Assembly (NCBI GenBank): GCA_964016885.1
Contig: OZ024740.1
Coordinates: 251,410,001-251,474,000 of the forward strand
Reading direction: 5' to 3'
DNA length: 64,000 bases
From: Eledone cirrhosa
Lineage: Eukaryota
The translations under genes were made by a program, and so were the position numbers. The notes beneath the pieces are model-generated. The model worked only from the letters and a program-made list of their open reading frames with translations. It was not told the DNA's origin and made no database searches. Below are positions 1 through 64,000 of the stretch, piece by piece (within the stretch, counting starts at the first letter, position 1; each line of letters starts with the position of its first letter).

Positions 1-56
1 CCCCTTGGACGGCTAGAAATTACCTCTCCTTGGACGGCTGGAAAATATGTCTCCTT

Positions 57-81
57 GGACGGCTGGAAATTATCTCCCCTT
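57..81 (+). repeat. Type example of monomer A, 25 bp: GGACGGCTGGAAATTATCTCCCCTT
   Basis: Exact tandem copies at 57-81 and 82-106. Occurs in short runs (mostly about 2-9) throughout and carries the consensus CpG. Confidence 0.97.
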
Positions 82-206
82 GGACGGCTGGAAATTATCT
101 CCCCTTGGACGGCTGGAAATTATCTCCCCTTGGACGGCTAGAAATTACCTCTCCTTGGACGGCTGAAAATTATCTCCCCTTGGACGGCTGGAAATTATCT
201 CCCCCT

Positions 207-233
207 GATTTTTTTTACAAATTATCTCCCCCT
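207..233 (+). repeat. Type example of monomer B, 27 bp: GATTTTTTTTACAAATTATCTCCCCCT (T run 7-11)
   Basis: Tandem runs of up to about 15-16 copies, e.g. 3066-3478 and 17076-17488. Length varies mainly in the T tract. Confidence 0.97.
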
Positions 234-1080
234 GATTTTTTTTACAAATTATCTCCGCCTGATTTTTTTAAATATTATCTCTCCTTGGCTGGCGGGAAAT
301 TATCTCCCCTTGGACGGCTGCAAATTATCTCCGCTTGATTTTTTTTACAAATTATCTTCCCCTGATTTTTTTTTACAAATTATCTCCCCCTGATTTTTTT
401 TACAAATTATCTCCCCTGATTTTTTTTTACAAATTATCTCCCCCTGATTTTTTTTTACAAATTATCTCCCCCTGATTTTTTTTTACAAATTATCTCCCCC
501 TGATTTTTTTACAAATTATCTCCCCCTGATTTTTTTTACAATCTCCGCCTGATTTTTTTAAAAATTATCTTCCCTTGGCTGGCGGGAAATTATCTCCCCT
601 TGGACGGCTGGAAATTATCTCCCCTTGGAAGGATGGAAATTATCTCCCCTTGGACGGCTGGAAATTATCTCCCCTTGCACGGCTGGAAATTATCTCCCCT
701 TGGCTGGAAATTATCTCCCCTTGGACGGCTAGAAATTATCTCTCTTTGGATGGCTGGAAATTATCTCCCTTTGATTTTTTTTACAAATTATCTCCCTCTG
801 ATTTTTTTTACAAATCTCCCCCTGATTTTTTTTTACAAATTATCTCCCCCTGATTTTTTTTACAAACTATCGCCCCTGATTTTTTTACAAATTATCTCCC
901 CTTGGCTGGCTGGAAATTATCTCCCCTTGGAGGCTGGAATTTATCTCCCCTTGGACGGCTGGAAATTACCTCTCCTTGGACGGCTGAAAATTATCTCCCC
1001 TTGGACGGCTGGAAATTATCTCCCCTTGATTTTTTTACAAATTATCTCCCCCTGATTTTTTTTTTACAAATTATCTCCCC

Positions 1081-4000
1081 CTGATTTTTTTTACAAATTA
1101 TCTACGCCTGATTTTTTTAAATATTATCTCTCCTTGGCTGGCGGGAAATTATCTCCCCTTGGAAGGATGGAAATTATCTCCCCTTGGACGGCTGGAAATT
1201 ATCTCCCCTTGCACTGCTGGAAATTATCTCTCCTTGGACGGCTGGAAATTATCTGCCCTTGATTTTGTTTTTACAAATTATCTTCCCCTGATTATTTTTA
1301 CAAATTATCTCCACCTGATTTTTTAAAAAATTATCTCCCCTTGGACGGCTGGAAATTATCTCCCCTTGGCTGGAAATTATCTCCCCTTGGACGGCTAGAA
1401 ATTATCTCTCTTTGGACGGCTGGAAATTATCTCCCCTTGATTTTTTTTACAAATTATCTCCCCCTGATTTTTTTTACAAATTATCTCCCCATGATTTTTA
1501 AAAAAAAAATTATCTCCCCTTCGCTGGCTGGAAATTATCTCCCCTTGGACGCTGGAAATTATAGCCCCTTGGAGGGCTGGAAATTATCTTCCCTTGGACG
1601 GCTGGAAATTATCTCCCCTTGATTTTTTTTACAAATTATCTCCCCCTGATTTTTTTTTACAAATTATCTCCCCCTGATTTTTTTTTTACAAATTATCTCC
1701 GCCTGATTTTTTTAAAAAAATTATCTCCCCTTGGACGGCTGGAAATTATCTCCCCTTGGACGGCTGGAAATTATCTCCCCTTGGACGGCTAGAAATTACC
1801 TCTCCTTGGACGGCTGAAAATTATCTCCCCTTGGACGGCTGCAAATTATCTCCCCTTGATTTTTTTTACAAATTATCCCCCCATGATTTAAAAAAAAAAA
1901 ATTATCTCCCCTTCGCTGGCTGGAAATTATCTCCCCTTGGACGCTGGAAATTATAGCCCCTTGGAGGGCTGGAAATTATCTTCCCTTGGACGGCTGGAAA
2001 TTATCTCCCCTTGATTTTTTTTACAAATTATCTCCCCCTGATTTTTTTTTACAAATTATCTCCCACTGATTTTTTTTTACAAATTATCTCCTCCTGATTT
2101 TTTTTTTACAAATTATCTCCGCCTGATTTTTTAAAAAAAATTATCTCCCCTTGGACGGCTGGAAATTATCTCCCCTTGGACGGCTGGAAATTATCTCCCC
2201 TTGGACGGCTAGAAATTACCTCTCCTTGGACGGCTGAAAATTATCTCCCCTTGGACGGCTGCAAATTATCTCCCCTTGATTTTTTTTACAAATTATCTCC
2301 CCCTGATTTTTTTTACAAATTATCTCCCCCTGATTTTTTTTACAAATTATCTCCCCCTGATTTTTTTTTACAAATTATCTCCCCCTGATTTTTTTTTACA
2401 AATTATCTCCCCCTGATTTTTTTTACAAATTATCTCCCCCTGATTTTTTTTACAAATTATCTCCCCCTGATTTTTTTTACAATCTCCGCCTGATTTTTTA
2501 AAAAATTATCTTCCCTTGGCTGGCGGGAAATTATCTCCCCTTGGACGGCTGGAAATTATCTCCCCTTGGACGGCTAGAAATTATCTCTCTTTGGACGGCT
2601 GGAAATTATCTCCCCTTGATTTTTTTTACAAATTATCTCCCCCTGATTTTTTTTACAAATTATCCCCGCATGATTTTTAAAAAAAAAATTATCTCCCCTT
2701 CGCTGGCTGGAAATTATCTCCCCTTGGACGCTGGAAATTATAGCCCCTTGGAGGGCTGGAAATTATCTTCCCTTGGACGGCTGGAAATTATCTCCCCTTG
2801 ATTTTTTTTACAAATTATCTCCCCCTGATTTTTTTTTACAAATTATCTCCCCCTGATTTTTTTTTACAAATTATCTCCCCCTGATTTTTTTTTTTACAAA
2901 TTATCTCCGCCTGATTTTTAAAAAAAAATTATCTCCCCTTGGACGGCTGGAAATTATCTCCCCTTGGACGGCTGGAAATTATCTCCCCTTGGACGGCTAG
3001 AAATTACCTCTCCTTGGACGGCTGAAAATTATCTCCCCTTGGACGGCTGCAAATTATCTCCCCTTGATTTTTTTTACAAATTATCTCCCCCTGATTTTTT
3101 TTACAAATTATCTCCCCCTGATTTTTTTTACAAATTATCTCCCCCTGATTTTTTTTTACAAATTATCTCCCCCTGATTTTTTTTTACAAATTATCTCCCC
3201 CTGATTTTTTTTACAAATTATCTCCCCCTGATTTTTTTTACAAATTATCTCCCCCGGATTTTTTTTAATAAATTATCTCCCCTTGATTTTTTTTTACAAA
3301 TTATCTCCGCCTGATTTTTTTTTTACAAATTATCTTCCCCTGATTTTTTTACAAATTATCTCCCCCTGATTTTTTTTACAAATTATCTCCCCCTGATTTT
3401 TTTTACAAATTATCTCCCCTTGATTTTTTTTTACAAATTATCTCCCCCTGATTTTTTTTTTACAAATTATCTCCCCCTGATTTTTTTAAAAATTATCTTC
3501 CCTTGGCTGGCGGGAAATTATCTCCCCTTGGACGGCTGGAAATTATCTCCCCTTGGAAGGATGTAAATTATCTCCCCTTGGACGGCTGGAAATTATCTCC
3601 CCTTGCACGGCTGGAAATTATCTCCCCTTGATTTTTTTTACAAATTATCTCCCCCTGATTTTTTTTTACAAATTATCTCCCCCTGATTTTTTTTTACAAA
3701 TTATCTCCCCCTGATTTTTTTTACAAATTATCTCCCCCTGATTTAAAAAAAAAAAATTATCTCCCCTTCGCTGGCTGGAAATTATCTCCCCTTGGACGCT
3801 GGAAATTATAGCCCCTTGGAGGGCTGGAAATTATCTTCCCTTGGACGGCTGGAAATTATCTTCCCTTGGACGGCTGGAAATTATCTCCCCTTGATTTTTT
3901 TTACAAATTATCTCCCCCTGATTTTTTTTTACAAATTATCTCCCCCTGATTTTTTTTTTACAAATTATCTCCCCCTGATTTTTTTTTTACAAATTATCTC

Positions 4001-7000
4001 CGCTTGATTTTTAAAAAAAAATTATCTCCCCTTGGACGGCTGGAAATTATCTCCCCTTGAACGGCTGGAAATTATCTCCCCTTGGACGGCTAGAAATTAT
4101 CTCTCCTTGGACGGCTGAAAATTATCTCCCCTTGGACGGCTGCAAATTATCCCCCCTTGATTTTTTTTACAAATTATCTCCCCCTGATTTTTTTTTACAA
4201 ATTATCTCCCCCTCATTTTTTTTACAAATTATCTACCCCTGATTTTTTTTACAAATTATCTCCCCCTGATTTTTTTTTACAAATTATCTCCCCCTGATTT
4301 TTTTTTACAAATTATCTCCCCCTGATTTTTTTTTTACAAATTATCTCCCCCTGATTTTTTTACAAATTATCTCCCCCTGATTTTTTTTACAATCTCCGCC
4401 TGATTTTTTTAAAAATTATCTTCCCTTGGCTGGCGGGAAATTATCTCCCCTTGGACGGCTGGAAATTATCTCCCCTTGGAAGGATGGAAATTATCTCCCC
4501 TTGGACGGCTGGAAATTATCTCCCCTTGCACGGCTGGAAATTATCTCCCCTTGGCTGGAAATTATCTCCCCTTGGACGGCTAGAAATTATCTCTCTTTGG
4601 ATGGCTGGAAATTATCTCCCTTTGATTTTTTTTACAAATTATCTCCCTCTGATTTTTTTTACAAATCTCCCCCTGATTTTTTTTTACAAATTATCTCCCC
4701 CTGATTTTTTTTACAAACTATCGCCCCTGATTTTTTTACAAATTATCTCCCCTTGGCTGGCTGGAAATTATCTCCCCTTGGAGGCTGGAATTTATCTCCC
4801 CTTGGACGGCTAGAAATTACCTCTCCTTGGACGGCTGGAAAATATGTCTCCTTGGACGGCTGGAAATTATCTCCCCTTGGACGGCTGGAAATTACCTCTC
4901 CTTGGACGGCTGAAAATTATCTCCCCTTGGACGGCTGGAAATTATCTCCCCTTGATTTTTTTACAAATTATCTCCCCCTGATTTTTTTTTACAAATTATC
5001 TCCCCCTGATTTTTTTTACAAATTATCTACGCCTGATTTTTTTAAATATTATCTCTCCTTGGCTGGCGGGAAATTATCTCCCCTTGGAAGGATGGAAATT
5101 ATCTCCCCTTGACGGCTGGAAATTATCTCCCCTTGCACTGCTGGAAATTATCTCCCCTTGGACGGCTGGAAATTATCTGCCCTTGATTTTGTTTTTACAA
5201 ATTATCTTCCCCTGATTATTTTTACAAATTATCTCCACCTGATTTTTTAAAAAATTATCTCCCCTTGGACGGCTGGAAATTATCTCCCCTTGGCTGGAAA
5301 TTATCTCCCCTTGGACGGCTAGAAATTATCTCTCTTTGGACGGCTGGAAATTATCTCCCCTTGATTTTTTTTACAACTTATCTCCGCCTGATTTTTTTTA
5401 AAAAATCATCTCCCCTTGGACGGCTGGAAATTATCTCCCCTTGGACGGCTGGAAATTATCTCTCCTTGGACGGCTAGAAATTACCTCTCCTTGGATAATT
5501 GAAAATTATCTCCCCTTGGACGGCTGGAAATTATCTCCCCTTGATTTTTTTTACAAATTATCTCCCCCTGATTTTTTTTACAAATTATCTCCCCTGATTT
5601 TTTTTTACAAATTATCTCCCCCTGATTTTTTTTTACAAATTATCTCCCCCTGATTTTTTTACAAATTATCTCCCCCTGATTTTTTTTACAATCTCCGCCT
5701 GATTTTTTTAAAAATTATCTTCCCTTGGCTGGCGGGAAATTATCTCCCCTTGGACGGCTGGAAATTATCTCCCCTTGGAAGGATGGAAATTATCTCCCCT
5801 TGGACGGCTGGAAATTATCTCCCCTTGCACGGCTGGAAATTATCTCCCCTTGGCTGGAAATTATCTCCCCTTGGACGGCTAGAAATTATCTCTCTTTGGA
5901 TGGCTGGAAATTATCTCCCTTTGATTTTTTTTACAAATTATCTCCCTCTGATTTTTTTTACAAATCTCCCCCTGATTTTTTTTTACAAATTATCTCCCCC
6001 TGATTTTTTTTACAAATTATCTACGCCTGATTTTTTTAAATATTATCTCTCCTTGGCTGGCGGGAAATTATCTCCCCTTGGAAGGATGGAAATTATCTCC
6101 CCTTGGACGGCTGGAAATTATCTCCCCTTGCACTGCTGGAAATTATCTCCCCTTGGACGGCTGGAAATTATCTGCCCTTGATTTTGTTTTTACAAATTAT
6201 CTTCCCCTGATTATTTTTACAAATTATCTCCACCTGATTTTTTAAAAAATTATCTCCCCTTGGACGGCTGGAAATTATCTCCCCTTGGCTGGAAATTATC
6301 TCCCCTTGGACGGCTAGAAATTATCTCTCTTTGGACGGCTGGAAATTATCTCCCCTTGATTTTTTTTACAAATTATCTCCCCCTGATTTTTTTTACAAAT
6401 TATCTCCCCATGATTTTTAAAAAAAAAATTATCTCCCCTTCGCTGGCTGGAAATTATCTCCCCTTGGACGCTGGAAATTATAGCCCCTTGGAGGGCTGGA
6501 AATTATCTTCCCTTGGACGGCTGGAAATTATCTCCCCTTGATTTTTTTTACAAATTATCTCCCCCTGATTTTTTTTTACAAATTATCTCCCCCTGATTTT
6601 TTTTTTACAAATTATCTCCGCCTGATTTTTTTAAAAAAATTATCTCCCCTTGGACGGCTGGAAATTATCTCCCCTTGGACGGCTGGAAATTATCTCCCCT
6701 TGGACGGCTAGAAATTACCTCTCCTTGGACGGCTGAAAATTATCTCCCCTTGGACGGCTGCAAATTATCTCCCCTTGATTTTTTTTACAAATTATCCCCC
6801 CATGATTTTTAAAAAAAAAATTATCTCCCCTTCGCTGGCTGGAAATTATCTCCCCTTGGACGCTGGAAATTATAGCCCCTTGGAGGGCTGGAAATTATCT
6901 TCCCTTGGACGGCTGGAAATTATCTCCCCTTGATTTTTTTTACAAATTATCTCCCCCTGATTTTTTTTTACAAATTATCTCCCACTGATTTTTTTTTACA

Positions 7001-10000
7001 AATTATCTCCCCCTGATTTTTTTTTTACAAATTATCTCCGCCTGATTTTTTAAAAAAAATTATCTCCCCTTGGACGGCTGGAAATTATCTCCCCTTGGAC
7101 GGCTGGAAATTATCTCCCCTTGGACGGCTAGAAATTACCTCTCCTTGGACGGCTGAAAATTATCTCCCCTTGGACGGCTGCAAATTATCTCCCCTTGATT
7201 TTTTTTACAAATTATCTCCCCCTGATTTTTTTTACAAATTATCTCCCCCTGATTTTTTTTACAAATTATCTCCCCCTGATTTTTTTTTACAAATTATCTC
7301 CCCCTGATTTTTTTTTACAAATTATCTCCCCCTGATTTTTTTTACAAATTATCTCCCCCTGATTTTTTTTACAAATTATCTCCCCCTGATTTTTTTTACA
7401 ATCTCCGCCTGATTTTTTAAAAAATTATCTTCCCTTGGCTGGCGGGAAATTATCTCCCCTTGGACGGCTGGAAATTATCTCCCCTTGGACGGCTAGAAAT
7501 TATCTCTCTTTGGACGGCTGGAAATTATCTCCCCTTGATTTTTTTTACAAATTATCCCCGCATGATTTTTAAAAAAAAAATTATCTCCCCTTCGCTGGCT
7601 GGAAATTATCTCCCCTTGGACGCTGGAAATTATAGCCCCTTGGAGGGCTGGAAATTATCTTCCCTTGGACGGCTGGAAATTATCTCCCCTTGATTTTTTT
7701 TACAAATTATCTCCCCCTGATTTTTTTTTACAAATTATCTCCCCCTGATTTTTTTTTACAAATTATCTCCCCCTGATTTTTTTTTTTACAAATTATCTCC
7801 GCCTGATTTTTAAAAAAAAATTATCTCCCCTTGGACGGCTGGAAATTATCTCCCCTTGGACGGCTGGAAATTATCTCCCCTTGGACGGCTGGAAATTATC
7901 TCCCCTTGGACGGCTAGAAATTACCTCTCCTTGGACGGCTGAAAATTATCTCCCCTTGGACGGCTGCAAATTATCTCCCCTTGATTTTTTTTACAAATTA
8001 TCTCCCCCTGATTTTTTTTACAAATTATCTCCCCCTGATTTTTTTTACAAATTATCTCCCCCTGATTTTTTTTTACAAATTATCTCCCCCTGATTTTTTT
8101 TTACAAATTATCTCCCCCTGATTTTTTTTACAAATTATCTCCCCCTGATTTTTTTTACAAATTATCTCCCCCTGATTTTTTTTAATAAATTATCTCCCCT
8201 TGATTTTTTTTTACAAATTATCTCCCCCTGATTTTTTTTTTACAAATTATCTCCCCCTGATTTTTTTACAAATTATCTCCCCCTGATTTTTTTTACAAAT
8301 TATCTCCCCCTGATTTTTTTTACAAATTATCTCCCCTTGATTTTTTTTTACAAATTATCTCCCCCTGATTTTTTTTTTACAAATTATCTCCCCCTGATTT
8401 TTTTAAAAATTATCTTCCCTTGGCTTGCGGGAAATTATCTCCCCTTGGACGGCTGGAAATTATCTCCCCTTGGAAGGATGTAAATTATCTCCCCTTGGAC
8501 GGCTGGAAATTATCTCCCCTTGCACGGCTGGAAATTATCTCCCCTTGATTTTTTTTACAAATTATCTCCCCCTGATTTTTTTTTACAAATTATCTCCCCC
8601 TGATTTTTTTTACAAATTATCTCCCCCTGATTTAAAAAAAAAAAATTATCTCCCCTTCGCTGGCTGGAAATTATCTCCCCTTGGACGCTGGAAATTATAG
8701 CCCCTTGGAGGGCTGGAAATTATCTTCCCTTGGACGGCTGGAAATTATCTTCCCTTGGACGGCTGGAAATTATCTCCCCTTGATTTTTTTTACAAATTAT
8801 CTCCCCCTGATTTTTTTTTACAAATTATCTCCCCCTGATTTTTTTTTACAAATTATCTCCCCCTGATTTTTTTTTTACAAATTATCTCCGCTTGATTTTT
8901 TAAAAAAAATTATCTCCCCTTGGACGGCTGGAAATTATCTCCCCTTGGACGGCTGGAAATTATCTCCCCTTGGACGGCTAGAAATTATCTCTCCTTGGAC
9001 GGCTGAAAATTATCTCCCCTTGGACGGCTGCAAATTATCTCCCCTTGATTTTTTTTACAAATTATCTCCCCCTGATTTTTTTTTACAAATTATCTCCCCC
9101 TCATTTTTTTTACAAATTATCTACTCCTGATTTTTTTTACAAATTATCTCCCCCTGATTTTTTTTTACAAATTATCTCCCCCTGATTTTTTTTTACAAAT
9201 TATCTCCCCCTGATTTTTTTTTTACAAATTATCTCCCCCTGATTTTTTTACAAATTATCTCCCCCTGATTTTTTTTACAATCTCCGCCTGATTTTTTTAA
9301 AAATTATCTTCCCTTGGCTGGCGGGAAATTATCTCCCCTTGGACGGCTGGAAATTATCTCCCCTTGGAAGGATGGAAATTATCTCCCCTTGGACGGCTGG
9401 AAATTATCTCCCCTTGCACGGCTGGAAATTATCTCCCCTTGGCTGGAAATTATCTCCCCTTGGACGGCTAGAAATTATCTCTCTTTGGATGGCTGGAAAT
9501 TATCTCCCTTTGATTTTTTTTACAAATTATCTCCCTCTGATTTTTTTTACAAATCTCCCCCTGATTTTTTTTTACAAATTATCTCCCCCTGATTTTTTTT
9601 ACAAACTATCGCCCCTGATTTTTTTACAAATTATCTCCCCTTGGCTGGCTGGAAATTATCTCCCCTTGGAGGCTGGAATTTATCTCCCCTTGGACGGCTA
9701 GAAATTACCTCTCCTTGGACGGCTGGAAAATATGTCTCCTTGGACGGCTGGAAATTATCTCCCCTTGGACGGCTGGAAATTACCTCTCCTTGGACGGCTG
9801 AAAATTATCTCCCCTTGGACGGCTGGAAATTATCTCCCCTTGATTTTTTTACAAATTATCTCCCCCTGATTTTTTTTTTACAAATTATCTCCCCCTGATT
9901 TTTTTTACAAATTATCTACGCCTGATTTTTTTAAATATTATCTCTCCTTGGCTGGCGGGAAATTATCTCCCCTTGGAAGGATGGAAATTATCTCCCCTTG

Positions 10001-10265
10001 GACGGCTGGAAATTATCTCCCCTTGCACTGCTGGAAATTATCTCCCCTTGGACGGCTGGAAATTATCTGCCCTTGATTTTGTTTTTACAAATTATCTTCC
10101 CCTGATTATTTTTACAAATTATCTCCACCTGATTTTTTAAAAAATTATCTCCCCTTGGACGGCTGGAAATTATCTCCCCTTGGCTGGAAATTATCTCCCC
10201 TTGGACGGCTAGAAATTATCTCTCTTTGGACGGCTGGAAATTATCTCCCCTTGATTTTTTTTACA
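1081..10265 (+). repeat. ~4.9-kb higher-order duplication: ~1081-5375 repeated at ~6000-10265
   Basis: ORF-track landmark offsets: 1341/6260, 2176/7095 and 2541/7460 = 4919; 4057/8945, 4426/9314 and 4753/9641 = 4888. Shared rare variant TTTAATAAA at 3264 and 8181. Confidence 0.88.
1705..1732 (+). repeat. Type example of linker monomer C: GA-TnAm-TTATCTCCCCTT (B-to-A junction unit)
   Basis: GATTTTTTTAAAAAAATTATCTCCCCTT. It looks like B with ACAAA replaced by an A run and precedes nearly all A runs. Confidence 0.92.
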
Positions 10266-13200
10266 AATTATCTCCCCCTGATTTTTTTTACAAATTATCC
10301 CCCCATGATTTTTTAAAAAAAAATTATCTCCCCTTCGCTGGCTGGAAATTATCTCCCCTTGGACGCTGGAAATTATAGCCCCTTGGAGGGCTGGAAATTA
10401 TCTTCCCTTGGACGGCTGGAAATTATCTCCCCTTGATTTTTTTTACAAATTATCTCCCCCTGATTTTTTTTTACAAATTATCTCCCCCTAATTTTTTTAA
10501 AAAAATTATCTCCCCTTGGACGGCTGGAAATTATCTCCCCTTGGACGGCTGGAAATTATCTCCCCTTGGACGGCTAGAAATTACCTCTCCTTGGACGGCT
10601 GAAAATTATCTCCCCTTGGACGGCTGCAAATTATCTCCCCTTGATTTTTTTTACAAATTATCCCCCCATGATTTTTAAAAAAAAAATTATCTCCCCTTCG
10701 CTGGCTGGAAATTATCTCCCCTTGGACGCTGGAAATTATAGCCCCTTGGAGGGCTGGAAATTATCTTCCCTTCGACGGCTGGAAATTATCTCCCCTTGAT
10801 TTTTTTTACAAATTATCTCCCCCTGATTTTTTTTTACAAATTATCTCCCACTGATTTTTTTTTACAAATTATCTCCCCCTGATTTTTTTTTTACAAATTA
10901 TCTCCGCCTGATTTTTTAAAAAAAATTATCTCCCCTTGGACGGCTGGAAATTATCTCCCCTTGGACGGCTGGAAATTATCTCCCCTTGGACGGCTAGAAA
11001 TTACCTCTCCTTGGACGGCTGAAAATTATCTCCCCTTGGACGGCTGCAAATTATCTCCCCTTGATTTTTTTTACAAATTATCTCCCCCTGATTTTTTTTA
11101 CAAATTATCTCCCCCTGATTTTTTTTACAAATTATCTCCCCCTGATTTTTTTTTACAAATTATCTCCCCCTGATTTTTTTTTACAAATTATCTCCCCCTG
11201 ATTTTTTTTACAAATTATCTCCCCCTGATTTTTTTTACAATCTCCGCCTGATTTTTTAAAAAATTATCTTCCCTTGGCTGGCGGGAAATTATCTCCCCTT
11301 GGACGGCTGGAAATTATCTCCCCTTGGACGGCTAGAAATTATCTCTCTTTGGACGGCTGGAAATTATCTCCCCTTGATTTTTTTTACAAATTATCTCCCC
11401 CTGATTTTTTTTACAAATTATCCCCGCATGATTTTTAAAAAAAAAATTATCTCCCCTTCGCTGGCTGGAAATTATCTCCCCTTGGACGCTGGAAATTATA
11501 GCCCCTTGGAGGGCTGGAAATTATCTTCCCTTGGACGGCTGGAAATTATCTCCCCTTGATTTTTTTTACAAATTATCTCCCCCTGATTTTTTTTTACAAA
11601 TTATCTCCCCCTGATTTTTTTTTACAAATTATCTCCCCCTGATTTTTTTTTTTACAAATTATCTCCGCCTGATTTAAAAAAAAAAATTATCTCCCCTTGG
11701 ACGGCTGGAAATTATCTCCCCTTGGACGGCTGGAAATTATCTCCCCTTGGACGGCTAGAAATTACCTCTCCTTGGACGGCTGAAAATTATCTCCCATTGG
11801 ACGGCTGCAAATTATCTCCCCTTGATTTTTTTTACAAATTATCTCCCCCTGATTTTTTTTACAAATTATCTCCCCCTGATTTTTTTTACAAATTATCTCC
11901 CCCTGATTTTTTTTTACAAATTATCTCCCCCTGATTTTTTTTTACAAATTATCTCCCCCTGATTTTTTTTACAAATTATCTCCGCCTGATTTTTTTAAAT
12001 ATTATCTCTCCTTGGCTGGCGGGAAATTATCTCCCCTTGGAAGGATGGAAATTATCTCCCCTTGGACGGCTGGAAATTATCTCCCCTTGCACTGCTGGAA
12101 ATTATCTCCCCTTGGACGGCTGGAAATTATCTGCCCTTGATTTTGTTTTTACAAATTATCTTCCCCTGATTATTTTTACAAATTATCTCCACCTGATTTT
12201 TTAAAAAATTATCTCCCCTTGGACGGCTGGAAATTATCTCCCCTTGGCTGGAAATTATCTCCCCTTGGACGGCTAGAAATTATCTCTCTTTGGACGGCTG
12301 GAAATTATCTCCCCTTGATTTTTTTTACAAATTATCTCCCCCTGATTTTTTTTACAAATTATCCCCCCATGATTTAAAAAATAAAAATTATCTCCCCTTC
12401 GCTGGCTGGAAATTATCTCCCCTTGGACGCTGGAAATTATAGCCCCTTGGAGGGCTGGAAATTATCTTCCCTTGGACGGCTGGAAATTATCTCCCCTTGA
12501 TTTTTTTTACAAATTATCTCCCCCTGATTTTTTTTTTACAAATTATCTCCGCCTGATTTTTTTAAAAAAATTATCTCCCCTTGGACGGCTGGAAATTATC
12601 TCCCCTTGGACGGCTGGAAATTATCTCCCGTTGGACGGCTAGAAATTACCTCTCCTTGGACGGCTGAAAATTATCTCCCCTTGGACGGCTGCAAATTATC
12701 TCCCCTTGATTTTTTTTACAAATTATCCCCCCATGATTTTTAAAAAAAAAATTATCTCCCCTTCGCTGGCTGGAAATTATCTCCCCTTGGACGCTGGAAA
12801 TTATAGCCCCTTGGAGGGCTGGAAATTATCTTCCCTTGGACGGCTGGAAATTATCTCCCCTTGATTTTTTTTACAAATTATCTCCCTCTGATTTTTTTTT
12901 ACAAATTATCTCCCACTGATTTTTTTTTACAAATTATCTCCCCCTGATTTTTTTTTTACAAATTATCTCCGCGTGATTTTTTTTAAAAAATTATCTCCCC
13001 TTGGACGGCTGGAAATTATCTCCCCTTGGACGGCTGGAAATTATCTCGCCTTGGACGGCTAGAAATTACCTCTCCTTGGACGGCTGAAAATTATCTCCCC
13101 TTGGACGGCTGCAAATTATCTCCTCTTGATTTTTTTTACAAATTATCTCCCCCTGATTTTTTTTACAAATTATCTCCCCCTGATTTTTTTTACAAATTAT

Positions 13201-13329
13201 CTCCCCCTGATTTTTTTTTACAAATTATCTCCCCCTGATTTTTTTTCCAAATTATCTCCCCCTGATTTTTTTTACAAATTATCTCCCCCTGATTTTTTTT
13301 ACAAATTATCTCCCCCTGATTTTTTTTAC

Positions 13330-16300
13330 AATCTCCGCCTGATTTTTTAAAAAATTATCTTCCCTTGGCTGGCGGGAAATTATCTCCCCTTGGACGGCTG
13401 GAAATTATCTCCCCTTGGACGGCTAGAAATTATCTCTCTTTGGACGGCTGGAAATTATCTCCCCTTGATTTTTTTTACAAATTATCTCCCCCTGATTTTT
13501 TTTACAAATTATCCCCGCATGATTTTTAAAAAAAAAATTATCTCCCCTTCGCTGGCTGGAAATTATCTCCCCTTGGACGCTGGAAATTATAGCCCCTTGG
13601 AGGGCTGGAAATTATCTTCCCTTGGACGGCTGGAAATTATCTCCCCTTAATTTTTTTTACAAATTATCTCCCCCTGATTTTTTTTTACAAATTATCTCCC
13701 CCTGATTTTTTTTTACAAATTATCTCCCCCTGATTTTTTTTTTTACAAATTATCTCCGCCTGATTTTTAAAAAAAAATTATCTCCCCTTGGACGGCTGGA
13801 AATTATCTCCCCTTGGACGGCTGGAAATTATCTCCCCTTGGACGGCTAGAAATTACCTCTCCTTGGACGGCTGAAAATTATCTCCCCTTGGACGGCTGCA
13901 AATTATCTCCCCTTGATTTTTTTTACAAATTATCTCCCCCTGATTTTTTTTACAAATTATCTCCCCCTGATTTTTTTTACAAATTATCTCCCCCTGATTT
14001 TTTTTTACAAATTATCTCCCCCTGATTTTTTTTTACAAATTATCTCCCCCTGATTTTTTTTACAAATTATCTCCCCCTGATTTTTTTTACAAATTATCTC
14101 CCCCTGATTTTTTTTTACAAATTATCTCCCCTTGATTTTTTTTTACAAATTATCTGCCCCTGATTTTTTTTTTACAAATTATCTCCCCCTGATTTTTTTA
14201 CAAATTATCTCCCCCTGATTTTTTTTACAAATTATCTCCCGCTGATTTTTTTTACAAATTATCTCCCCTTGATTTTTTTTTACAAATTATCTCCCCTTGA
14301 TTTTTTTTTACAAATTATCTCCCCCTGATTTTTTTTTTACAAATTATCTCCCGCTGATTTTTTTAAAAATTATCTTCCCTTGGCTGGCGGGAAATTATCT
14401 CCCCTTGGACGGCTGGAAATTATCTCCCCTTGGAAGGATGTAAATTATCTCCCCTTGGACGGCTGGAAATTATCTCCCCTTGCACGGCTGGAAATTATCT
14501 CCCCTTGATTTTTTTTACAAATTATCTCCCCCTGATTTTTTTTTACAAATTATCTCCCCCTGATTTTTTTTTACAAATTATCTCCCCCTGATTTTTTTTA
14601 CAAATTATCTCCCCCTGATTTTTAAAAAAAAAATTATCTCCCCTTCGCTGGCTGGAAATTATCTCCCCTTGGACGCTGGAAATTATAGCCCCTTGGAGGG
14701 CTGGAAATTATCTTCCCTTGGACGGCTGGAAATTATCTTCCCTTGGACGGCTGGAAATTATCTCCCCTTGATTTTTTTTACAAATTATCTCCCCCTGATT
14801 TTTTTTTACAAATTATCTCCCCCTGATTTTTTTTACAAATTATCTACCCCTGATTTTTTTTACAAATTATCTCCCCCTGATTTTTTTTTACAAATTATCT
14901 CCCTCTGATTTTTTTTTACAAATTATCTCCCCCTGATTTTTTTTTTACAAATTATCTCCCCCTGATTTTTTTACAAATTATCTCCCCCTGATTTTTTTTA
15001 CAATCTCCGCCTGATTTTTTAAAAAATTATCTTCCCTTGGCTGGCGGGAAATTATCTCCCCTTGGACGGCTGGAAATTATCTCCCCTTGGACGGCTAGAA
15101 ATTATCTCTCTTTGGACGGCTGGAAATTATCTCCCCTTGATTTTTTTTACAAATTATCTCCCCCTGATTTTTTTTACAAATTATCCCCGCATGATTTTAA
15201 AAAAAAAAATTATCTCCCCTTCGCTGGCTGGAAATTATCTCCCCTTGGACGCTGGAAATTATAGCCCCTTGGAGGGCTGGAAATTATCTTCCCTTGGACG
15301 GCTGGAAATTATCTCCCCTTGATTTTTTTTACAAATTATCTCCCCCTGATTTTTTTTTACAAATTATCTCCCCCTGATTTTTTTTTACAAATTATCTCCC
15401 CCTGATTTTTTTTTTTACAAATTATCTCCGCCTGATTTTTAAAAAAAAATTATCTCCCCTTGGACGGGTGGAAATTATCTCCCCTTGGACGGCTGGAAAT
15501 TATCTCCCCTTGGACGGCTAGAAATTACCTCTCCTTGGACGGCTGAAAATTATCTCCCCTTGGACGGCTGCAAATTATCTCCCCTTGATTTTTTTTACAA
15601 ATTATCTCCCCCTGATTTTTTTTACAAATTATCTCCCCCTGATTTTTTTTACAAATTATCTCCCCCTGATTTTTTTTTACAAATTATCTCCCCCTGATTT
15701 TTTTTTACAAATTATCTCCCCCTGATTTTTTTTACAAATTATCTCCCCCTGATTTTTTTTACAAATTATCTCCCCCTGATTTTTTTTTACAAATTATCTC
15801 CCCTTGATTTTTTTTTACAAATTATCTCCCCCTGATTTTTTTTTTACAAATTATCTCCCCCTGATTTTTTTACAAATTATCTCCCCCTGATTTTTTTTAC
15901 AAATTATCTCCCCCTGATTTTTTTTACAAATTATCTCCCCTTGATTTTTTTTTACAAATTATCTCCCCTTGATTTTTTTTTACAAATTATCTCCCCCTGA
16001 TTTTTTTTTTACAAATTATCTCCCCCTGATTTTTTTAAAAATTATCTTCCCTTGGCTGGCGGGAAATTATCTCCCCTTGGACGGCTGGAAATTATCTCCC
16101 CTTGGAAGGATGTAAATTATCTCCCCTTGGACGGCTGGAAATTATCTCCCCTTGCACGGCTGGAAATTATCTCCCCTTGATTTTTTTTACAAATTATCTC
16201 CCCCTGATTTTTTTTTACAAATTATCTCCCCCTGATTTTTTTTTACAAATTATCTCCCCCTGATTTTTTTTACAAATTATCTCCCCCTGATTTTAAAAAA

Positions 16301-16700
16301 AAAAATTATCTCCCCTTCGCTGGCTGGAAATTATCTCCCCTTGGACGCTGGAAATTATAGCCCCTTGGAGGGCTGGAAATTATCTTCCCTTGGACGGCTG
16401 GAAATTATCTTCCCTTGGACGGCTGGAAATTATCTCCCCTTGATTTTTTTTACAAATTATCTCCCCCTGATTTTTTTTTACAAATTATCTCCCCCTGATT
16501 TTTTTTACAAATTATCTACCCCTGATTTTTTTTACAAATTATCTCCCCCTGATTTTTTTTTACAAATTATCTCCCTCTGATTTTTTTTTACAAATTATCT
16601 CCCCCTGATTTTTTTTTTACAAATTATCTCCCCCTGATTTTTTTCCAAATTATCTCCCCCTGATTTTTTTTACAATCTCCGCCTGATTTTTTAAAAAATT
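13330..16700 (+). repeat. 1,672-bp tandem higher-order unit, 2 copies (also at ~32245-35615)
   Basis: 13390/15062, 13813/15485, 14669/16341 and 32305/33977 all differ by 1672. Confidence 0.85.
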
Positions 16701-17229
16701 ATCTCCCCTTCGCTGGCTGGAAATTATCTCCCCTTGGACGCTGGAAATTATAGCCCCTTGGAGGGCTGGAAATTATCTTCCCTTGGACGGCTGGAAATTA
16801 TCTCCCCTTGATTTTTTTTACAAATTATCTCCCCCTGATTTTTTTTTACAAATTATCTCCCCCTGATTTTTTTTTACAAATTATCTCCCCCTGATTTTTT
16901 TTTTTACAAATTATCTCCGCCTGATTTTTAAAAAAAAATTATCTCCCCTTGGACGGCTGGAAATTATCTCCCCTTGGACGGCTGGAAATTATCTCCCCTT
17001 GGACGGCTAGAAATTACCTCTCCTTGGACGGCTGAAAATTATCTCCCCTTGGACGGCTGCAAATTATCTCCCCTTGATTTTTTTTACAAATTATCTCCCC
17101 CTGATTTTTTTTACAAATTATCTCCCCCTGATTTTTTTTACAAATTATCTCCCCCTGATTTTTTTTTACAAATTATCTCCCCCTGATTTTTTTTTACAAA
17201 TTATCTCCCCCTGATTTTTTTTACAAATT

Positions 17230-19000
17230 ATCTCCCCCTGATTTTTTTTACAAATTATCTCCCCCTGATTTTTTTTTACAAATTATCTCCCCTTGATTTT
17301 TTTTTACAAATTATCTCCCCCTGATTTTTTTTTTACAAATTATCTCCCCCTGATTTTTTTACAAATTATCTCCCCCTGATTTTTTTTACAAATTATCTCC
17401 CCCTGATTTTTTTTACAAATTATCTCCCCTTGATTTTTTTTTACAAATTATCTCCCCCTGATTTTTTTTTTACAAATTATCTCCCCCTAATTTTTTTAAA
17501 AATTATCTTCCCTTGGCTGGCGGGAAATTATCTCCCCTTGGACGGCTGGAAATTATCTCCCCTTGGAAGGATGTAAATTATCTCCCCTTGGACGGCTGGA
17601 AATTATCTCCCCTTGCACGGCTGGAAATTATCTCCCCTTGATTTTTTTTACAAATTATCTCCCCCTGATTTTTTTTTACAAATTATCTCCCCCTGATTTT
17701 TTTTTACAAATTATCTCCCCCTGATTTTTTTTACAAATTATCTCCCCCTGATTTAAAAAAAAAAAATTATCTCCCCTTCGCTGGCTGGAAATTATCTCCC
17801 CTTGGACGCTGGAAATTATAGCCCCTTGGAGGGCTGGAAATTATCTTCCCTTGGACGGCTGGAAATTATCTTCCCTTGGACGGCTGGAAATTATCTCCCC
17901 TTGATTTTTTTTACAAATTATCTCCCCCTGATTTTTTTTTACAAATTATCTCCCCCTGATTTTTTTTTACAAATTATCTCCCCCTGATTTTTTTTTTACA
18001 AATTATCTCCGCTTGATTTTTTAAAAAAAATTATCTCCCCTTGGACGGCTGGAAATTATCTCCCCTTGGACGGCTAGAAATTATCTCTCCTTGGACGGCT
18101 GAAAATTATCTCCCCTTGGACGGCTGCAAATTATCTCCCCTTGATTTTTTTTACAAATTATCTCCCCCTGATTTTTTTTTACAAATTATCTCCCCCTGAT
18201 TTTTTTTTACAAATTATCTCCCCTTGATTTTTTTTTACAAATTATCTCCCCCTGATTTTTTTTTTACAAATTATCTCCCCCTGATTTTTTTACAAATTAT
18301 CTCCCCCTGATTTTTTTTACAAATTATCTCCCCCTGATTTTTTTTACAAATTATCTCCCCTTGATTTTTTTTTACAAATTATCTCCCCCTGATTTTTTTT
18401 TTACAAATTATCTCCCCCTGATTTTTTTAAAAATTATCTTCCCTTGGCTGGCGGGAAATTATCTCCCCTTGGACGGCTGGAAATTATCTCCCCTTGGAAG
18501 GATGTAAATTATCTCCCCTTGGACGGCTGGAAATTATCTCCCCTTGCACGGCTGGAAATTATCTCCCCTTGATTTTTTTTACAAATTATCTCCCCCTGAT
18601 TTTTTTTTACAAATTATCTCCCCCTGATTTTTTTTTACAAATTATCTCCCCCTGATTTTTTTTACAAATTATCTCCCCCTGATTTTTAAAAAAAAAATTA
18701 TCTCCCCTTCGCTGGCTGGAAATTATCTCCCCTTGGACGCTGGAAATTATAGCCCCTTGGAGGGCTGGAAATTATCTTCCCTTGGACGGCTGGAAATTAT
18801 CTTCCCTTGGACGGCTGGAAATTATCTCCCCTTGATTTTTTTTACAAATTATCTCCCCCTGATTTTTTTTTACAAATTATCTCCCCCTGATTTTTTTTTA
18901 CAAATTATCTCCCCCTGATTTTTTTTTTACAAATTATCTCCGCTTGATTTTTAAAAAAAAATTATCTCCCCTTGGACGGCTGGAAATTATCTCCCCTTGG
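17230..19000 (+). repeat. 931-bp tandem higher-order unit, about 2 copies (recurs near 36.7, 40.6 and 53.9 kb; 881-bp version near 50.2 kb)
   Basis: 17802/18733, 36717/37648, 40616/41547 and 53935/54866 all differ by 931. 50185/51066 differ by 881, consistent with two 25-bp monomers missing near 50870. Confidence 0.85.
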
Positions 19001-22000
19001 ACGGCTGGAAATTATCTCCCCTTGGACGGCTAGAAATTATCTCTCCTTGGACGGCTGAAAATTATCTCCCCTTGGACGGCTGCAAATTATCTCCCCTTTA
19101 TTTTTTTTACAAATTATCTCCCCCTGATTTTTTTTTACAAATTATCTCCCCCTCATTTTTTTACAAATTATCTACCCCTGATTTTTTTTACAAATTATCT
19201 CCCCCTGATTTTTTTTTACAAATTATCTCCCTCTGATTTTTTTTACAAATTATCTCCCCCTGATTTTTTTTTTACAAATTATCTCCCCCTGATTTTTTTA
19301 AAAATTATCTCCCCCTGATTTTTTTACAATCTCCGCCTGATTTTTTTAAAAATTATCTTCCCTTGGCTGGCGGGAAATTATCTCCCCTTGGACGGCTGGA
19401 AATTATCTCCCCTTGGAAGGATGGAAATTATCTCCCCTTGGACGGCTGGATATTATCTCCCCTTGCACGGCTGGAAATTATCTCCCCTTGGCTGGAAATT
19501 ATCTCCCCTTGGACGGCTAGAAATTATCTCTCTTTGGACGGCTGGAAATTATCTCCCTTTGATTTTTTTTACAAATTATCTCCCTCTGATATTTTTTACA
19601 AATCTCCCCCTGATTTTTTAAAAAAAATTATCTCCCCTTCGCTGGCTGGAAATTATCTCCCCTTGGACACTGGAAATTATAGCCCCTTGGAGGGCTGGAA
19701 ATTATCTTCCCTTGGACGGCTGGAAATTATCTCCCCTTGATTTTTTTTACAAATTATCTCCGCCTGATTTTTTTTAAAAATTATCTCTCCTTGGACGGCT
19801 GGAAATTATCTCCCCTTGATTTTTTTTACAAATTATCTCCCCCTGATTTTTTTTACAAATTATCTCCCCCTGATTTTTTTTTACAAATTATCTACCACTG
19901 ATTTTTTTTACAAATTATCTCCCCCTGATTTTTTTTACAAATTATCTCCCCCTGATTTTTCTTTTACAAATTATCTCCCCCTGATTTTTTTACAAATTAT
20001 CTCCCCCTGATTTTTTTACAAATTATCTCCGCCTGATTTTTTTAAATATTATCTTCCCTTGGCTGGCGGGAAATTATCTCCCCTTGGACGGCTGGAAATT
20101 ATCTGCCCTTGATTTTGTTTTTACAAATTATCTTCCACTGATTTTTTTTACAAATTATCTCCACCTGATTTTTTAAAAAATTATCTCCCCTTGGAAGGCT
20201 GGAAATTATCTCCCCTTGGACGGCTAGAAATTATCTCTCTTTGGACGGCTGGAAATTATCTCCCCTTGATTTTTTTTACAAATTATCTCCCCCTGATTTT
20301 TTTTACAAATATCCCAGTGATTTTTTTTTAAAAATTATCTCCCCTTCGCTGGCTGGAAATTATCTCCCCTTGGACGCTGGAAATTATAGCCCCTTGGAGG
20401 GCTGGAAATTATCTTCCCTTGGACGGCTGGAAATTATCTCCCCTTGATTTTTTTTACAAATTATCTCCCCCTGATTTTTTTTTACAAATTATCTCCCCCT
20501 GATTTTTTTTTACAAATTATCTCCCCCTGATTTTTTTTACAACTTATCTCCGCCTGATTTTTTTTAAAAAATCATCTCCCCTTGGACGGCTGGAAATTAT
20601 CTCCCCTTGGACGGCTGGAAATTATCTCCCCTTGATTTTTTTACAAATTATCTCCCCCTGATTTTTTTTTACAAATTATCTCCCCCTGATTTTTTTTACA
20701 AATTATCTCCCCCTGATTTTTTTTACAAATTATCTCCCCCTGATTTTTTTTACAAATTATCTCCGCCTGATTTTTTTAAATATTATCTCTCCTTGGCTGG
20801 CGGGAAATTATCTCCCCTTGGACGGCTGCAAATTATCTCCGCTTGATTTTTTTTACAAATTATCTCCCCCTGATTTTTTTTTAAAAATTATCTCCCCCTG
20901 ATTTTTTTTACAAATTATCTCCCCTGATTTTTTTTTACAAATTATCTCCCCCTGATTTTTTTTTACAAATTATCTCCCCCTGATTTTTTTTTTACAAATT
21001 ATCTCCCCCTGATTTTTTTACAAATTATCTCCCCCTGATTTTTTTTACAATCTCCGCCTGATTTTTTTAAAAATTATCTTCCCTTGGCTGGCGGGAAATT
21101 ATCTCCCCTTGGACGGCTGGAAATTATCTCCCCTTGGAAGGATGGAAATTATCTCCCCTTGGACGGCTGGAAATTATCTCCCCTTGCACGGCTGGAAATT
21201 ATCTCCCCTTGGCTGGAAATTATCTCCCCTTGGACGGCTAGAAATTATCTCTCTTTGGATGGCTGGAAATTATCTCCCTTTGATTTTTTTTACAAATTAT
21301 CTCCCTCTGATTTTTTTTACAAATCTCCCCCTGATTTTTTTTTACAAATTATCTCCCCCTGATTTTTTTTACAAACTATCTCCCCCTGATTTTTTTACAA
21401 ATTATCTCCCCTTGGCTGGCTGGAAATTATCTCCCCTTGGAGGCTGGAATTTATCTCCCCTTGGACGGCTAGAAATTACCTCTCCTTGGACGGCTGGAAA
21501 ATATGTCTCCTTGGACGGCTGGAAATTATCTCCCCTTGGACGGCTGGAAATTACCTCTCCTTGGACGGCTGAAAATTATCTCCCCTTGGACGGCTGGAAA
21601 TTATCTCCCCTTGCACTGCTGGAAATTATCTCCCCTTGGACGGCTGGAAATTATCTGCCCTTGATTTTGTTTTTACAAATTATCTTCCCCTGATTATTTT
21701 TACAAATTATCTCCACCTGATTTTTTAAAAAATTATCTCCCCTTGGACGGCTGGAAATTATCTCCCCTTGGCTGGAAATTATCTCCCCTTGGACGGCTAG
21801 AAATTATCTCTCTTTGGACGGCTGGAAATTATCTCCCCTTGATTTTTTTTACAAATTATCTCCCCCTGATTTTTTTTACAAATTATCCCCCCATGATTTT
21901 TAAAAAAAAAATTATCTCCCCTTCGCTGGCTGGAAATTATCTCCCCTTGGACGCTGGAAATTATAGCCCCTTGGAGGGCTGGAAATTATCTTCCCTTGGA

Positions 22001-23779
22001 CGGCTGGAAATTATCTCCCCTTGATTTTTTTTACAAATTATCTCCCCCTGATTTTTTTTAACAAATTATCTCCCCCTGATTTTTTTTTTACAAATTATCT
22101 CCGCCTGATTTTTTTAAAAAAATTATCTCCCCTTGGACGGCTGGAAATTATCTCCCCTTGGACGGCTGGAAATTATCTCCCGTTGGACGGCTAGAAATTA
22201 CCTCTCCTTGGACGGCTGAAAATTATCTCCCCTTGGACGGCTGCAAATTATCTCCCCTTGATTTTTTTTACAAATTATCCCCCCATGATTTTTAAAAAAA
22301 AAATTATCTCCCCTTCGCTGGCTGGAAATTATCTCCCCTTGGACGCTGGAAATTATAGCCCCTTGGAGGGCTGGAAATTATCTTCCCTTGGACGGCTGGA
22401 AATTATCTCCCCTTGATTTTTTTTACAAATTATCTCCCTCTGATTTTTTTTTACAAATTATCTCCCACTGATTTTTTTTTACAAATTATCTCCCCCTGAT
22501 TTTTTTTTTACAAATTATCTCCGCGTGATTTTTTTAAAAAAATTATCTCCCCTTGGACGGCTGGAAATTATCTCCCCTTGGACGGCTGGAAATTATCTCG
22601 CCTTGGACGGCTAGAAATTACCTCTCCTTGGACGGCTGAAAATTATCTCCCCTTGGACGGCTGCAAATTATCTCCTCTTGATTTTTTTTACAAATTATCT
22701 CCCCCTGATTTTTTTTACAAATTATCTCCCCCTGATTTTTTTTACAAATTATCTCCCCCTGATTTTTTTTTACAAATTATCTCCCCCTGATTTTTTTTCC
22801 AAATTATCTCCCCCTGATTTTTTTTACAAATTATCTCCCCCTGATTTTTTTTACAAATTATCTCCCCCTGATTTTTTTTACAATCTCCGCCTGATTTTTT
22901 AAAAAATTATCTTCCCTTGGCTGGCGGGAAATTATCTCCCCTTGGACGGCTGGAAATTATCTCCCCTTGGACGGCTAGAAATTATCTCTCTTTGGACGGC
23001 TGGAAATTATCTCCCCTTGATTTTTTTTACAAATTATCTCCCCCTGATTTTTTTTACAAATTATCCCCGCATGATTTTTAAAAAAAAAATTATCTCCCCT
23101 TCGCTGGCTGGAAATTATCTCCCCTTGGACGCTGGAAATTATAGCCCCTTGGAGGGCTGGAAATTATCTTCCCTTGGACGGCTGGAAATTATCTCCCCTT
23201 AATTTTTTTTACAAATTATCTCCCCCTGATTTTTTTTACAATCTCCGCCTGATTTTTAAAAAAAAATTATCTCCCCTTGGACGGCTGGAAATTATCTCCC
23301 CTTGGACGGCTGGAAATTATCTCCCCTTGGACGGCTAGAAATTACCTCTCCTTGGACGGCTGAAAATTATCTCCCCTTGGACGGCTGCAAATTATCTCCC
23401 CTTGATTTTTTTTACAAATTATCTCCCCCTGATTTTTTTTACAAATTATCTCCCCCTGATTTTTTTTACAAATTATCTCCCCCTGATTTTTTTTTACAAA
23501 TTATCTCCCCCTGATTTTTTTTTACAAATTAACTCCCCCTGATTTTTTTTACAAATTATCTCCCCCTGATTTTTTTTACAAATTATCTCCCCCTGATTTT
23601 TTTTTACAAATTATCTCCCCTTGATTTTTTTTTACAAATTATCTGCCCCTGATTTTTTTTTTACAAATTATCTCCCCCTGATTTTTTTACAAATTATCTC
23701 CCCCTGATTTTTTTTACAAATTATCTCCCGCTGATTTTTTTTACAAATTATCTCCCCTTGATTTTTTTTTACAAATTAT

Positions 23780-26700
23780 CTCCCCTTGATTTTTTTTTAC
23801 AAATTATCTCCCCCTGATTTTTTTTTTACAAATTATCTCCCCCTGATTTTTTTAAAAATTATCTTCCCTTGGCTGGCGGGAAATTATCTCCCCTTGGACG
23901 GCTGGAAATTATCTCCCCTTGGAAGGATGTAAATTATCTCCCCTTGGACGGCTGGAAATTATCTCCCCTTGCACGGCTGGAAATTATCTCCCCTTGATTT
24001 TTTTTACAAATTATCTCCCCCTGATTTTTTTTTACAAATTATCTCCCCCTGATTTTTTTTTACAAATTATCTCCCCCTGATTTTTTTTACAAATTATCTC
24101 CCCCTGATTTTTAAAAAAAAAATTATCTCCCCTTCGCTGGCTGGAAATTATCTCCCCTTGGACGCTGGAAATTATAGCCCCTTGGAGGGCTGGAAATTAT
24201 CTTCCCTTGGACGGCTGGAAATTATCTTCCCTTGGACGGCTGGAAATTATCTCCCCTTGATTTTTTTTACAAATTATCTCCCCCTGATTTTTTTTTACAA
24301 ATTATCTCCCCCTGATTTTTTTTACAAATTATCTACCCCTGATTTTTTTTACAAATTATCTCCCCCTGATTTTTTTTTACAAATTATCTCCCTCTGATTT
24401 TTTTTTACAAATTATCTCCCCCTGATTTTTTTTTTACAAATTATCTCCCCCTGATTTTTTTACAAATTATCTCCCCCTGATTTTTTTTACAATCTCCGCC
24501 TGATTTTTTAAAAAATTATCTTCCCTTGGCTGGCGGGAAATTATCTCCCCTTGGACGGCTGGAAATTATCTCCCCTTGGACGGCTAGAAATTATCTCTCT
24601 TTGGACGGCTGCAAATTATCTCCCCTTGATTTTTTTTACAAATTATCTCCCCCTGATTTTTTTACAAATTATCCCCGCATGATTTTTAAAAAAAAAATTA
24701 TCTCCCCTTCGCTGGCTGGAAATTATCTCCCCTTGGACGCTGGAAATTATAGCCCCTTGGAGGGCTGGAAATTATCTTCCCTTGGACGGCTGGAAATTAT
24801 CTCCCCTTGATTTTTTTTACAAATTATCTCCCCCTGATTTTTTTTTACAAATTATCTCCCCCTGATTTTTTTTTACAAATTATCTCCCCCTGATTTTTTT
24901 TTTTACAAATTATCTCCGCCTGATTTTTAAAAAAAAATTATCTCCCCTTGGACGGCTGGAAATTATCTCCCCTTGGACGGCTGGAAATTATCTCCCCTTG
25001 GACGGCTAGAAATTACCTCTCCTTGGACGGCTGAAAATTATCTCCCCTTGGACGGCTGCAAATTATCTCCCCTTGATTTTTTTTACAAATTATCTCCCCC
25101 TGATTTTTTTTACAAATTATCTCCCCCTGATTTTTTTTACAAATTATCTCCCCCTGATTTTTTTTTACAAATTATCTCCCCCTGATTTTTTTTTACAAAT
25201 TATCTCCCCCTGATTTTTTTTACAAATTATCTCCCCCTGATTTTTTTTACAAATTATCTCCCCCTGATTTTTTTTTACAAATTATCTCCCCTTGATTTTT
25301 TTTTACAAATTATCTCCCCCTGATTTTTTTTTTACAAATTATCTCCCCCTGATTTTTTTACAAATTATCTCCCCCTGATTTTTTTTACAAATTATCTCCC
25401 CCTGATTTTTTTTACAAATTATCTCCCCTTGATTTTTTTCTACAAATTATCTCCCCCTGATTTTTTTTTTACAAATTATCTCCCCCTGATTTTTTTAAAA
25501 ATTATCTTCCCTTGGCTGGCGGGAAATTATCTCCCCTTGGACGGCTGGAAATTATCTCCCCTTGGAAGGATGTAAATTATCTCCCCTTGGACGGCTGGAA
25601 ATTATCTCCCCTTGCACGGCTGGAAATTATCTCCCCTTGATTTTTTTTACAAATTATCTCCCCCTGATTTTTTTTTACAAATTATCTCCCCCTGATTTTT
25701 TTTTACAAATTATCTCCCCCTGATTTTTTTTACAAATTATCTCCCCCTGATTTTTAAAAAAAAAATTATCTCCCCTTCGCTGGCTGGAAATTATCTCCCC
25801 TTGGACGCTGGAAATTATAGCCCCTTGGAGGGCTGGAAATTATCTTCCCTTGGACGGCTGGAAATTATCTTCCCTTGGACGGCTGGAAATTATCTCCCCT
25901 TGATTTTTTTTACAAATTATCTCCCCCTGATTTTTTTTTACAAATTATCTCCCCCTGATTTTTTTTACAAATTATCTACCCCTGATTTTTTTTACAAATT
26001 ATCTCCCCCTGATTTTTTTTTACAAATTATCTCCCTCTGATTTTTTTTTACAAATTATCTCCCCCTGATTTTTTTTTTACAAATTATCTCCCCCTGATTT
26101 TTTTACAAATTATCTCCCCCTGATTTTTTTTACAATCTCCGCCTGATTTTTTAAAAAATTATCTTCCCTTGGCTGGCGGGAAATTATCTCCCCTTGGACG
26201 GCTGGAAATTATCTCCCCTTGGACGGCTAGAAATTATCTCTCTTTGGACGGCTGGAAATTATCTCCCCTTGATTTTTTTTACAAATTATCTCCCCCTGAT
26301 TTTTTTACAAATTATCCCCGCATGATTTTTAAAAAAAAAATTATCTCCCCTTCGCTGGCTGGAAATTATCTCCCCTTGGACGCTGGAAATTATAGCCCCT
26401 TGGAGGGCTGGAAATTATCTTCCCTTGGACGGCTGGAAATTATCTCCCCTTGATTTTTTTTACAAATTATCTCCCCCTGATTTTTTTTTACAAATTATCT
26501 CCCCCTGATTTTTTTTTACAAATTATCTCCCCCTGATTTTTTTTTTTACAAATTATCTCCGCCTGATTTTAAAAAAAAAATTATCTCCCCTTGGACGGCT
26601 GGAAATTATCTCCCCTTGGACGGCTGGAAATTATCTCCCCTTGGACGGCTAGAAATTACCTCTCCTTGGACGGCTGAAAATTATCTCCCATTGGACGGCT

Positions 26701-27640
26701 GCAAATTATCTCCCCTTGATTTTTTTTACAAATTATCTCCCCCTGATTTTTTTTACAAATTATCTCCCCCTGATTTTTTTTACAAATTATCTCCCCCTGA
26801 TTTTTTTTTACAAATTATCTCCCCCTGATTTTTTTTTACAAATTATCTCCCCCTGATTTTTTTTACAAATTATCTCCCCCTGATTTTTTTTACAAATTAT
26901 CTCCCCCTGATTTTTTTTTACAAATTATCTCCCCTTGATTTTTTTTTACAAATTATCTCCCCCTGATTTTTTTTTTACAAATTATCTCCCCCTGATTTTT
27001 TTACAAATTATCTCCCCCTGATTTTTTTTACAAATTATCTCCCCCTGATTTTTTTTACAAATTATCTCCCCTTGATTTTTTTTTACAAATTATCTCCCCC
27101 TGATTTTTTTTTTACAAATTATCTCCCCCTGATTTTTTTTAAAATTATCTTCCCTTGGCTGGCGGGAAATTATCTCCCCTTGGACGGCTGGAAATTATCT
27201 CCCCTTGGAAGGATGTAAATTATCTCCCCTTGGACGGCTGGAAATTATCTCCCCTTGCACGGCTGGAAATTATCTCCCCTTGATTTTTTTTACAAATTAT
27301 CTCCCCCTGATTTTTTTTTACAAATTATCTCCCCCTGATTTTTTTTTACAAATTATCTCCCCCTGATTTTTTTTACAAATTATCTCCCCCTGATTTAAAA
27401 AAAAAAAATTATCTCCTCTTCGCTGGCTGGAAATTATCTCCCCTTGGACGCTGGAAATTATAGCCCCTTGGAGGGCTGGAAATTATCTTCCCTTGGACGG
27501 CTGGAAATTATCTTCCCTTGGACGGCTGGAAATTATCTCCCCTTGATTTTTTTTACAAATTATCTCCCCCTGATTTTTTTTTACAAATTATCTCCCCCTG
27601 ATTTTTTTTTACAAATTATCTCCCCCTGATTTTTTTTTTA
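23780..27640 (+). repeat. 1,643-bp tandem higher-order unit, about 2.3 copies (also ~59915-63740)
   Basis: 24158/25801/27444 and 60291/61934/63577 are spaced 1643 apart, as are 24526/26169 and 24973/26616. Confidence 0.85.
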
Positions 27641-30600
27641 CAAATTATCTCCGCTTGATTTTTAAAAAAAAATTATCTCCCCTTGGACGGCTGGAAATTA
27701 TCTCCCCTTGGACGGCTGGAAATTATCTCCCCTTGGACGGCTGCAAATTATCTCCCCTTGATTTTTTTTACAAATTATCTCCCCCTGATTTTTTTTTACA
27801 AATTATCTCCCCCTCATTTTTTTTACAAATTATCTACCCCTGATTTTTTTTACAAATTATCTCCCCCTGATTTTTTTTTACAAATTATCTCCCTCTGATT
27901 TTTTTTTACAAATTATCTCCCCCTGATTTTTTTTTTACAAATTATCTCCCCCTGATTTTTTTAAAAATTATCTCCCCCTGATTTTTTTACAATCTCCGCC
28001 TGATTTTTTTAAAAATTATCTTCCCTTGGCTGGCGGGAAATTATCTCCCCTTGGACGGCTGGAAATTATCTCCCCTTGGAAGGATGGAAATTATCTCCCC
28101 TTGGACGGCTGGAAATTATCTCCCCTTGCACGGCTGGAAATTATCTCCCCTTGGCTGGAAATTATCTCCCCTTGGACGGCTAGAAATTATCTCTCTTTGG
28201 ACGGCTGGAAATTATGTCCCTTTGATTTTTTTTATAAATTATCTACCTCTGATATTTTTTACAAATCTCCCCCTGATTTTTTAAAAAAAATTATCTCCCC
28301 TTCGCTGGCTGGAAATTATCTCCCCTTGGACACTGGAAATTATAGCCCCTTGGAGGGCTGGAAATTATCTTCCCTTGGACGGCTGGAAATTATCTCCCCT
28401 TGATTTTTTTTACAAATTATCTCCGCCTGATTTTTTTTAAAAATTATCTCTCCTTGGAAGGCTGGAAATTATCTCCCCTTGATTTTTTTTACAAGTTATC
28501 TCCCCCTGATTTTTTTTTACAAATTATCTCCCCCTAATTTTTTTTTACAAATTATCTACCCCTGATTTTTTTTACAAATTATCTCCCCCTGATTTTTTTT
28601 ACAAATTATCTCCCCCTGATTTTTCTTTTACAAATTATCTCCCCCTGATTTTTTTACAAATTATCTCCCCCTGATTTTTTTTACAAATTATCTCCGCCTG
28701 ATTTTTTTAAATATTATCTTCCCTTGGCTGGCGGGAAATTATCTCCCCTTGGACGGCTGGAAATTATCTGCCCTTGATTTTGTTTTTACAAATTATCTTC
28801 CACTGATTTTTTTTACAAATTATCTCCACCTGATTTTTTAAAAAAATTATCTCCCCTTGGAAGGCTGGAAATTATCTCCCCTTGGACGGCTAGAAATTAT
28901 CTCTCTTTGGACGGCTGGAAATTATCTCCCCTTGATTTTTTTTACAAATTATCTCCCCCTGATTTTTTTTACAAATATCCCAGTGATTTTTTTTAAAAAA
29001 TTATCTCCCCTTCGCTGGCTGGAAATTATCTCCCCTTGGACGCTGGAAATTATAGCCCCTTGGAGGGCTGGAAATTATCTTCCCTTGGACGGCTGGAAAT
29101 TATCTCCCCTTGATTTTTTTTACAAATTATCTCCCCCTGATTTTTTTTTTCAAATTATCTCCCCCTGATTTTTTTTTACAAATTATCTCCCCCTGATTTT
29201 TTTTTTTACAACTTATCTCCGCCTGATTTTTTTTAAAAAATCATCTCCCCTTGGACGGCTGGAAATTATCTCCCCTTGGACGGCTGGAAATTATCTCTCC
29301 TTGGACGGCTAGAAATTACCTCTCCTTGGACAATTGAAAATTATCTCCCCTTGGACGGCTGGAAATTATCTCCCCTTGATTTATTTTACAAATTATCTCC
29401 CCCTGATTTTTTTTACAAATTATCTCCCCTGATTTTTTTTTACAAATTATCTCCCCCTGATTTTTTTTTACAAATTATCTCCCCCTGATTTTTTTTACAA
29501 ATTATCTCCCCCTGATTTTTTTACAAATTATCTCCCCTTGGCTGGCTGGAAATTATCTCCCCTTGGAGGCAGGAATTTATCTCCCCTTGGACGGGTAGAA
29601 ATTACCTCTCCTTGGACGGCTGGAAAATATGTCTCCTTGGACGGCTGGAAATTATCTCCCCTTGGACGGCTGGAAATTATCTCCCCTTGGACGGCTGGAA
29701 ATTATCTCCCCTTGGACGGCTAGAAATTACTTCTCCTTGGACGGCTGAAAATTATCTCCCCTTGGACGGCTGGAAATTATCTCCCCTTGATTTTTTTACA
29801 AATTATCTCCCCCTGATTTTTTTTTACAAATTATCTCCCCCTGATTTTTTTTACAAATTATCTCCCCCTGATTTTTTTTACAAATTATCTCCCCCTGATT
29901 TTTTTTACAAATTATCTCCGCCTGATTTTTTTAAATATTATCTCTCCTTGGCTGGCGGGAAATTATCTCCCCTTGGACGGCTGCAAATTATCTCCGCTTG
30001 ATTTTTTTTACAAATTATCTCCCCCTGATTTTTTTTTTAAAATTATCTCCCCCTGATTTTTTTTACAAATTATCTCCCCTGATTTTTTTTTACAAATTAT
30101 CTCCCCCTGATTTTTTTTTACAAATTATCTCCCCCTGATTTTTTTTTTACAAATTATCTCCCCCTGATTTTTTTACAAATTATCTCCCCCTGATTTTTTT
30201 TACAATCTCCGCCTGATTTTTTTAAAAATTATCTTCCCTTGGCTGGCGGGAAATTATCTCCTCTTGGACGGCTGGAAATTATCTCCCCTTGGAAGGATGG
30301 AAATTATCTCCCCTTGGACGGCTGGAAATTATCTCCCCTTGCACGGCTGGAAATTATCTCCCCTTGGCTGGAAATTATCTCCCCTTGGACGGCTAGAAAT
30401 TATCTCTCTTTGGATGGCTGGAAATTATCTCCCTTTGATTTTTTTTACAAATTATCTCCCTCTGATTTTTTTTACAAATCTCCCCCTGATTTTTTTTTAC
30501 AAATTATCTCCCCCTGATTTTTTTTACAAACTATCTCCCCCTGATTTTTTTACAAATTATCTCCCCTTGGCTGGCTGGAAATTATCTCCCCTTGGAGGCT

Positions 30601-31444
30601 GGAATTTATCTCCCCTTGGACGGCTAGAAATTACCTCTCCTTGGACGGCTGGAAAATATGTCTCCTTGGACGGCTGGAAATTATCTCCCCTTGGACGGCT
30701 GGAAATTACCTCTCCTTGGACGGCTGAAAATTGTCTCCCCGTGGACGGCTGGAAATTATCTCCCCTTGATTTTTTTACAAATTATCTCCCCCTGATTTTT
30801 TTTTTACAAATTATCTCCCCCTGATTTTTTTTACAAATTATCTACGCCTGATTTTTTTAAATATTATCTCTCCTTGGCTGGCGGGAAATTATCTCCCCTT
30901 GGACGGCTGGAAATTATCTCCCCTTGGAAGGATGGAAATTATCTCCCCTTGGACGGCTGGAAATTATCTCCCCTTGCACTGCTGGAAATTATCTCCCCTT
31001 GGACGGCTGGAAATTATCTGCCCTTGATTTTGTTTTTACAAATTATCTTCCCCTGATTATTTTTACAAATTATCTCCACCTGATTTTTTAAAAAATTATC
31101 TCCCCTTGGACGGCTGGAAATTATCTCCCCTTGGCTGGAAATTATCTCCCCTTGGACGGCTAGAAATTATCTCTCTTTGGACGGCTGGAAATTATCTCCC
31201 CTTGATTTTTTTTACAAATTATCTCCCCCTGATTTTTTTTACAAATTATCCCCCCATGATTTTAAAAAAAAAAATTATCTCCCCTTCGCTGGCTGGAAAT
31301 TATCTCCCCTTGGACGCTGGAAATTATAGCCCCTTGGAGGGCTGGAAATTATCTTCCCTTGGACGGCTGGAAATTATCTCCCCTTGATTTTTTTTACAAA
31401 TTATCTCCCCCTGATTTTTTTTTACAAATTATCTCCCCCTGATT

Positions 31445-34400
31445 TTTTTTTTACAAATTATCTCCGCCTGATTTTTTAAAAAAAATTATCTCCCCTTGGA
31501 CGGCTGGAAATTATCTCCCCTTGGACGGCTGGAAATTATCTCCCGTTGGACGGCTAGAAATTACCTCTCCTTGGACGGCTGAAAATTATCTCCCCTTGGA
31601 CGGCTGCAAATTATCTCCCCTTGATTTTTTTTACAAATTATCCCCCCATGATTTTTAAAAAAAAAATTATCTCCCCTTCGCTGGCTGGAAATTATCTCCC
31701 CTTGGACGCTGGAAATTATAGCCCCTTGGAGGGCTGGAAATTATCTTCCCTTGGACGGCTGGAAATTATCTCCCCTTGATTTTTTTTACAAATTATCTCC
31801 CTCTGATTTTTTTTTACAAATTATCTCCCACTGATTTTTTTTTACAAATTATCTCCCCCTGATTTTTTTTTTACAAATTATCTCCGCGTGATTTTTTTAA
31901 AAAAATTATCTCCCCTTGGACGGCTGGAAATTATCTCCCCTTGGACGGCTGGAAATTATCTCGCCTTGGACGGCTAGAAATTACCTCTCCTTGGACGGCT
32001 GAAAATTATCTCCCCTTGGACGGCTGCAAATTATCTCCTCTTGATTTTTTTTACAAATTATCTCCCCCTGATTTTTTTTACAAATTATCTCCCCCTGATT
32101 TTTTTTACAAATTATCTCCCCCTGATTTTTTTTTACAAATTATCTCCCCCTGATTTTTTTTCCAAATTATCTCCCCCTGATTTTTTTTACAAATTATCTC
32201 CCCCTGATTTTTTTTACAAATTATCTCCCCCTGATTTTTTTTACAATCTCCGCCTGATTTTTTAAAAAATTATCTTTCCTTGGCTGGCGGGAAATTATCT
32301 CCCCTTGGACGGCTGGAAATTATCTCCCCTTGGACGGCTAGAAATTATCTCTCTTTGGACGGCTGGAAATTATCTCCCCTTGATTTTTTTTACAAATTAT
32401 CTCCCCCTGATTTTTTTTACAAATTATCCCCGCATGATTTTTAAAAAAAAAATTATCTCCCCTTCGCTGGCTGGAAATTATCTCCCCTTGGACGCTGGAA
32501 ATTATAGCCCCTTGGAGGGCTGGAAATTATCTTCCCTTGGACGGCTGGAAATTATCTCCCCTTAATTTTTTTTACAAATTATCTCCCCCTGATTTTTTTT
32601 TACAAATTATCTCCCCCTGATTTTTTTTTACAAATTATCTCCCCCTGATTTTTTTTTTTACAAATTATCTCCGCCTGATTTTTAAAAAAAAATTATCTCC
32701 CCTTGGACGGCTGGAAATTATCTCCCCTTGGACGGCTGGAAATTATCTCCCCTTGGACGGCTAGAAATTACCTCTCCTTGGACGGCTGAAAATTATCTCC
32801 CCTTGGACGGCTGCAAATTATCTCCCCTTGATTTTTTTTACAAATTATCTCCCCCTGATTTTTTTTACAAATTATCTCCCCCTGATTTTTTTTACAAATT
32901 ATCTCCCCCTGATTTTTTTTTACAAATTATCTCCCCCTGATTTTTTTTTACAAATTATCTCCCCCTGATTTTTTTTACAAATTATCTCCCCCTGATTTTT
33001 TTTACAAATTATCTCCCCCTGATTTTTTTTTACAAATTATCTCCCCTTGATTTTTTTTTACAAATTATCTGCCCCTGATTTTTTTTTTACAAATTATCTC
33101 CCCCTGATTTTTTTACAAATTATCTCCCCCTGATTTTTTTTACAAATTATCTCCCGCTGATTTTTTTTACAAATTATCTCCCCTTGATTTTTTTTTACAA
33201 ATTATCTCCCCTTGATTTTTTTTTACAAATTATCTCCCCCTGATTTTTTTTTTACAAATTATCTCCCCCTGATTTTTTTAAAAATTATCTTCCCTTGGCT
33301 GGCGGGAAATTATCTCCCCTTGGACGGCTGGAAATTATCTCCCCTTGGAAGGATGTAAATTATCTCCCCTTGGACGGCTGGAAATTATCTCCCCTTGCAC
33401 GGCTGGAAATTATCTCCCCTTGATTTTTTTTACAAATTATCTCCCCCTGATTTTTTTTTACAAATTATCTCCCCCTGATTTTTTTTTACAAATTATCTCC
33501 CCCTGATTTTTTTTACAAATTATCTCCCCCTGATTTTTAAAAAAAAAATTATCTCCCCTTCGCTGGCTGGAAATTATCTCCCCTTGGACGCTGGAAATTA
33601 TAGCCCCTTGGAGGGCTGGAAATTATCTTCCCTTGGACGGCTGGAAATTATCTTCCCTTGGACGGCTGGAAATTATCTCCCCTTGATTTTTTTTACAAAT
33701 TATCTCCCCCTGATTTTTTTTTACAAATTATCTCCCCCTGATTTTTTTTACAAATTATCTACCCCTGATTTTTTTTACAAATTATCTCCCCCTGATTTTT
33801 TTTTACAAATTATCTCCCTCTGATTTTTTTTTACAAATTATCTCCCCCTGATTTTTTTTTTACAAATTATCTCCCCCTGATTTTTTTACAAATTATCTCC
33901 CCCTGATTTTTTTTACAATCTCCGCCTGATTTTTTAAAAAATTATCTTCCCTTGGCTGGCGGGAAATTATCTCCCCTTGGACGGCTGGAAATTATCTCCC
34001 CTTGGACGGCTAGAAATTATCTCTCTTTGGACGGCTGGAAATTATCTCCCCTTGATTTTTTTTACAAATTATCTCCCCCTGATTTTTTTTACAAATTATC
34101 CCCGCATGATTTTTAAAAAAAAAATTATCTCCCCTTCGCTGGCTGGAAATTATCTCCCCTTGGACGCTGGAAATTATAGCCCCTTGGAGGGCTGGAAATT
34201 ATCTTCCCTTGGACGGCTGGAAATTATCTCCCCTTGATTTTTTTTACAAATTATCTCCCCCTGATTTTTTTTTACAAATTATCTCCCCCTGATTTTTTTT
34301 TACAAATTATCTCCCCCTGATTTTTTTTTTTACAAATTATCTCCGCCTGATTTTTAAAAAAAAATTATCTCCCCTTGGACGGGTGGAAATTATCTCCCCT

Positions 34401-37400
34401 TGGACGGCTGGAAATTATCTCCCCTTGGACGGCTAGAAATTACCTCTCCTTGGACGGCTGAAAATTATCTCCCCTTGGACGGCTGCAAATTATCTCCCCT
34501 TGATTTTTTTTACAAATTATCTCCCCCTGATTTTTTTTACAAATTATTTCCCCCTGATTTTTTTTACAAATTATCTCCCCCTGATTTTTTTTTACAAATT
34601 ATCTCCCCCTGATTTTTTTTTACAAATTATCTCCCCCTGATTTTTTTTACAAATTATCTCCCCCTGATTTTTTTTACAAATTATCTCCCCCTGATTTTTT
34701 TTTACAAATTATCTCCCCTTGATTTTTTTTTACAAATTATCTCCCCCTGATTTTTTTTTTACAAATTATCTCCCCCTGATTTTTTTACAAATTATCTCCC
34801 CCTGATTTTTTTTACAAATTATCTCCCCCTGATTTTTTTTACAAATTATCTCCCCTTGATTTTTTTTTACAAATTATCTCCCCTTGATTTTTTTTTACAA
34901 ATTATCTCCCCCTGATTTTTTTTTTACAAATTATCTCCCCCTGATTTTTTTAAAAATTATCTTCCCTTGGCTGGCGGGAAATTATCTCCCCTTGGACGGC
35001 TGGAAATTATCTCCCCTTGGAAGGATGTAAATTATCTCCCCTTGGACGGCTGGAAATTATCTCCCCTTGCACGGCTGGAAATTATCTCCCCTTGATTTTT
35101 TTTACAAATTATCTCCCCCTGATTTTTTTTTACAAATTATCTCCCCCTGATTTTTTTTTACAAATTATCTCCCCCTGATTTTTTTTACAAATTATCTCCC
35201 CCTGATTTTTAAAAAAAAAATTATCTCCCCTTCGCTGGCTGGAAATTATCTCCCCTTGGACGCTGGAAATTATAGCCCCTTGGAGGGCTGGAAATTATCT
35301 TCCCTTGGACGGCTGGAAATTATCTTCCCTTGGACGGCTGGAAATTATCTCCCCTTGATTTTTTTTACAAATTATCTCCCCCTGATTTTTTTTTACAAAT
35401 TATCTCCCCCTGATTTTTTTTACAAATTATCTACCCCTGATTTTTTTTACAAATTATCTCCCCCTGATTTTTTTTTACAAATTATCTCCCTCTGATTTTT
35501 TTTTACAAATTATCTCCCCCTGATTTTTTTTTTACAAATTATCTCCCCCTGATTTTTTTACAAATTATCTCCCCCTGATTTTTTTTACAATCTCCGCCTG
35601 ATTTTTTAAAAAATTATCTCCCCTTCGCTGGCTGGAAATTATCTCCCCTTGGACGCTGGAAATTATAGCCCCTTGGAGGGCTGGAAATTATCTTCCCTTG
35701 GACGGCTGGAAATTATCTCCCCTTGATTTTTTTTACAAATTATCTCCCCCTGATTTTTTTTTACAAATTATCTCCCCCTGATTTTTTTTTACAAATTATC
35801 TCCCCCTGATTTTTTTTTTTACAAATTATCTCCGCCTGATTTTTAAAAAAAAATTATCTCCCCTTGGACGGCTGGAAATTATCTCCCCTTGGACGGCTGG
35901 AAATTATCTACCCTTGGACGGCTAGAAATTACCTCTCCTTGGACGGCTGAAAATTATCTCCCCTTGGACGGCGGCAAATTATCTCCCCTTGATTTTTTTT
36001 ACAAATTATCTCCCCCTGATTTTTTTTACAAATTATCTCCCCCTGATTTTTTTTACAAATTATCTCCCCCTGATTTTTTTTTACAAATTATCTCCCCCTG
36101 ATTTTTTTTTACAAATTATCTCCCCCTGATTTTTTTTACAAATTATCTCCCCCTGATTTTTTTTACAAATTATCTCCCCCTGATTTTTTTTTACAAATTA
36201 TCTCCCCTTGATTTTTTTTTACAAATTATCTCCCCCTGATTTTTTTTTTACAAATTATCTCCCCCTGATTTTTTTACAAATTATCTCCCCCTGATTTTTT
36301 TTACAAATTATCTCCCCCTGATTTTTTTTACAAATTATCTCCCCTTGATTTTTTTTTACAAATTATCTCCCCCTGATTTTTTTTTTACAAATTATTTCCC
36401 CCTGATTTTTTTAAAAATTATCTTCCCTTGGCTGGCGGGAAATTATCTCCCCTTGGACGGCTGGAAATTATCTCCCCTTGGAAGGATGTAAATTATCTCC
36501 CCTTGGACGGCTGGAAATTATCTCCCCTTGCACGGCTGGAAATTATCTCCCCTTGATTTTTTTTACAAATTATCTCCCCCTGATTTTTTTTTACAAATTA
36601 TCTCCCCCTGATTTTTTTTTACAAATTATCTCCCCCTGATTTTTTTTACAAATTATCTCCCCCTGATTTAAAAAAAAAAAATTATCTCCCCTTCGCTGGC
36701 TGGAAATTATCTCCCCTTGGACGCTGGAAATTATAGCCCCTTGGAGGGCTGGAAATTATCTTCCCTTGGACGGCTGGAAATTATCTTCCCTTGGACGGCT
36801 GGAAATTATCTCCCCTTGATTTTTTTTACAAATTATCTCCCCCTGATTTTTTTTTACAAATTATCTCCCCCTGATTTTTTTTTACAAATTATCTCCCCCT
36901 GATTTTTTTTTTACAAATTATCTCCGCTTGATTTTTTAAAAAAAATTATCTCCCCTTGGACGGCTGGAAATTATCTCCCCTTGGACGGCTAGAAATTATC
37001 TCTCCTTGGACGGCTGAAAATTATCTCCCCTTGGACGGCTGCAAATTATCTCCCCTTGATTTTTTTTACAAATTATCTCCCCCTGATTTTTTTTTACAAA
37101 TTATCTCCCCCTGATTTTTTTTTACAAATTATCTCCCCTTGATTTTTTTTTACAAATTATCTCCCCCTGATTTTTTTTTTACAAATTATCTCCCCCTGAT
37201 TTTTTTACAAATTATCTCCCCCTGATTTTTTTTACAAATTATCTCCCCCTGATTTTTTTTACAAATTATCTCCCCTTGATTTTTTTTTACAAATTATCTC
37301 CCCCTGATTTTTTTTTTACAAATTATCTCCCCCTGATTTTTTTAAAAATTATCTTCCCTTGGCTGGCGGGAAATTATCTCCCCTTGGACGGCTGGAAATT

Positions 37401-40335
37401 ATCTCCCCTTGGAAGGATGTAAATTATCTCCCCTTGGACGGCTGGAAATTATCTCCCCTTGCACGGCTGGAAATTATCTCCCCTTGATTTTTTTTACAAA
37501 TTATCTCCCCCTGATTTTTTTTTACAAATTATCTCCCCCTGATTTTTTTTTACAAATTATCTCCCCCTGATTTTTTTTACAAATTATCTCCCCCTGATTT
37601 TTAAAAAAAAAATTATCTCCCCTTCGCTGGCTGGAAATTATCTCCCCTTGGACGCTGGAAATTATAGCCCCTTGGAGGGCTGGAAATTATCTTCCCTTGG
37701 ACGGCTGGAAATTATCTTCCCTTGGACGGCTGGAAATTATCTCCCCTTGATTTTTTTTACAAATTATCTCCCCCTGATTTTTTTTTACAAATTATCTCCC
37801 CCTGATTTTTTTTTACAAATTATCTCCCCCTGATTTTTTTTTTACAAATTATCTCCGCTTGATTTTTTAAAAAAAATTATCTCCCCTTGGACGGCTGGAA
37901 ATTATCTCCCCTTGGACGGCTGGAAATTATCTCCCCTTGGACGGCTAGAAATTATCTCTCCTTGGACGGCTGAAAATTATCTCCCCTTGGACGGCTGCAA
38001 ATTATCTCCCCTTTATTTTTTTTACAAATTATCTCCCCCTGATTTTTTTTACAAATTATCTCCCCCTCATTTTTTTACAAATTATCTACCCCTGATTTTT
38101 TTTACAAATTATCTCCCCCTGATTTTTTTTTACAAATTATCTCCCTCTGATTTTTTTTACAAATTATCTCCCCCTGATTTTTTTTTTACAAATTATCTCC
38201 CCCTGATTTTTTTAAAAATTATCTCCCCCTGATTTTTTTACAATCTCCGCCTGATTTTTTTAAAAATTATCTTCCCTTGGCTGGCGGGAAATTATCTCCC
38301 CTTGGACGGCTGGAAATTATCTCCCCTTGGAAGGATGGAAATTATCTCCCCTTGGACGGCTGGATATTATCTCCCCTTGCACGGCTGGAAATTATCTCCC
38401 CTTGGCTGGAAATTATCTCCCCTTGGACGGCTAGAAATTATCTCTCTTTGGACGGCTGGAAATTATCTCCCTTTGATTTTTTTTACAAATTATCTCCCTC
38501 TGATATTTTTTACAAATCTCCCCCTGATTTTTTAAAAAAAATTATCTCCCCTTCGCTGGCTGGAAATTATCTCCCCTTGGACACTGGAAATTATAGCCCC
38601 TTGGAGGGCTGGAAATTATCTTCCCTTGGACGGCTGGAAATTATCTCCCCTTGATTTTTTTTACAAATTATCTCCGCCTGATTTTTTTTAAAAATTATCT
38701 CTCCTTGGACGGCTGGAAATTATCTCCCCTTGATTTTTTTTACAAATTATCTCCCCCTGATTTTTTTTACAAATTATCTCCCCCTGATTTTTTTTTACAA
38801 ATTATCTACCACTGATTTTTTTTACAAATTATCTCCCCCTGATTTTTTTTACAAATTATCTCCCCCTGATTTTTCTTTTACAAATTATCTCCCCCTGATT
38901 TTTTTACAAATTATCTCCCCCTGATTTTTTTTACAAATTATCTCCGCCTGATTTTTTTAAATATTATCTTCCCTTGGCTGGCGGGAAATTATCTCCCCTT
39001 GGACGGCTGGAAATTATCTGCCCTTGATTTTGTTTTTACAAATTATCTTCCACTGATTTTTTTTACAAATTATCTCCACCTGATTTTTTAAAAAATTATC
39101 TCCCCTTGGAAGGCTGGAAATTATCTCCCCTTGGACGGCTAGAAATTATCTCTCTTTGGACGGCTGGAAATTATCTCCCCTTGATTTTTTTTACAAATTA
39201 TCTCCCCCTGATTTTTTTTACAAATATCCCAGTGATTTTTTTTAAAAAATTATCTCCCCTTCGCTGGCTGGAAATTATCTCCCCTTGGACGCTGGAAATT
39301 ATAGCCCCTTGGAGGGCTGGAAATTATCTTCCCTTGGACGGCTGGAAATTATCTCCCCTTGATTTTTTTTACAAATTATCTCCCCCTGATTTTTTTTTAC
39401 AAATTATCTCCCCCTGATTTTTTTTTACAAATTATCTCCCCCTGATTTTTTTTACAACTTATCTCCGCCTGATTTTTTTTAAAAAATCATCTCCCCTTGG
39501 ACGGCTGGAAATTATCTCCCCTTGGACGGCTGGAAATTATCTCCCCTTGATTTTTTTACAAATTATCTCCCCCTGATTTTTTTTTACAAATTATCTCCCC
39601 CTGATTTTTTTTACAAATTATCTCCCCCTGATTTTTTTTACAAATTATCTCCCCCTGATTTTTTTTACAAATTATCTCCGCCTGATTTTTTTAAATATTA
39701 TCTCTCCTTGGCTGGCGGGAAATTATCTCCCCTTGGACGGCTGCAAATTATCTCCGCTTGATTTTTTTTACAAATTATCTCCCCCTGATTTTTTTTTTAA
39801 AATTATCTCCCCCTGATTTTTTTTACAAATTATCTCCCCTGATTTTTTTTTACAAATTATCTCCCCCTGATTTTTTTTTACAAATTATCTCCCCCTGATT
39901 TTTTTTTTACAAATTATCTCCCCCTGATTTTTTTACAAATTATCTCCCCCTGATTTTTTTTACAATCTCCGCCTGATTTTTTTAAAAATTATCTTCCCTT
40001 GGCTGGCGGGAAATTATCTCCCCTTGGACGGCTGGAAATTATCTCCCCTTGGAAGGATGGAAATTATCTCCCCTTGGACGGCTGGAAATTATCTCCCCTT
40101 GCACGGCTGGAAATTATCTCCCCTTGGCTGGAAATTATCTCCCCTTGGACGGCTAGAAATTATCTCTCTTTGGATGGCTGGAAATTATCTCCCTTTGATT
40201 TTTTTTACAAATTATCTCCCTCTGATTTTTTTTACAAATCTCCCCCTGATTTTTTTTTACAAATTATCTCCCCCTGATTTTTTTTACAAACTATCTCCCC
40301 CTGATTTTTTTACAAATTATCTCCCCTTGGCTGGC
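31445..40335 (+). repeat. ~8.9-kb segment, copy 2 of the 18,915-bp-offset pair
   Basis: Colinear with 12530-21420, ending at the chimeric junction near 40330. Confidence 0.9.
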
Positions 40336-43300
40336 TGGAAATTATCTCCCCTTGGACGGCTGGAAATTATCTCCCCTTGGAAGGATGTAAATTATCTCCC
40401 CTTGGACGGCTGGAAATTATCTCCCCTTGCACGGCTGGAAATTATCTCCCCTTGATTTTTTTTACAAATTATCTCCCCCTGATTTTTTTTTACAAATTAT
40501 CTCCCCCTGATTTTTTTTTACAAATTATCTCCCCCTGATTTTTTTTACAAATTATCTCCCCCTGATTTAAAAAAAAAAAATTATCTCCCCTTCGCTGGCT
40601 GGAAATTATCTCCCCTTGGACGCTGGAAATTATAGCCCCTTGGAGGGCTGGAAATTATCTTCCCTTGGACGGCTGGAAATTATCTTCCCTTGGACGGCTG
40701 GAAATTATCTCCCCTTGATTTTTTTTACAAATTATCTCCCCCTGATTTTTTTTTACAAATTATCTCCCCCTGATTTTTTTTTACAAATTATCTCCCCCTG
40801 ATTTTTTTTTTACAAATTATCTCCGCTTGATTTTTTAAAAAAAATTATCTCCCCTTGGACGGCTGGAAATTATCTCCCCTTGGACGGCTAGAAATTATCT
40901 CTCCTTGGACGGCTGAAAATTATCTCCCCTTGGACGGCTGCAAATTATCTCCCCTTGATTTTTTTTACAAATTATCTCCCCCTGATTTTTTTTTACAAAT
41001 TATCTCCCCCTGATTTTTTTTTACAAATTATCTCCCCTTGATTTTTTTTTACAAATTATCTCCCCCTGATTTTTTTTTTACAAATTATCTCCCCCTGATT
41101 TTTTTACAAATTATCTCCCCCTGATTTTTTTTACAAATTATCTCCCCCTGATTTTTTTTACAAATTATCTCCCCTTGATTTTTTTTTACAAATTATCTCC
41201 CCCTGATTTTTTTTTTACAAATTATCTCCCCCTGATTTTTTTAAAAATTATCTTCCCTTGGCTGGCGGGAAATTATCTCCCCTTGGACGGCTGGAAATTA
41301 TCTCCCCTTGGAAGGATGTAAATTATCTCCCCTTGGACGGCTGGAAATTATCTCCCCTTGCACGGCTGGAAATTATCTCCCCTTGATTTTTTTTACAAAT
41401 TATCTCCCCCTGATTTTTTTTTACAAATTATCTCCCCCTGATTTTTTTTTACAAATTATCTCCCCCTGATTTTTTTTACAAATTATCTCCCCCTGATTTT
41501 TAAAAAAAAAATTATCTCCCCTTCGCTGGCTGGAAATTATCTCCCCTTGGACGCTGGAAATTATAGCCCCTTGGAGGGCTGGAAATTATCTTCCCTTGGA
41601 CGGCTGGAAATTATCTTCCCTTGGACGGCTGGAAATTATCTCCCCTTGATTTTTTTTACAAATTATCTCCCCCTGATTTTTTTTTACAAATTATCTCCCC
41701 CTGATTTTTTTTTACAAATTATCTCCCCCTGATTTTTTTTTTACAAATTATCTCCGCTTGATTTTTTAAAAAAAATTATCTCCCCTTGGACGGCTGGAAA
41801 TTATCTCCCCTTGGACGGCTGGAAATTATCTCCCCTTGGACGGCTAGAAATTATCTCTCCTTGGACGGCTGAAAATTATCTCCCCTTGGACGGCTGCAAA
41901 TTATCTCCCCTTTATTTTTTTTACAAATTATCTCCCCCTGATTTTTTTTTACAAATTATCTCCCCCTCATTTTTTTACAAATTATCTACCCCTGATTTTT
42001 TTTACAAATTATCTCCCCCTGATTTTTTTTTACAAATTATCTCCCTCTGATTTTTTTTACAAATTATCTCCCCCTGATTTTTTTTTTACAAATTATCTCC
42101 CCCTGATTTTTTTAAAAATTATCTCCCCCTGATTTTTTTACAATCTCCGCCTGATTTTTTTAAAAATTATCTTCCCTTGGCTGGCGGGAAATTATCTCCC
42201 CTTGGACGGCTGGAAATTATCTCCCCTTGGAAGGATGGAAATTATCTCCCCTTGGACGGCTGGATATTATCTCCCCTTGCACGGCTGGAAATTATCTCCC
42301 CTTGGCTGGAAATTATCTCCCCTTGGACGGCTAGAAATTATCTCTCTTTGGACGGCTGGAAATTATCTCCCTTTGATTTTTTTTACAAATTATCTCCCTC
42401 TGATATTTTTTACAAATCTCCCCCTGATTTTTTAAAAAAAATTATCTCCCCTTCGCTGGCTGGAAATTATCTCCCCTTGGACACTGGAAATTATAGCCCC
42501 TTGGAGGGCTGGAAATTATCTTCCCTTGGACGGCTGGAAATTATCTCCCCTTGATTTTTTTTACAAATTATCTCCGCCTGATTTTTTTTAAAAATTATCT
42601 CTCCTTGGACGGCTGGAAATTATCTCCCCTTGATTTTTTTTACAAATTATCTCCCCCTGATTTTTTTTACAAATTATCTCCCCCTGATTTTTTTTTACAA
42701 ATTATCTACCACTGATTTTTTTTACAAATTATCTCCCCCTGATTTTTTTTACAAATTATCTCCCCCTGATTTTTCTTTTACAAATTATCTCCCCCTGATT
42801 TTTTTACAAATTATCTCCCCCTGATTTTTTTTACAAATTATCTCCGCCTGATTTTTTTAAATATTATCTTCCCTTGGCTGGCGGGAAATTATCTCCCCTT
42901 GGACGGCTGGAAATTATCTGCCCTTGATTTTGTTTTTACAAATTATCTTCCACTGATTTTTTTTACAAATTATCTCCACCTGATTTTTTAAAAAATTATC
43001 TCCCCTTGGAAGGCTGGAAATTATCTCCCCTTGGACGGCTAGAAATTATCTCTCTTTGGACGGCTGGAAATTATCTCCCCTTGATTTTTTTTACAAATTA
43101 TCTCCCCCTGATTTTTTTTACAAATATCCCAGTGATTTTTTTTAAAAAATTATCTCCCCTTCGCTGGCTGGAAATTATCTCCCCTTGGACGCTGGAAATT
43201 ATAGCCCCTTGGAGGGCTGGAAATTATCTTCCCTTGGACGGCTGGAAATTATCTCCCCTTGATTTTTTTTACAAATTATCTCCCCCTGATTTTTTTTTAC

Positions 43301-44230
43301 AAATTATCTCCCCCTGATTTTTTTTTACAAATTATCTCCCCCTGATTTTTTTTACAACTTATCTCCGCCTGATTTTTTTTAAAAAATCATCTCCCCTTGG
43401 ACGGCTGGAAATTATCTCCCCTTGGACGGCTGGAAATTATCTCCCCTTGATTTTTTTACAAATTATCTCCCCCTGATTTTTTTTTACAAATTATCTCCCC
43501 CTGATTTTTTTTACAAATTATCTCCCCCTGATTTTTTTTACAAATTATCTCCCCCTGATTTTTTTTACAAATTATCTCCGCCTGATTTTTTTAAATATTA
43601 TCTCTCCTTGGCTGGCGGGAAATTATCTCCCCTTGGACGGCTGCAAATTATCTCCGCTTGATTTTTTTTACAAATTATCTCCCCCTGATTTTTTTTTAAA
43701 AATTATCTCCCCCTGATTTTTTTTACAAATTATCTCCCCTGATTTTTTTTTACAAATTATCTCCCCCTGATTTTTTTTTACAAATTATCTCCCCCTGATT
43801 TTTTTTTTACAAATTATCTCCCCCTGATTTTTTTACAAATTATCTCCCCCTGATTTTTTTTACAATCTCCGCCTGATTTTTTTAAAAATTATCTTCCCTT
43901 GGCTGGCGGGAAATTATCTCCCCTTGGACGGCTGGAAATTATCTCCCCTTGGAAGGATGGAAATTATCTCCCCTTGGACGGCTGGAAATTATCTCCCCTT
44001 GCACGGCTGGAAATTATCTCCCCTTGGCTGGAAATTATCTCCCCTTGGACGGCTAGAAATTATCTCTCTTTGGATGGCTGGAAATTATCTCCCTTTGATT
44101 TTTTTTACAAATTATCTCCCTCTGATTTTTTTTACAAATCTCCCCCTGATTTTTTTTTACAAATTATCTCCCCCTGATTTTTTTTACAAACTATCTCCCC
44201 CTGATTTTTTTACAAATTATCTCCCCTTGG
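36430..44230 (+). repeat. 3,900-bp direct tandem duplication (36430-40329 / 40330-44230)
   Basis: 36717/40616 = 3899. 38277/42177, 38730/42630, 39106/43006, 39522/43422 and 39999/43899 = 3900. Chimeric cassette at the junction. Confidence 0.9.
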
Positions 44231-47200
44231 CTGGCTGGAAATTATCTCCCCTTGGAGGCTGGAATTTATCTCCCCTTGGACGGCTAGAAATTACCTCTCC
44301 TTGGACGGCTGGAAAATATGTCTCCTTGGACGGCTGGAAATTATCTCCCCTTGGACGGCTGGAAATTACCTCTCCTTGGACGGCTGAAAATTATCTCCCC
44401 TTGGACGGCTGGAAATTATCTCCCCTTGCACTGCTGGAAATTATCTCCCCTTGGACGGCTGGAAATTATCTGCCCTTGATTTTGTTTTTACAAATTATCT
44501 TCCCCTGATTATTTTTACAAATTATCTCCACCTGATTTTTTAAAAAATTATCTCCCCTTGGACGGCTGGAAATTATCTCCCCTTGGCTGGAAATTATCTC
44601 CCCTTGGACGGCTAGAAATTATCTCTCTTTGGACGGCTGGAAATTATCTCCCCTTGATTTTTTTTACAAATTATCTCCCCCTGATTTTTTTTACAAATTA
44701 TCCCCCCATGATTTTTAAAAAAAAAATTATCTCCCCTTCGCTGGCTGGAAATTATCTCCCCTTGGACGCTGGAAATTATAGCCCCTTGGAGGGCTGGAAA
44801 TTATCTTCCCTTGGACGGCTGGAAATTATCTCCCCTTGATTTTTTTTACAAATTATCTCCCCCTGATTTTTTTTAACAAATTATCTCCCCCTGATTTTTT
44901 TTTTACAAATTATCTCCGCCTGATTTTTTTAAAAAAATTATCTCCCCTTGGACGGCTGGAAATTATCTCCCCTTGGACGGCTGGAAATTATCTCCCGTTG
45001 GACGGCTAGAAATTACCTCTCCTTGGACGGCTGAAAATTATCTCCCCTTGGACGGCTGCAAATTATCTCCCCTTGATTTTTTTTACAAATTATCCCCCCA
45101 TGATTTTTAAAAAAAAAATTATCTCCCCTTCGCTGGCTGGAAATTATCTCCCCTTGGACGCTGGAAATTATAGCCCCTTGGAGGGCTGGAAATTATCTTC
45201 CCTTGGACGGCTGGAAATTATCTCCCCTTGATTTTTTTTACAAATTATCTCCCTCTGATTTTTTTTTACAAATTATCTCCCACTGATTTTTTTTTACAAA
45301 TTATCTCCCCCTGATTTTTTTTTTACAAATTATCTCCGCGTGATTTTTTTAAAAAAATTATCTCCCCTTGGACGGCTGGAAATTATCTCCCCTTGGACGG
45401 CTGGAAATTATCTCGCCTTGGACGGCTAGAAATTACCTCTCCTTGGACGGCTGAAAATTATCTCCCCTTGGACGGCTGCAAATTATCTCCTCTTGATTTT
45501 TTTTACAAATTATCTCCCCCTGATTTTTTTTACAAATTATCTCCCCCTGATTTTTTTTACAAATTATCTCCCCCTGATTTTTTTTTACAAATTATCTCCC
45601 CCTGATTTTTTTTCCAAATTATCTCCCCCTGATTTTTTTTACAAATTATCTCCCCCTGATTTTTTTTACAATCTCCGCCTGATTTTTTAAAAAATTATCT
45701 TCCCTTGGCTGGCGGGAAATTATCTCCCCTTGGACGGCTGGAAATTATCTCCCCTTGGACGGCTAGAAATTATCTCTCTTTGGACGGCTGGAAATTATCT
45801 CCCCTTGATTTTTTTTACAAATTATCTCCCCCTGATTTTTTTTACAAATTATCCCCGCATGATTTTTAAAAAAAAAATTATCTCCCCTTCGCTGGCTGGA
45901 AATTATCTCCCCTTGGACGCTGGAAATTATAGCCCCTTGGAGGGCTGGAAATTATCTTCCCTTGGACGGCTGGAAATTATCTCCCCTTAATTTTTTTTAC
46001 AAATTATCTCCCCCTGATTTTTTTTTACAAATTATCTCCCCCTGATTTTTTTTTACAAATTATCTCCCCCTGATTTTTTTTTTTACAAATTATCTCCGCC
46101 TGATTTTTAAAAAAAAATTATCTCCCCTTGGACGGCTGGAAATTATCTCCCCTTGGACGGCTGGAAATTATCTCCCCTTGGACGGCTAGAAATTACCTCT
46201 CCTTGGACGGCTGAAAATTATCTCCCCTTGGACGGCTGCAAATTATCTCCCCTTGATTTTTTTTACAAATTATCTCCCCCTGATTTTTTTTACAAATTAT
46301 CTCCCCCTGATTTTTTTTACAAATTATCTCCCCCTGATTTTTTTTTACAAATTATCTCCCCCTGATTTTTTTTTACAAATTAACTCCCCCTGATTTTTTT
46401 TACAAATTATCTCCCCCTGATTTTTTTTACAAATTATCTCCCCCTGATTTTTTTTTACAAATTATCTCCCCTTGATTTTTTTTTACAAATTATCTGCCCC
46501 TGATTTTTTTTTTACAAATTATCTCCCCCTGATTTTTTTACAAATTATCTCCCCCTGATTTTTTTTACAAATTATCTCCCGCTGATTTTTTTTACAAATT
46601 ATCTCCCCTTGATTTTTTTTTACAAATTATCTCCCCTTGATTTTTTTTTACAAATTATCTCCCCCTGATTTTTTTTTTACAAATTATCTCCCCCTGATTT
46701 TTTTAAAAATTATCTTCCCTTGGCTGGCGGGAAATTATCTCCCCTTGGACGGCTGGAAATTATCTCCCCTTGGAAGGATGTAAATTATCTCCCCTTGGAC
46801 GGCTGGAAATTATCTCCCCTTGCACGGCTGGAAATTATCTCCCCTTGATTTTTTTTACAAATTATCTCTTCCTGATTTTTTTTTACAAATTATCTCCCCC
46901 TGATTTTTTTTTACAAATTATCTCCCCCTGATTTTTTTTACAAATTATCTCCCCCTGATTTTAAAAAAAAAAATTATCTCCCCTTCGCTGGCTGGAAATT
47001 ATCTCCCCTTGGACGCTGGAAATTATAGCCCCTTGGAGGGCTGGAAATTATCTTCCCTTGGACGGCTGGAAATTATCTTCCCTTGGACGGCTGGAAATTA
47101 TCTCCCCTTGATTTTTTTTACAAATTATCTCCCCCTGATTTTTTTTTACAAATTATCTCCCCCTGATTTTTTTTACAAATTATCTACCCCTGATTTTTTT

Positions 47201-48800
47201 TACAAATTATCTCCCCCTGATTTTTTTTTACAAATTATCTCCCTCTGATTTTTTTTTACAAATTATCTCCCCCTGATTTTTTTTTTACAAATTATCTCCC
47301 CCTGATTTTTTTACAAATTATCTCCCCCTGATTTTTTTTACAATCTCCGCCTGATTTTTTAAAAAATTATCTTCCCTTGGCTGGCGGGAAATTATCTCCC
47401 CTTGGACGGCTGGAAATTATCTCCCCTTGGACGGCTAGAAATTATCTCTCTTTGGACGGCTGCAAATTATCTCCCCTTGATTTTTTTTACAAATTATCTC
47501 CCCCTGATTTTTTTACAAATTATCCCCGCATGATTTTTTTAAAAAAAATTATCTCCCCTTCGCTGGCTGGAAATTATCTCCCCTTGGACGCTGGAAATTA
47601 TAGCCCCTTGGAGGGCTGGAAATTATCTTCCCTTGGACGGCTGGAAATTATCTCCCCTTGATTTTTTTTACAAATTATCTCCCCCTGATTTTTTTTTACA
47701 AATTATCTCCCCCTGATTTTTTTTTACAAATTATCTCCCCCTGATTTTTTTTTTTACAAATTATCTCCGCCTGATTTTTAAAAAAAAATTATCTCCCCTT
47801 GGACGGCTGGAAATTATCTCCCCTTGGACGGCTGGAAATTATCTCCCCTTGGACGGCTAGAAATTACCTCTCCTTGGACGGCTGAAAATTATCTCCCCTT
47901 GGACGGCTGCAAATTATCTCCCCTTGATTTTTTTTACAAATTATCTCCCCCTGATTTTTTTTACAAATTATCTCCCCCTGATTTTTTTTACAAATTATCT
48001 CCCCCTGATTTTTTTTTACAAATTATCTCCCCCTGATTTTTTTTTACAAATTATCTCCCCCTGATTTTTTTTACAAATTATCTCCCCCTGATTTTTTTTA
48101 CAAATTATCTCCCCCTGATTTTTTTTTACAAATTATCTCCCCTTGATTTTTTTTTACAAATTATCTCCCCCTGATTTTTTTTTTACAAATTATCTCCCCC
48201 TGATTTTTTTACAAATTATCTCCCCCTGATTTTTTTTACAAATTATCTCCCCCTGATTTTTTTTACAAATTATCTCCCCTTGATTTTTTTCTACAAATTA
48301 TCTCCCCCTGATTTTTTTTTTACAAATTATCTCCCCCTGATTTTTTTAAAAATTATCTTCCCTTGGCTGGCGGGAAATTATCTCCCCTTGGACGGCTGGA
48401 AATTATCTCCCCTTGGAAGGATGTAAATTATCTCCCCTTGGACGGCTGGAAATTATCTCCCCTTGCACGGCTGGAAATTATCTCCCCTTGATTTTTTTAC
48501 AAATTATCTCCCCCTGATTTTTTTTTACAAATTATCTCCCCCTGATTTTTTTTTACAAATTATCTCCCCCTGATTTTTTTTACAAATTATCTCCCCCTGA
48601 TTTAAAAAAAAAAAATTATCTCCCCTTCGCTGGCTGGAAATTATCTCCCCTTGGACGCTGGAAATTATAGCCCCTTGGAGGGCTGGAAATTATCTTCCCT
48701 TGGACGGCTGGAAATTATCTTCCCTTGGACGGCTGGAAATTATCTCCCCTTGATTTTTTTTACAAATTATCTCCCCCTGATTTTTTTTTACAAATTATCT
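40335..48800 (+). repeat. ~8.4-kb copy of ~17520-25950 (offset 22,788-22,851)
   Basis: 17802/40616 = 22814; 21084/43899 and 22578/45393 = 22815; 24158/47009 and 24973/47824 = 22851. Shared rare variants TTAACAAA (22060/44875), TTAACTCCCC (23530/46380) and TTTCTACAAA (25440/48290). Confidence 0.85.
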
Positions 48801-51800
48801 CCCCCTGATTTTTTTTACAAATTATCTCCCCCTGATTTTTTTTACAATCTCCGCCTGATTTTTTAAAAAATTATCTTCCCTTGGCTGGCGGGAAATTATC
48901 TCCCCTTGGACGGCTGGAAATTATCTCCCCTTGGACGGCTAGAAATTATCTCTCTTTGGACGGCTGGAAATTATCTCCCCTTGATTTTTTTTACAAATTA
49001 TCTCCCCCTGATTTTTTTTACAAATTATCCCCGCATGAGTTTTAAAAAAAAAATTATCTCCCCTTCGCTGGCTGGAAATTATCTCCCCTTGGACGCTGGA
49101 AATTATAGCCCCTTGGAGGGCTGGAAATTATCTTCCCTTGGACGGCTGGAAATTATCTCCCCTTAATTTTTTTTACAAATTATCTCCCCCTGATTTTTTT
49201 TTACAAATTATCTCCCCCTGATTTTTTTTTACAAATTATCTCCCCCTGATTTTTTTTTTTACAAATTATCTCCGCCTGATTTTTTAAAAAAAATTATCTC
49301 CCCTTGGACGGCTGGAAATTATCTCCCCTTGGACGGCTGGAAATTATCTCCCCTTGGACGGCTAGAAATTACCTCTCCTTGGACGGCTGAAAATTATCTC
49401 CCCTTGGACGGCTGCAAATTATCTCCCCTTGATTTTTTTTACAAATTATCTCCCCCTGATTTTTTTTACAAATTATCTCCCCCTGATTTTTTTTACAAAT
49501 TATCTCCCCCTGATTTTTTTTTACAAATTATCTCCCCCTGATTTTTTTTTACAAATTATCTCCCCCTGATTTTTTTTACAAATTATCTCCCCCTGATTTT
49601 TTTTACAAATTATCTCCCCCTGATTTTTTTTTACAAATTATCTCCCCTTGATTTTTTTTTACAAATTATCTGCCCCTGATTTTTTTTTTACAAATTATCT
49701 CCCCCTGATTTTTTTACAAATTATCTCCCCCTGATTTTTTTTACAAATTATCTCCCCCTGATTTTTTTTACAAATTATCTCCCCTTGATTTTTTTTTACA
49801 AATTATCTCCCCTTGATTTTTTTTTACAAATTATCTCCCCCTGATTTTTTTTTTACAAATTATCTCCCCCTGATTTTTTTAAAAATTATCTTCCCTTGGC
49901 TGGCGGGAAATTATCTCCCCTTGGACGGCTGGAAATTATCTCCCCTTGGAAGGATGTAAATTATCTCCCCTTGGACGGCTGGAAATTATCTCCCCTTGCA
50001 CGGCTGGAAATTATCTCCCCTTGATTTTTTTTACAAATTATCTCCCCCTGATTTTTTTTTACAAATTATCTCCCCCTGATTTTTTTTTACAAATTATCTC
50101 CCCCTGATTTTTTTTACAAATTATCTCCCCCTGATTTTTAAAAAAAAAATTATCTCCCCTTCGCTGGCTGGAAATTATCTCCCCTTGGACGCTGGAAATT
50201 ATAGCCCCTTGGAGGGCTGGAAATTATCTTCCCTTGGACGGCTGGAAATTATCTTCCCTTGGACGGCTGGAAATTATCTCCCCTTGATTTTTTTTACAAA
50301 TTATCTCCCCCTGATTTTTTTTTACAAATTATCTCCCCCTGATTTTTTTTTACAAATTATCTCCCCCTGATTTTTTTTTTACAAATTATCTCCGCTTGAT
50401 TTTTTAAAAAAAATTATCTCCCCTTGGACGGTTGGAAATTATCTCCCCTTGGACGGCTAGAAATTATCTCTCCTTGGACGGCTGAAAATTATCTCCCCTT
50501 GGACGGCTGCAAATTATCTCCCCTTGATTTTTTTTACAAATTATCTCCCCCTGATTTTTTTTTACAAATTATCTCCCCCTGATTTTTTTTTACAAATTAT
50601 CTCCCCTTGATTTTTTTTTACAAATTATCTCCCCCTGATTTTTTTTTTACAAATTATCTCCCCCTGATTTTTTTACAAATTATCTCCCCCTGATTTTTTT
50701 TACAAATTATCTCCCCCTGATTTTTTTTACAAATTATCTCCCCTTGATTTTTTTTTACAAATTATCTCCCCCTGATTTTTTTTTTACAAATTATCTCCCC
50801 CTGATTTTTTTAAAAATTATCTTCCCTAGGCTGGCGGGAAATTATCTCCCCTTGGACGGCTGGAAATTATCTCCCCTTGCACGGCTGGAAATTATCTCCC
50901 CTTGATTTTTTTTACAAATTATCTCCCCCTGATTTTTTTTTACAAATTATCTCCCCCTGATTTTTTTTTACAAATTATCTCACCCTGATTTTTTTTACAA
51001 ATTATCTCCCCCTGATTTAAAAAAAAAAAATTATCTCCCGTTCGCTGGCTGGAAATTATCTCCCCTTGGACGCTGGAAATTATAGCCCCTTGGAGGGCTG
51101 GAAATTATCTTCCCTTGGACGGCTGGAAATTATCTTCCCTTGGACGGCTGGAAATTATCTCCCCTTGATTTTTTTTTCCAAATTATCTCCCCCTGATTTT
51201 TTTTTACAAATTATCTCCCCCTGATTTTTTTTTACAAATTATCTCCCCCTGATTTTTTTTTTACAAATTATCTCCGCTTGATTTTTTTAAAAAAATTATC
51301 TCCCCTTGGACGGCTGGAAATTATCTCCCCTTGGACGGCTGGAAATTATCTCCCCTTGGACGGCTAGAAATTATCTCTCCTTGGACGGCTGAAAATTATC
51401 TCCCCTTGGACGGCTGCAAATTATCTCCCCTTTATTTTTTTTACAAATTATCTCCCCCTGATTTTTTTTTACAAATTATCTCCCCCTCATTTTTTTACAA
51501 ATTATCTACCCCTGATTTTTTTTACAAATTATCTCCCCCTGATTTTTTTTTACAAATTATCTCCCTCTGATTTTTTTTACAAATTATCTCCCCCTGATTT
51601 TTTTTTTACAAATTATCTCCCCCTGATTTTTTTAAAAATTATCTCCCCCTGATTTTTTTACAATCTCCGCCTGATTTTTTTAAAAATTATCTTCCCTTGG
51701 CTGGCGGGAAATTATCTCCCCTTGGACGGCTGGAAATTATCTCCCCTTGGAAGGATGGAAATTATCTCCCCTTGGACGGCTGGATATTATCTCCCCTTGC

Positions 51801-52554
51801 ACGGCTGGAAATTATCTCCCCTTGGCTGGAAATTATCTCCCCTTGGACGGCTAGAAATTATCTCTCTTTGGACGGCTGGAAATTATCTCCCTTTGATTTT
51901 TTTTACAAATTATCTCCCTCTGATATTTTTTACAAATCTCCCCCTGATTTTTTAAAAAAAATTATCTCCCCTTCGCTGGCTGGAAATTATCTCCCCTTGG
52001 ACACTGGAAATTATAGCCCCTTGGAGGGCTGGAAATTATCTTCCCTTGGACGGCTGGAAATTATCTCCCCTTGATTTTTTTTACAAATTATCTCCGCCTG
52101 ATTTTTTTTAAAAATTATCTCTCCTTGGACGGCTGGAAATTATCTCCCCTTGATTTTTTTTACAAATTATCTCCCCCTGATTTTTTTTACAAATTATCTA
52201 CCACTGATTTTTTTTACAAATTATCTCCCCCTGATTTTTTTTACAAATTATCTCCCCCTGATTTTTCTTTTACAAATTATCTCCCCCTGATTTTTTTACA
52301 AATTATCTCCCCCTGATTTTTTTTACAAATTATCTCCGCCTGATTTTTTTAAATATTATCTTCCCTTGGCTGGCGGGAAATTATCTCCCCTTGGACGGCT
52401 GGAAATTATCTGCCCTTGATTTTGTTTTTACAAATTATCTTCCACTGATTTTTTTTACAAATTATCTCCACCTGATTTTTTAAAAAATTATCTCCCCTTG
52501 GAAGGCTGGAAATTATCTCCCCTTGGACGGCTAGAAATTATCTCTCTTTGGACG

Positions 52555-55500
52555 GCTGGAAATTATCTCCCCTTGATTTTTTTTACAAATTATCTCCCCC
52601 TGATTTTTTTTTACAAATTATCTCCCCCTGATTTTTTTTACAAATTATCTACCCCTGATTTTTTTTACAAATTATCTCCCCCTGATTTTTTTTTACAAAT
52701 TATCTCCCTCTGATTTTTTTTTACAAATTATCTCCCCCTGATTTTTTTTTTACAAATTATCTCCCCCTGATTTTTTTCCAAATTATCTCCCCCTGATTTT
52801 TTTTACAATCTCCGCCTGATTTTTTAAAAAATTATCTCCCCTTCGCTGGCTGGAAATTATCTCCCCTTGGACGCTGGAAATTATAGCCCCTTGGAGGGCT
52901 GGAAATTATCTTCCCTTGGACGGCTGGAAATTATCTCCCCTTGATTTTTTTTACAAATTATCTCCCCCTGATTTTTTTTTACAAATTATCTCCCCCTGAT
53001 TTTTTTTTACAAATTATCTCCCCCTGATTTTTTTTTTTACAAATTATCTCCGCCTGATTTTTAAAAAAAAATTATCTCCCCTTGGACGGCTGGAAATTAT
53101 CTCCCCTTGGACGGCTGGAAATTATCTCCCCTTGGACGGCTAGAAATTACCTCTCCTTGGACGGCTGAAAATTATCTCCCCTTGGACGGCTGCAAATTAT
53201 CTCCCCTTGATTTTTTTTACAAATTATCTCCCCCTGATTTTTTTTACAAATTATCTCCCCCTGATTTTTTTTACAAATTATCTCCCCCTGATTTTTTTTT
53301 ACAAATTATCTCCCCCTGATTTTTTTTTACAAATTATCTCCCCCTGATTTTTTTTACAAATTATCTCCCCCTGATTTTTTTTACAAATTATCTCCCCCTG
53401 ATTTTTTTTTACAAATTATCTCCCCTTGATTTTTTTTTACAAATTATCTCCCCCTGATTTTTTTTTTACAAATTATCTCCCCCTGATTTTTTTACAAATT
53501 ATCTCCCCCTGATTTTTTTTACAAATTATCTCCCCCTGATTTTTTTTACAAATTATCTCCCCTTGATTTTTTTTTACAAATTATCTCCCCCTGATTTTTT
53601 TTTTACAAATTATCTCCCCCTGATTTTTTTAAAAATTATCTTCCCTTGGCTGGCGGGAAATTATCTCCCCTTGGACGGCTGGAAATTATCTCCCCTTGGA
53701 AGGATGTAAATTATCTCCCCTTGGACGGCTGGAAATTATCTCCCCTTGCACGGCTGGAAATTATCTCCCCTTGATTTTTTTTACAAATTATCTCCCCCTG
53801 ATTTTTTTTTACAAATTATCTCCCCCTGATTTTTTTTTACAAATTATCTCCCCCTGATTTTTTTTACAAATTATCTCCCCCTGATTTAAAAAAAAAAAAT
53901 TATCTCCCCTTCGCTGGCTGGAAATTATCTCCCCTTGGACGCTGGAAATTATAGCCCCTTGGAGGGCTGGAAATTATCTTCCCTTGGACGGCTGGAAATT
54001 ATCTTCCCTTGGACGGCTGGAAATTATCTCCCCTTGATTTTTTTTACAAATTATCTCCCCCTGATTTTTTTTTACAAATTATCTCCCCCTGATTTTTTTT
54101 TACAAATTATCTCCCCCTGATTTTTTTTTTACAAATTATCTCCGCTTGATTTTTTAAAAAAAATTATCTCCCCTTGGACGGCTGGAAATTATCTCCCCTT
54201 GGACGGCTAGAAATTATCTCTCCTTGGACGGCTGAAAATTATCTCCCCTTGGACGGCTGCAAATTATCTCCCCTTGATTTTTTTTACAAATTATCTCCCC
54301 CTGATTTTTTTTTACAAATTATCTCCCCCTGATTTTTTTTTACAAATTATCTCCCCTTGATTTTTTTTTACAAATTATCTCCCCCTGATTTTTTTTTTAC
54401 AAATTATCTCCCCCTGATTTTTTTACAAATTATCTCCCCCTGATTTTTTTTACAAATTATCTCCCCCTGATTTTTTTTACAAATTATCTCCCCTTGATTT
54501 TTTTTTACAAATTATCTCCCCCTGATTTTTTTTTTACAAATTATCTCCCCCTGATTTTTTTAAAAATTATCTTCCCTTGGCTGGCGGGAAATTATCTCCC
54601 CTTGGACGGCTGGAAATTATCTCCCCTTGGAAGGATGTAAATTATCTCCCCTTGGACGGCTGGAAATTATCTCCCCTTGCACGGCTGGAAATTATCTCCC
54701 CTTGATTTTTTTTACAAATTATCTCCCCCTGATTTTTTTTTACAAATTATCTCCCCCTGATTTTTTTTTACAAATTATCTCCCCCTGATTTTTTTTACAA
54801 ATTATCTCCCCCTGATTTTTAAAAAAAAAATTATCTCCCCTTCGCTGGCTGGAAATTATCTCCCCTTGGACGCTGGAAATTATAGCCCCTTGGAGGGCTG
54901 GAAATTATCTTCCCTTGGACGGCTGGAAATTATCTTCCCTTGGACGGCTGGAAATTATCTCCCCTTGATTTTTTTTACAAATTATCTCCCCCTGATTTTT
55001 TTTTACAAATTATCTCCCCCTGATTTTTTTTTACAAATTATCTCCCCCTGATTTTTTTTTTACAAATTATCTCCGCTTGATTTTTAAAAAAAAATTATCT
55101 CCCCTTGGACGGCTGGAAATTATCTCCCCTTGGACGGCTGGAAATTATCTCCCCTTGGACGGCTAGAAATTATCTCTCCTTGGACGGCTGAAAATTATCT
55201 CCCCTTGGACGGCTGCAAATTATCTCCCCTTTATTTTTTTTACAAATTATCTCCCCCTGATTTTTTTTTACAAATTATCTCCCCCTCATTTTTTTACAAA
55301 TTATCTACCCCTGATTTTTTTTACAAATTATCTCCCCCTGATTTTTTTTTACAAATTATCTCCCTCTGATTTTTTTTACAAATTATCTCCCCCTGATTTT
55401 TTTTTTACAAATTATCTCCCCCTGATTTTTTTAAAAATTATCTCCCCCTGATTTTTTTACAATCTCCGCCTGATTTTTTTAAAAATTATCTTCCCTTGGC

Positions 55501-58500
55501 TGGCGGGAAATTATCTCCCCTTGGACGGCTGGAAATTATCTCCCCTTGGAAGGATGGAAATTATCTCCCCTTGGACGGCTGGATATTATCTCCCCTTGCA
55601 CGGCTGGAAATTATCTCCCCTTGGCTGGAAATTATCTCCCCTTGGACGGCTAGAAATTATCTCTCTTTGGACGGCTGGAAATTATCTCCCTTTGATTTTT
55701 TTTACAAATTATCTCCCTCTGATATTTTTTACAAATCTCCCCCTGATTTTTTAAAAAAAATTATCTCCCCTTCGCTGGCTGGAAATTATCTCCCCTTGGA
55801 CACTGGAAATTATAGCCCCTTGGAGGGCTGGAAATTATCTTCCCTTGGACGGCTGGAAATTATCTCCCCTTGATTTTTTTTACAAATTATCTCCGCCTGA
55901 TTTTTTTTAAAAATTATCTCTCCTTGGACGGCTGGAAATTATCTCCCCTTGATTTTTTTTACAAATTATCTCCCCCTGATTTTTTTTACAAATTATCTCC
56001 CCCTGATTTTTTTTTACAAATTATCTACCACTGATTTTTTTTACAAATTATCTCCCCCTGATTTTTTTTACAAATTATCTCCCCCTGATTTTTCTTTTAC
56101 AAATTATCTCCCCCTGATTTTTTTACAAATTATCTCCCCCTGATTTTTTTACAAATTATCTCCGCCTGATTTTTTTAAATATTATCTTCCCTTGGCTGGC
56201 GGGAAATTATCTCCCCTTGGACGGCTGGAAATTATCTGCCCTTGATTTTGTTTTTACAAATTATCTTCCACTGATTTTTTTTACAAATTATCTCCACCTG
56301 ATTTTTTAAAAAATTATCTCCCCTTGGAAGGCTGGAAATTATCTCCCCTTGGACGGCTAGAAATTATCTCTCTTTGGACGGCTGGAAATTATCTCCCCTT
56401 GATTTTTTTTACAAATTATCTCCCCCTGATTTTTTTTACAAATATCCCAGTGATTTTTTTTTAAAAATTATCTCCCCTTCGCTGGCTGGAAATTATCTCC
56501 CCTTGGACGCTGGAAATTATAGCCCCTTGGAGGGCTGGAAATTATCTTCCCTTGGACGGCTGGAAATTATCTCCCCTTGATTTTTTTTACAAATTATCTC
56601 CCCCTGATTTTTTTTTACAAATTATCTCCCCCTGATTTTTTTTTACAAATTATCTCCCCCTGATTTTTTTTACAACTTATCTCCGCCTGATTTTTTTTAA
56701 AAAATCATCTCCCCTTGGACGGCTGGAAATTATCTCCCCTTGGACGGCTGGAAATTATCTCCCCTTGATTTTTTTACAAATTATCTCCCCCTGATTTTTT
56801 TTTACAAATTATCTCCCCCTGATTTTTTTTACAAATTATCTCCCCCTGATTTTTTTTACAAATTATCTCCCCCTGATTTTTTTTACAAATTATCTCCGCC
56901 TGATTTTTTTAAATATTATCTCTCCTTGGCTGGCGGGAAATTATCTCCCCTTGGACGGCTGCAAATTATCTCCGCTTGATTTTTTTTACAAATTATCTCC
57001 CCCTGATTTTTTTTTAAAAATTATCTCCCCCTGATTTTTTTTACAAATTATCTCCCCTGATTTTTTTTTACAAATTATCTCCCCCTGATTTTTTTTTACA
57101 AATTATCTCCCCCTGATTTTTTTTTTACAAATTATCTCCCCCTGATTTTTTTACAAATTATCTCCCCCTGATTTTTTTTACAATCTCCGCCTGATTTTTT
57201 TAAAAATTATCTTCCCTTGGCTGGCGGGAAATTATCTCCCCTTGGACGGCTGGAAATTATCTCCCCTTGGAAGGATGGAAATTATCTCCCCTTGGACGGC
57301 TGGAAATTATCTCCCCTTGCACGGCTGGAAATTATCTCCCCTTGGCTGGAAATTATCTCCCCTTGGACGGCTAGAAATTATCTCTCTTTGGATGGCTGGA
57401 AATTATCTCCCTTTGATTTTTTTTACAAATTATCTCCCTCTGATTTTTTTTACAAATCTCCCCCTGATTTTTTTTTACAAATTATCTCCCCCTGATTTTT
57501 TTTACAAACTATCTCCCCCTGATTTTTTTACAAATTATCTCCCCTTGGCTGGCTGGAAATTATCTCCCCTTGGAGGCTGGAATTTATCTCCCCTTGGACG
57601 GCTAGAAATTACCTCTCCTTGGACGGCTGGAAAATATGTCTCCTTGGACGGCTGGAAATTATCTCCCCTTGGACGGCTGGAAATTACCTCTCCTTGGACG
57701 GCTGAAAATTATCTCCCCTTGGACGGCTGGAAATTATCTCCCCTTGCACTGCTGGAAATTATCTCCCCTTGGACGGCTGGAAATTATCTGCCCTTGATTT
57801 TGTTTTTACAAATTATCTTCCCCTGATTATTTTTACAAATTATCTCCACCTGATTTTTTAAAAAATTATCTCCCCTTGGACGGCTGGAAATTATCTCCCC
57901 TTGGCTGGAAATTATCTCCCCTTGGACGGCTAGAAATTATCTCTCTTTGGACGGCTGGAAATTATCTCCCCTTGATTTTTTTTACAAATTATCTCCCCCT
58001 GATTTTTTTTACAAATTATCCCCCCATGATTTTTAAAAAAAAAATTATCTCCCCTTCGCTGGCTGGAAATTATCTCCCCTTGGACGCTGGAAATTATAGC
58101 CCCTTGGAGGGCTGGAAATTATCTTCCCTTGGACGGCTGGAAATTATCTCCCCTTGATTTTTTTTACAAATTATCTCCCCCTGATTTTTTTTAACAAATT
58201 ATCTCCCCCTGATTTTTTTTTTACAAATTATCTCCGCCTGATTTTTTTAAAAAAATTATCTCCCCTTGGACGGCTGGAAATTATCTCCCCTTGGACGGCT
58301 GGAAATTATCTCCCGTTGGACGGCTAGAAATTACCTCTCCTTGGACGGCTGAAAATTATCTCCCCTTGGACGGCTGCAAATTATCTCCCCTTGATTTTTT
58401 TTACAAATTATCCCCCCATGATTTTTAAAAAAAAAATTATCTCCCCTTCGCTGGCTGGAAATTATCTCCCCTTGGACGCTGGAAATTATAGCCCCTTGGA

Positions 58501-61500
58501 GGGCTGGAAATTATCTTCCCTTGGACGGCTGGAAATTATCTCCCCTTGATTTTTTTTACAAATTATCTCCCTCTGATTTTTTTTTACAAATTATCTCCCA
58601 CTGATTTTTTTTTACAAATTATCTCCCCCTGATTTTTTTTTTACAAATTATCTCCGCGTGATTTTTTTAAAAAAATTATCTCCCCTTGGACGGCTGGAAA
58701 TTATCTCCCCTTGGACGGCTGGAAATTATCTCGCCTTGGACGGCTAGAAATTACCTCTCCTTGGACGGCTGAAAATTATCTCCCCTTGGACGGCTGCAAA
58801 TTATCTCCTCTTGATTTTTTTTACAAATTATCTCCCCCTGATTTTTTTTACAAATTATCTCCCCCTGATTTTTTTTACAAATTATCTCCCCCTGATTTTT
58901 TTTTACAAATTATCTCCCCCTGATTTTTTTTCCAAATTATCTCCCCCTGATTTTTTTTACAAATTATCTCCCCCTGATTTTTTTTACAAATTATCTCCCC
59001 CTGATTTTTTTTACAATCTCCGCCTGATTTTTTAAAAAATTATCTTCCCTTGGCTGGCGGGAAATTATCTCCCCTTGGACGGCTGGAAATTATCTCCCCT
59101 TGGACGGCTAGAAATTATCTCTCTTTGGACGGCTGGAAATTATCTCCCCTTGATTTTTTTTACAAATTATCTCCCCCTGATTTTTTTTACAAATTATCCC
59201 CGCATGATTTTTAAAAAAAAAATTATCTCCCCTTCGCTGGCTGGAAATTATCTCCCCTTGGACGCTGGAAATTATAGCCCCTTGGAGGGCTGGAAATTAT
59301 CTTCCCTTGGACGGCTGGAAATTATCTCCCCTTAATTTTTTTTACAAATTATCTCCCCCTGATTTTTTTTACAATCTCCGCCTGATTTTTAAAAAAAAAT
59401 TATCTCCCCTTGGACGGCTGGAAATTATCTCCCCTTGGACGGCTGGAAATTATCTCCCCTTGGACGGCTAGAAATTACCTCTCCTTGGACGGCTGAAAAT
59501 TATCTCCCCTTGGACGGCTGCAAATTATCTCCCCTTGATTTTTTTTACAAATTATCTCCCCCTGATTTTTTTTACAAATTATCTCCCCCTGATTTTTTTT
59601 ACAAATTATCTCCCCCTGATTTTTTTTTACAAATTATCTCCCCCTGATTTTTTTTTACAAATTAACTCCCCCTGATTTTTTTTACAAATTATCTCCCCCT
59701 GATTTTTTTTACAAATTATCTCCCCCTGATTTTTTTTTACAAATTATCTCCCCTTGATTTTTTTTTACAAATTATCTGCCCCTGATTTTTTTTTTACAAA
59801 TTATCTCCCCCTGATTTTTTTACAAATTATCTCCCCCTGATTTTTTTTACAAATTATCTCCCGCTGATTTTTTTTACAAATTATCTCCCCTTGATTTTTT
59901 TTTACAAATTATCTCCCCTTGATTTTTTTTTACAAATTATCTCCCCCTGATTTTTTTTTTACAAATTATCTCCCCCTGATTTTTTTAAAAATTATCTTCC
60001 CTTGGCTGGCGGGAAATTATCTCCCCTTGGACGGCTGGAAATTATCTCCCCTTGGAAGGATGTAAATTATCTCCCCTTGGACGGCTGGAAATTATCTCCC
60101 CTTGCACGGCTGGAAATTATCTCCCCTTGATTTTTTTTACAAATTATCTCCCCCTGATTTTTTTTTACAAATTATCTCCCCCTGATTTTTTTTTACAAAT
60201 TATCTCCCCCTGATTTTTTTTACAAATTATCTCCCCCTGATTTTTAAAAAAAAAATTATCTCCCCTTCGCTGGCTGGAAATTATCTCCCCTTGGACGCTG
60301 GAAATTATAGCCCCTTGGAGGGCTGGAAATTATCTTCCCTTGGACGGCTGGAAATTATCTTCCCTTGGACGGCTGGAAATTATCTCCCCTTGATTTTTTT
60401 TACAAATTATCTCCCCCTGATTTTTTTTTACAAATTATCTCCCCCTGATTTTTTTTACAAATTATCTACCCCTGATTTTTTTTACAAATTATCTCCCCCT
60501 GATTTTTTTTTACAAATTATCTCCCTCTGATTTTTTTTTACAAATTATCTCCCCCTGATTTTTTTTTTACAAATTATCTCCCCCTGATTTTTTTACAAAT
60601 TATCTCCCCCTGATTTTTTTTACAATCTCCGCCTGATTTTTTAAAAAATTATCTTCCCTTGGCTGGCGGGAAATTATCTCCCCTTGGACGGCTGGAAATT
60701 ATCTCCCCTTGGACGGCTAGAAATTATCTCTCTTTGGACGGCTGCAAATTATCTCCCCTTGATTTTTTTTACAAATTATCTCCCCCTGATTTTTTTACAA
60801 ATTATCCCCGCATGATTTTTAAAAAAAAAATTATCTCCCCTTCGCTGGCTGGAAATTATCTCCCCTTGGACGCTGGAAATTATAGCCCCTTGGAGGGCTG
60901 GAAATTATCTTCCCTTGGACGGCTGGAAATTATCTCCCCTTGATTTTTTTTACAAATTATCTCCCCCTGATTTTTTTTTACAAATTATCTCCCCCTGATT
61001 TTTTTTTACAAATTATCTCCCCCTGATTTTTTTTTTTACAAATTATCTCCGCCTGATTTTTAAAAAAAAATTATCTCCCCTTGGACGGCTGGAAATTATC
61101 TCCCCTTGGACGGCTGGAAATTATCTCCCCTTGGACGGCTAGAAATTACCTCTCCTTGGACGGCTGAAAATTATCTCCCCTTGGACGGCTGCAAATTATC
61201 TCCCCTTGATTTTTTTTACAAATTATCTCCCCCTGATTTTTTTTACAAATTATCTCCCCCTGATTTTTTTTACAAATTATCTCCCCCTGATTTTTTTTTA
61301 CAAATTATCTCCCCCTGATTTTTTTTTACAAATTATCTCCCCCTGATTTTTTTTACAAATTATCTCCCCCTGATTTTTTTTACAAATTATCTCCCCCTGA
61401 TTTTTTTTTACAAATTATCTCCCCTTGATTTTTTTTTACAAATTATCTCCCCCTGATTTTTTTTTTACAAATTATCTCCCCCTGATTTTTTTACAAATTA

Positions 61501-63740
61501 TCTCCCCCTGATTTTTTTTACAAATTATCTCCCCCTGATTTTTTTTACAAATTATCTCCCCTTGATTTTTTTCTACAAATTATCTCCCCCTGATTTTTTT
61601 TTTACAAATTATCTCCCCCTGATTTTTTTAAAAATTATCTTCCCTTGGCTGGCGGGAAATTATCTCCCCTTGGACGGCTGGAAATTATCTCCCCTTGGAA
61701 GGATGTAAATTATCTCCCCTTGGACGGCTGGAAATTATCTCCCCTTGCACGGCTGGAAATTATCTCCCCTTGATTTTTTTTACAAATTATCTCCCCCTGA
61801 TTTTTTTTTACAAATTATCTCCCCCTGATTTTTTTTTACAAATTATCTCCCCCTGATTTTTTTTACAAATTATCTCCCCCTGATTTTTAAAAAAAAAATT
61901 ATCTCCCCTTCGCTGGCTGGAAATTATCTCCCCTTGGACGCTGGAAATTATAGCCCCTTGGAGGGCTGGAAATTATCTTCCCTTGGACGGCTGGAAATTA
62001 TCTTCCCTTGGACGGCTGGAAATTATCTCCCCTTGATTTTTTTTACAAATTATCTCCCCCTGATTTTTTTTTACAAATTATCTCCCCCTGATTTTTTTTA
62101 CAAATTATCTACCCCTGATTTTTTTTACAAATTATCTCCCCCTGATTTTTTTTTACAAATTATCTCCCTCTGATTTTTTTTTACAAATTATCTCCCCCTG
62201 ATTTTTTTTTTACAAATTATCTCCCCCTGATTTTTTTACAAATTATCTCCCCCTGATTTTTTTTACAATCTCCGCCTGATTTTTTAAAAAATTATCTTCC
62301 CTTGGCTGGCGGGAAATTATCTCCCCTTGGACGGCTGGAAATTATCTCCCCTTGGACGGCTAGAAATTATCTCTCTTTGGACGGCTGCAAATTATCTCCC
62401 CTTGATTTTTTTTACAAATTATCTCCCCCTGATTTTTTTACAAATTATCCCCGCATGATTTTTAAAAAAAAAATTATCTCCCCTTCGCTGGCTGGAAATT
62501 ATCTCCCCTTGGACGCTGGAAATTATAGCCCCTTGGAGGGCTGGAAATTATCTTCCCTTGGACGGCTGGAAATTATCTCCCCTTGATTTTTTTTACAAAT
62601 TATCTCCCCCTGATTTTTTTTTACAAATTATCTCCCCCTGATTTTTTTTTACAAATTATCTCCCCCTGATTTTTTTTTTTACAAATTATCTCCGCCTGAT
62701 TTTTAAAAAAAAATTATCTCCCCTTGGACGGCTGGAAATTATCTCCCCTTGGACGGCTGGAAATTATCTCCCCTTGGACGGCTAGAAATTACCTCTCCTT
62801 GGACGGCTGAAAATTATCTCCCCTTGGACGGCTGCAAATTATCTCCCCTTGATTTTTTTTACAAATTATCTCCCCCTGATTTTTTTTACAAATTATCTCC
62901 CCCTGATTTTTTTTACAAATTATCTCCCCCTGATTTTTTTTTACAAATTATCTCCCCCTGATTTTTTTTTACAAATTATCTCCCCCTGATTTTTTTTACA
63001 AATTATCTCCCCCTGATTTTTTTTACAAATTATCTCCCCCTGATTTTTTTTTACAAATTATCTCCCCTTGATTTTTTTTTACAAATTATCTCCCCCTGAT
63101 TTTTTTTTTACAAATTATCTCCCCCTGATTTTTTTACAAATTATCTCCCCCTGATTTTTTTTACAAATTATCTCCCCCTGATTTTTTTTACAAATTATCT
63201 CCCCTTGATTTTTTTCTACAAATTATCTCCCCCTGATTTTTTTTTTACAAATTATCTCCTCCTGATTTTTTTAAAAATTATCTTCCCTTGGCTGGCGGGA
63301 AATTATCTCCCCTTGGACGGCTGGAAATTATCTCCCCTTGGAAGGATGTAAATTATCTCCCCTTGGACGGCTGGAAATTATCTCCCCTTGCACGGCTGGA
63401 AATTATCTCCCCTTGATTTTTTTTACAAATTATCTCCCCCTGATTTTTTTTTACAAATTATCTCCCCCTGATTTTTTTTTACAAATTATCTCCCCCTGAT
63501 TTTTTTTACAAATTATCTCCCCCTGATTTAAAAAAAAAAAATTATCTCCCCTTCGCTGGCTGGAAATTATCTCCCCTTGGACGCTGGAAATTATAGCCCC
63601 TTGGAGGGCTGGAAATTATCTTCCCTTGGACGGCTGGAAATTATCTTCCCTTGGACGGCTGGAAATTATCTCCCCTTGATTTTTTTTACAAATTATCTCC
63701 CCCTGATTTTTTTTTACAAATTATCTCCCCCTGATTTTTT
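52555..63740 (+). repeat. ~10-11-kb copy of ~16420-27600 at constant offset 36,133 bp
   Basis: About twenty landmark pairs from 16974/53107 to 27444/63577 all differ by exactly 36,133. Rare variant TTTTTTTCCAAA at 16645/52778. Beyond ~62350 colinearity holds but private variants differ. Confidence 0.9.
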
Positions 63741-64000
63741 TTACAAATTATCTCCCCCTGATTTTTTTTACAATCTCCGCCTGATTTTTTAAAAAATTAT
63801 CTTCCCTTGGCTGGCGGGAAATTATCTCCCCTTGGACGGCTGGAAATTATCTCCCCTTGGACGGCTAGAAATTATCTCTCTTTGGACGGCTGGAAATTAT
63901 CTCCCCTTGATTTTTTTTACAAATTATCTCCCCCTGATTTTTTTTACAAATTATCCCCGCATGATTTTTAAAAAAAAAATTATCTCCCCTTCGCTGGCTG

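What the first reader, a model, noticed from the sequence alone, without database searches (positions are those of the whole stretch)
1495..1509. TnAm linkers: the T/A boundary slides while total length stays fixed (12, 14 or 15)
Seen: linkers before the CGCTGGCTGG cassette mostly total 15: T5A10 (1495), T3A12 (1887), T6A9 (10309), T4A11 (15195), T7A8 (47534), even T3A6TA5 (12373). Linkers before the plain-A cassette total 14: T7A7 (1707), T6A8 (2127), T5A9 (2915), T3A11 (11673), T8A6 (12977), T4A10 (26567). Linkers before GGCTGGCGGG total 12: T7A5 (553), T6A6 (2494), T8A4 (27133). Independent slippage of two homopolymers should change the sum. The boundary differs between otherwise near-identical copies (15195 T4A11 vs 34110 T5A10) yet is inherited in others (T3A12 at ~17752, 36667, 40565, 53885). 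Inference: a T/A transversion hotspot driven by the self-complementary tract or transient misalignment, and/or a spacing constraint between cores.
Basis: partly seen in the sequence, partly recalled or inferred. Interest (0 to 1): 0.7.

Follow-up and report, generated by a model that had tools for sequence, protein, structure and literature searches.

The report
Sliding T/A boundary mutation hotspot
In this satellite DNA, wherever a run of T's meets a run of A's the boundary moves one base at a time about a hundred times more often than ordinary letters change, while total length stays put; this is a known mutation hotspot, likely caused by the copying enzyme slipping and snapping back, seen here in thousands of natural copies.

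Summary
Observation confirmed. The window is a 25/27-bp two-monomer satellite with 210 TnAm linkers; in 10 of 11 variable flank classes the sum is constant (1 off-total linker, 68 expected by permutation). Over five arrays (1.59 Mb), near-identical copies differ by 125 boundary shifts and 15 length changes in 2,728 linker comparisons, against 4.8e-4 substitutions per base: about 95-fold. Shifts are mostly single-base (119 of 125), go both ways, need both runs (T-run beside one A: 5 of 16,316), rise with run length and almost never cut a run below three. They are inherited through duplications like ordinary substitutions, so they are not consensus errors, and gene-conversion controls are 35-100 times lower. 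A spacing constraint is not needed: the same cassette has total 14 in 1,341 and 15 in 406 genomic copies. This is the known TTTAAAA>TTTTAAA / poly-T:poly-A junction transversion hotspot of mammals, nematodes and repair-deficient cells, most likely slippage with delayed realignment; hairpin correction is disfavoured, endonuclease nicking is not excluded. New only as a heavily replicated natural reporter. The scan's earlier notes showed nothing similar.

The parts
1..64000 (.). Satellite array of two related monomers in alternating blocks: 25-bp A type (core TTATCTCCCC, GC-rich tail) and 26-30-bp B type (same core, T7-11 run, then ACAAA); 2,432 monomers, irregular kilobase duplications. Part of a roughly 1-Mb array, G000:C1 251.19 to about 252.2 Mb
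1495..1509 (+). Linker T5A10, the commonest state of the total-15 lineage; tail of a B-type monomer before the CGCTGGCTGG A monomer
1887..1901 (+). Linker T3A12, the total-15 lineage at the three-base limit
1707..1720 (+). Linker T7A7, total-14 lineage (window states T3A11 to T8A6 before the plain A monomer)
553..564 (+). Linker T7A5, total-12 lineage (T6A6, T7A5, T8A4)
12373..12387 (+). Interrupted linker T3A6TA5: total 15 kept, one A>T inside the A-run; single copy in the four stretches
15195..15209 (+). T4A11; its duplicate at 34110-34124 is T5A10, with 841 and 423 identical bases on either side
12514..21429 (+). 8.9-kb segment duplicated 18,915 bases downstream: 337 monomers, 16 differ; 7 are boundary shifts, 0 linker length changes, 2 T-run length changes, 7 other
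16430..27615 (+). 11.2-kb segment duplicated 36,133 bases downstream: 424 monomers, 8 differ; 2 carry boundary shifts, 0 linker length changes
28834..28846 (+). T6A7, the one true length variant within a both-flank class in the window (its five siblings are T6A6)
263..274 (+). T7A3TA form of the total-12 linker (18 copies end B blocks in the window); also in contigs of two other organisms, so likely the older form
1439..1453 (+). Example of the internal control: B monomer tail GA-T8-ACAAA, a long T-run beside a single A, whose junction is not hypermutable

Best explanation
The linkers are T-run/A-run junctions inside a satellite where single A<->T substitutions move the boundary in either direction about 95 times more often than an average base changes, likely because the replicating polymerase slips by one base in the first run and the strands realign while it copies the second run. 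SHOWN: the events are substitutions, so the sum is kept; each total (12, 14, 15) is inherited from the founder of that monomer lineage and changes only by ordinary, roughly eight times rarer indels; duplication of array segments then copies each state. INFERRED: on either strand the polymerase meets the T-run first; a +1 or -1 slip there makes a one-base loop; once a few A's are added the loop collapses, leaving a T:T or A:A mismatch at the junction and the primer end back in register. The mismatch would lie three or more base pairs behind the primer end, out of reach of proofreading, and some such mismatches would escape mismatch repair and be fixed at the next round. This accounts for the need for two runs, the rise with run length, both directions, one-base steps and the halt at three. 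No function is implied.
For: Context-matched copies in five arrays on four chromosomes, both orientations: 125 shifts and 15 length changes in 2,728 linker comparisons; 121 length changes in 17,130 lone T-run comparisons; 480 substitutions in 994,257 bases; shift-to-substitution ratio 87, 135, 89, 133 and 65 in the five arrays. A monomer-free recount agrees: 123 shifts and 13 length changes in 2,613 for T|A with both runs >=4. Two runs needed: T>=6 beside one A 5 of 16,316; beside two A's 0 of 71; A>=6 followed by TT 0 of 1,885; one A before T>=6 5 of 18,871. Rate by longest run: 1.0% at 6, 3.0% at 7, 6.4% at 8, 6.6% at 9, 7.6% at 10, 8.0% at 11, rising as lone T-run slippage does (0.4% at 7 to about 4-5% at 11); both run lengths enter a Poisson fit. 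Steps: 119 of 125 one base; direction 41 toward more T, 57 toward more A (P=0.13). Limit: a three-base run shrank in 0 of 303 comparisons, 9.9 expected (P=5e-5); genome-wide T2 5 against T3 547 and A2 8 against A3 1,845, and the five T2A13 copies are one lineage whose siblings are T3A13 and T4A12. Other substitutions at the two junction bases were few (4 events to C or G). Published parallels, passages seen: PMC3755907, PMC5932607, 10.1101/529214, 10.1101/2020.08.04.234245.
Against: No step of the mechanism was observed; all is read from standing variation in one assembly, with polarity set by majority, which can be wrong. The three-base limit is equally what an endonuclease needing four T's before the nick would give. 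T3A12 shifts slowly (4 of 165) while T10A3 and T11A3 do not (6 of 57, 5 of 56), an asymmetry the model does not explain. In the neighbouring AT-rich satellite a T2A7 form (7 copies) stands beside T3A6, so the limit is not absolute, and T3A6 there showed 0 shifts in 294 comparisons. The abundance of A3 may be partly ancestral, since AAA ends every monomer. The model alone predicts a similar hotspot at long A-then-T junctions; this satellite has none to test. Simple dislocation would also predict some excess beside a single base, which is absent here although reported for AC3+ sites in E. coli (PMC13250602, passages). 6 of 125 events skip a state.
Confidence: 0.62

Rival explanations
1. A retrotransposon endonuclease of the LINE-1 type nicks at TTTT/AA and error-prone repair puts A at the nicked T. 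Both strands of TnAm carry the site, so the boundary moves both ways and stops when fewer than four T's remain.
For: Proposed for the human NTT[A>T]AAA hotspot (PMC6138700, passages) and repeated for mammals (PMC10566577, passages). It predicts the halt at three, both directions and A<->T only, all seen. A LINE-like fragment lies beside the array (family assignment recalled, not tested).
Against: The rate rises six- to eightfold from longest run 6 to 8-11, beyond a 6-base site, and T6A6, a full site on both strands, is the slowest state (4 of 383). The same hotspot is seen in wild-type C. elegans (10.1101/529214), which lacks LINE-1 (recalled). Two L1 ORF1 families gave no match in G000 (PF02994, PF14111), but the controls rang nowhere, so this is weak.
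Confidence: 0.13
2. The self-complementary tract folds into a hairpin or cruciform, and template switching or micro-inversion rewrites the boundary.
For: T5A10 and T5A9, the commonest states in this array, are the reverse complements of T10A5 and T9A5; 6 of 7 linkers fold into a 5-7-pair stem; shorter-run length adds to the Poisson fit; a few multi-base or interrupted variants exist.
Against: No drift toward the perfect palindrome (44 toward, 42 away); rate is flat against the shorter run alone (4-9%) and lowest at T6A6; 119 of 125 steps are one base and no n/m swap was among the six larger steps; stems are weak, 0 to -3.1 kcal/mol.
Confidence: 0.1
3. Selection keeps the spacing between monomer cores fixed, removing length mutants.
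For: 15 length changes were seen where 25.7 (P=0.016) or 41.8 (marked monomers only, unstable fit) were expected from lone T-run rates; 9 against 23.9 in the smaller set. No ATGA-W16 linker exists before CGCTGG genome-wide.
Against: Totals of 11-16 are all present; the same cassette is 14 in 1,341 and 15 in 406 copies; B monomers vary freely from T7 to T11. The substitution clock in linker monomers ran about 24% slower than in T-run monomers (18 and 148 events), which would absorb part of the deficit; capture of slips as shifts would explain the rest. Constraint cannot explain the 95-fold excess of shifts.
Confidence: 0.05
4. Non-allelic gene conversion merely shuffles a few old boundary states among linkers of the same total.
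For: Conversion supplies about 70% of point changes in Arabidopsis centromeric arrays (10.1101/2025.06.02.657473, passages); it would keep the total.
Against: Very common neighbouring alleles convert rarely: C5T/C4T2 6 of 13,826, common A-monomer variants 9 of 7,120, against 4.6% for shifts. In two-state groups 65 of 67 steps are one base, 38.8 expected if donors were drawn by array frequency (0 of 20,000 simulations; 72 of 77 against 40.0 with longer flanks). It cannot create the nine states T3-T11.
Confidence: 0.04
5. Base-calling or consensus error at the T/A boundary.
For: Homopolymer junctions are error-prone (general knowledge). The platform of the assembly is unknown to me, and no single locus could be checked in raw reads.
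Against: Shifted states are shared by two or more copies in 44 of 102 events, as are 168 of 375 ordinary substitutions; arrays in both orientations behave alike. Illumina reads of other samples with the same species label show alternative boundary states in both mate directions: at 1499 T>A 7 of 82 and 3 of 78 reads, at 1500 A>T 15 of 83 and 12 of 84; for the total-12 linker, reads at 99%+ likeness, reads whose only difference is 2500 A>T, and 2501 A>T in 7 of 1,424 and 13 of 811, with one-base gaps in 16 of 1,429 and 24 of 812. These reads pool many copies and classes.
Confidence: 0.04

Closest known systems
TTTAAAA>TTTTAAA (NTT[A>T]AAA) germline hotspot of humans and other mammals (PMC6138700; PMC10566577; passages seen)
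   Same: A<->T change at the TpA step between a T-run and an A-run; the shrinking run keeps three bases, as the 7-mer implies; among the most mutable contexts.
   Different: Mammalian figures are for a 7-mer (more than 6-fold in humans, 9-59-fold across mammals over the A>T rate). Here longer runs give about 196-fold per junction base over other A<->T changes, and one lineage can be followed through many successive steps. Those papers favour LINE-1 nicking; the length dependence here favours slippage.
5'-TTA-3' <-> 5'-TAA-3' transversions at boundaries of A/T homopolymers in wild-type C. elegans mutation-accumulation lines (10.1101/529214; passages seen)
   Same: TpA context, runs of 7-11, both directions equally frequent, repair-proficient germline.
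   Different: There, scattered de novo events in unique DNA; here, standing variation in a satellite with matched one-run controls and step sizes.
'Double slippage' boundary shifts in msh2 yeast (PMC3755907), T>A at adjoining A and T runs in mlh-1/pms-2 worms (PMC5932607; PMC8727991), and 'reverse template slippage' in MMR-knockout human cells (10.1101/2020.08.04.234245); passages seen
   Same: Substitution at abutting repeats that shifts the boundary without changing length; 10-100-fold dependence on both flanking runs; the same proposed slip-and-realign mechanism.
   Different: Those come from mismatch-repair mutants and are mostly in A-then-T (ATT) context, with indels far outnumbering shifts. 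Here shifts outnumber linker indels about 8 to 1, the context is T-then-A, and repair status is unknown.
Quasi-palindrome template switching and micro-inversion (recalled, no call)
   Same: Length-preserving change in a self-complementary tract.
   Different: Predicts drift to the perfect palindrome and multi-base events; neither dominates here.

Membership tests
Poly-T/poly-A junction transversion hotspot (TTTAAAA>TTTTAAA type) | Change is an A<->T substitution at the TpA step, length unchanged | tested here: met
   125 shifts, 119 one-base; 4 junction changes to C or G; 15 length changes
Poly-T/poly-A junction transversion hotspot (TTTAAAA>TTTTAAA type) | Rate far above the background A<->T rate | tested here: met
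   4.6% per comparison (95% interval 3.8-5.5%); about 95-fold over all substitutions per base, about 196-fold per junction base over other A<->T
Poly-T/poly-A junction transversion hotspot (TTTAAAA>TTTTAAA type) | Needs runs on both sides and grows with their length | tested here: met
   5 of 16,316 beside one A; 2.4-5.9% with both runs >=3; 1.0% to 8.0% from longest run 6 to 11
Poly-T/poly-A junction transversion hotspot (TTTAAAA>TTTTAAA type) | Shrinking run keeps three bases beyond the mutated one | tested here: met
   0 of 303, 9.9 expected; genome-wide 5 against 547 and 8 against 1,845; one exception in a neighbouring satellite
Poly-T/poly-A junction transversion hotspot (TTTAAAA>TTTTAAA type) | Both directions occur about equally | tested here: met
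   41 against 57 polarised events, P=0.13; polarity by majority only
Poly-T/poly-A junction transversion hotspot (TTTAAAA>TTTTAAA type) | Seen as de novo germline mutation | not testable with these tools
   No pedigree or mutation-accumulation data
MMR-deficiency slippage signature (ATT context) | Hot A-then-T junctions and indels far outnumbering shifts | tested here: not met
   A>=6 then TT 0 of 1,885 (a two-base run is a weak test); shifts outnumber linker indels 125 to 15
MMR-deficiency slippage signature (ATT context) | Loss of mismatch repair | not tested
   Repair genes of G000 were not examined
LINE-1 endonuclease nick mutagenesis | Active L1-type element in the genome | tested here: inconclusive
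   No PF02994 or PF14111 match in G000, without a working positive control
LINE-1 endonuclease nick mutagenesis | Rate set by the short TTTT/AA site, not by longer runs | tested here: not met
   T6A6 1.0% against 6-8% for longest run 8-11; that the enzyme ignores longer runs is my assumption
Quasi-palindrome template switching | Changes improve the palindrome | tested here: not met
   44 toward, 42 away from n=m
Length-constrained functional spacer | One spacing kept across lineages | tested here: not met
   Totals 11-16; same cassette 14 in 1,341 and 15 in 406 copies

The most novel reading that the evidence does not exclude
These arrays are a natural, thousands-fold replicated reporter showing that the ubiquitous TTTAAAA>TTTTAAA hotspot, usually laid to LINE-1 nicking, is made by slippage with delayed realignment in repair-proficient germlines: the rate follows run length, the boundary does an unbiased one-base walk between walls at three that mark the reach of polymerase proofreading, and abutting runs turn would-be indels into substitutions, so that T/A junctions are length-stabilised but act as a clock about 100 times faster than point mutation for dating satellite duplications.
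Probability: 0.35. Interest if true: 0.6.

Novelty: new member of a known kind. Interest (0 to 1): 0.4.

Why it matters
The hotspot is known, but its cause in repair-proficient germlines is disputed in the papers seen (LINE-1 nicking against slippage). Here the same junction is copied thousands of times at totals of 12-15 bases, next to matched one-run controls, which gives run-length dependence, step size, direction and the lower limit from one assembly. These measurements lean toward slippage and make the question testable in a simple reporter. In practice, T/A boundary states are homoplasic and should be down-weighted in satellite phylogenies, or used as a fast clock for very recent duplications. 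No biological function of the linker is indicated.

Tried and rejected
Spacing constraint, palindrome correction, gene conversion alone and consensus error: tested and set aside (see rivals). Micro-inversion of T10A5 to T5A10 was my first idea; no n/m swap appears among the six multi-base events. The idea that all linkers arose from TnACAAA by one C>A change is not established: T7A3TA, found in two other organisms, looks like the older total-12 form. Replication-direction bias: both forward arrays with enough data and both reverse arrays lean toward more A (24 up/26 down and 8/12 forward; 4/9 and 4/10 reverse), too few to interpret. The neighbouring AT-rich satellite was examined as an independent replicate and gave none: its only T|A junction is T3A6, 0 shifts in 294. 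The L1 ORF1 searches were blank without a working control. RAD-seq reads pile up from many copies and appear cut at AATT (inferred from where loose ends begin), which enriches T7A3TA, so read shares are not copy frequencies. Of nine literature searches, none listed a paper whose title or abstract start concerns boundary walks in satellite arrays; the library lacks most subscription papers, and no supplements were read. Earlier scan notes held nothing on this feature.

Full report
1. The observation. The whole window is one satellite array. It parses into 2,432 monomers of two kinds that share the core TTATCTCCCC: a 25-bp A type with a GC-rich tail, and a 26-30-bp B type ending in GA, a run of 7-11 T's and ACAAA. 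The 'linkers' are tails of variant B monomers in which the T-run abuts an A-run. Of 210 linkers with total 11 or more, 54 of 54 before GGCTGGCGGG total 12, 54 of 69 before CGCTGGCTGG total 15 and 51 of 65 before GGACGGCTGG total 14; the exceptions have other left flanks. With both flanks defining a class, 10 of 11 variable classes keep a single sum, and 1 of 156 linkers is off its class total against 67.9 on average when m is permuted against n. Because copies share descent, that permutation overstates the case, so I counted events instead.

2. Setting. The window lies at G000:C1:251,410,001-251,474,000 in a 3.0-Gb genome, described as an animal's in earlier scan notes that I did not check. 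The array runs from about 251.19 to 252.2 Mb and grows by irregular kilobase duplications. Sister arrays occur on C1, C2, C3 and C4 in both orientations. I analysed five contiguous stretches totalling 1.59 Mb (790, 150, 400, 200 and 50 kb); six isolated 10-kb samples were left out of the event counts. This is a sample of the arrays, not all of them.

3. Event counts. Monomers were grouped when the six monomers on each side were identical; each extra state in a group counts as one event and group size minus one as the exposure. Result: 125 boundary shifts and 15 length changes in 2,728 linker comparisons (4.6% and 0.55%); 121 length changes in 17,130 lone T-run comparisons (0.71%); 480 substitutions in 994,257 bases (4.8e-4). 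Some of the 15 length changes are the same lineage counted twice. The shift rate is about 95 times the per-base substitution rate (65-135 in the five arrays; the C4 value rests on one event) and about 196 times the rate of other A<->T changes per junction base. Flanks of four or eight monomers on a smaller set and a monomer-free method with 150-base flanks (123 shifts, 13 length changes in 2,613) agree. One duplication inside the window shows it directly: across 337 monomers, 7 of 16 differences are boundary shifts and none is a linker length change. These are relative rates between copies, not rates per generation.

4. What the hotspot needs. Two runs: a T-run of six or more beside one A shifted in 5 of 16,316 comparisons, beside two A's in 0 of 71, and with both runs at least three in 2.4-5.9%. 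The A-run's other end, followed by TT, shifted in 0 of 1,885; short C/T, G/A and T/G junctions were near background. Length: 1.0, 3.0, 6.4, 6.6, 7.6 and 8.0% for longest run 6 to 11, but 2.4% at 12, which is nearly all T3A12. Steps are one base in 119 of 125. Direction is balanced (41 toward more T, 57 toward more A; 44 toward and 42 away from symmetry). A three-base run never shrank (0 of 303; 9.9 expected from runs of 4-6). Genome-wide, T2 linkers number 5 against 547 T3, and A2 8 against 1,845 A3 (the A3 form may be partly ancestral). The five T2A13 copies are one lineage beside T3A13 and T4A12, so they may be a deletion, not a shift. Against a strict limit, a neighbouring satellite has T2A7 in 7 copies beside T3A6.

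5. Is it real? Shifted states are shared by two or more copies in 44 of 102 events, as are 168 of 375 ordinary substitutions and 29 of 87 T-run changes; random consensus errors would be singletons. Illumina RAD reads from three other samples with the same species label, one study, show alternative states in both mate directions with few gaps (counts under rivals). They pool many copies, so they show that the states exist, not that a given locus is right. Contigs of X15 and X18 also carry them but may be the assembly's source.

6. Why the total is fixed. Each event is a substitution, so the sum is kept. The sum is a lineage trait: ATGA-W14 before CGCTGG has 1,341 genomic copies, W15 406 and W16 none; totals 11 to 16 occur. 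Length changes were fewer than lone-run rates predict (15 against 25.7, P=0.016; 9 against 23.9), but a slower clock in linker monomers could absorb part of this, and capture of slips as shifts could explain the rest. Selection on spacing is not needed.

7. Mechanism. Gene conversion, a major force in plant centromeric arrays (10.1101/2025.06.02.657473, passages), is too rare here (6 of 13,826 and 9 of 7,120 for common neighbouring alleles) and predicts the wrong step sizes (65 of 67 one-base against 38.8 expected). Palindrome correction fails on direction and on weak stems. I commit to slippage with delayed realignment, about 0.62. On either strand the polymerase copies the T-run first; a one-base loop formed there collapses while A's are being added, leaving a T:T or A:A mismatch buried behind the primer end. 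All of these steps are inferred; that a mismatch three or more pairs back escapes proofreading is from general knowledge. Nicking at TTTT/AA by a LINE-1-type endonuclease also predicts both directions and the limit at three, and stays at about 0.13; it fits the length dependence poorly, and two L1 ORF1 families were not found in G000, though without a working control.

8. What is known. I saw search-term passages, not whole texts, of ten papers. [quoted passage not shown] MMR-defective worms: T>A at adjoining A and T runs (PMC5932607; PMC8727991). Wild-type worms: TTA<->TAA transversions at boundaries of runs of 7-11, both directions equal (10.1101/529214). Human MMR-knockout cells: 10-100-fold more T>A at AnTm or TnAm, 'reverse template slippage' (10.1101/2020.08.04.234245). 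Human germline NTT[A>T]AAA, more than sixfold, LINE-1 hypothesis (PMC6138700); 9-59-fold in every mammal examined (PMC10566577). PMC13250602 and PMC10355397 concern run-adjacent substitutions more generally. The feature meets every testable defining trait of the TTTAAAA>TTTTAAA-type hotspot. In nine searches I saw no listing on such walks in satellite arrays; supplements were not read and could hold finer run-length tables.

9. Verdict. Real, well above chance, and a new member of a known kind of mutational hotspot, with no sign of function. Its value lies in the replication and built-in controls, which lean toward slippage in a dispute that the papers seen leave open. Interest 0.4; the bolder reading has probability 0.35 and would merit 0.6.

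Noticed in passing
window 1-64000: Almost every switch from a B block to an A block passes through a linker-type monomer: of 227 B-to-A transitions, 218 end in TnAm or an interrupted form and 9 in plain TnACAAA. Probably descent from a few founder junctions; not explained.
   Followed up: partly
G000:C1 251.19-252.2 Mb and 279.15-279.30 Mb; C2 244.3-247.6 Mb; C3 164.0-167.3 Mb; C4 about 140.1 Mb: The same satellite forms large arrays in both orientations at mid-chromosome positions on at least four of the largest sequences; a centromeric or pericentromeric role is possible but untested.
   Followed up: partly
L016 and L019 (G000:C1 251.80 and 252.20 Mb): Stretches of a different subfamily, with GGCCGGCTGG-type A monomers and no linkers, lie inside and at the end of the array.
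   Followed up: no
G000:C1 about 251.10-251.188 Mb (L005, L006, L178-L184): An unrelated, very AT-rich satellite of 26-, 46- and 65-bp units lies about 4 kb before the array, partly inverted; it has a T3A6 junction with T2A7 and T4A5 variants of 7 copies each.
   Followed up: partly
L006-L007 (G000:C1 251,188,500-251,192,170): Between the two satellites lie a LINE-like fragment (family not tested), a short inverted duplication, about 1.2 kb of (TA)n-rich sequence and a 200-N gap directly before the array.
   Followed up: no
five arrays: Lone T-runs of 8-11 mostly shorten when they change (45 contractions against 12 expansions among polarised events at T8-T11).
   Followed up: partly
runs X1 and X19 on window 2478-2532: Two other organisms carry the total-12 linker with the same flanks, as T7A3TA in both and apparently T6A6 in one, so the satellite and this lineage predate the species.
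   Followed up: partly
window 49039-49053: Linker with first T changed to G (G, T4, A10): total still 15.
   Followed up: no

Follow-up and report, generated by a model that had tools for sequence, protein, structure and literature searches.

The locus studied here raises the question of how a perfect hairpin can arise within a single monomer of a satellite array. In the stretch of DNA that we analyzed, 64,000 nucleotides from Eledone cirrhosa (the window), a spacer that usually reads CGGC appears once as TAAT, and a sequence-only reading had attributed this change to one four-base template switch. Our analyses show that the apparent four-base, hairpin-making event consists of two events, and that the order in which neighboring bases mutated is kept in the amplified copies of a satellite. 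The hairpin is an ordinary mutational scar, formed in two steps and amplified, and the kinds of mutation involved have already been described. As one mutation cluster in non-coding satellite DNA, its value is that of a worked example.

The window (1..64000, plus strand) is satellite array throughout. Two monomer classes, one of 25 bp with a G-rich spacer and one of about 27 bp with a T-run spacer, are arranged in irregular higher-order repeats. The array lies on contig C1 of the 3.0-Gb genome and extends over about 0.9 Mb; it starts at an assembly gap of 200 N about 218 kb to the left of the window, and older sub-arrays are interleaved with it. Related arrays are present on further contigs. 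Contig C123 may be a piece of the C1 gap or another haplotype. We decomposed 1.06 Mb around the window into monomers.

The parent of the variant has a GAA loop and occurs in 55 copies in the window, where a monomer with a GGA loop is the commonest (375 copies). The two derived spacers, referred to here as T allele and C allele (Table 1), occur once each in the window, at the positions given by the sequence-only reading. Its choice of parent was right as well, as the slot keeps the ancestral spacer in 36 copies, 29 on C1 and 7 in the 199.5 kb sampled from the 2.9-Mb C123, which served us as the outgroup. The ancestral monomer pairs at three of the seven stem positions, and fold prediction gave no such hairpin for it. 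For the C allele the predicted fold is weak and confined to the minus strand. The 7-bp stem of the T allele is predicted to fold with −3.8 kcal/mol, which is not unusual when compared with shuffled sequences (z −1.30; 23 of 200 shuffles fold as well).

Table 1. Alleles, changes and repeat slots at the locus, in window positions
Feature	Position	Strand	Copies or basis
Derived T allele GATAATT-GAA-AATTATC, 7-bp perfect inverted repeat with 3-base loop	5494..5510	+	1 of 18 genome copies
Older C allele GACAATT-GAA-AATTATC, 6 of 7 pairs	29329..29345	+	1 of 69 genome copies
Second, later change C>T, closing the lone stem mismatch	5496..5496	+	Nesting
First change GGC>AAT, common to all 87 copies	5497..5499	+	Copy comparison
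Higher-order-repeat slot around the T allele, monomer types 34-35-1-38-9-[variant]-1-0-31	5363..5595	+	
Homologous higher-order-repeat slot around the C allele	29195..29430	+	
Example of the ancestral spacer GACGGCT-GAA-AATTATC, other slots	158..174	+	

Neither allele is confined to the window. Genome-wide, exact matches numbered 87, of which 18 read GATAATT and 69 GACAATT, so that what had been described as one four-base event seen once is a family of copies whose two alleles differ by a single later C>T. All 18 GATAATT copies lie within 222 kb of C1; the GACAATT copies are divided between C1 (56) and C123 (13). The 74 copies on C1 share or derive from one flanking context, and three of these occupy a second slot, whose flanks are shared in part. 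Given this one flanking context and the ancestral outgroup, the window sites descend from one unit and not from separate conversion tracts. The 87 copies represent one slot and one origin, followed by amplification. An abundant related monomer that has GATAATT or GACAATT as its ancestral spacer had been considered beforehand as an alternative source, and this was borne out in part: GACAATT, with its 69 copies, is an amplified older allele. As a side observation, the AAT allele is also found 16 monomers downstream of its usual place, in the second slot (L052:4794; paralogues near C1 251.56 and 251.60 Mb), which it reached via a junction or conversion.

The order of the two changes can be read from linked markers. 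The derived junction monomer 201 was found in 14 of the 18 T copies, 13 times with marker 76 and once with its variant 670, and the remaining four copies lack the region. Both derived markers are also present in 4 of the 69 C copies, all on C123, but the pair is missing from every one of the 56 located on C1; outgroup copies are without the junction monomer. Diversity amounts to 1.4 substitutions per kb among T copies versus 4.0 among C copies (14 and 62 usable copies, respectively). Since C copies on C123 carry markers of the T group, the T copies are nested within the C copies, and from this it follows that GACAATT came first and that GATAATT differs from it by one later C>T. Hence GGC>AAT was the first change and the single C>T the second. 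Exchange between the monomer and its markers could mimic the nesting, at the cost of extra events. The copy at 29.3 kb, taken before as a shorter tract or a partial revertant, has the three-change form that is ancestral to the four-change clade nested in it. For human multinucleotide variants, simultaneous and consecutive adjacent changes have been catalogued (PMC6633265); in these terms, a shared triple with a rarer adjacent change nested in it is a simultaneous plus a consecutive variant, told apart by copy frequency. Unlike the human variants, the copies compared here are paralogues within a single genome, and CpG has little effect (18 of 504).

How did the first step come about? We tentatively favor, at somewhat less than even confidence, a template switch followed by amplification and the later C>T. 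The new AAT(T) is the reverse complement of the AATT core three bases downstream, and a direct copy fits equally, because AATT is self-complementary and the tract has no orientation. During synthesis, a polymerase would briefly copy the adjacent AATT core in reverse complement, which would turn GGC into AAT in one monomer in a single burst. The repeat unit with AAT would then have been amplified, to 87 copies in all, and one sub-lineage would have gained a single C>T, templated or plain, that perfected the 7-bp hairpin. That the first step was one event and templated is what we infer. Of the hairpin-templated origin proposed earlier, there remains a template switch as narrowly the best single mechanism for the three-base step, together with a final C>T that perfects a 6/7 quasi-palindrome; its four-base history and a Ripley conversion for the first step have to be given up.

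The classical Ripley model requires a near-perfect repeat beforehand, which a four-point template switch does not (PMC5453318). As the ancestor pairs at 3/7 positions and has no predicted fold, the first step was not a classical Ripley conversion; a prior near-repeat (6/7) was present only for the single-base second step. Ripley correction yields a perfect repeat in one event, whereas nesting of T in C means two events here, and instead of a recurrent hotspot we found one origin, no array-wide excess and no triple changes in the commonest monomer. The second step is one transition, of a kind that a great-ape scan describes as small quasi-palindrome conversions inseparable from background mutation (PMC7954356).

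The three-base step shares with four-point short-range switches adjacent substitutions that match a reverse complement three bases away (PMC5453318; PMC7954356). In contrast to these, the tract comprises 3-4 bases, consists of A and T only and lies inside a repeat. It would not pass the filters of the great-ape study, in which the median fragment had 12 bases and fragments without all four nucleotides or with repeat masking were removed (PMC7954356). Published template-switch scans filter out satellite settings as repeats. Compared with alternative triplets, p values ranged from 0.07 to 0.18, which is not better than background in this comparison. Loop inversion, which marks some products of four-point switches, was not seen in 1.98 Mb sampled (overlaps included), apart from the 18 T copies read on the reverse strand. 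The first step may therefore be said to fit the four-point model weakly. No report of template switching in a satellite array was found, judged by titles and abstract openings, and the monomer core string gave no match in the papers searched.

If templating were frequent in this array, changes matching a nearby reverse complement should be in excess, as the sequence-only reading had proposed. Five contig groups supplied 1.55 Mb of young array, in which we assigned parents by flank-anchored bubbles; this gave 732 events, 590 of them novel; assignment by recombinant pairs was dropped as too permissive. After leaving out 36 of 540 novel SNVs that lie beside T or A runs, 504 remained, and six multi-base rows were left out as T-run shifts. 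The expected excess did not materialize at a significant level for either class of change. SNVs that perfect a hairpin numbered 35 versus 30.3 ± 4.3 expected for stems of at least 5, 19 versus 16.5 ± 3.2 for at least 6 and 4 versus 2.8 for at least 7. The 21 multi-base changes, focal event included, yielded 7 stems of at least 4 (4.6-5.1 expected) and 4 of at least 5 (2.0-2.2 expected). Direct-repeat templating of SNVs was not in excess either (3 versus 5.2).

At the focal spacer, none of the 27 triplets makes a better quasi-palindrome than AAT, which shares the first rank (p 0.07 with uniform weights, 0.11 when weighted by the spectrum and 0.18 under AT bias). The sample contained just one further clean three-base change, the singleton CGC>ATT, and it likewise gives an AATT stem (p 0.30-0.49). 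For a given C in the clade, the chance of C->T is about 0.055 (8 of 146), and the site was picked for looking perfect. The GGA-loop monomer, which has the same arms and is five-fold commoner, had no match genome-wide with a triple change at the spacer site.

Some further multi-base changes were seen in passing. The CGC>ATT change lies in the spacer of another monomer (L062:8823-8846), and a twin unit at a distance of about 106 kb does not have it. A TC>AG doublet in two copies (L175; C3 about 163.24 Mb) produces a stem of 5 bp closed by a 3-base loop (p 0.07-0.11). In three copies (L208-L210; C898, C1058), a two-base change places a second, directly repeated GGAAAT core within the spacer; direct-repeat templating seems to occur too.

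The template switch just described presupposes that the three bases changed together, and the first step was probably one burst, as far as copy comparison can tell. The 1.064 Mb around the window include 793 parent copies but neither one- nor two-step transition forms. In the upstream context of the lineage itself, the intermediates gave 0, 0 and 1 match genome-wide, the lone match coming from a repeat unit other than this one. Over 869 run-collapsed bases, the closest ancestral unit is identical to its derived counterpart, with no linked change, and genome-wide no other context contains AAT that could have served as donor. The alternative that comes nearest is a series of consecutive ordinary transitions, assisted by non-allelic gene conversion that imports one- and two-step alleles, with intermediates lost by array turnover and the hairpin being coincidental. 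We regard this as a serious, if doubtful, possibility. The four changes all belong to the commonest class, C:G>T:A transitions (of 504 SNVs, 92 are C>T and 40 G>A), so ordinary transitions at this spacer would lead to the hairpin anyway. Each step is a transition that is also seen singly: one-step forms of the monomer are abundant genome-wide, with 909 copies of AGC/AAC type and 1012 of GAC/GAT type. The double change AAC, present in 32 copies, arose by steps at least three times, each origin adjoining a one-step parent. Consecutive adjacent mutations are moreover a recognized class (PMC6633265).

The absence of intermediates in the lineage is set against a stepwise series in sister slots. On C123, a sister slot interleaved with AAT units (L213, L214) contains CGGC in nine units, CGAC in two and CAAC in two, with no other substitution in about 700 bases, and this series without flanking differences means that missing linked changes are no proof of a single event. 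In the homologous C123 slot, two AAC and two GAC units lie about 2 kb or less from AAT units, as partial donors. The AAC units, however, look younger, with no flanking differences from their parents compared with 4.0 substitutions per kb in the AAT clade, and are therefore unlikely donors; a full AAT donor was not found. Against a purely stepwise origin also speaks that CpG transitions make up only 18 of 504 SNVs. As in centromeric satellites, clustered differences occur here in one repeat unit, and the three AAT copies in the second slot resemble the movement of alleles between units. In Arabidopsis centromeres, most mutation clusters trace to conversion from nearby units, and 15 of 16 had a nearby donor unit (bioRxiv 10.1101/2025.06.02.657473). 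Unlike in that system, a full AAT donor is absent outside the clade, and only partial alleles could be imported.

A single event need not be templated. An error-prone polymerase or a tandem lesion, for example CC>TT on the lower strand, might have introduced the three bases at once, followed by an unrelated C>T, which we consider unlikely. In agreement with such an origin, the new bases in multi-base changes are mostly A or T (35 of 45) and mostly form no hairpin, AAT-like stems reach only p 0.18 under AT bias, and in humans, too, there are adjacent three-base changes for which no mechanism is known (PMC6633265). However, both clean three-base changes in our sample make an AATT stem, and the monomer has undergone just one other change, which closes the stem.

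Still less probable is a hairpin ratchet, in which fold-back repair would fix the four transition mismatches of the GAA-loop quasi-palindrome singly, and the array would record each rung, from GGC via GAC or AGC to AAC, AAT and finally TAAT. Multi-transition spacers all belong to the GAA-loop class (1,926 copies), with none in 15,608 copies of other classes in the 1.55-Mb sample. The three AAC origins, found incidentally, give p of about 0.007, a post hoc value from few events and from blocks partly chosen for such alleles. In unbiased blocks the comparison was 3/20 versus 10/144 (p 0.2), and a test by type gave 2/8 versus 6/43 (p 0.6). Second hits tend to lie near first hits in general (14 of 53 within 2 bases, p 0.03). 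Genome-wide, GAC-type copies number 1012 with a GAA loop versus 179 with a GGA loop, and AGC-type copies 909 versus 2974; such counts reflect the amplification of few lineages and were hence not taken as rates. If the ratchet held true, satellite arrays would offer a natural way to assay structure-directed mutation in a eukaryotic germline.

Two candidate signals were examined and set aside. The four transitions were enriched in the monomer with the GAA loop (16/58 versus 15/204), but the excess came mostly from allele-chosen blocks and otherwise fell to 3/20 versus 10/144. Plant-type decay of methylated C in CG and CHG contexts would suit all four sites, but CpG transitions account for 18 of 504 novel SNVs, and spacer positions 4-7 have at most about twice the typical per-site count.

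One four-base template switch that made the perfect hairpin directly, with GACAATT as a revertant or an independent shorter tract, is very improbable and largely refuted by the nesting. Its tract would begin and finish on paired bases, which would suit both classical switch routes, and TAAT is among only 2 of 81 four-base options that make a 7-bp stem. Yet nesting of T in C would then require at least two reversions, or exchange between monomer and markers over about 400 bases, and the shared flanks exclude independent tracts.

Although the array adjoins an assembly gap and raw reads did not bridge the site, a sequencing or assembly artefact can hardly account for 87 copies that are spread over two contigs and whose flanks vary in a tree-like manner, or for an AAT core spanned by contigs from two public samples. 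In these data (samples X13 and X15, one study) a 59-base contig covers the core and differs in one letter, and the depth there exceeds zero; the letters beside the core number only 29 and 27, short of our 31-letter bridging rule, and X13 could itself be the sample that was assembled. The contig end, 30 bases past 29331, would fit the T allele. In the raw-read runs X23 and X24 no read bridged the site, in X18 and X19 no read was placed, and public runs with small word shares were left out.

The surroundings of the array show features of their own. Left of the gap (C1 left of 251,192,170; blocks L111-L119) lies a different, AT-rich repeat. A sub-array that is older and more diverged, with GGCCGGCT spacers and units rich in AT, lies interspersed in the young array (C1 251.77-251.81 and 252.03-252.17 Mb; L080-L084, L106-L130). 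Across the window (e.g., 5390-5417) and in the sampled arrays, monomers in which a T run is directly followed by an A run, long quasi-palindromes themselves, have a T/A boundary that slides even though the total remains close to 12, 14 or 15 (3,755 monomers; correlation −0.87). This sliding could be explained by run-length slippage or by hairpin templating.
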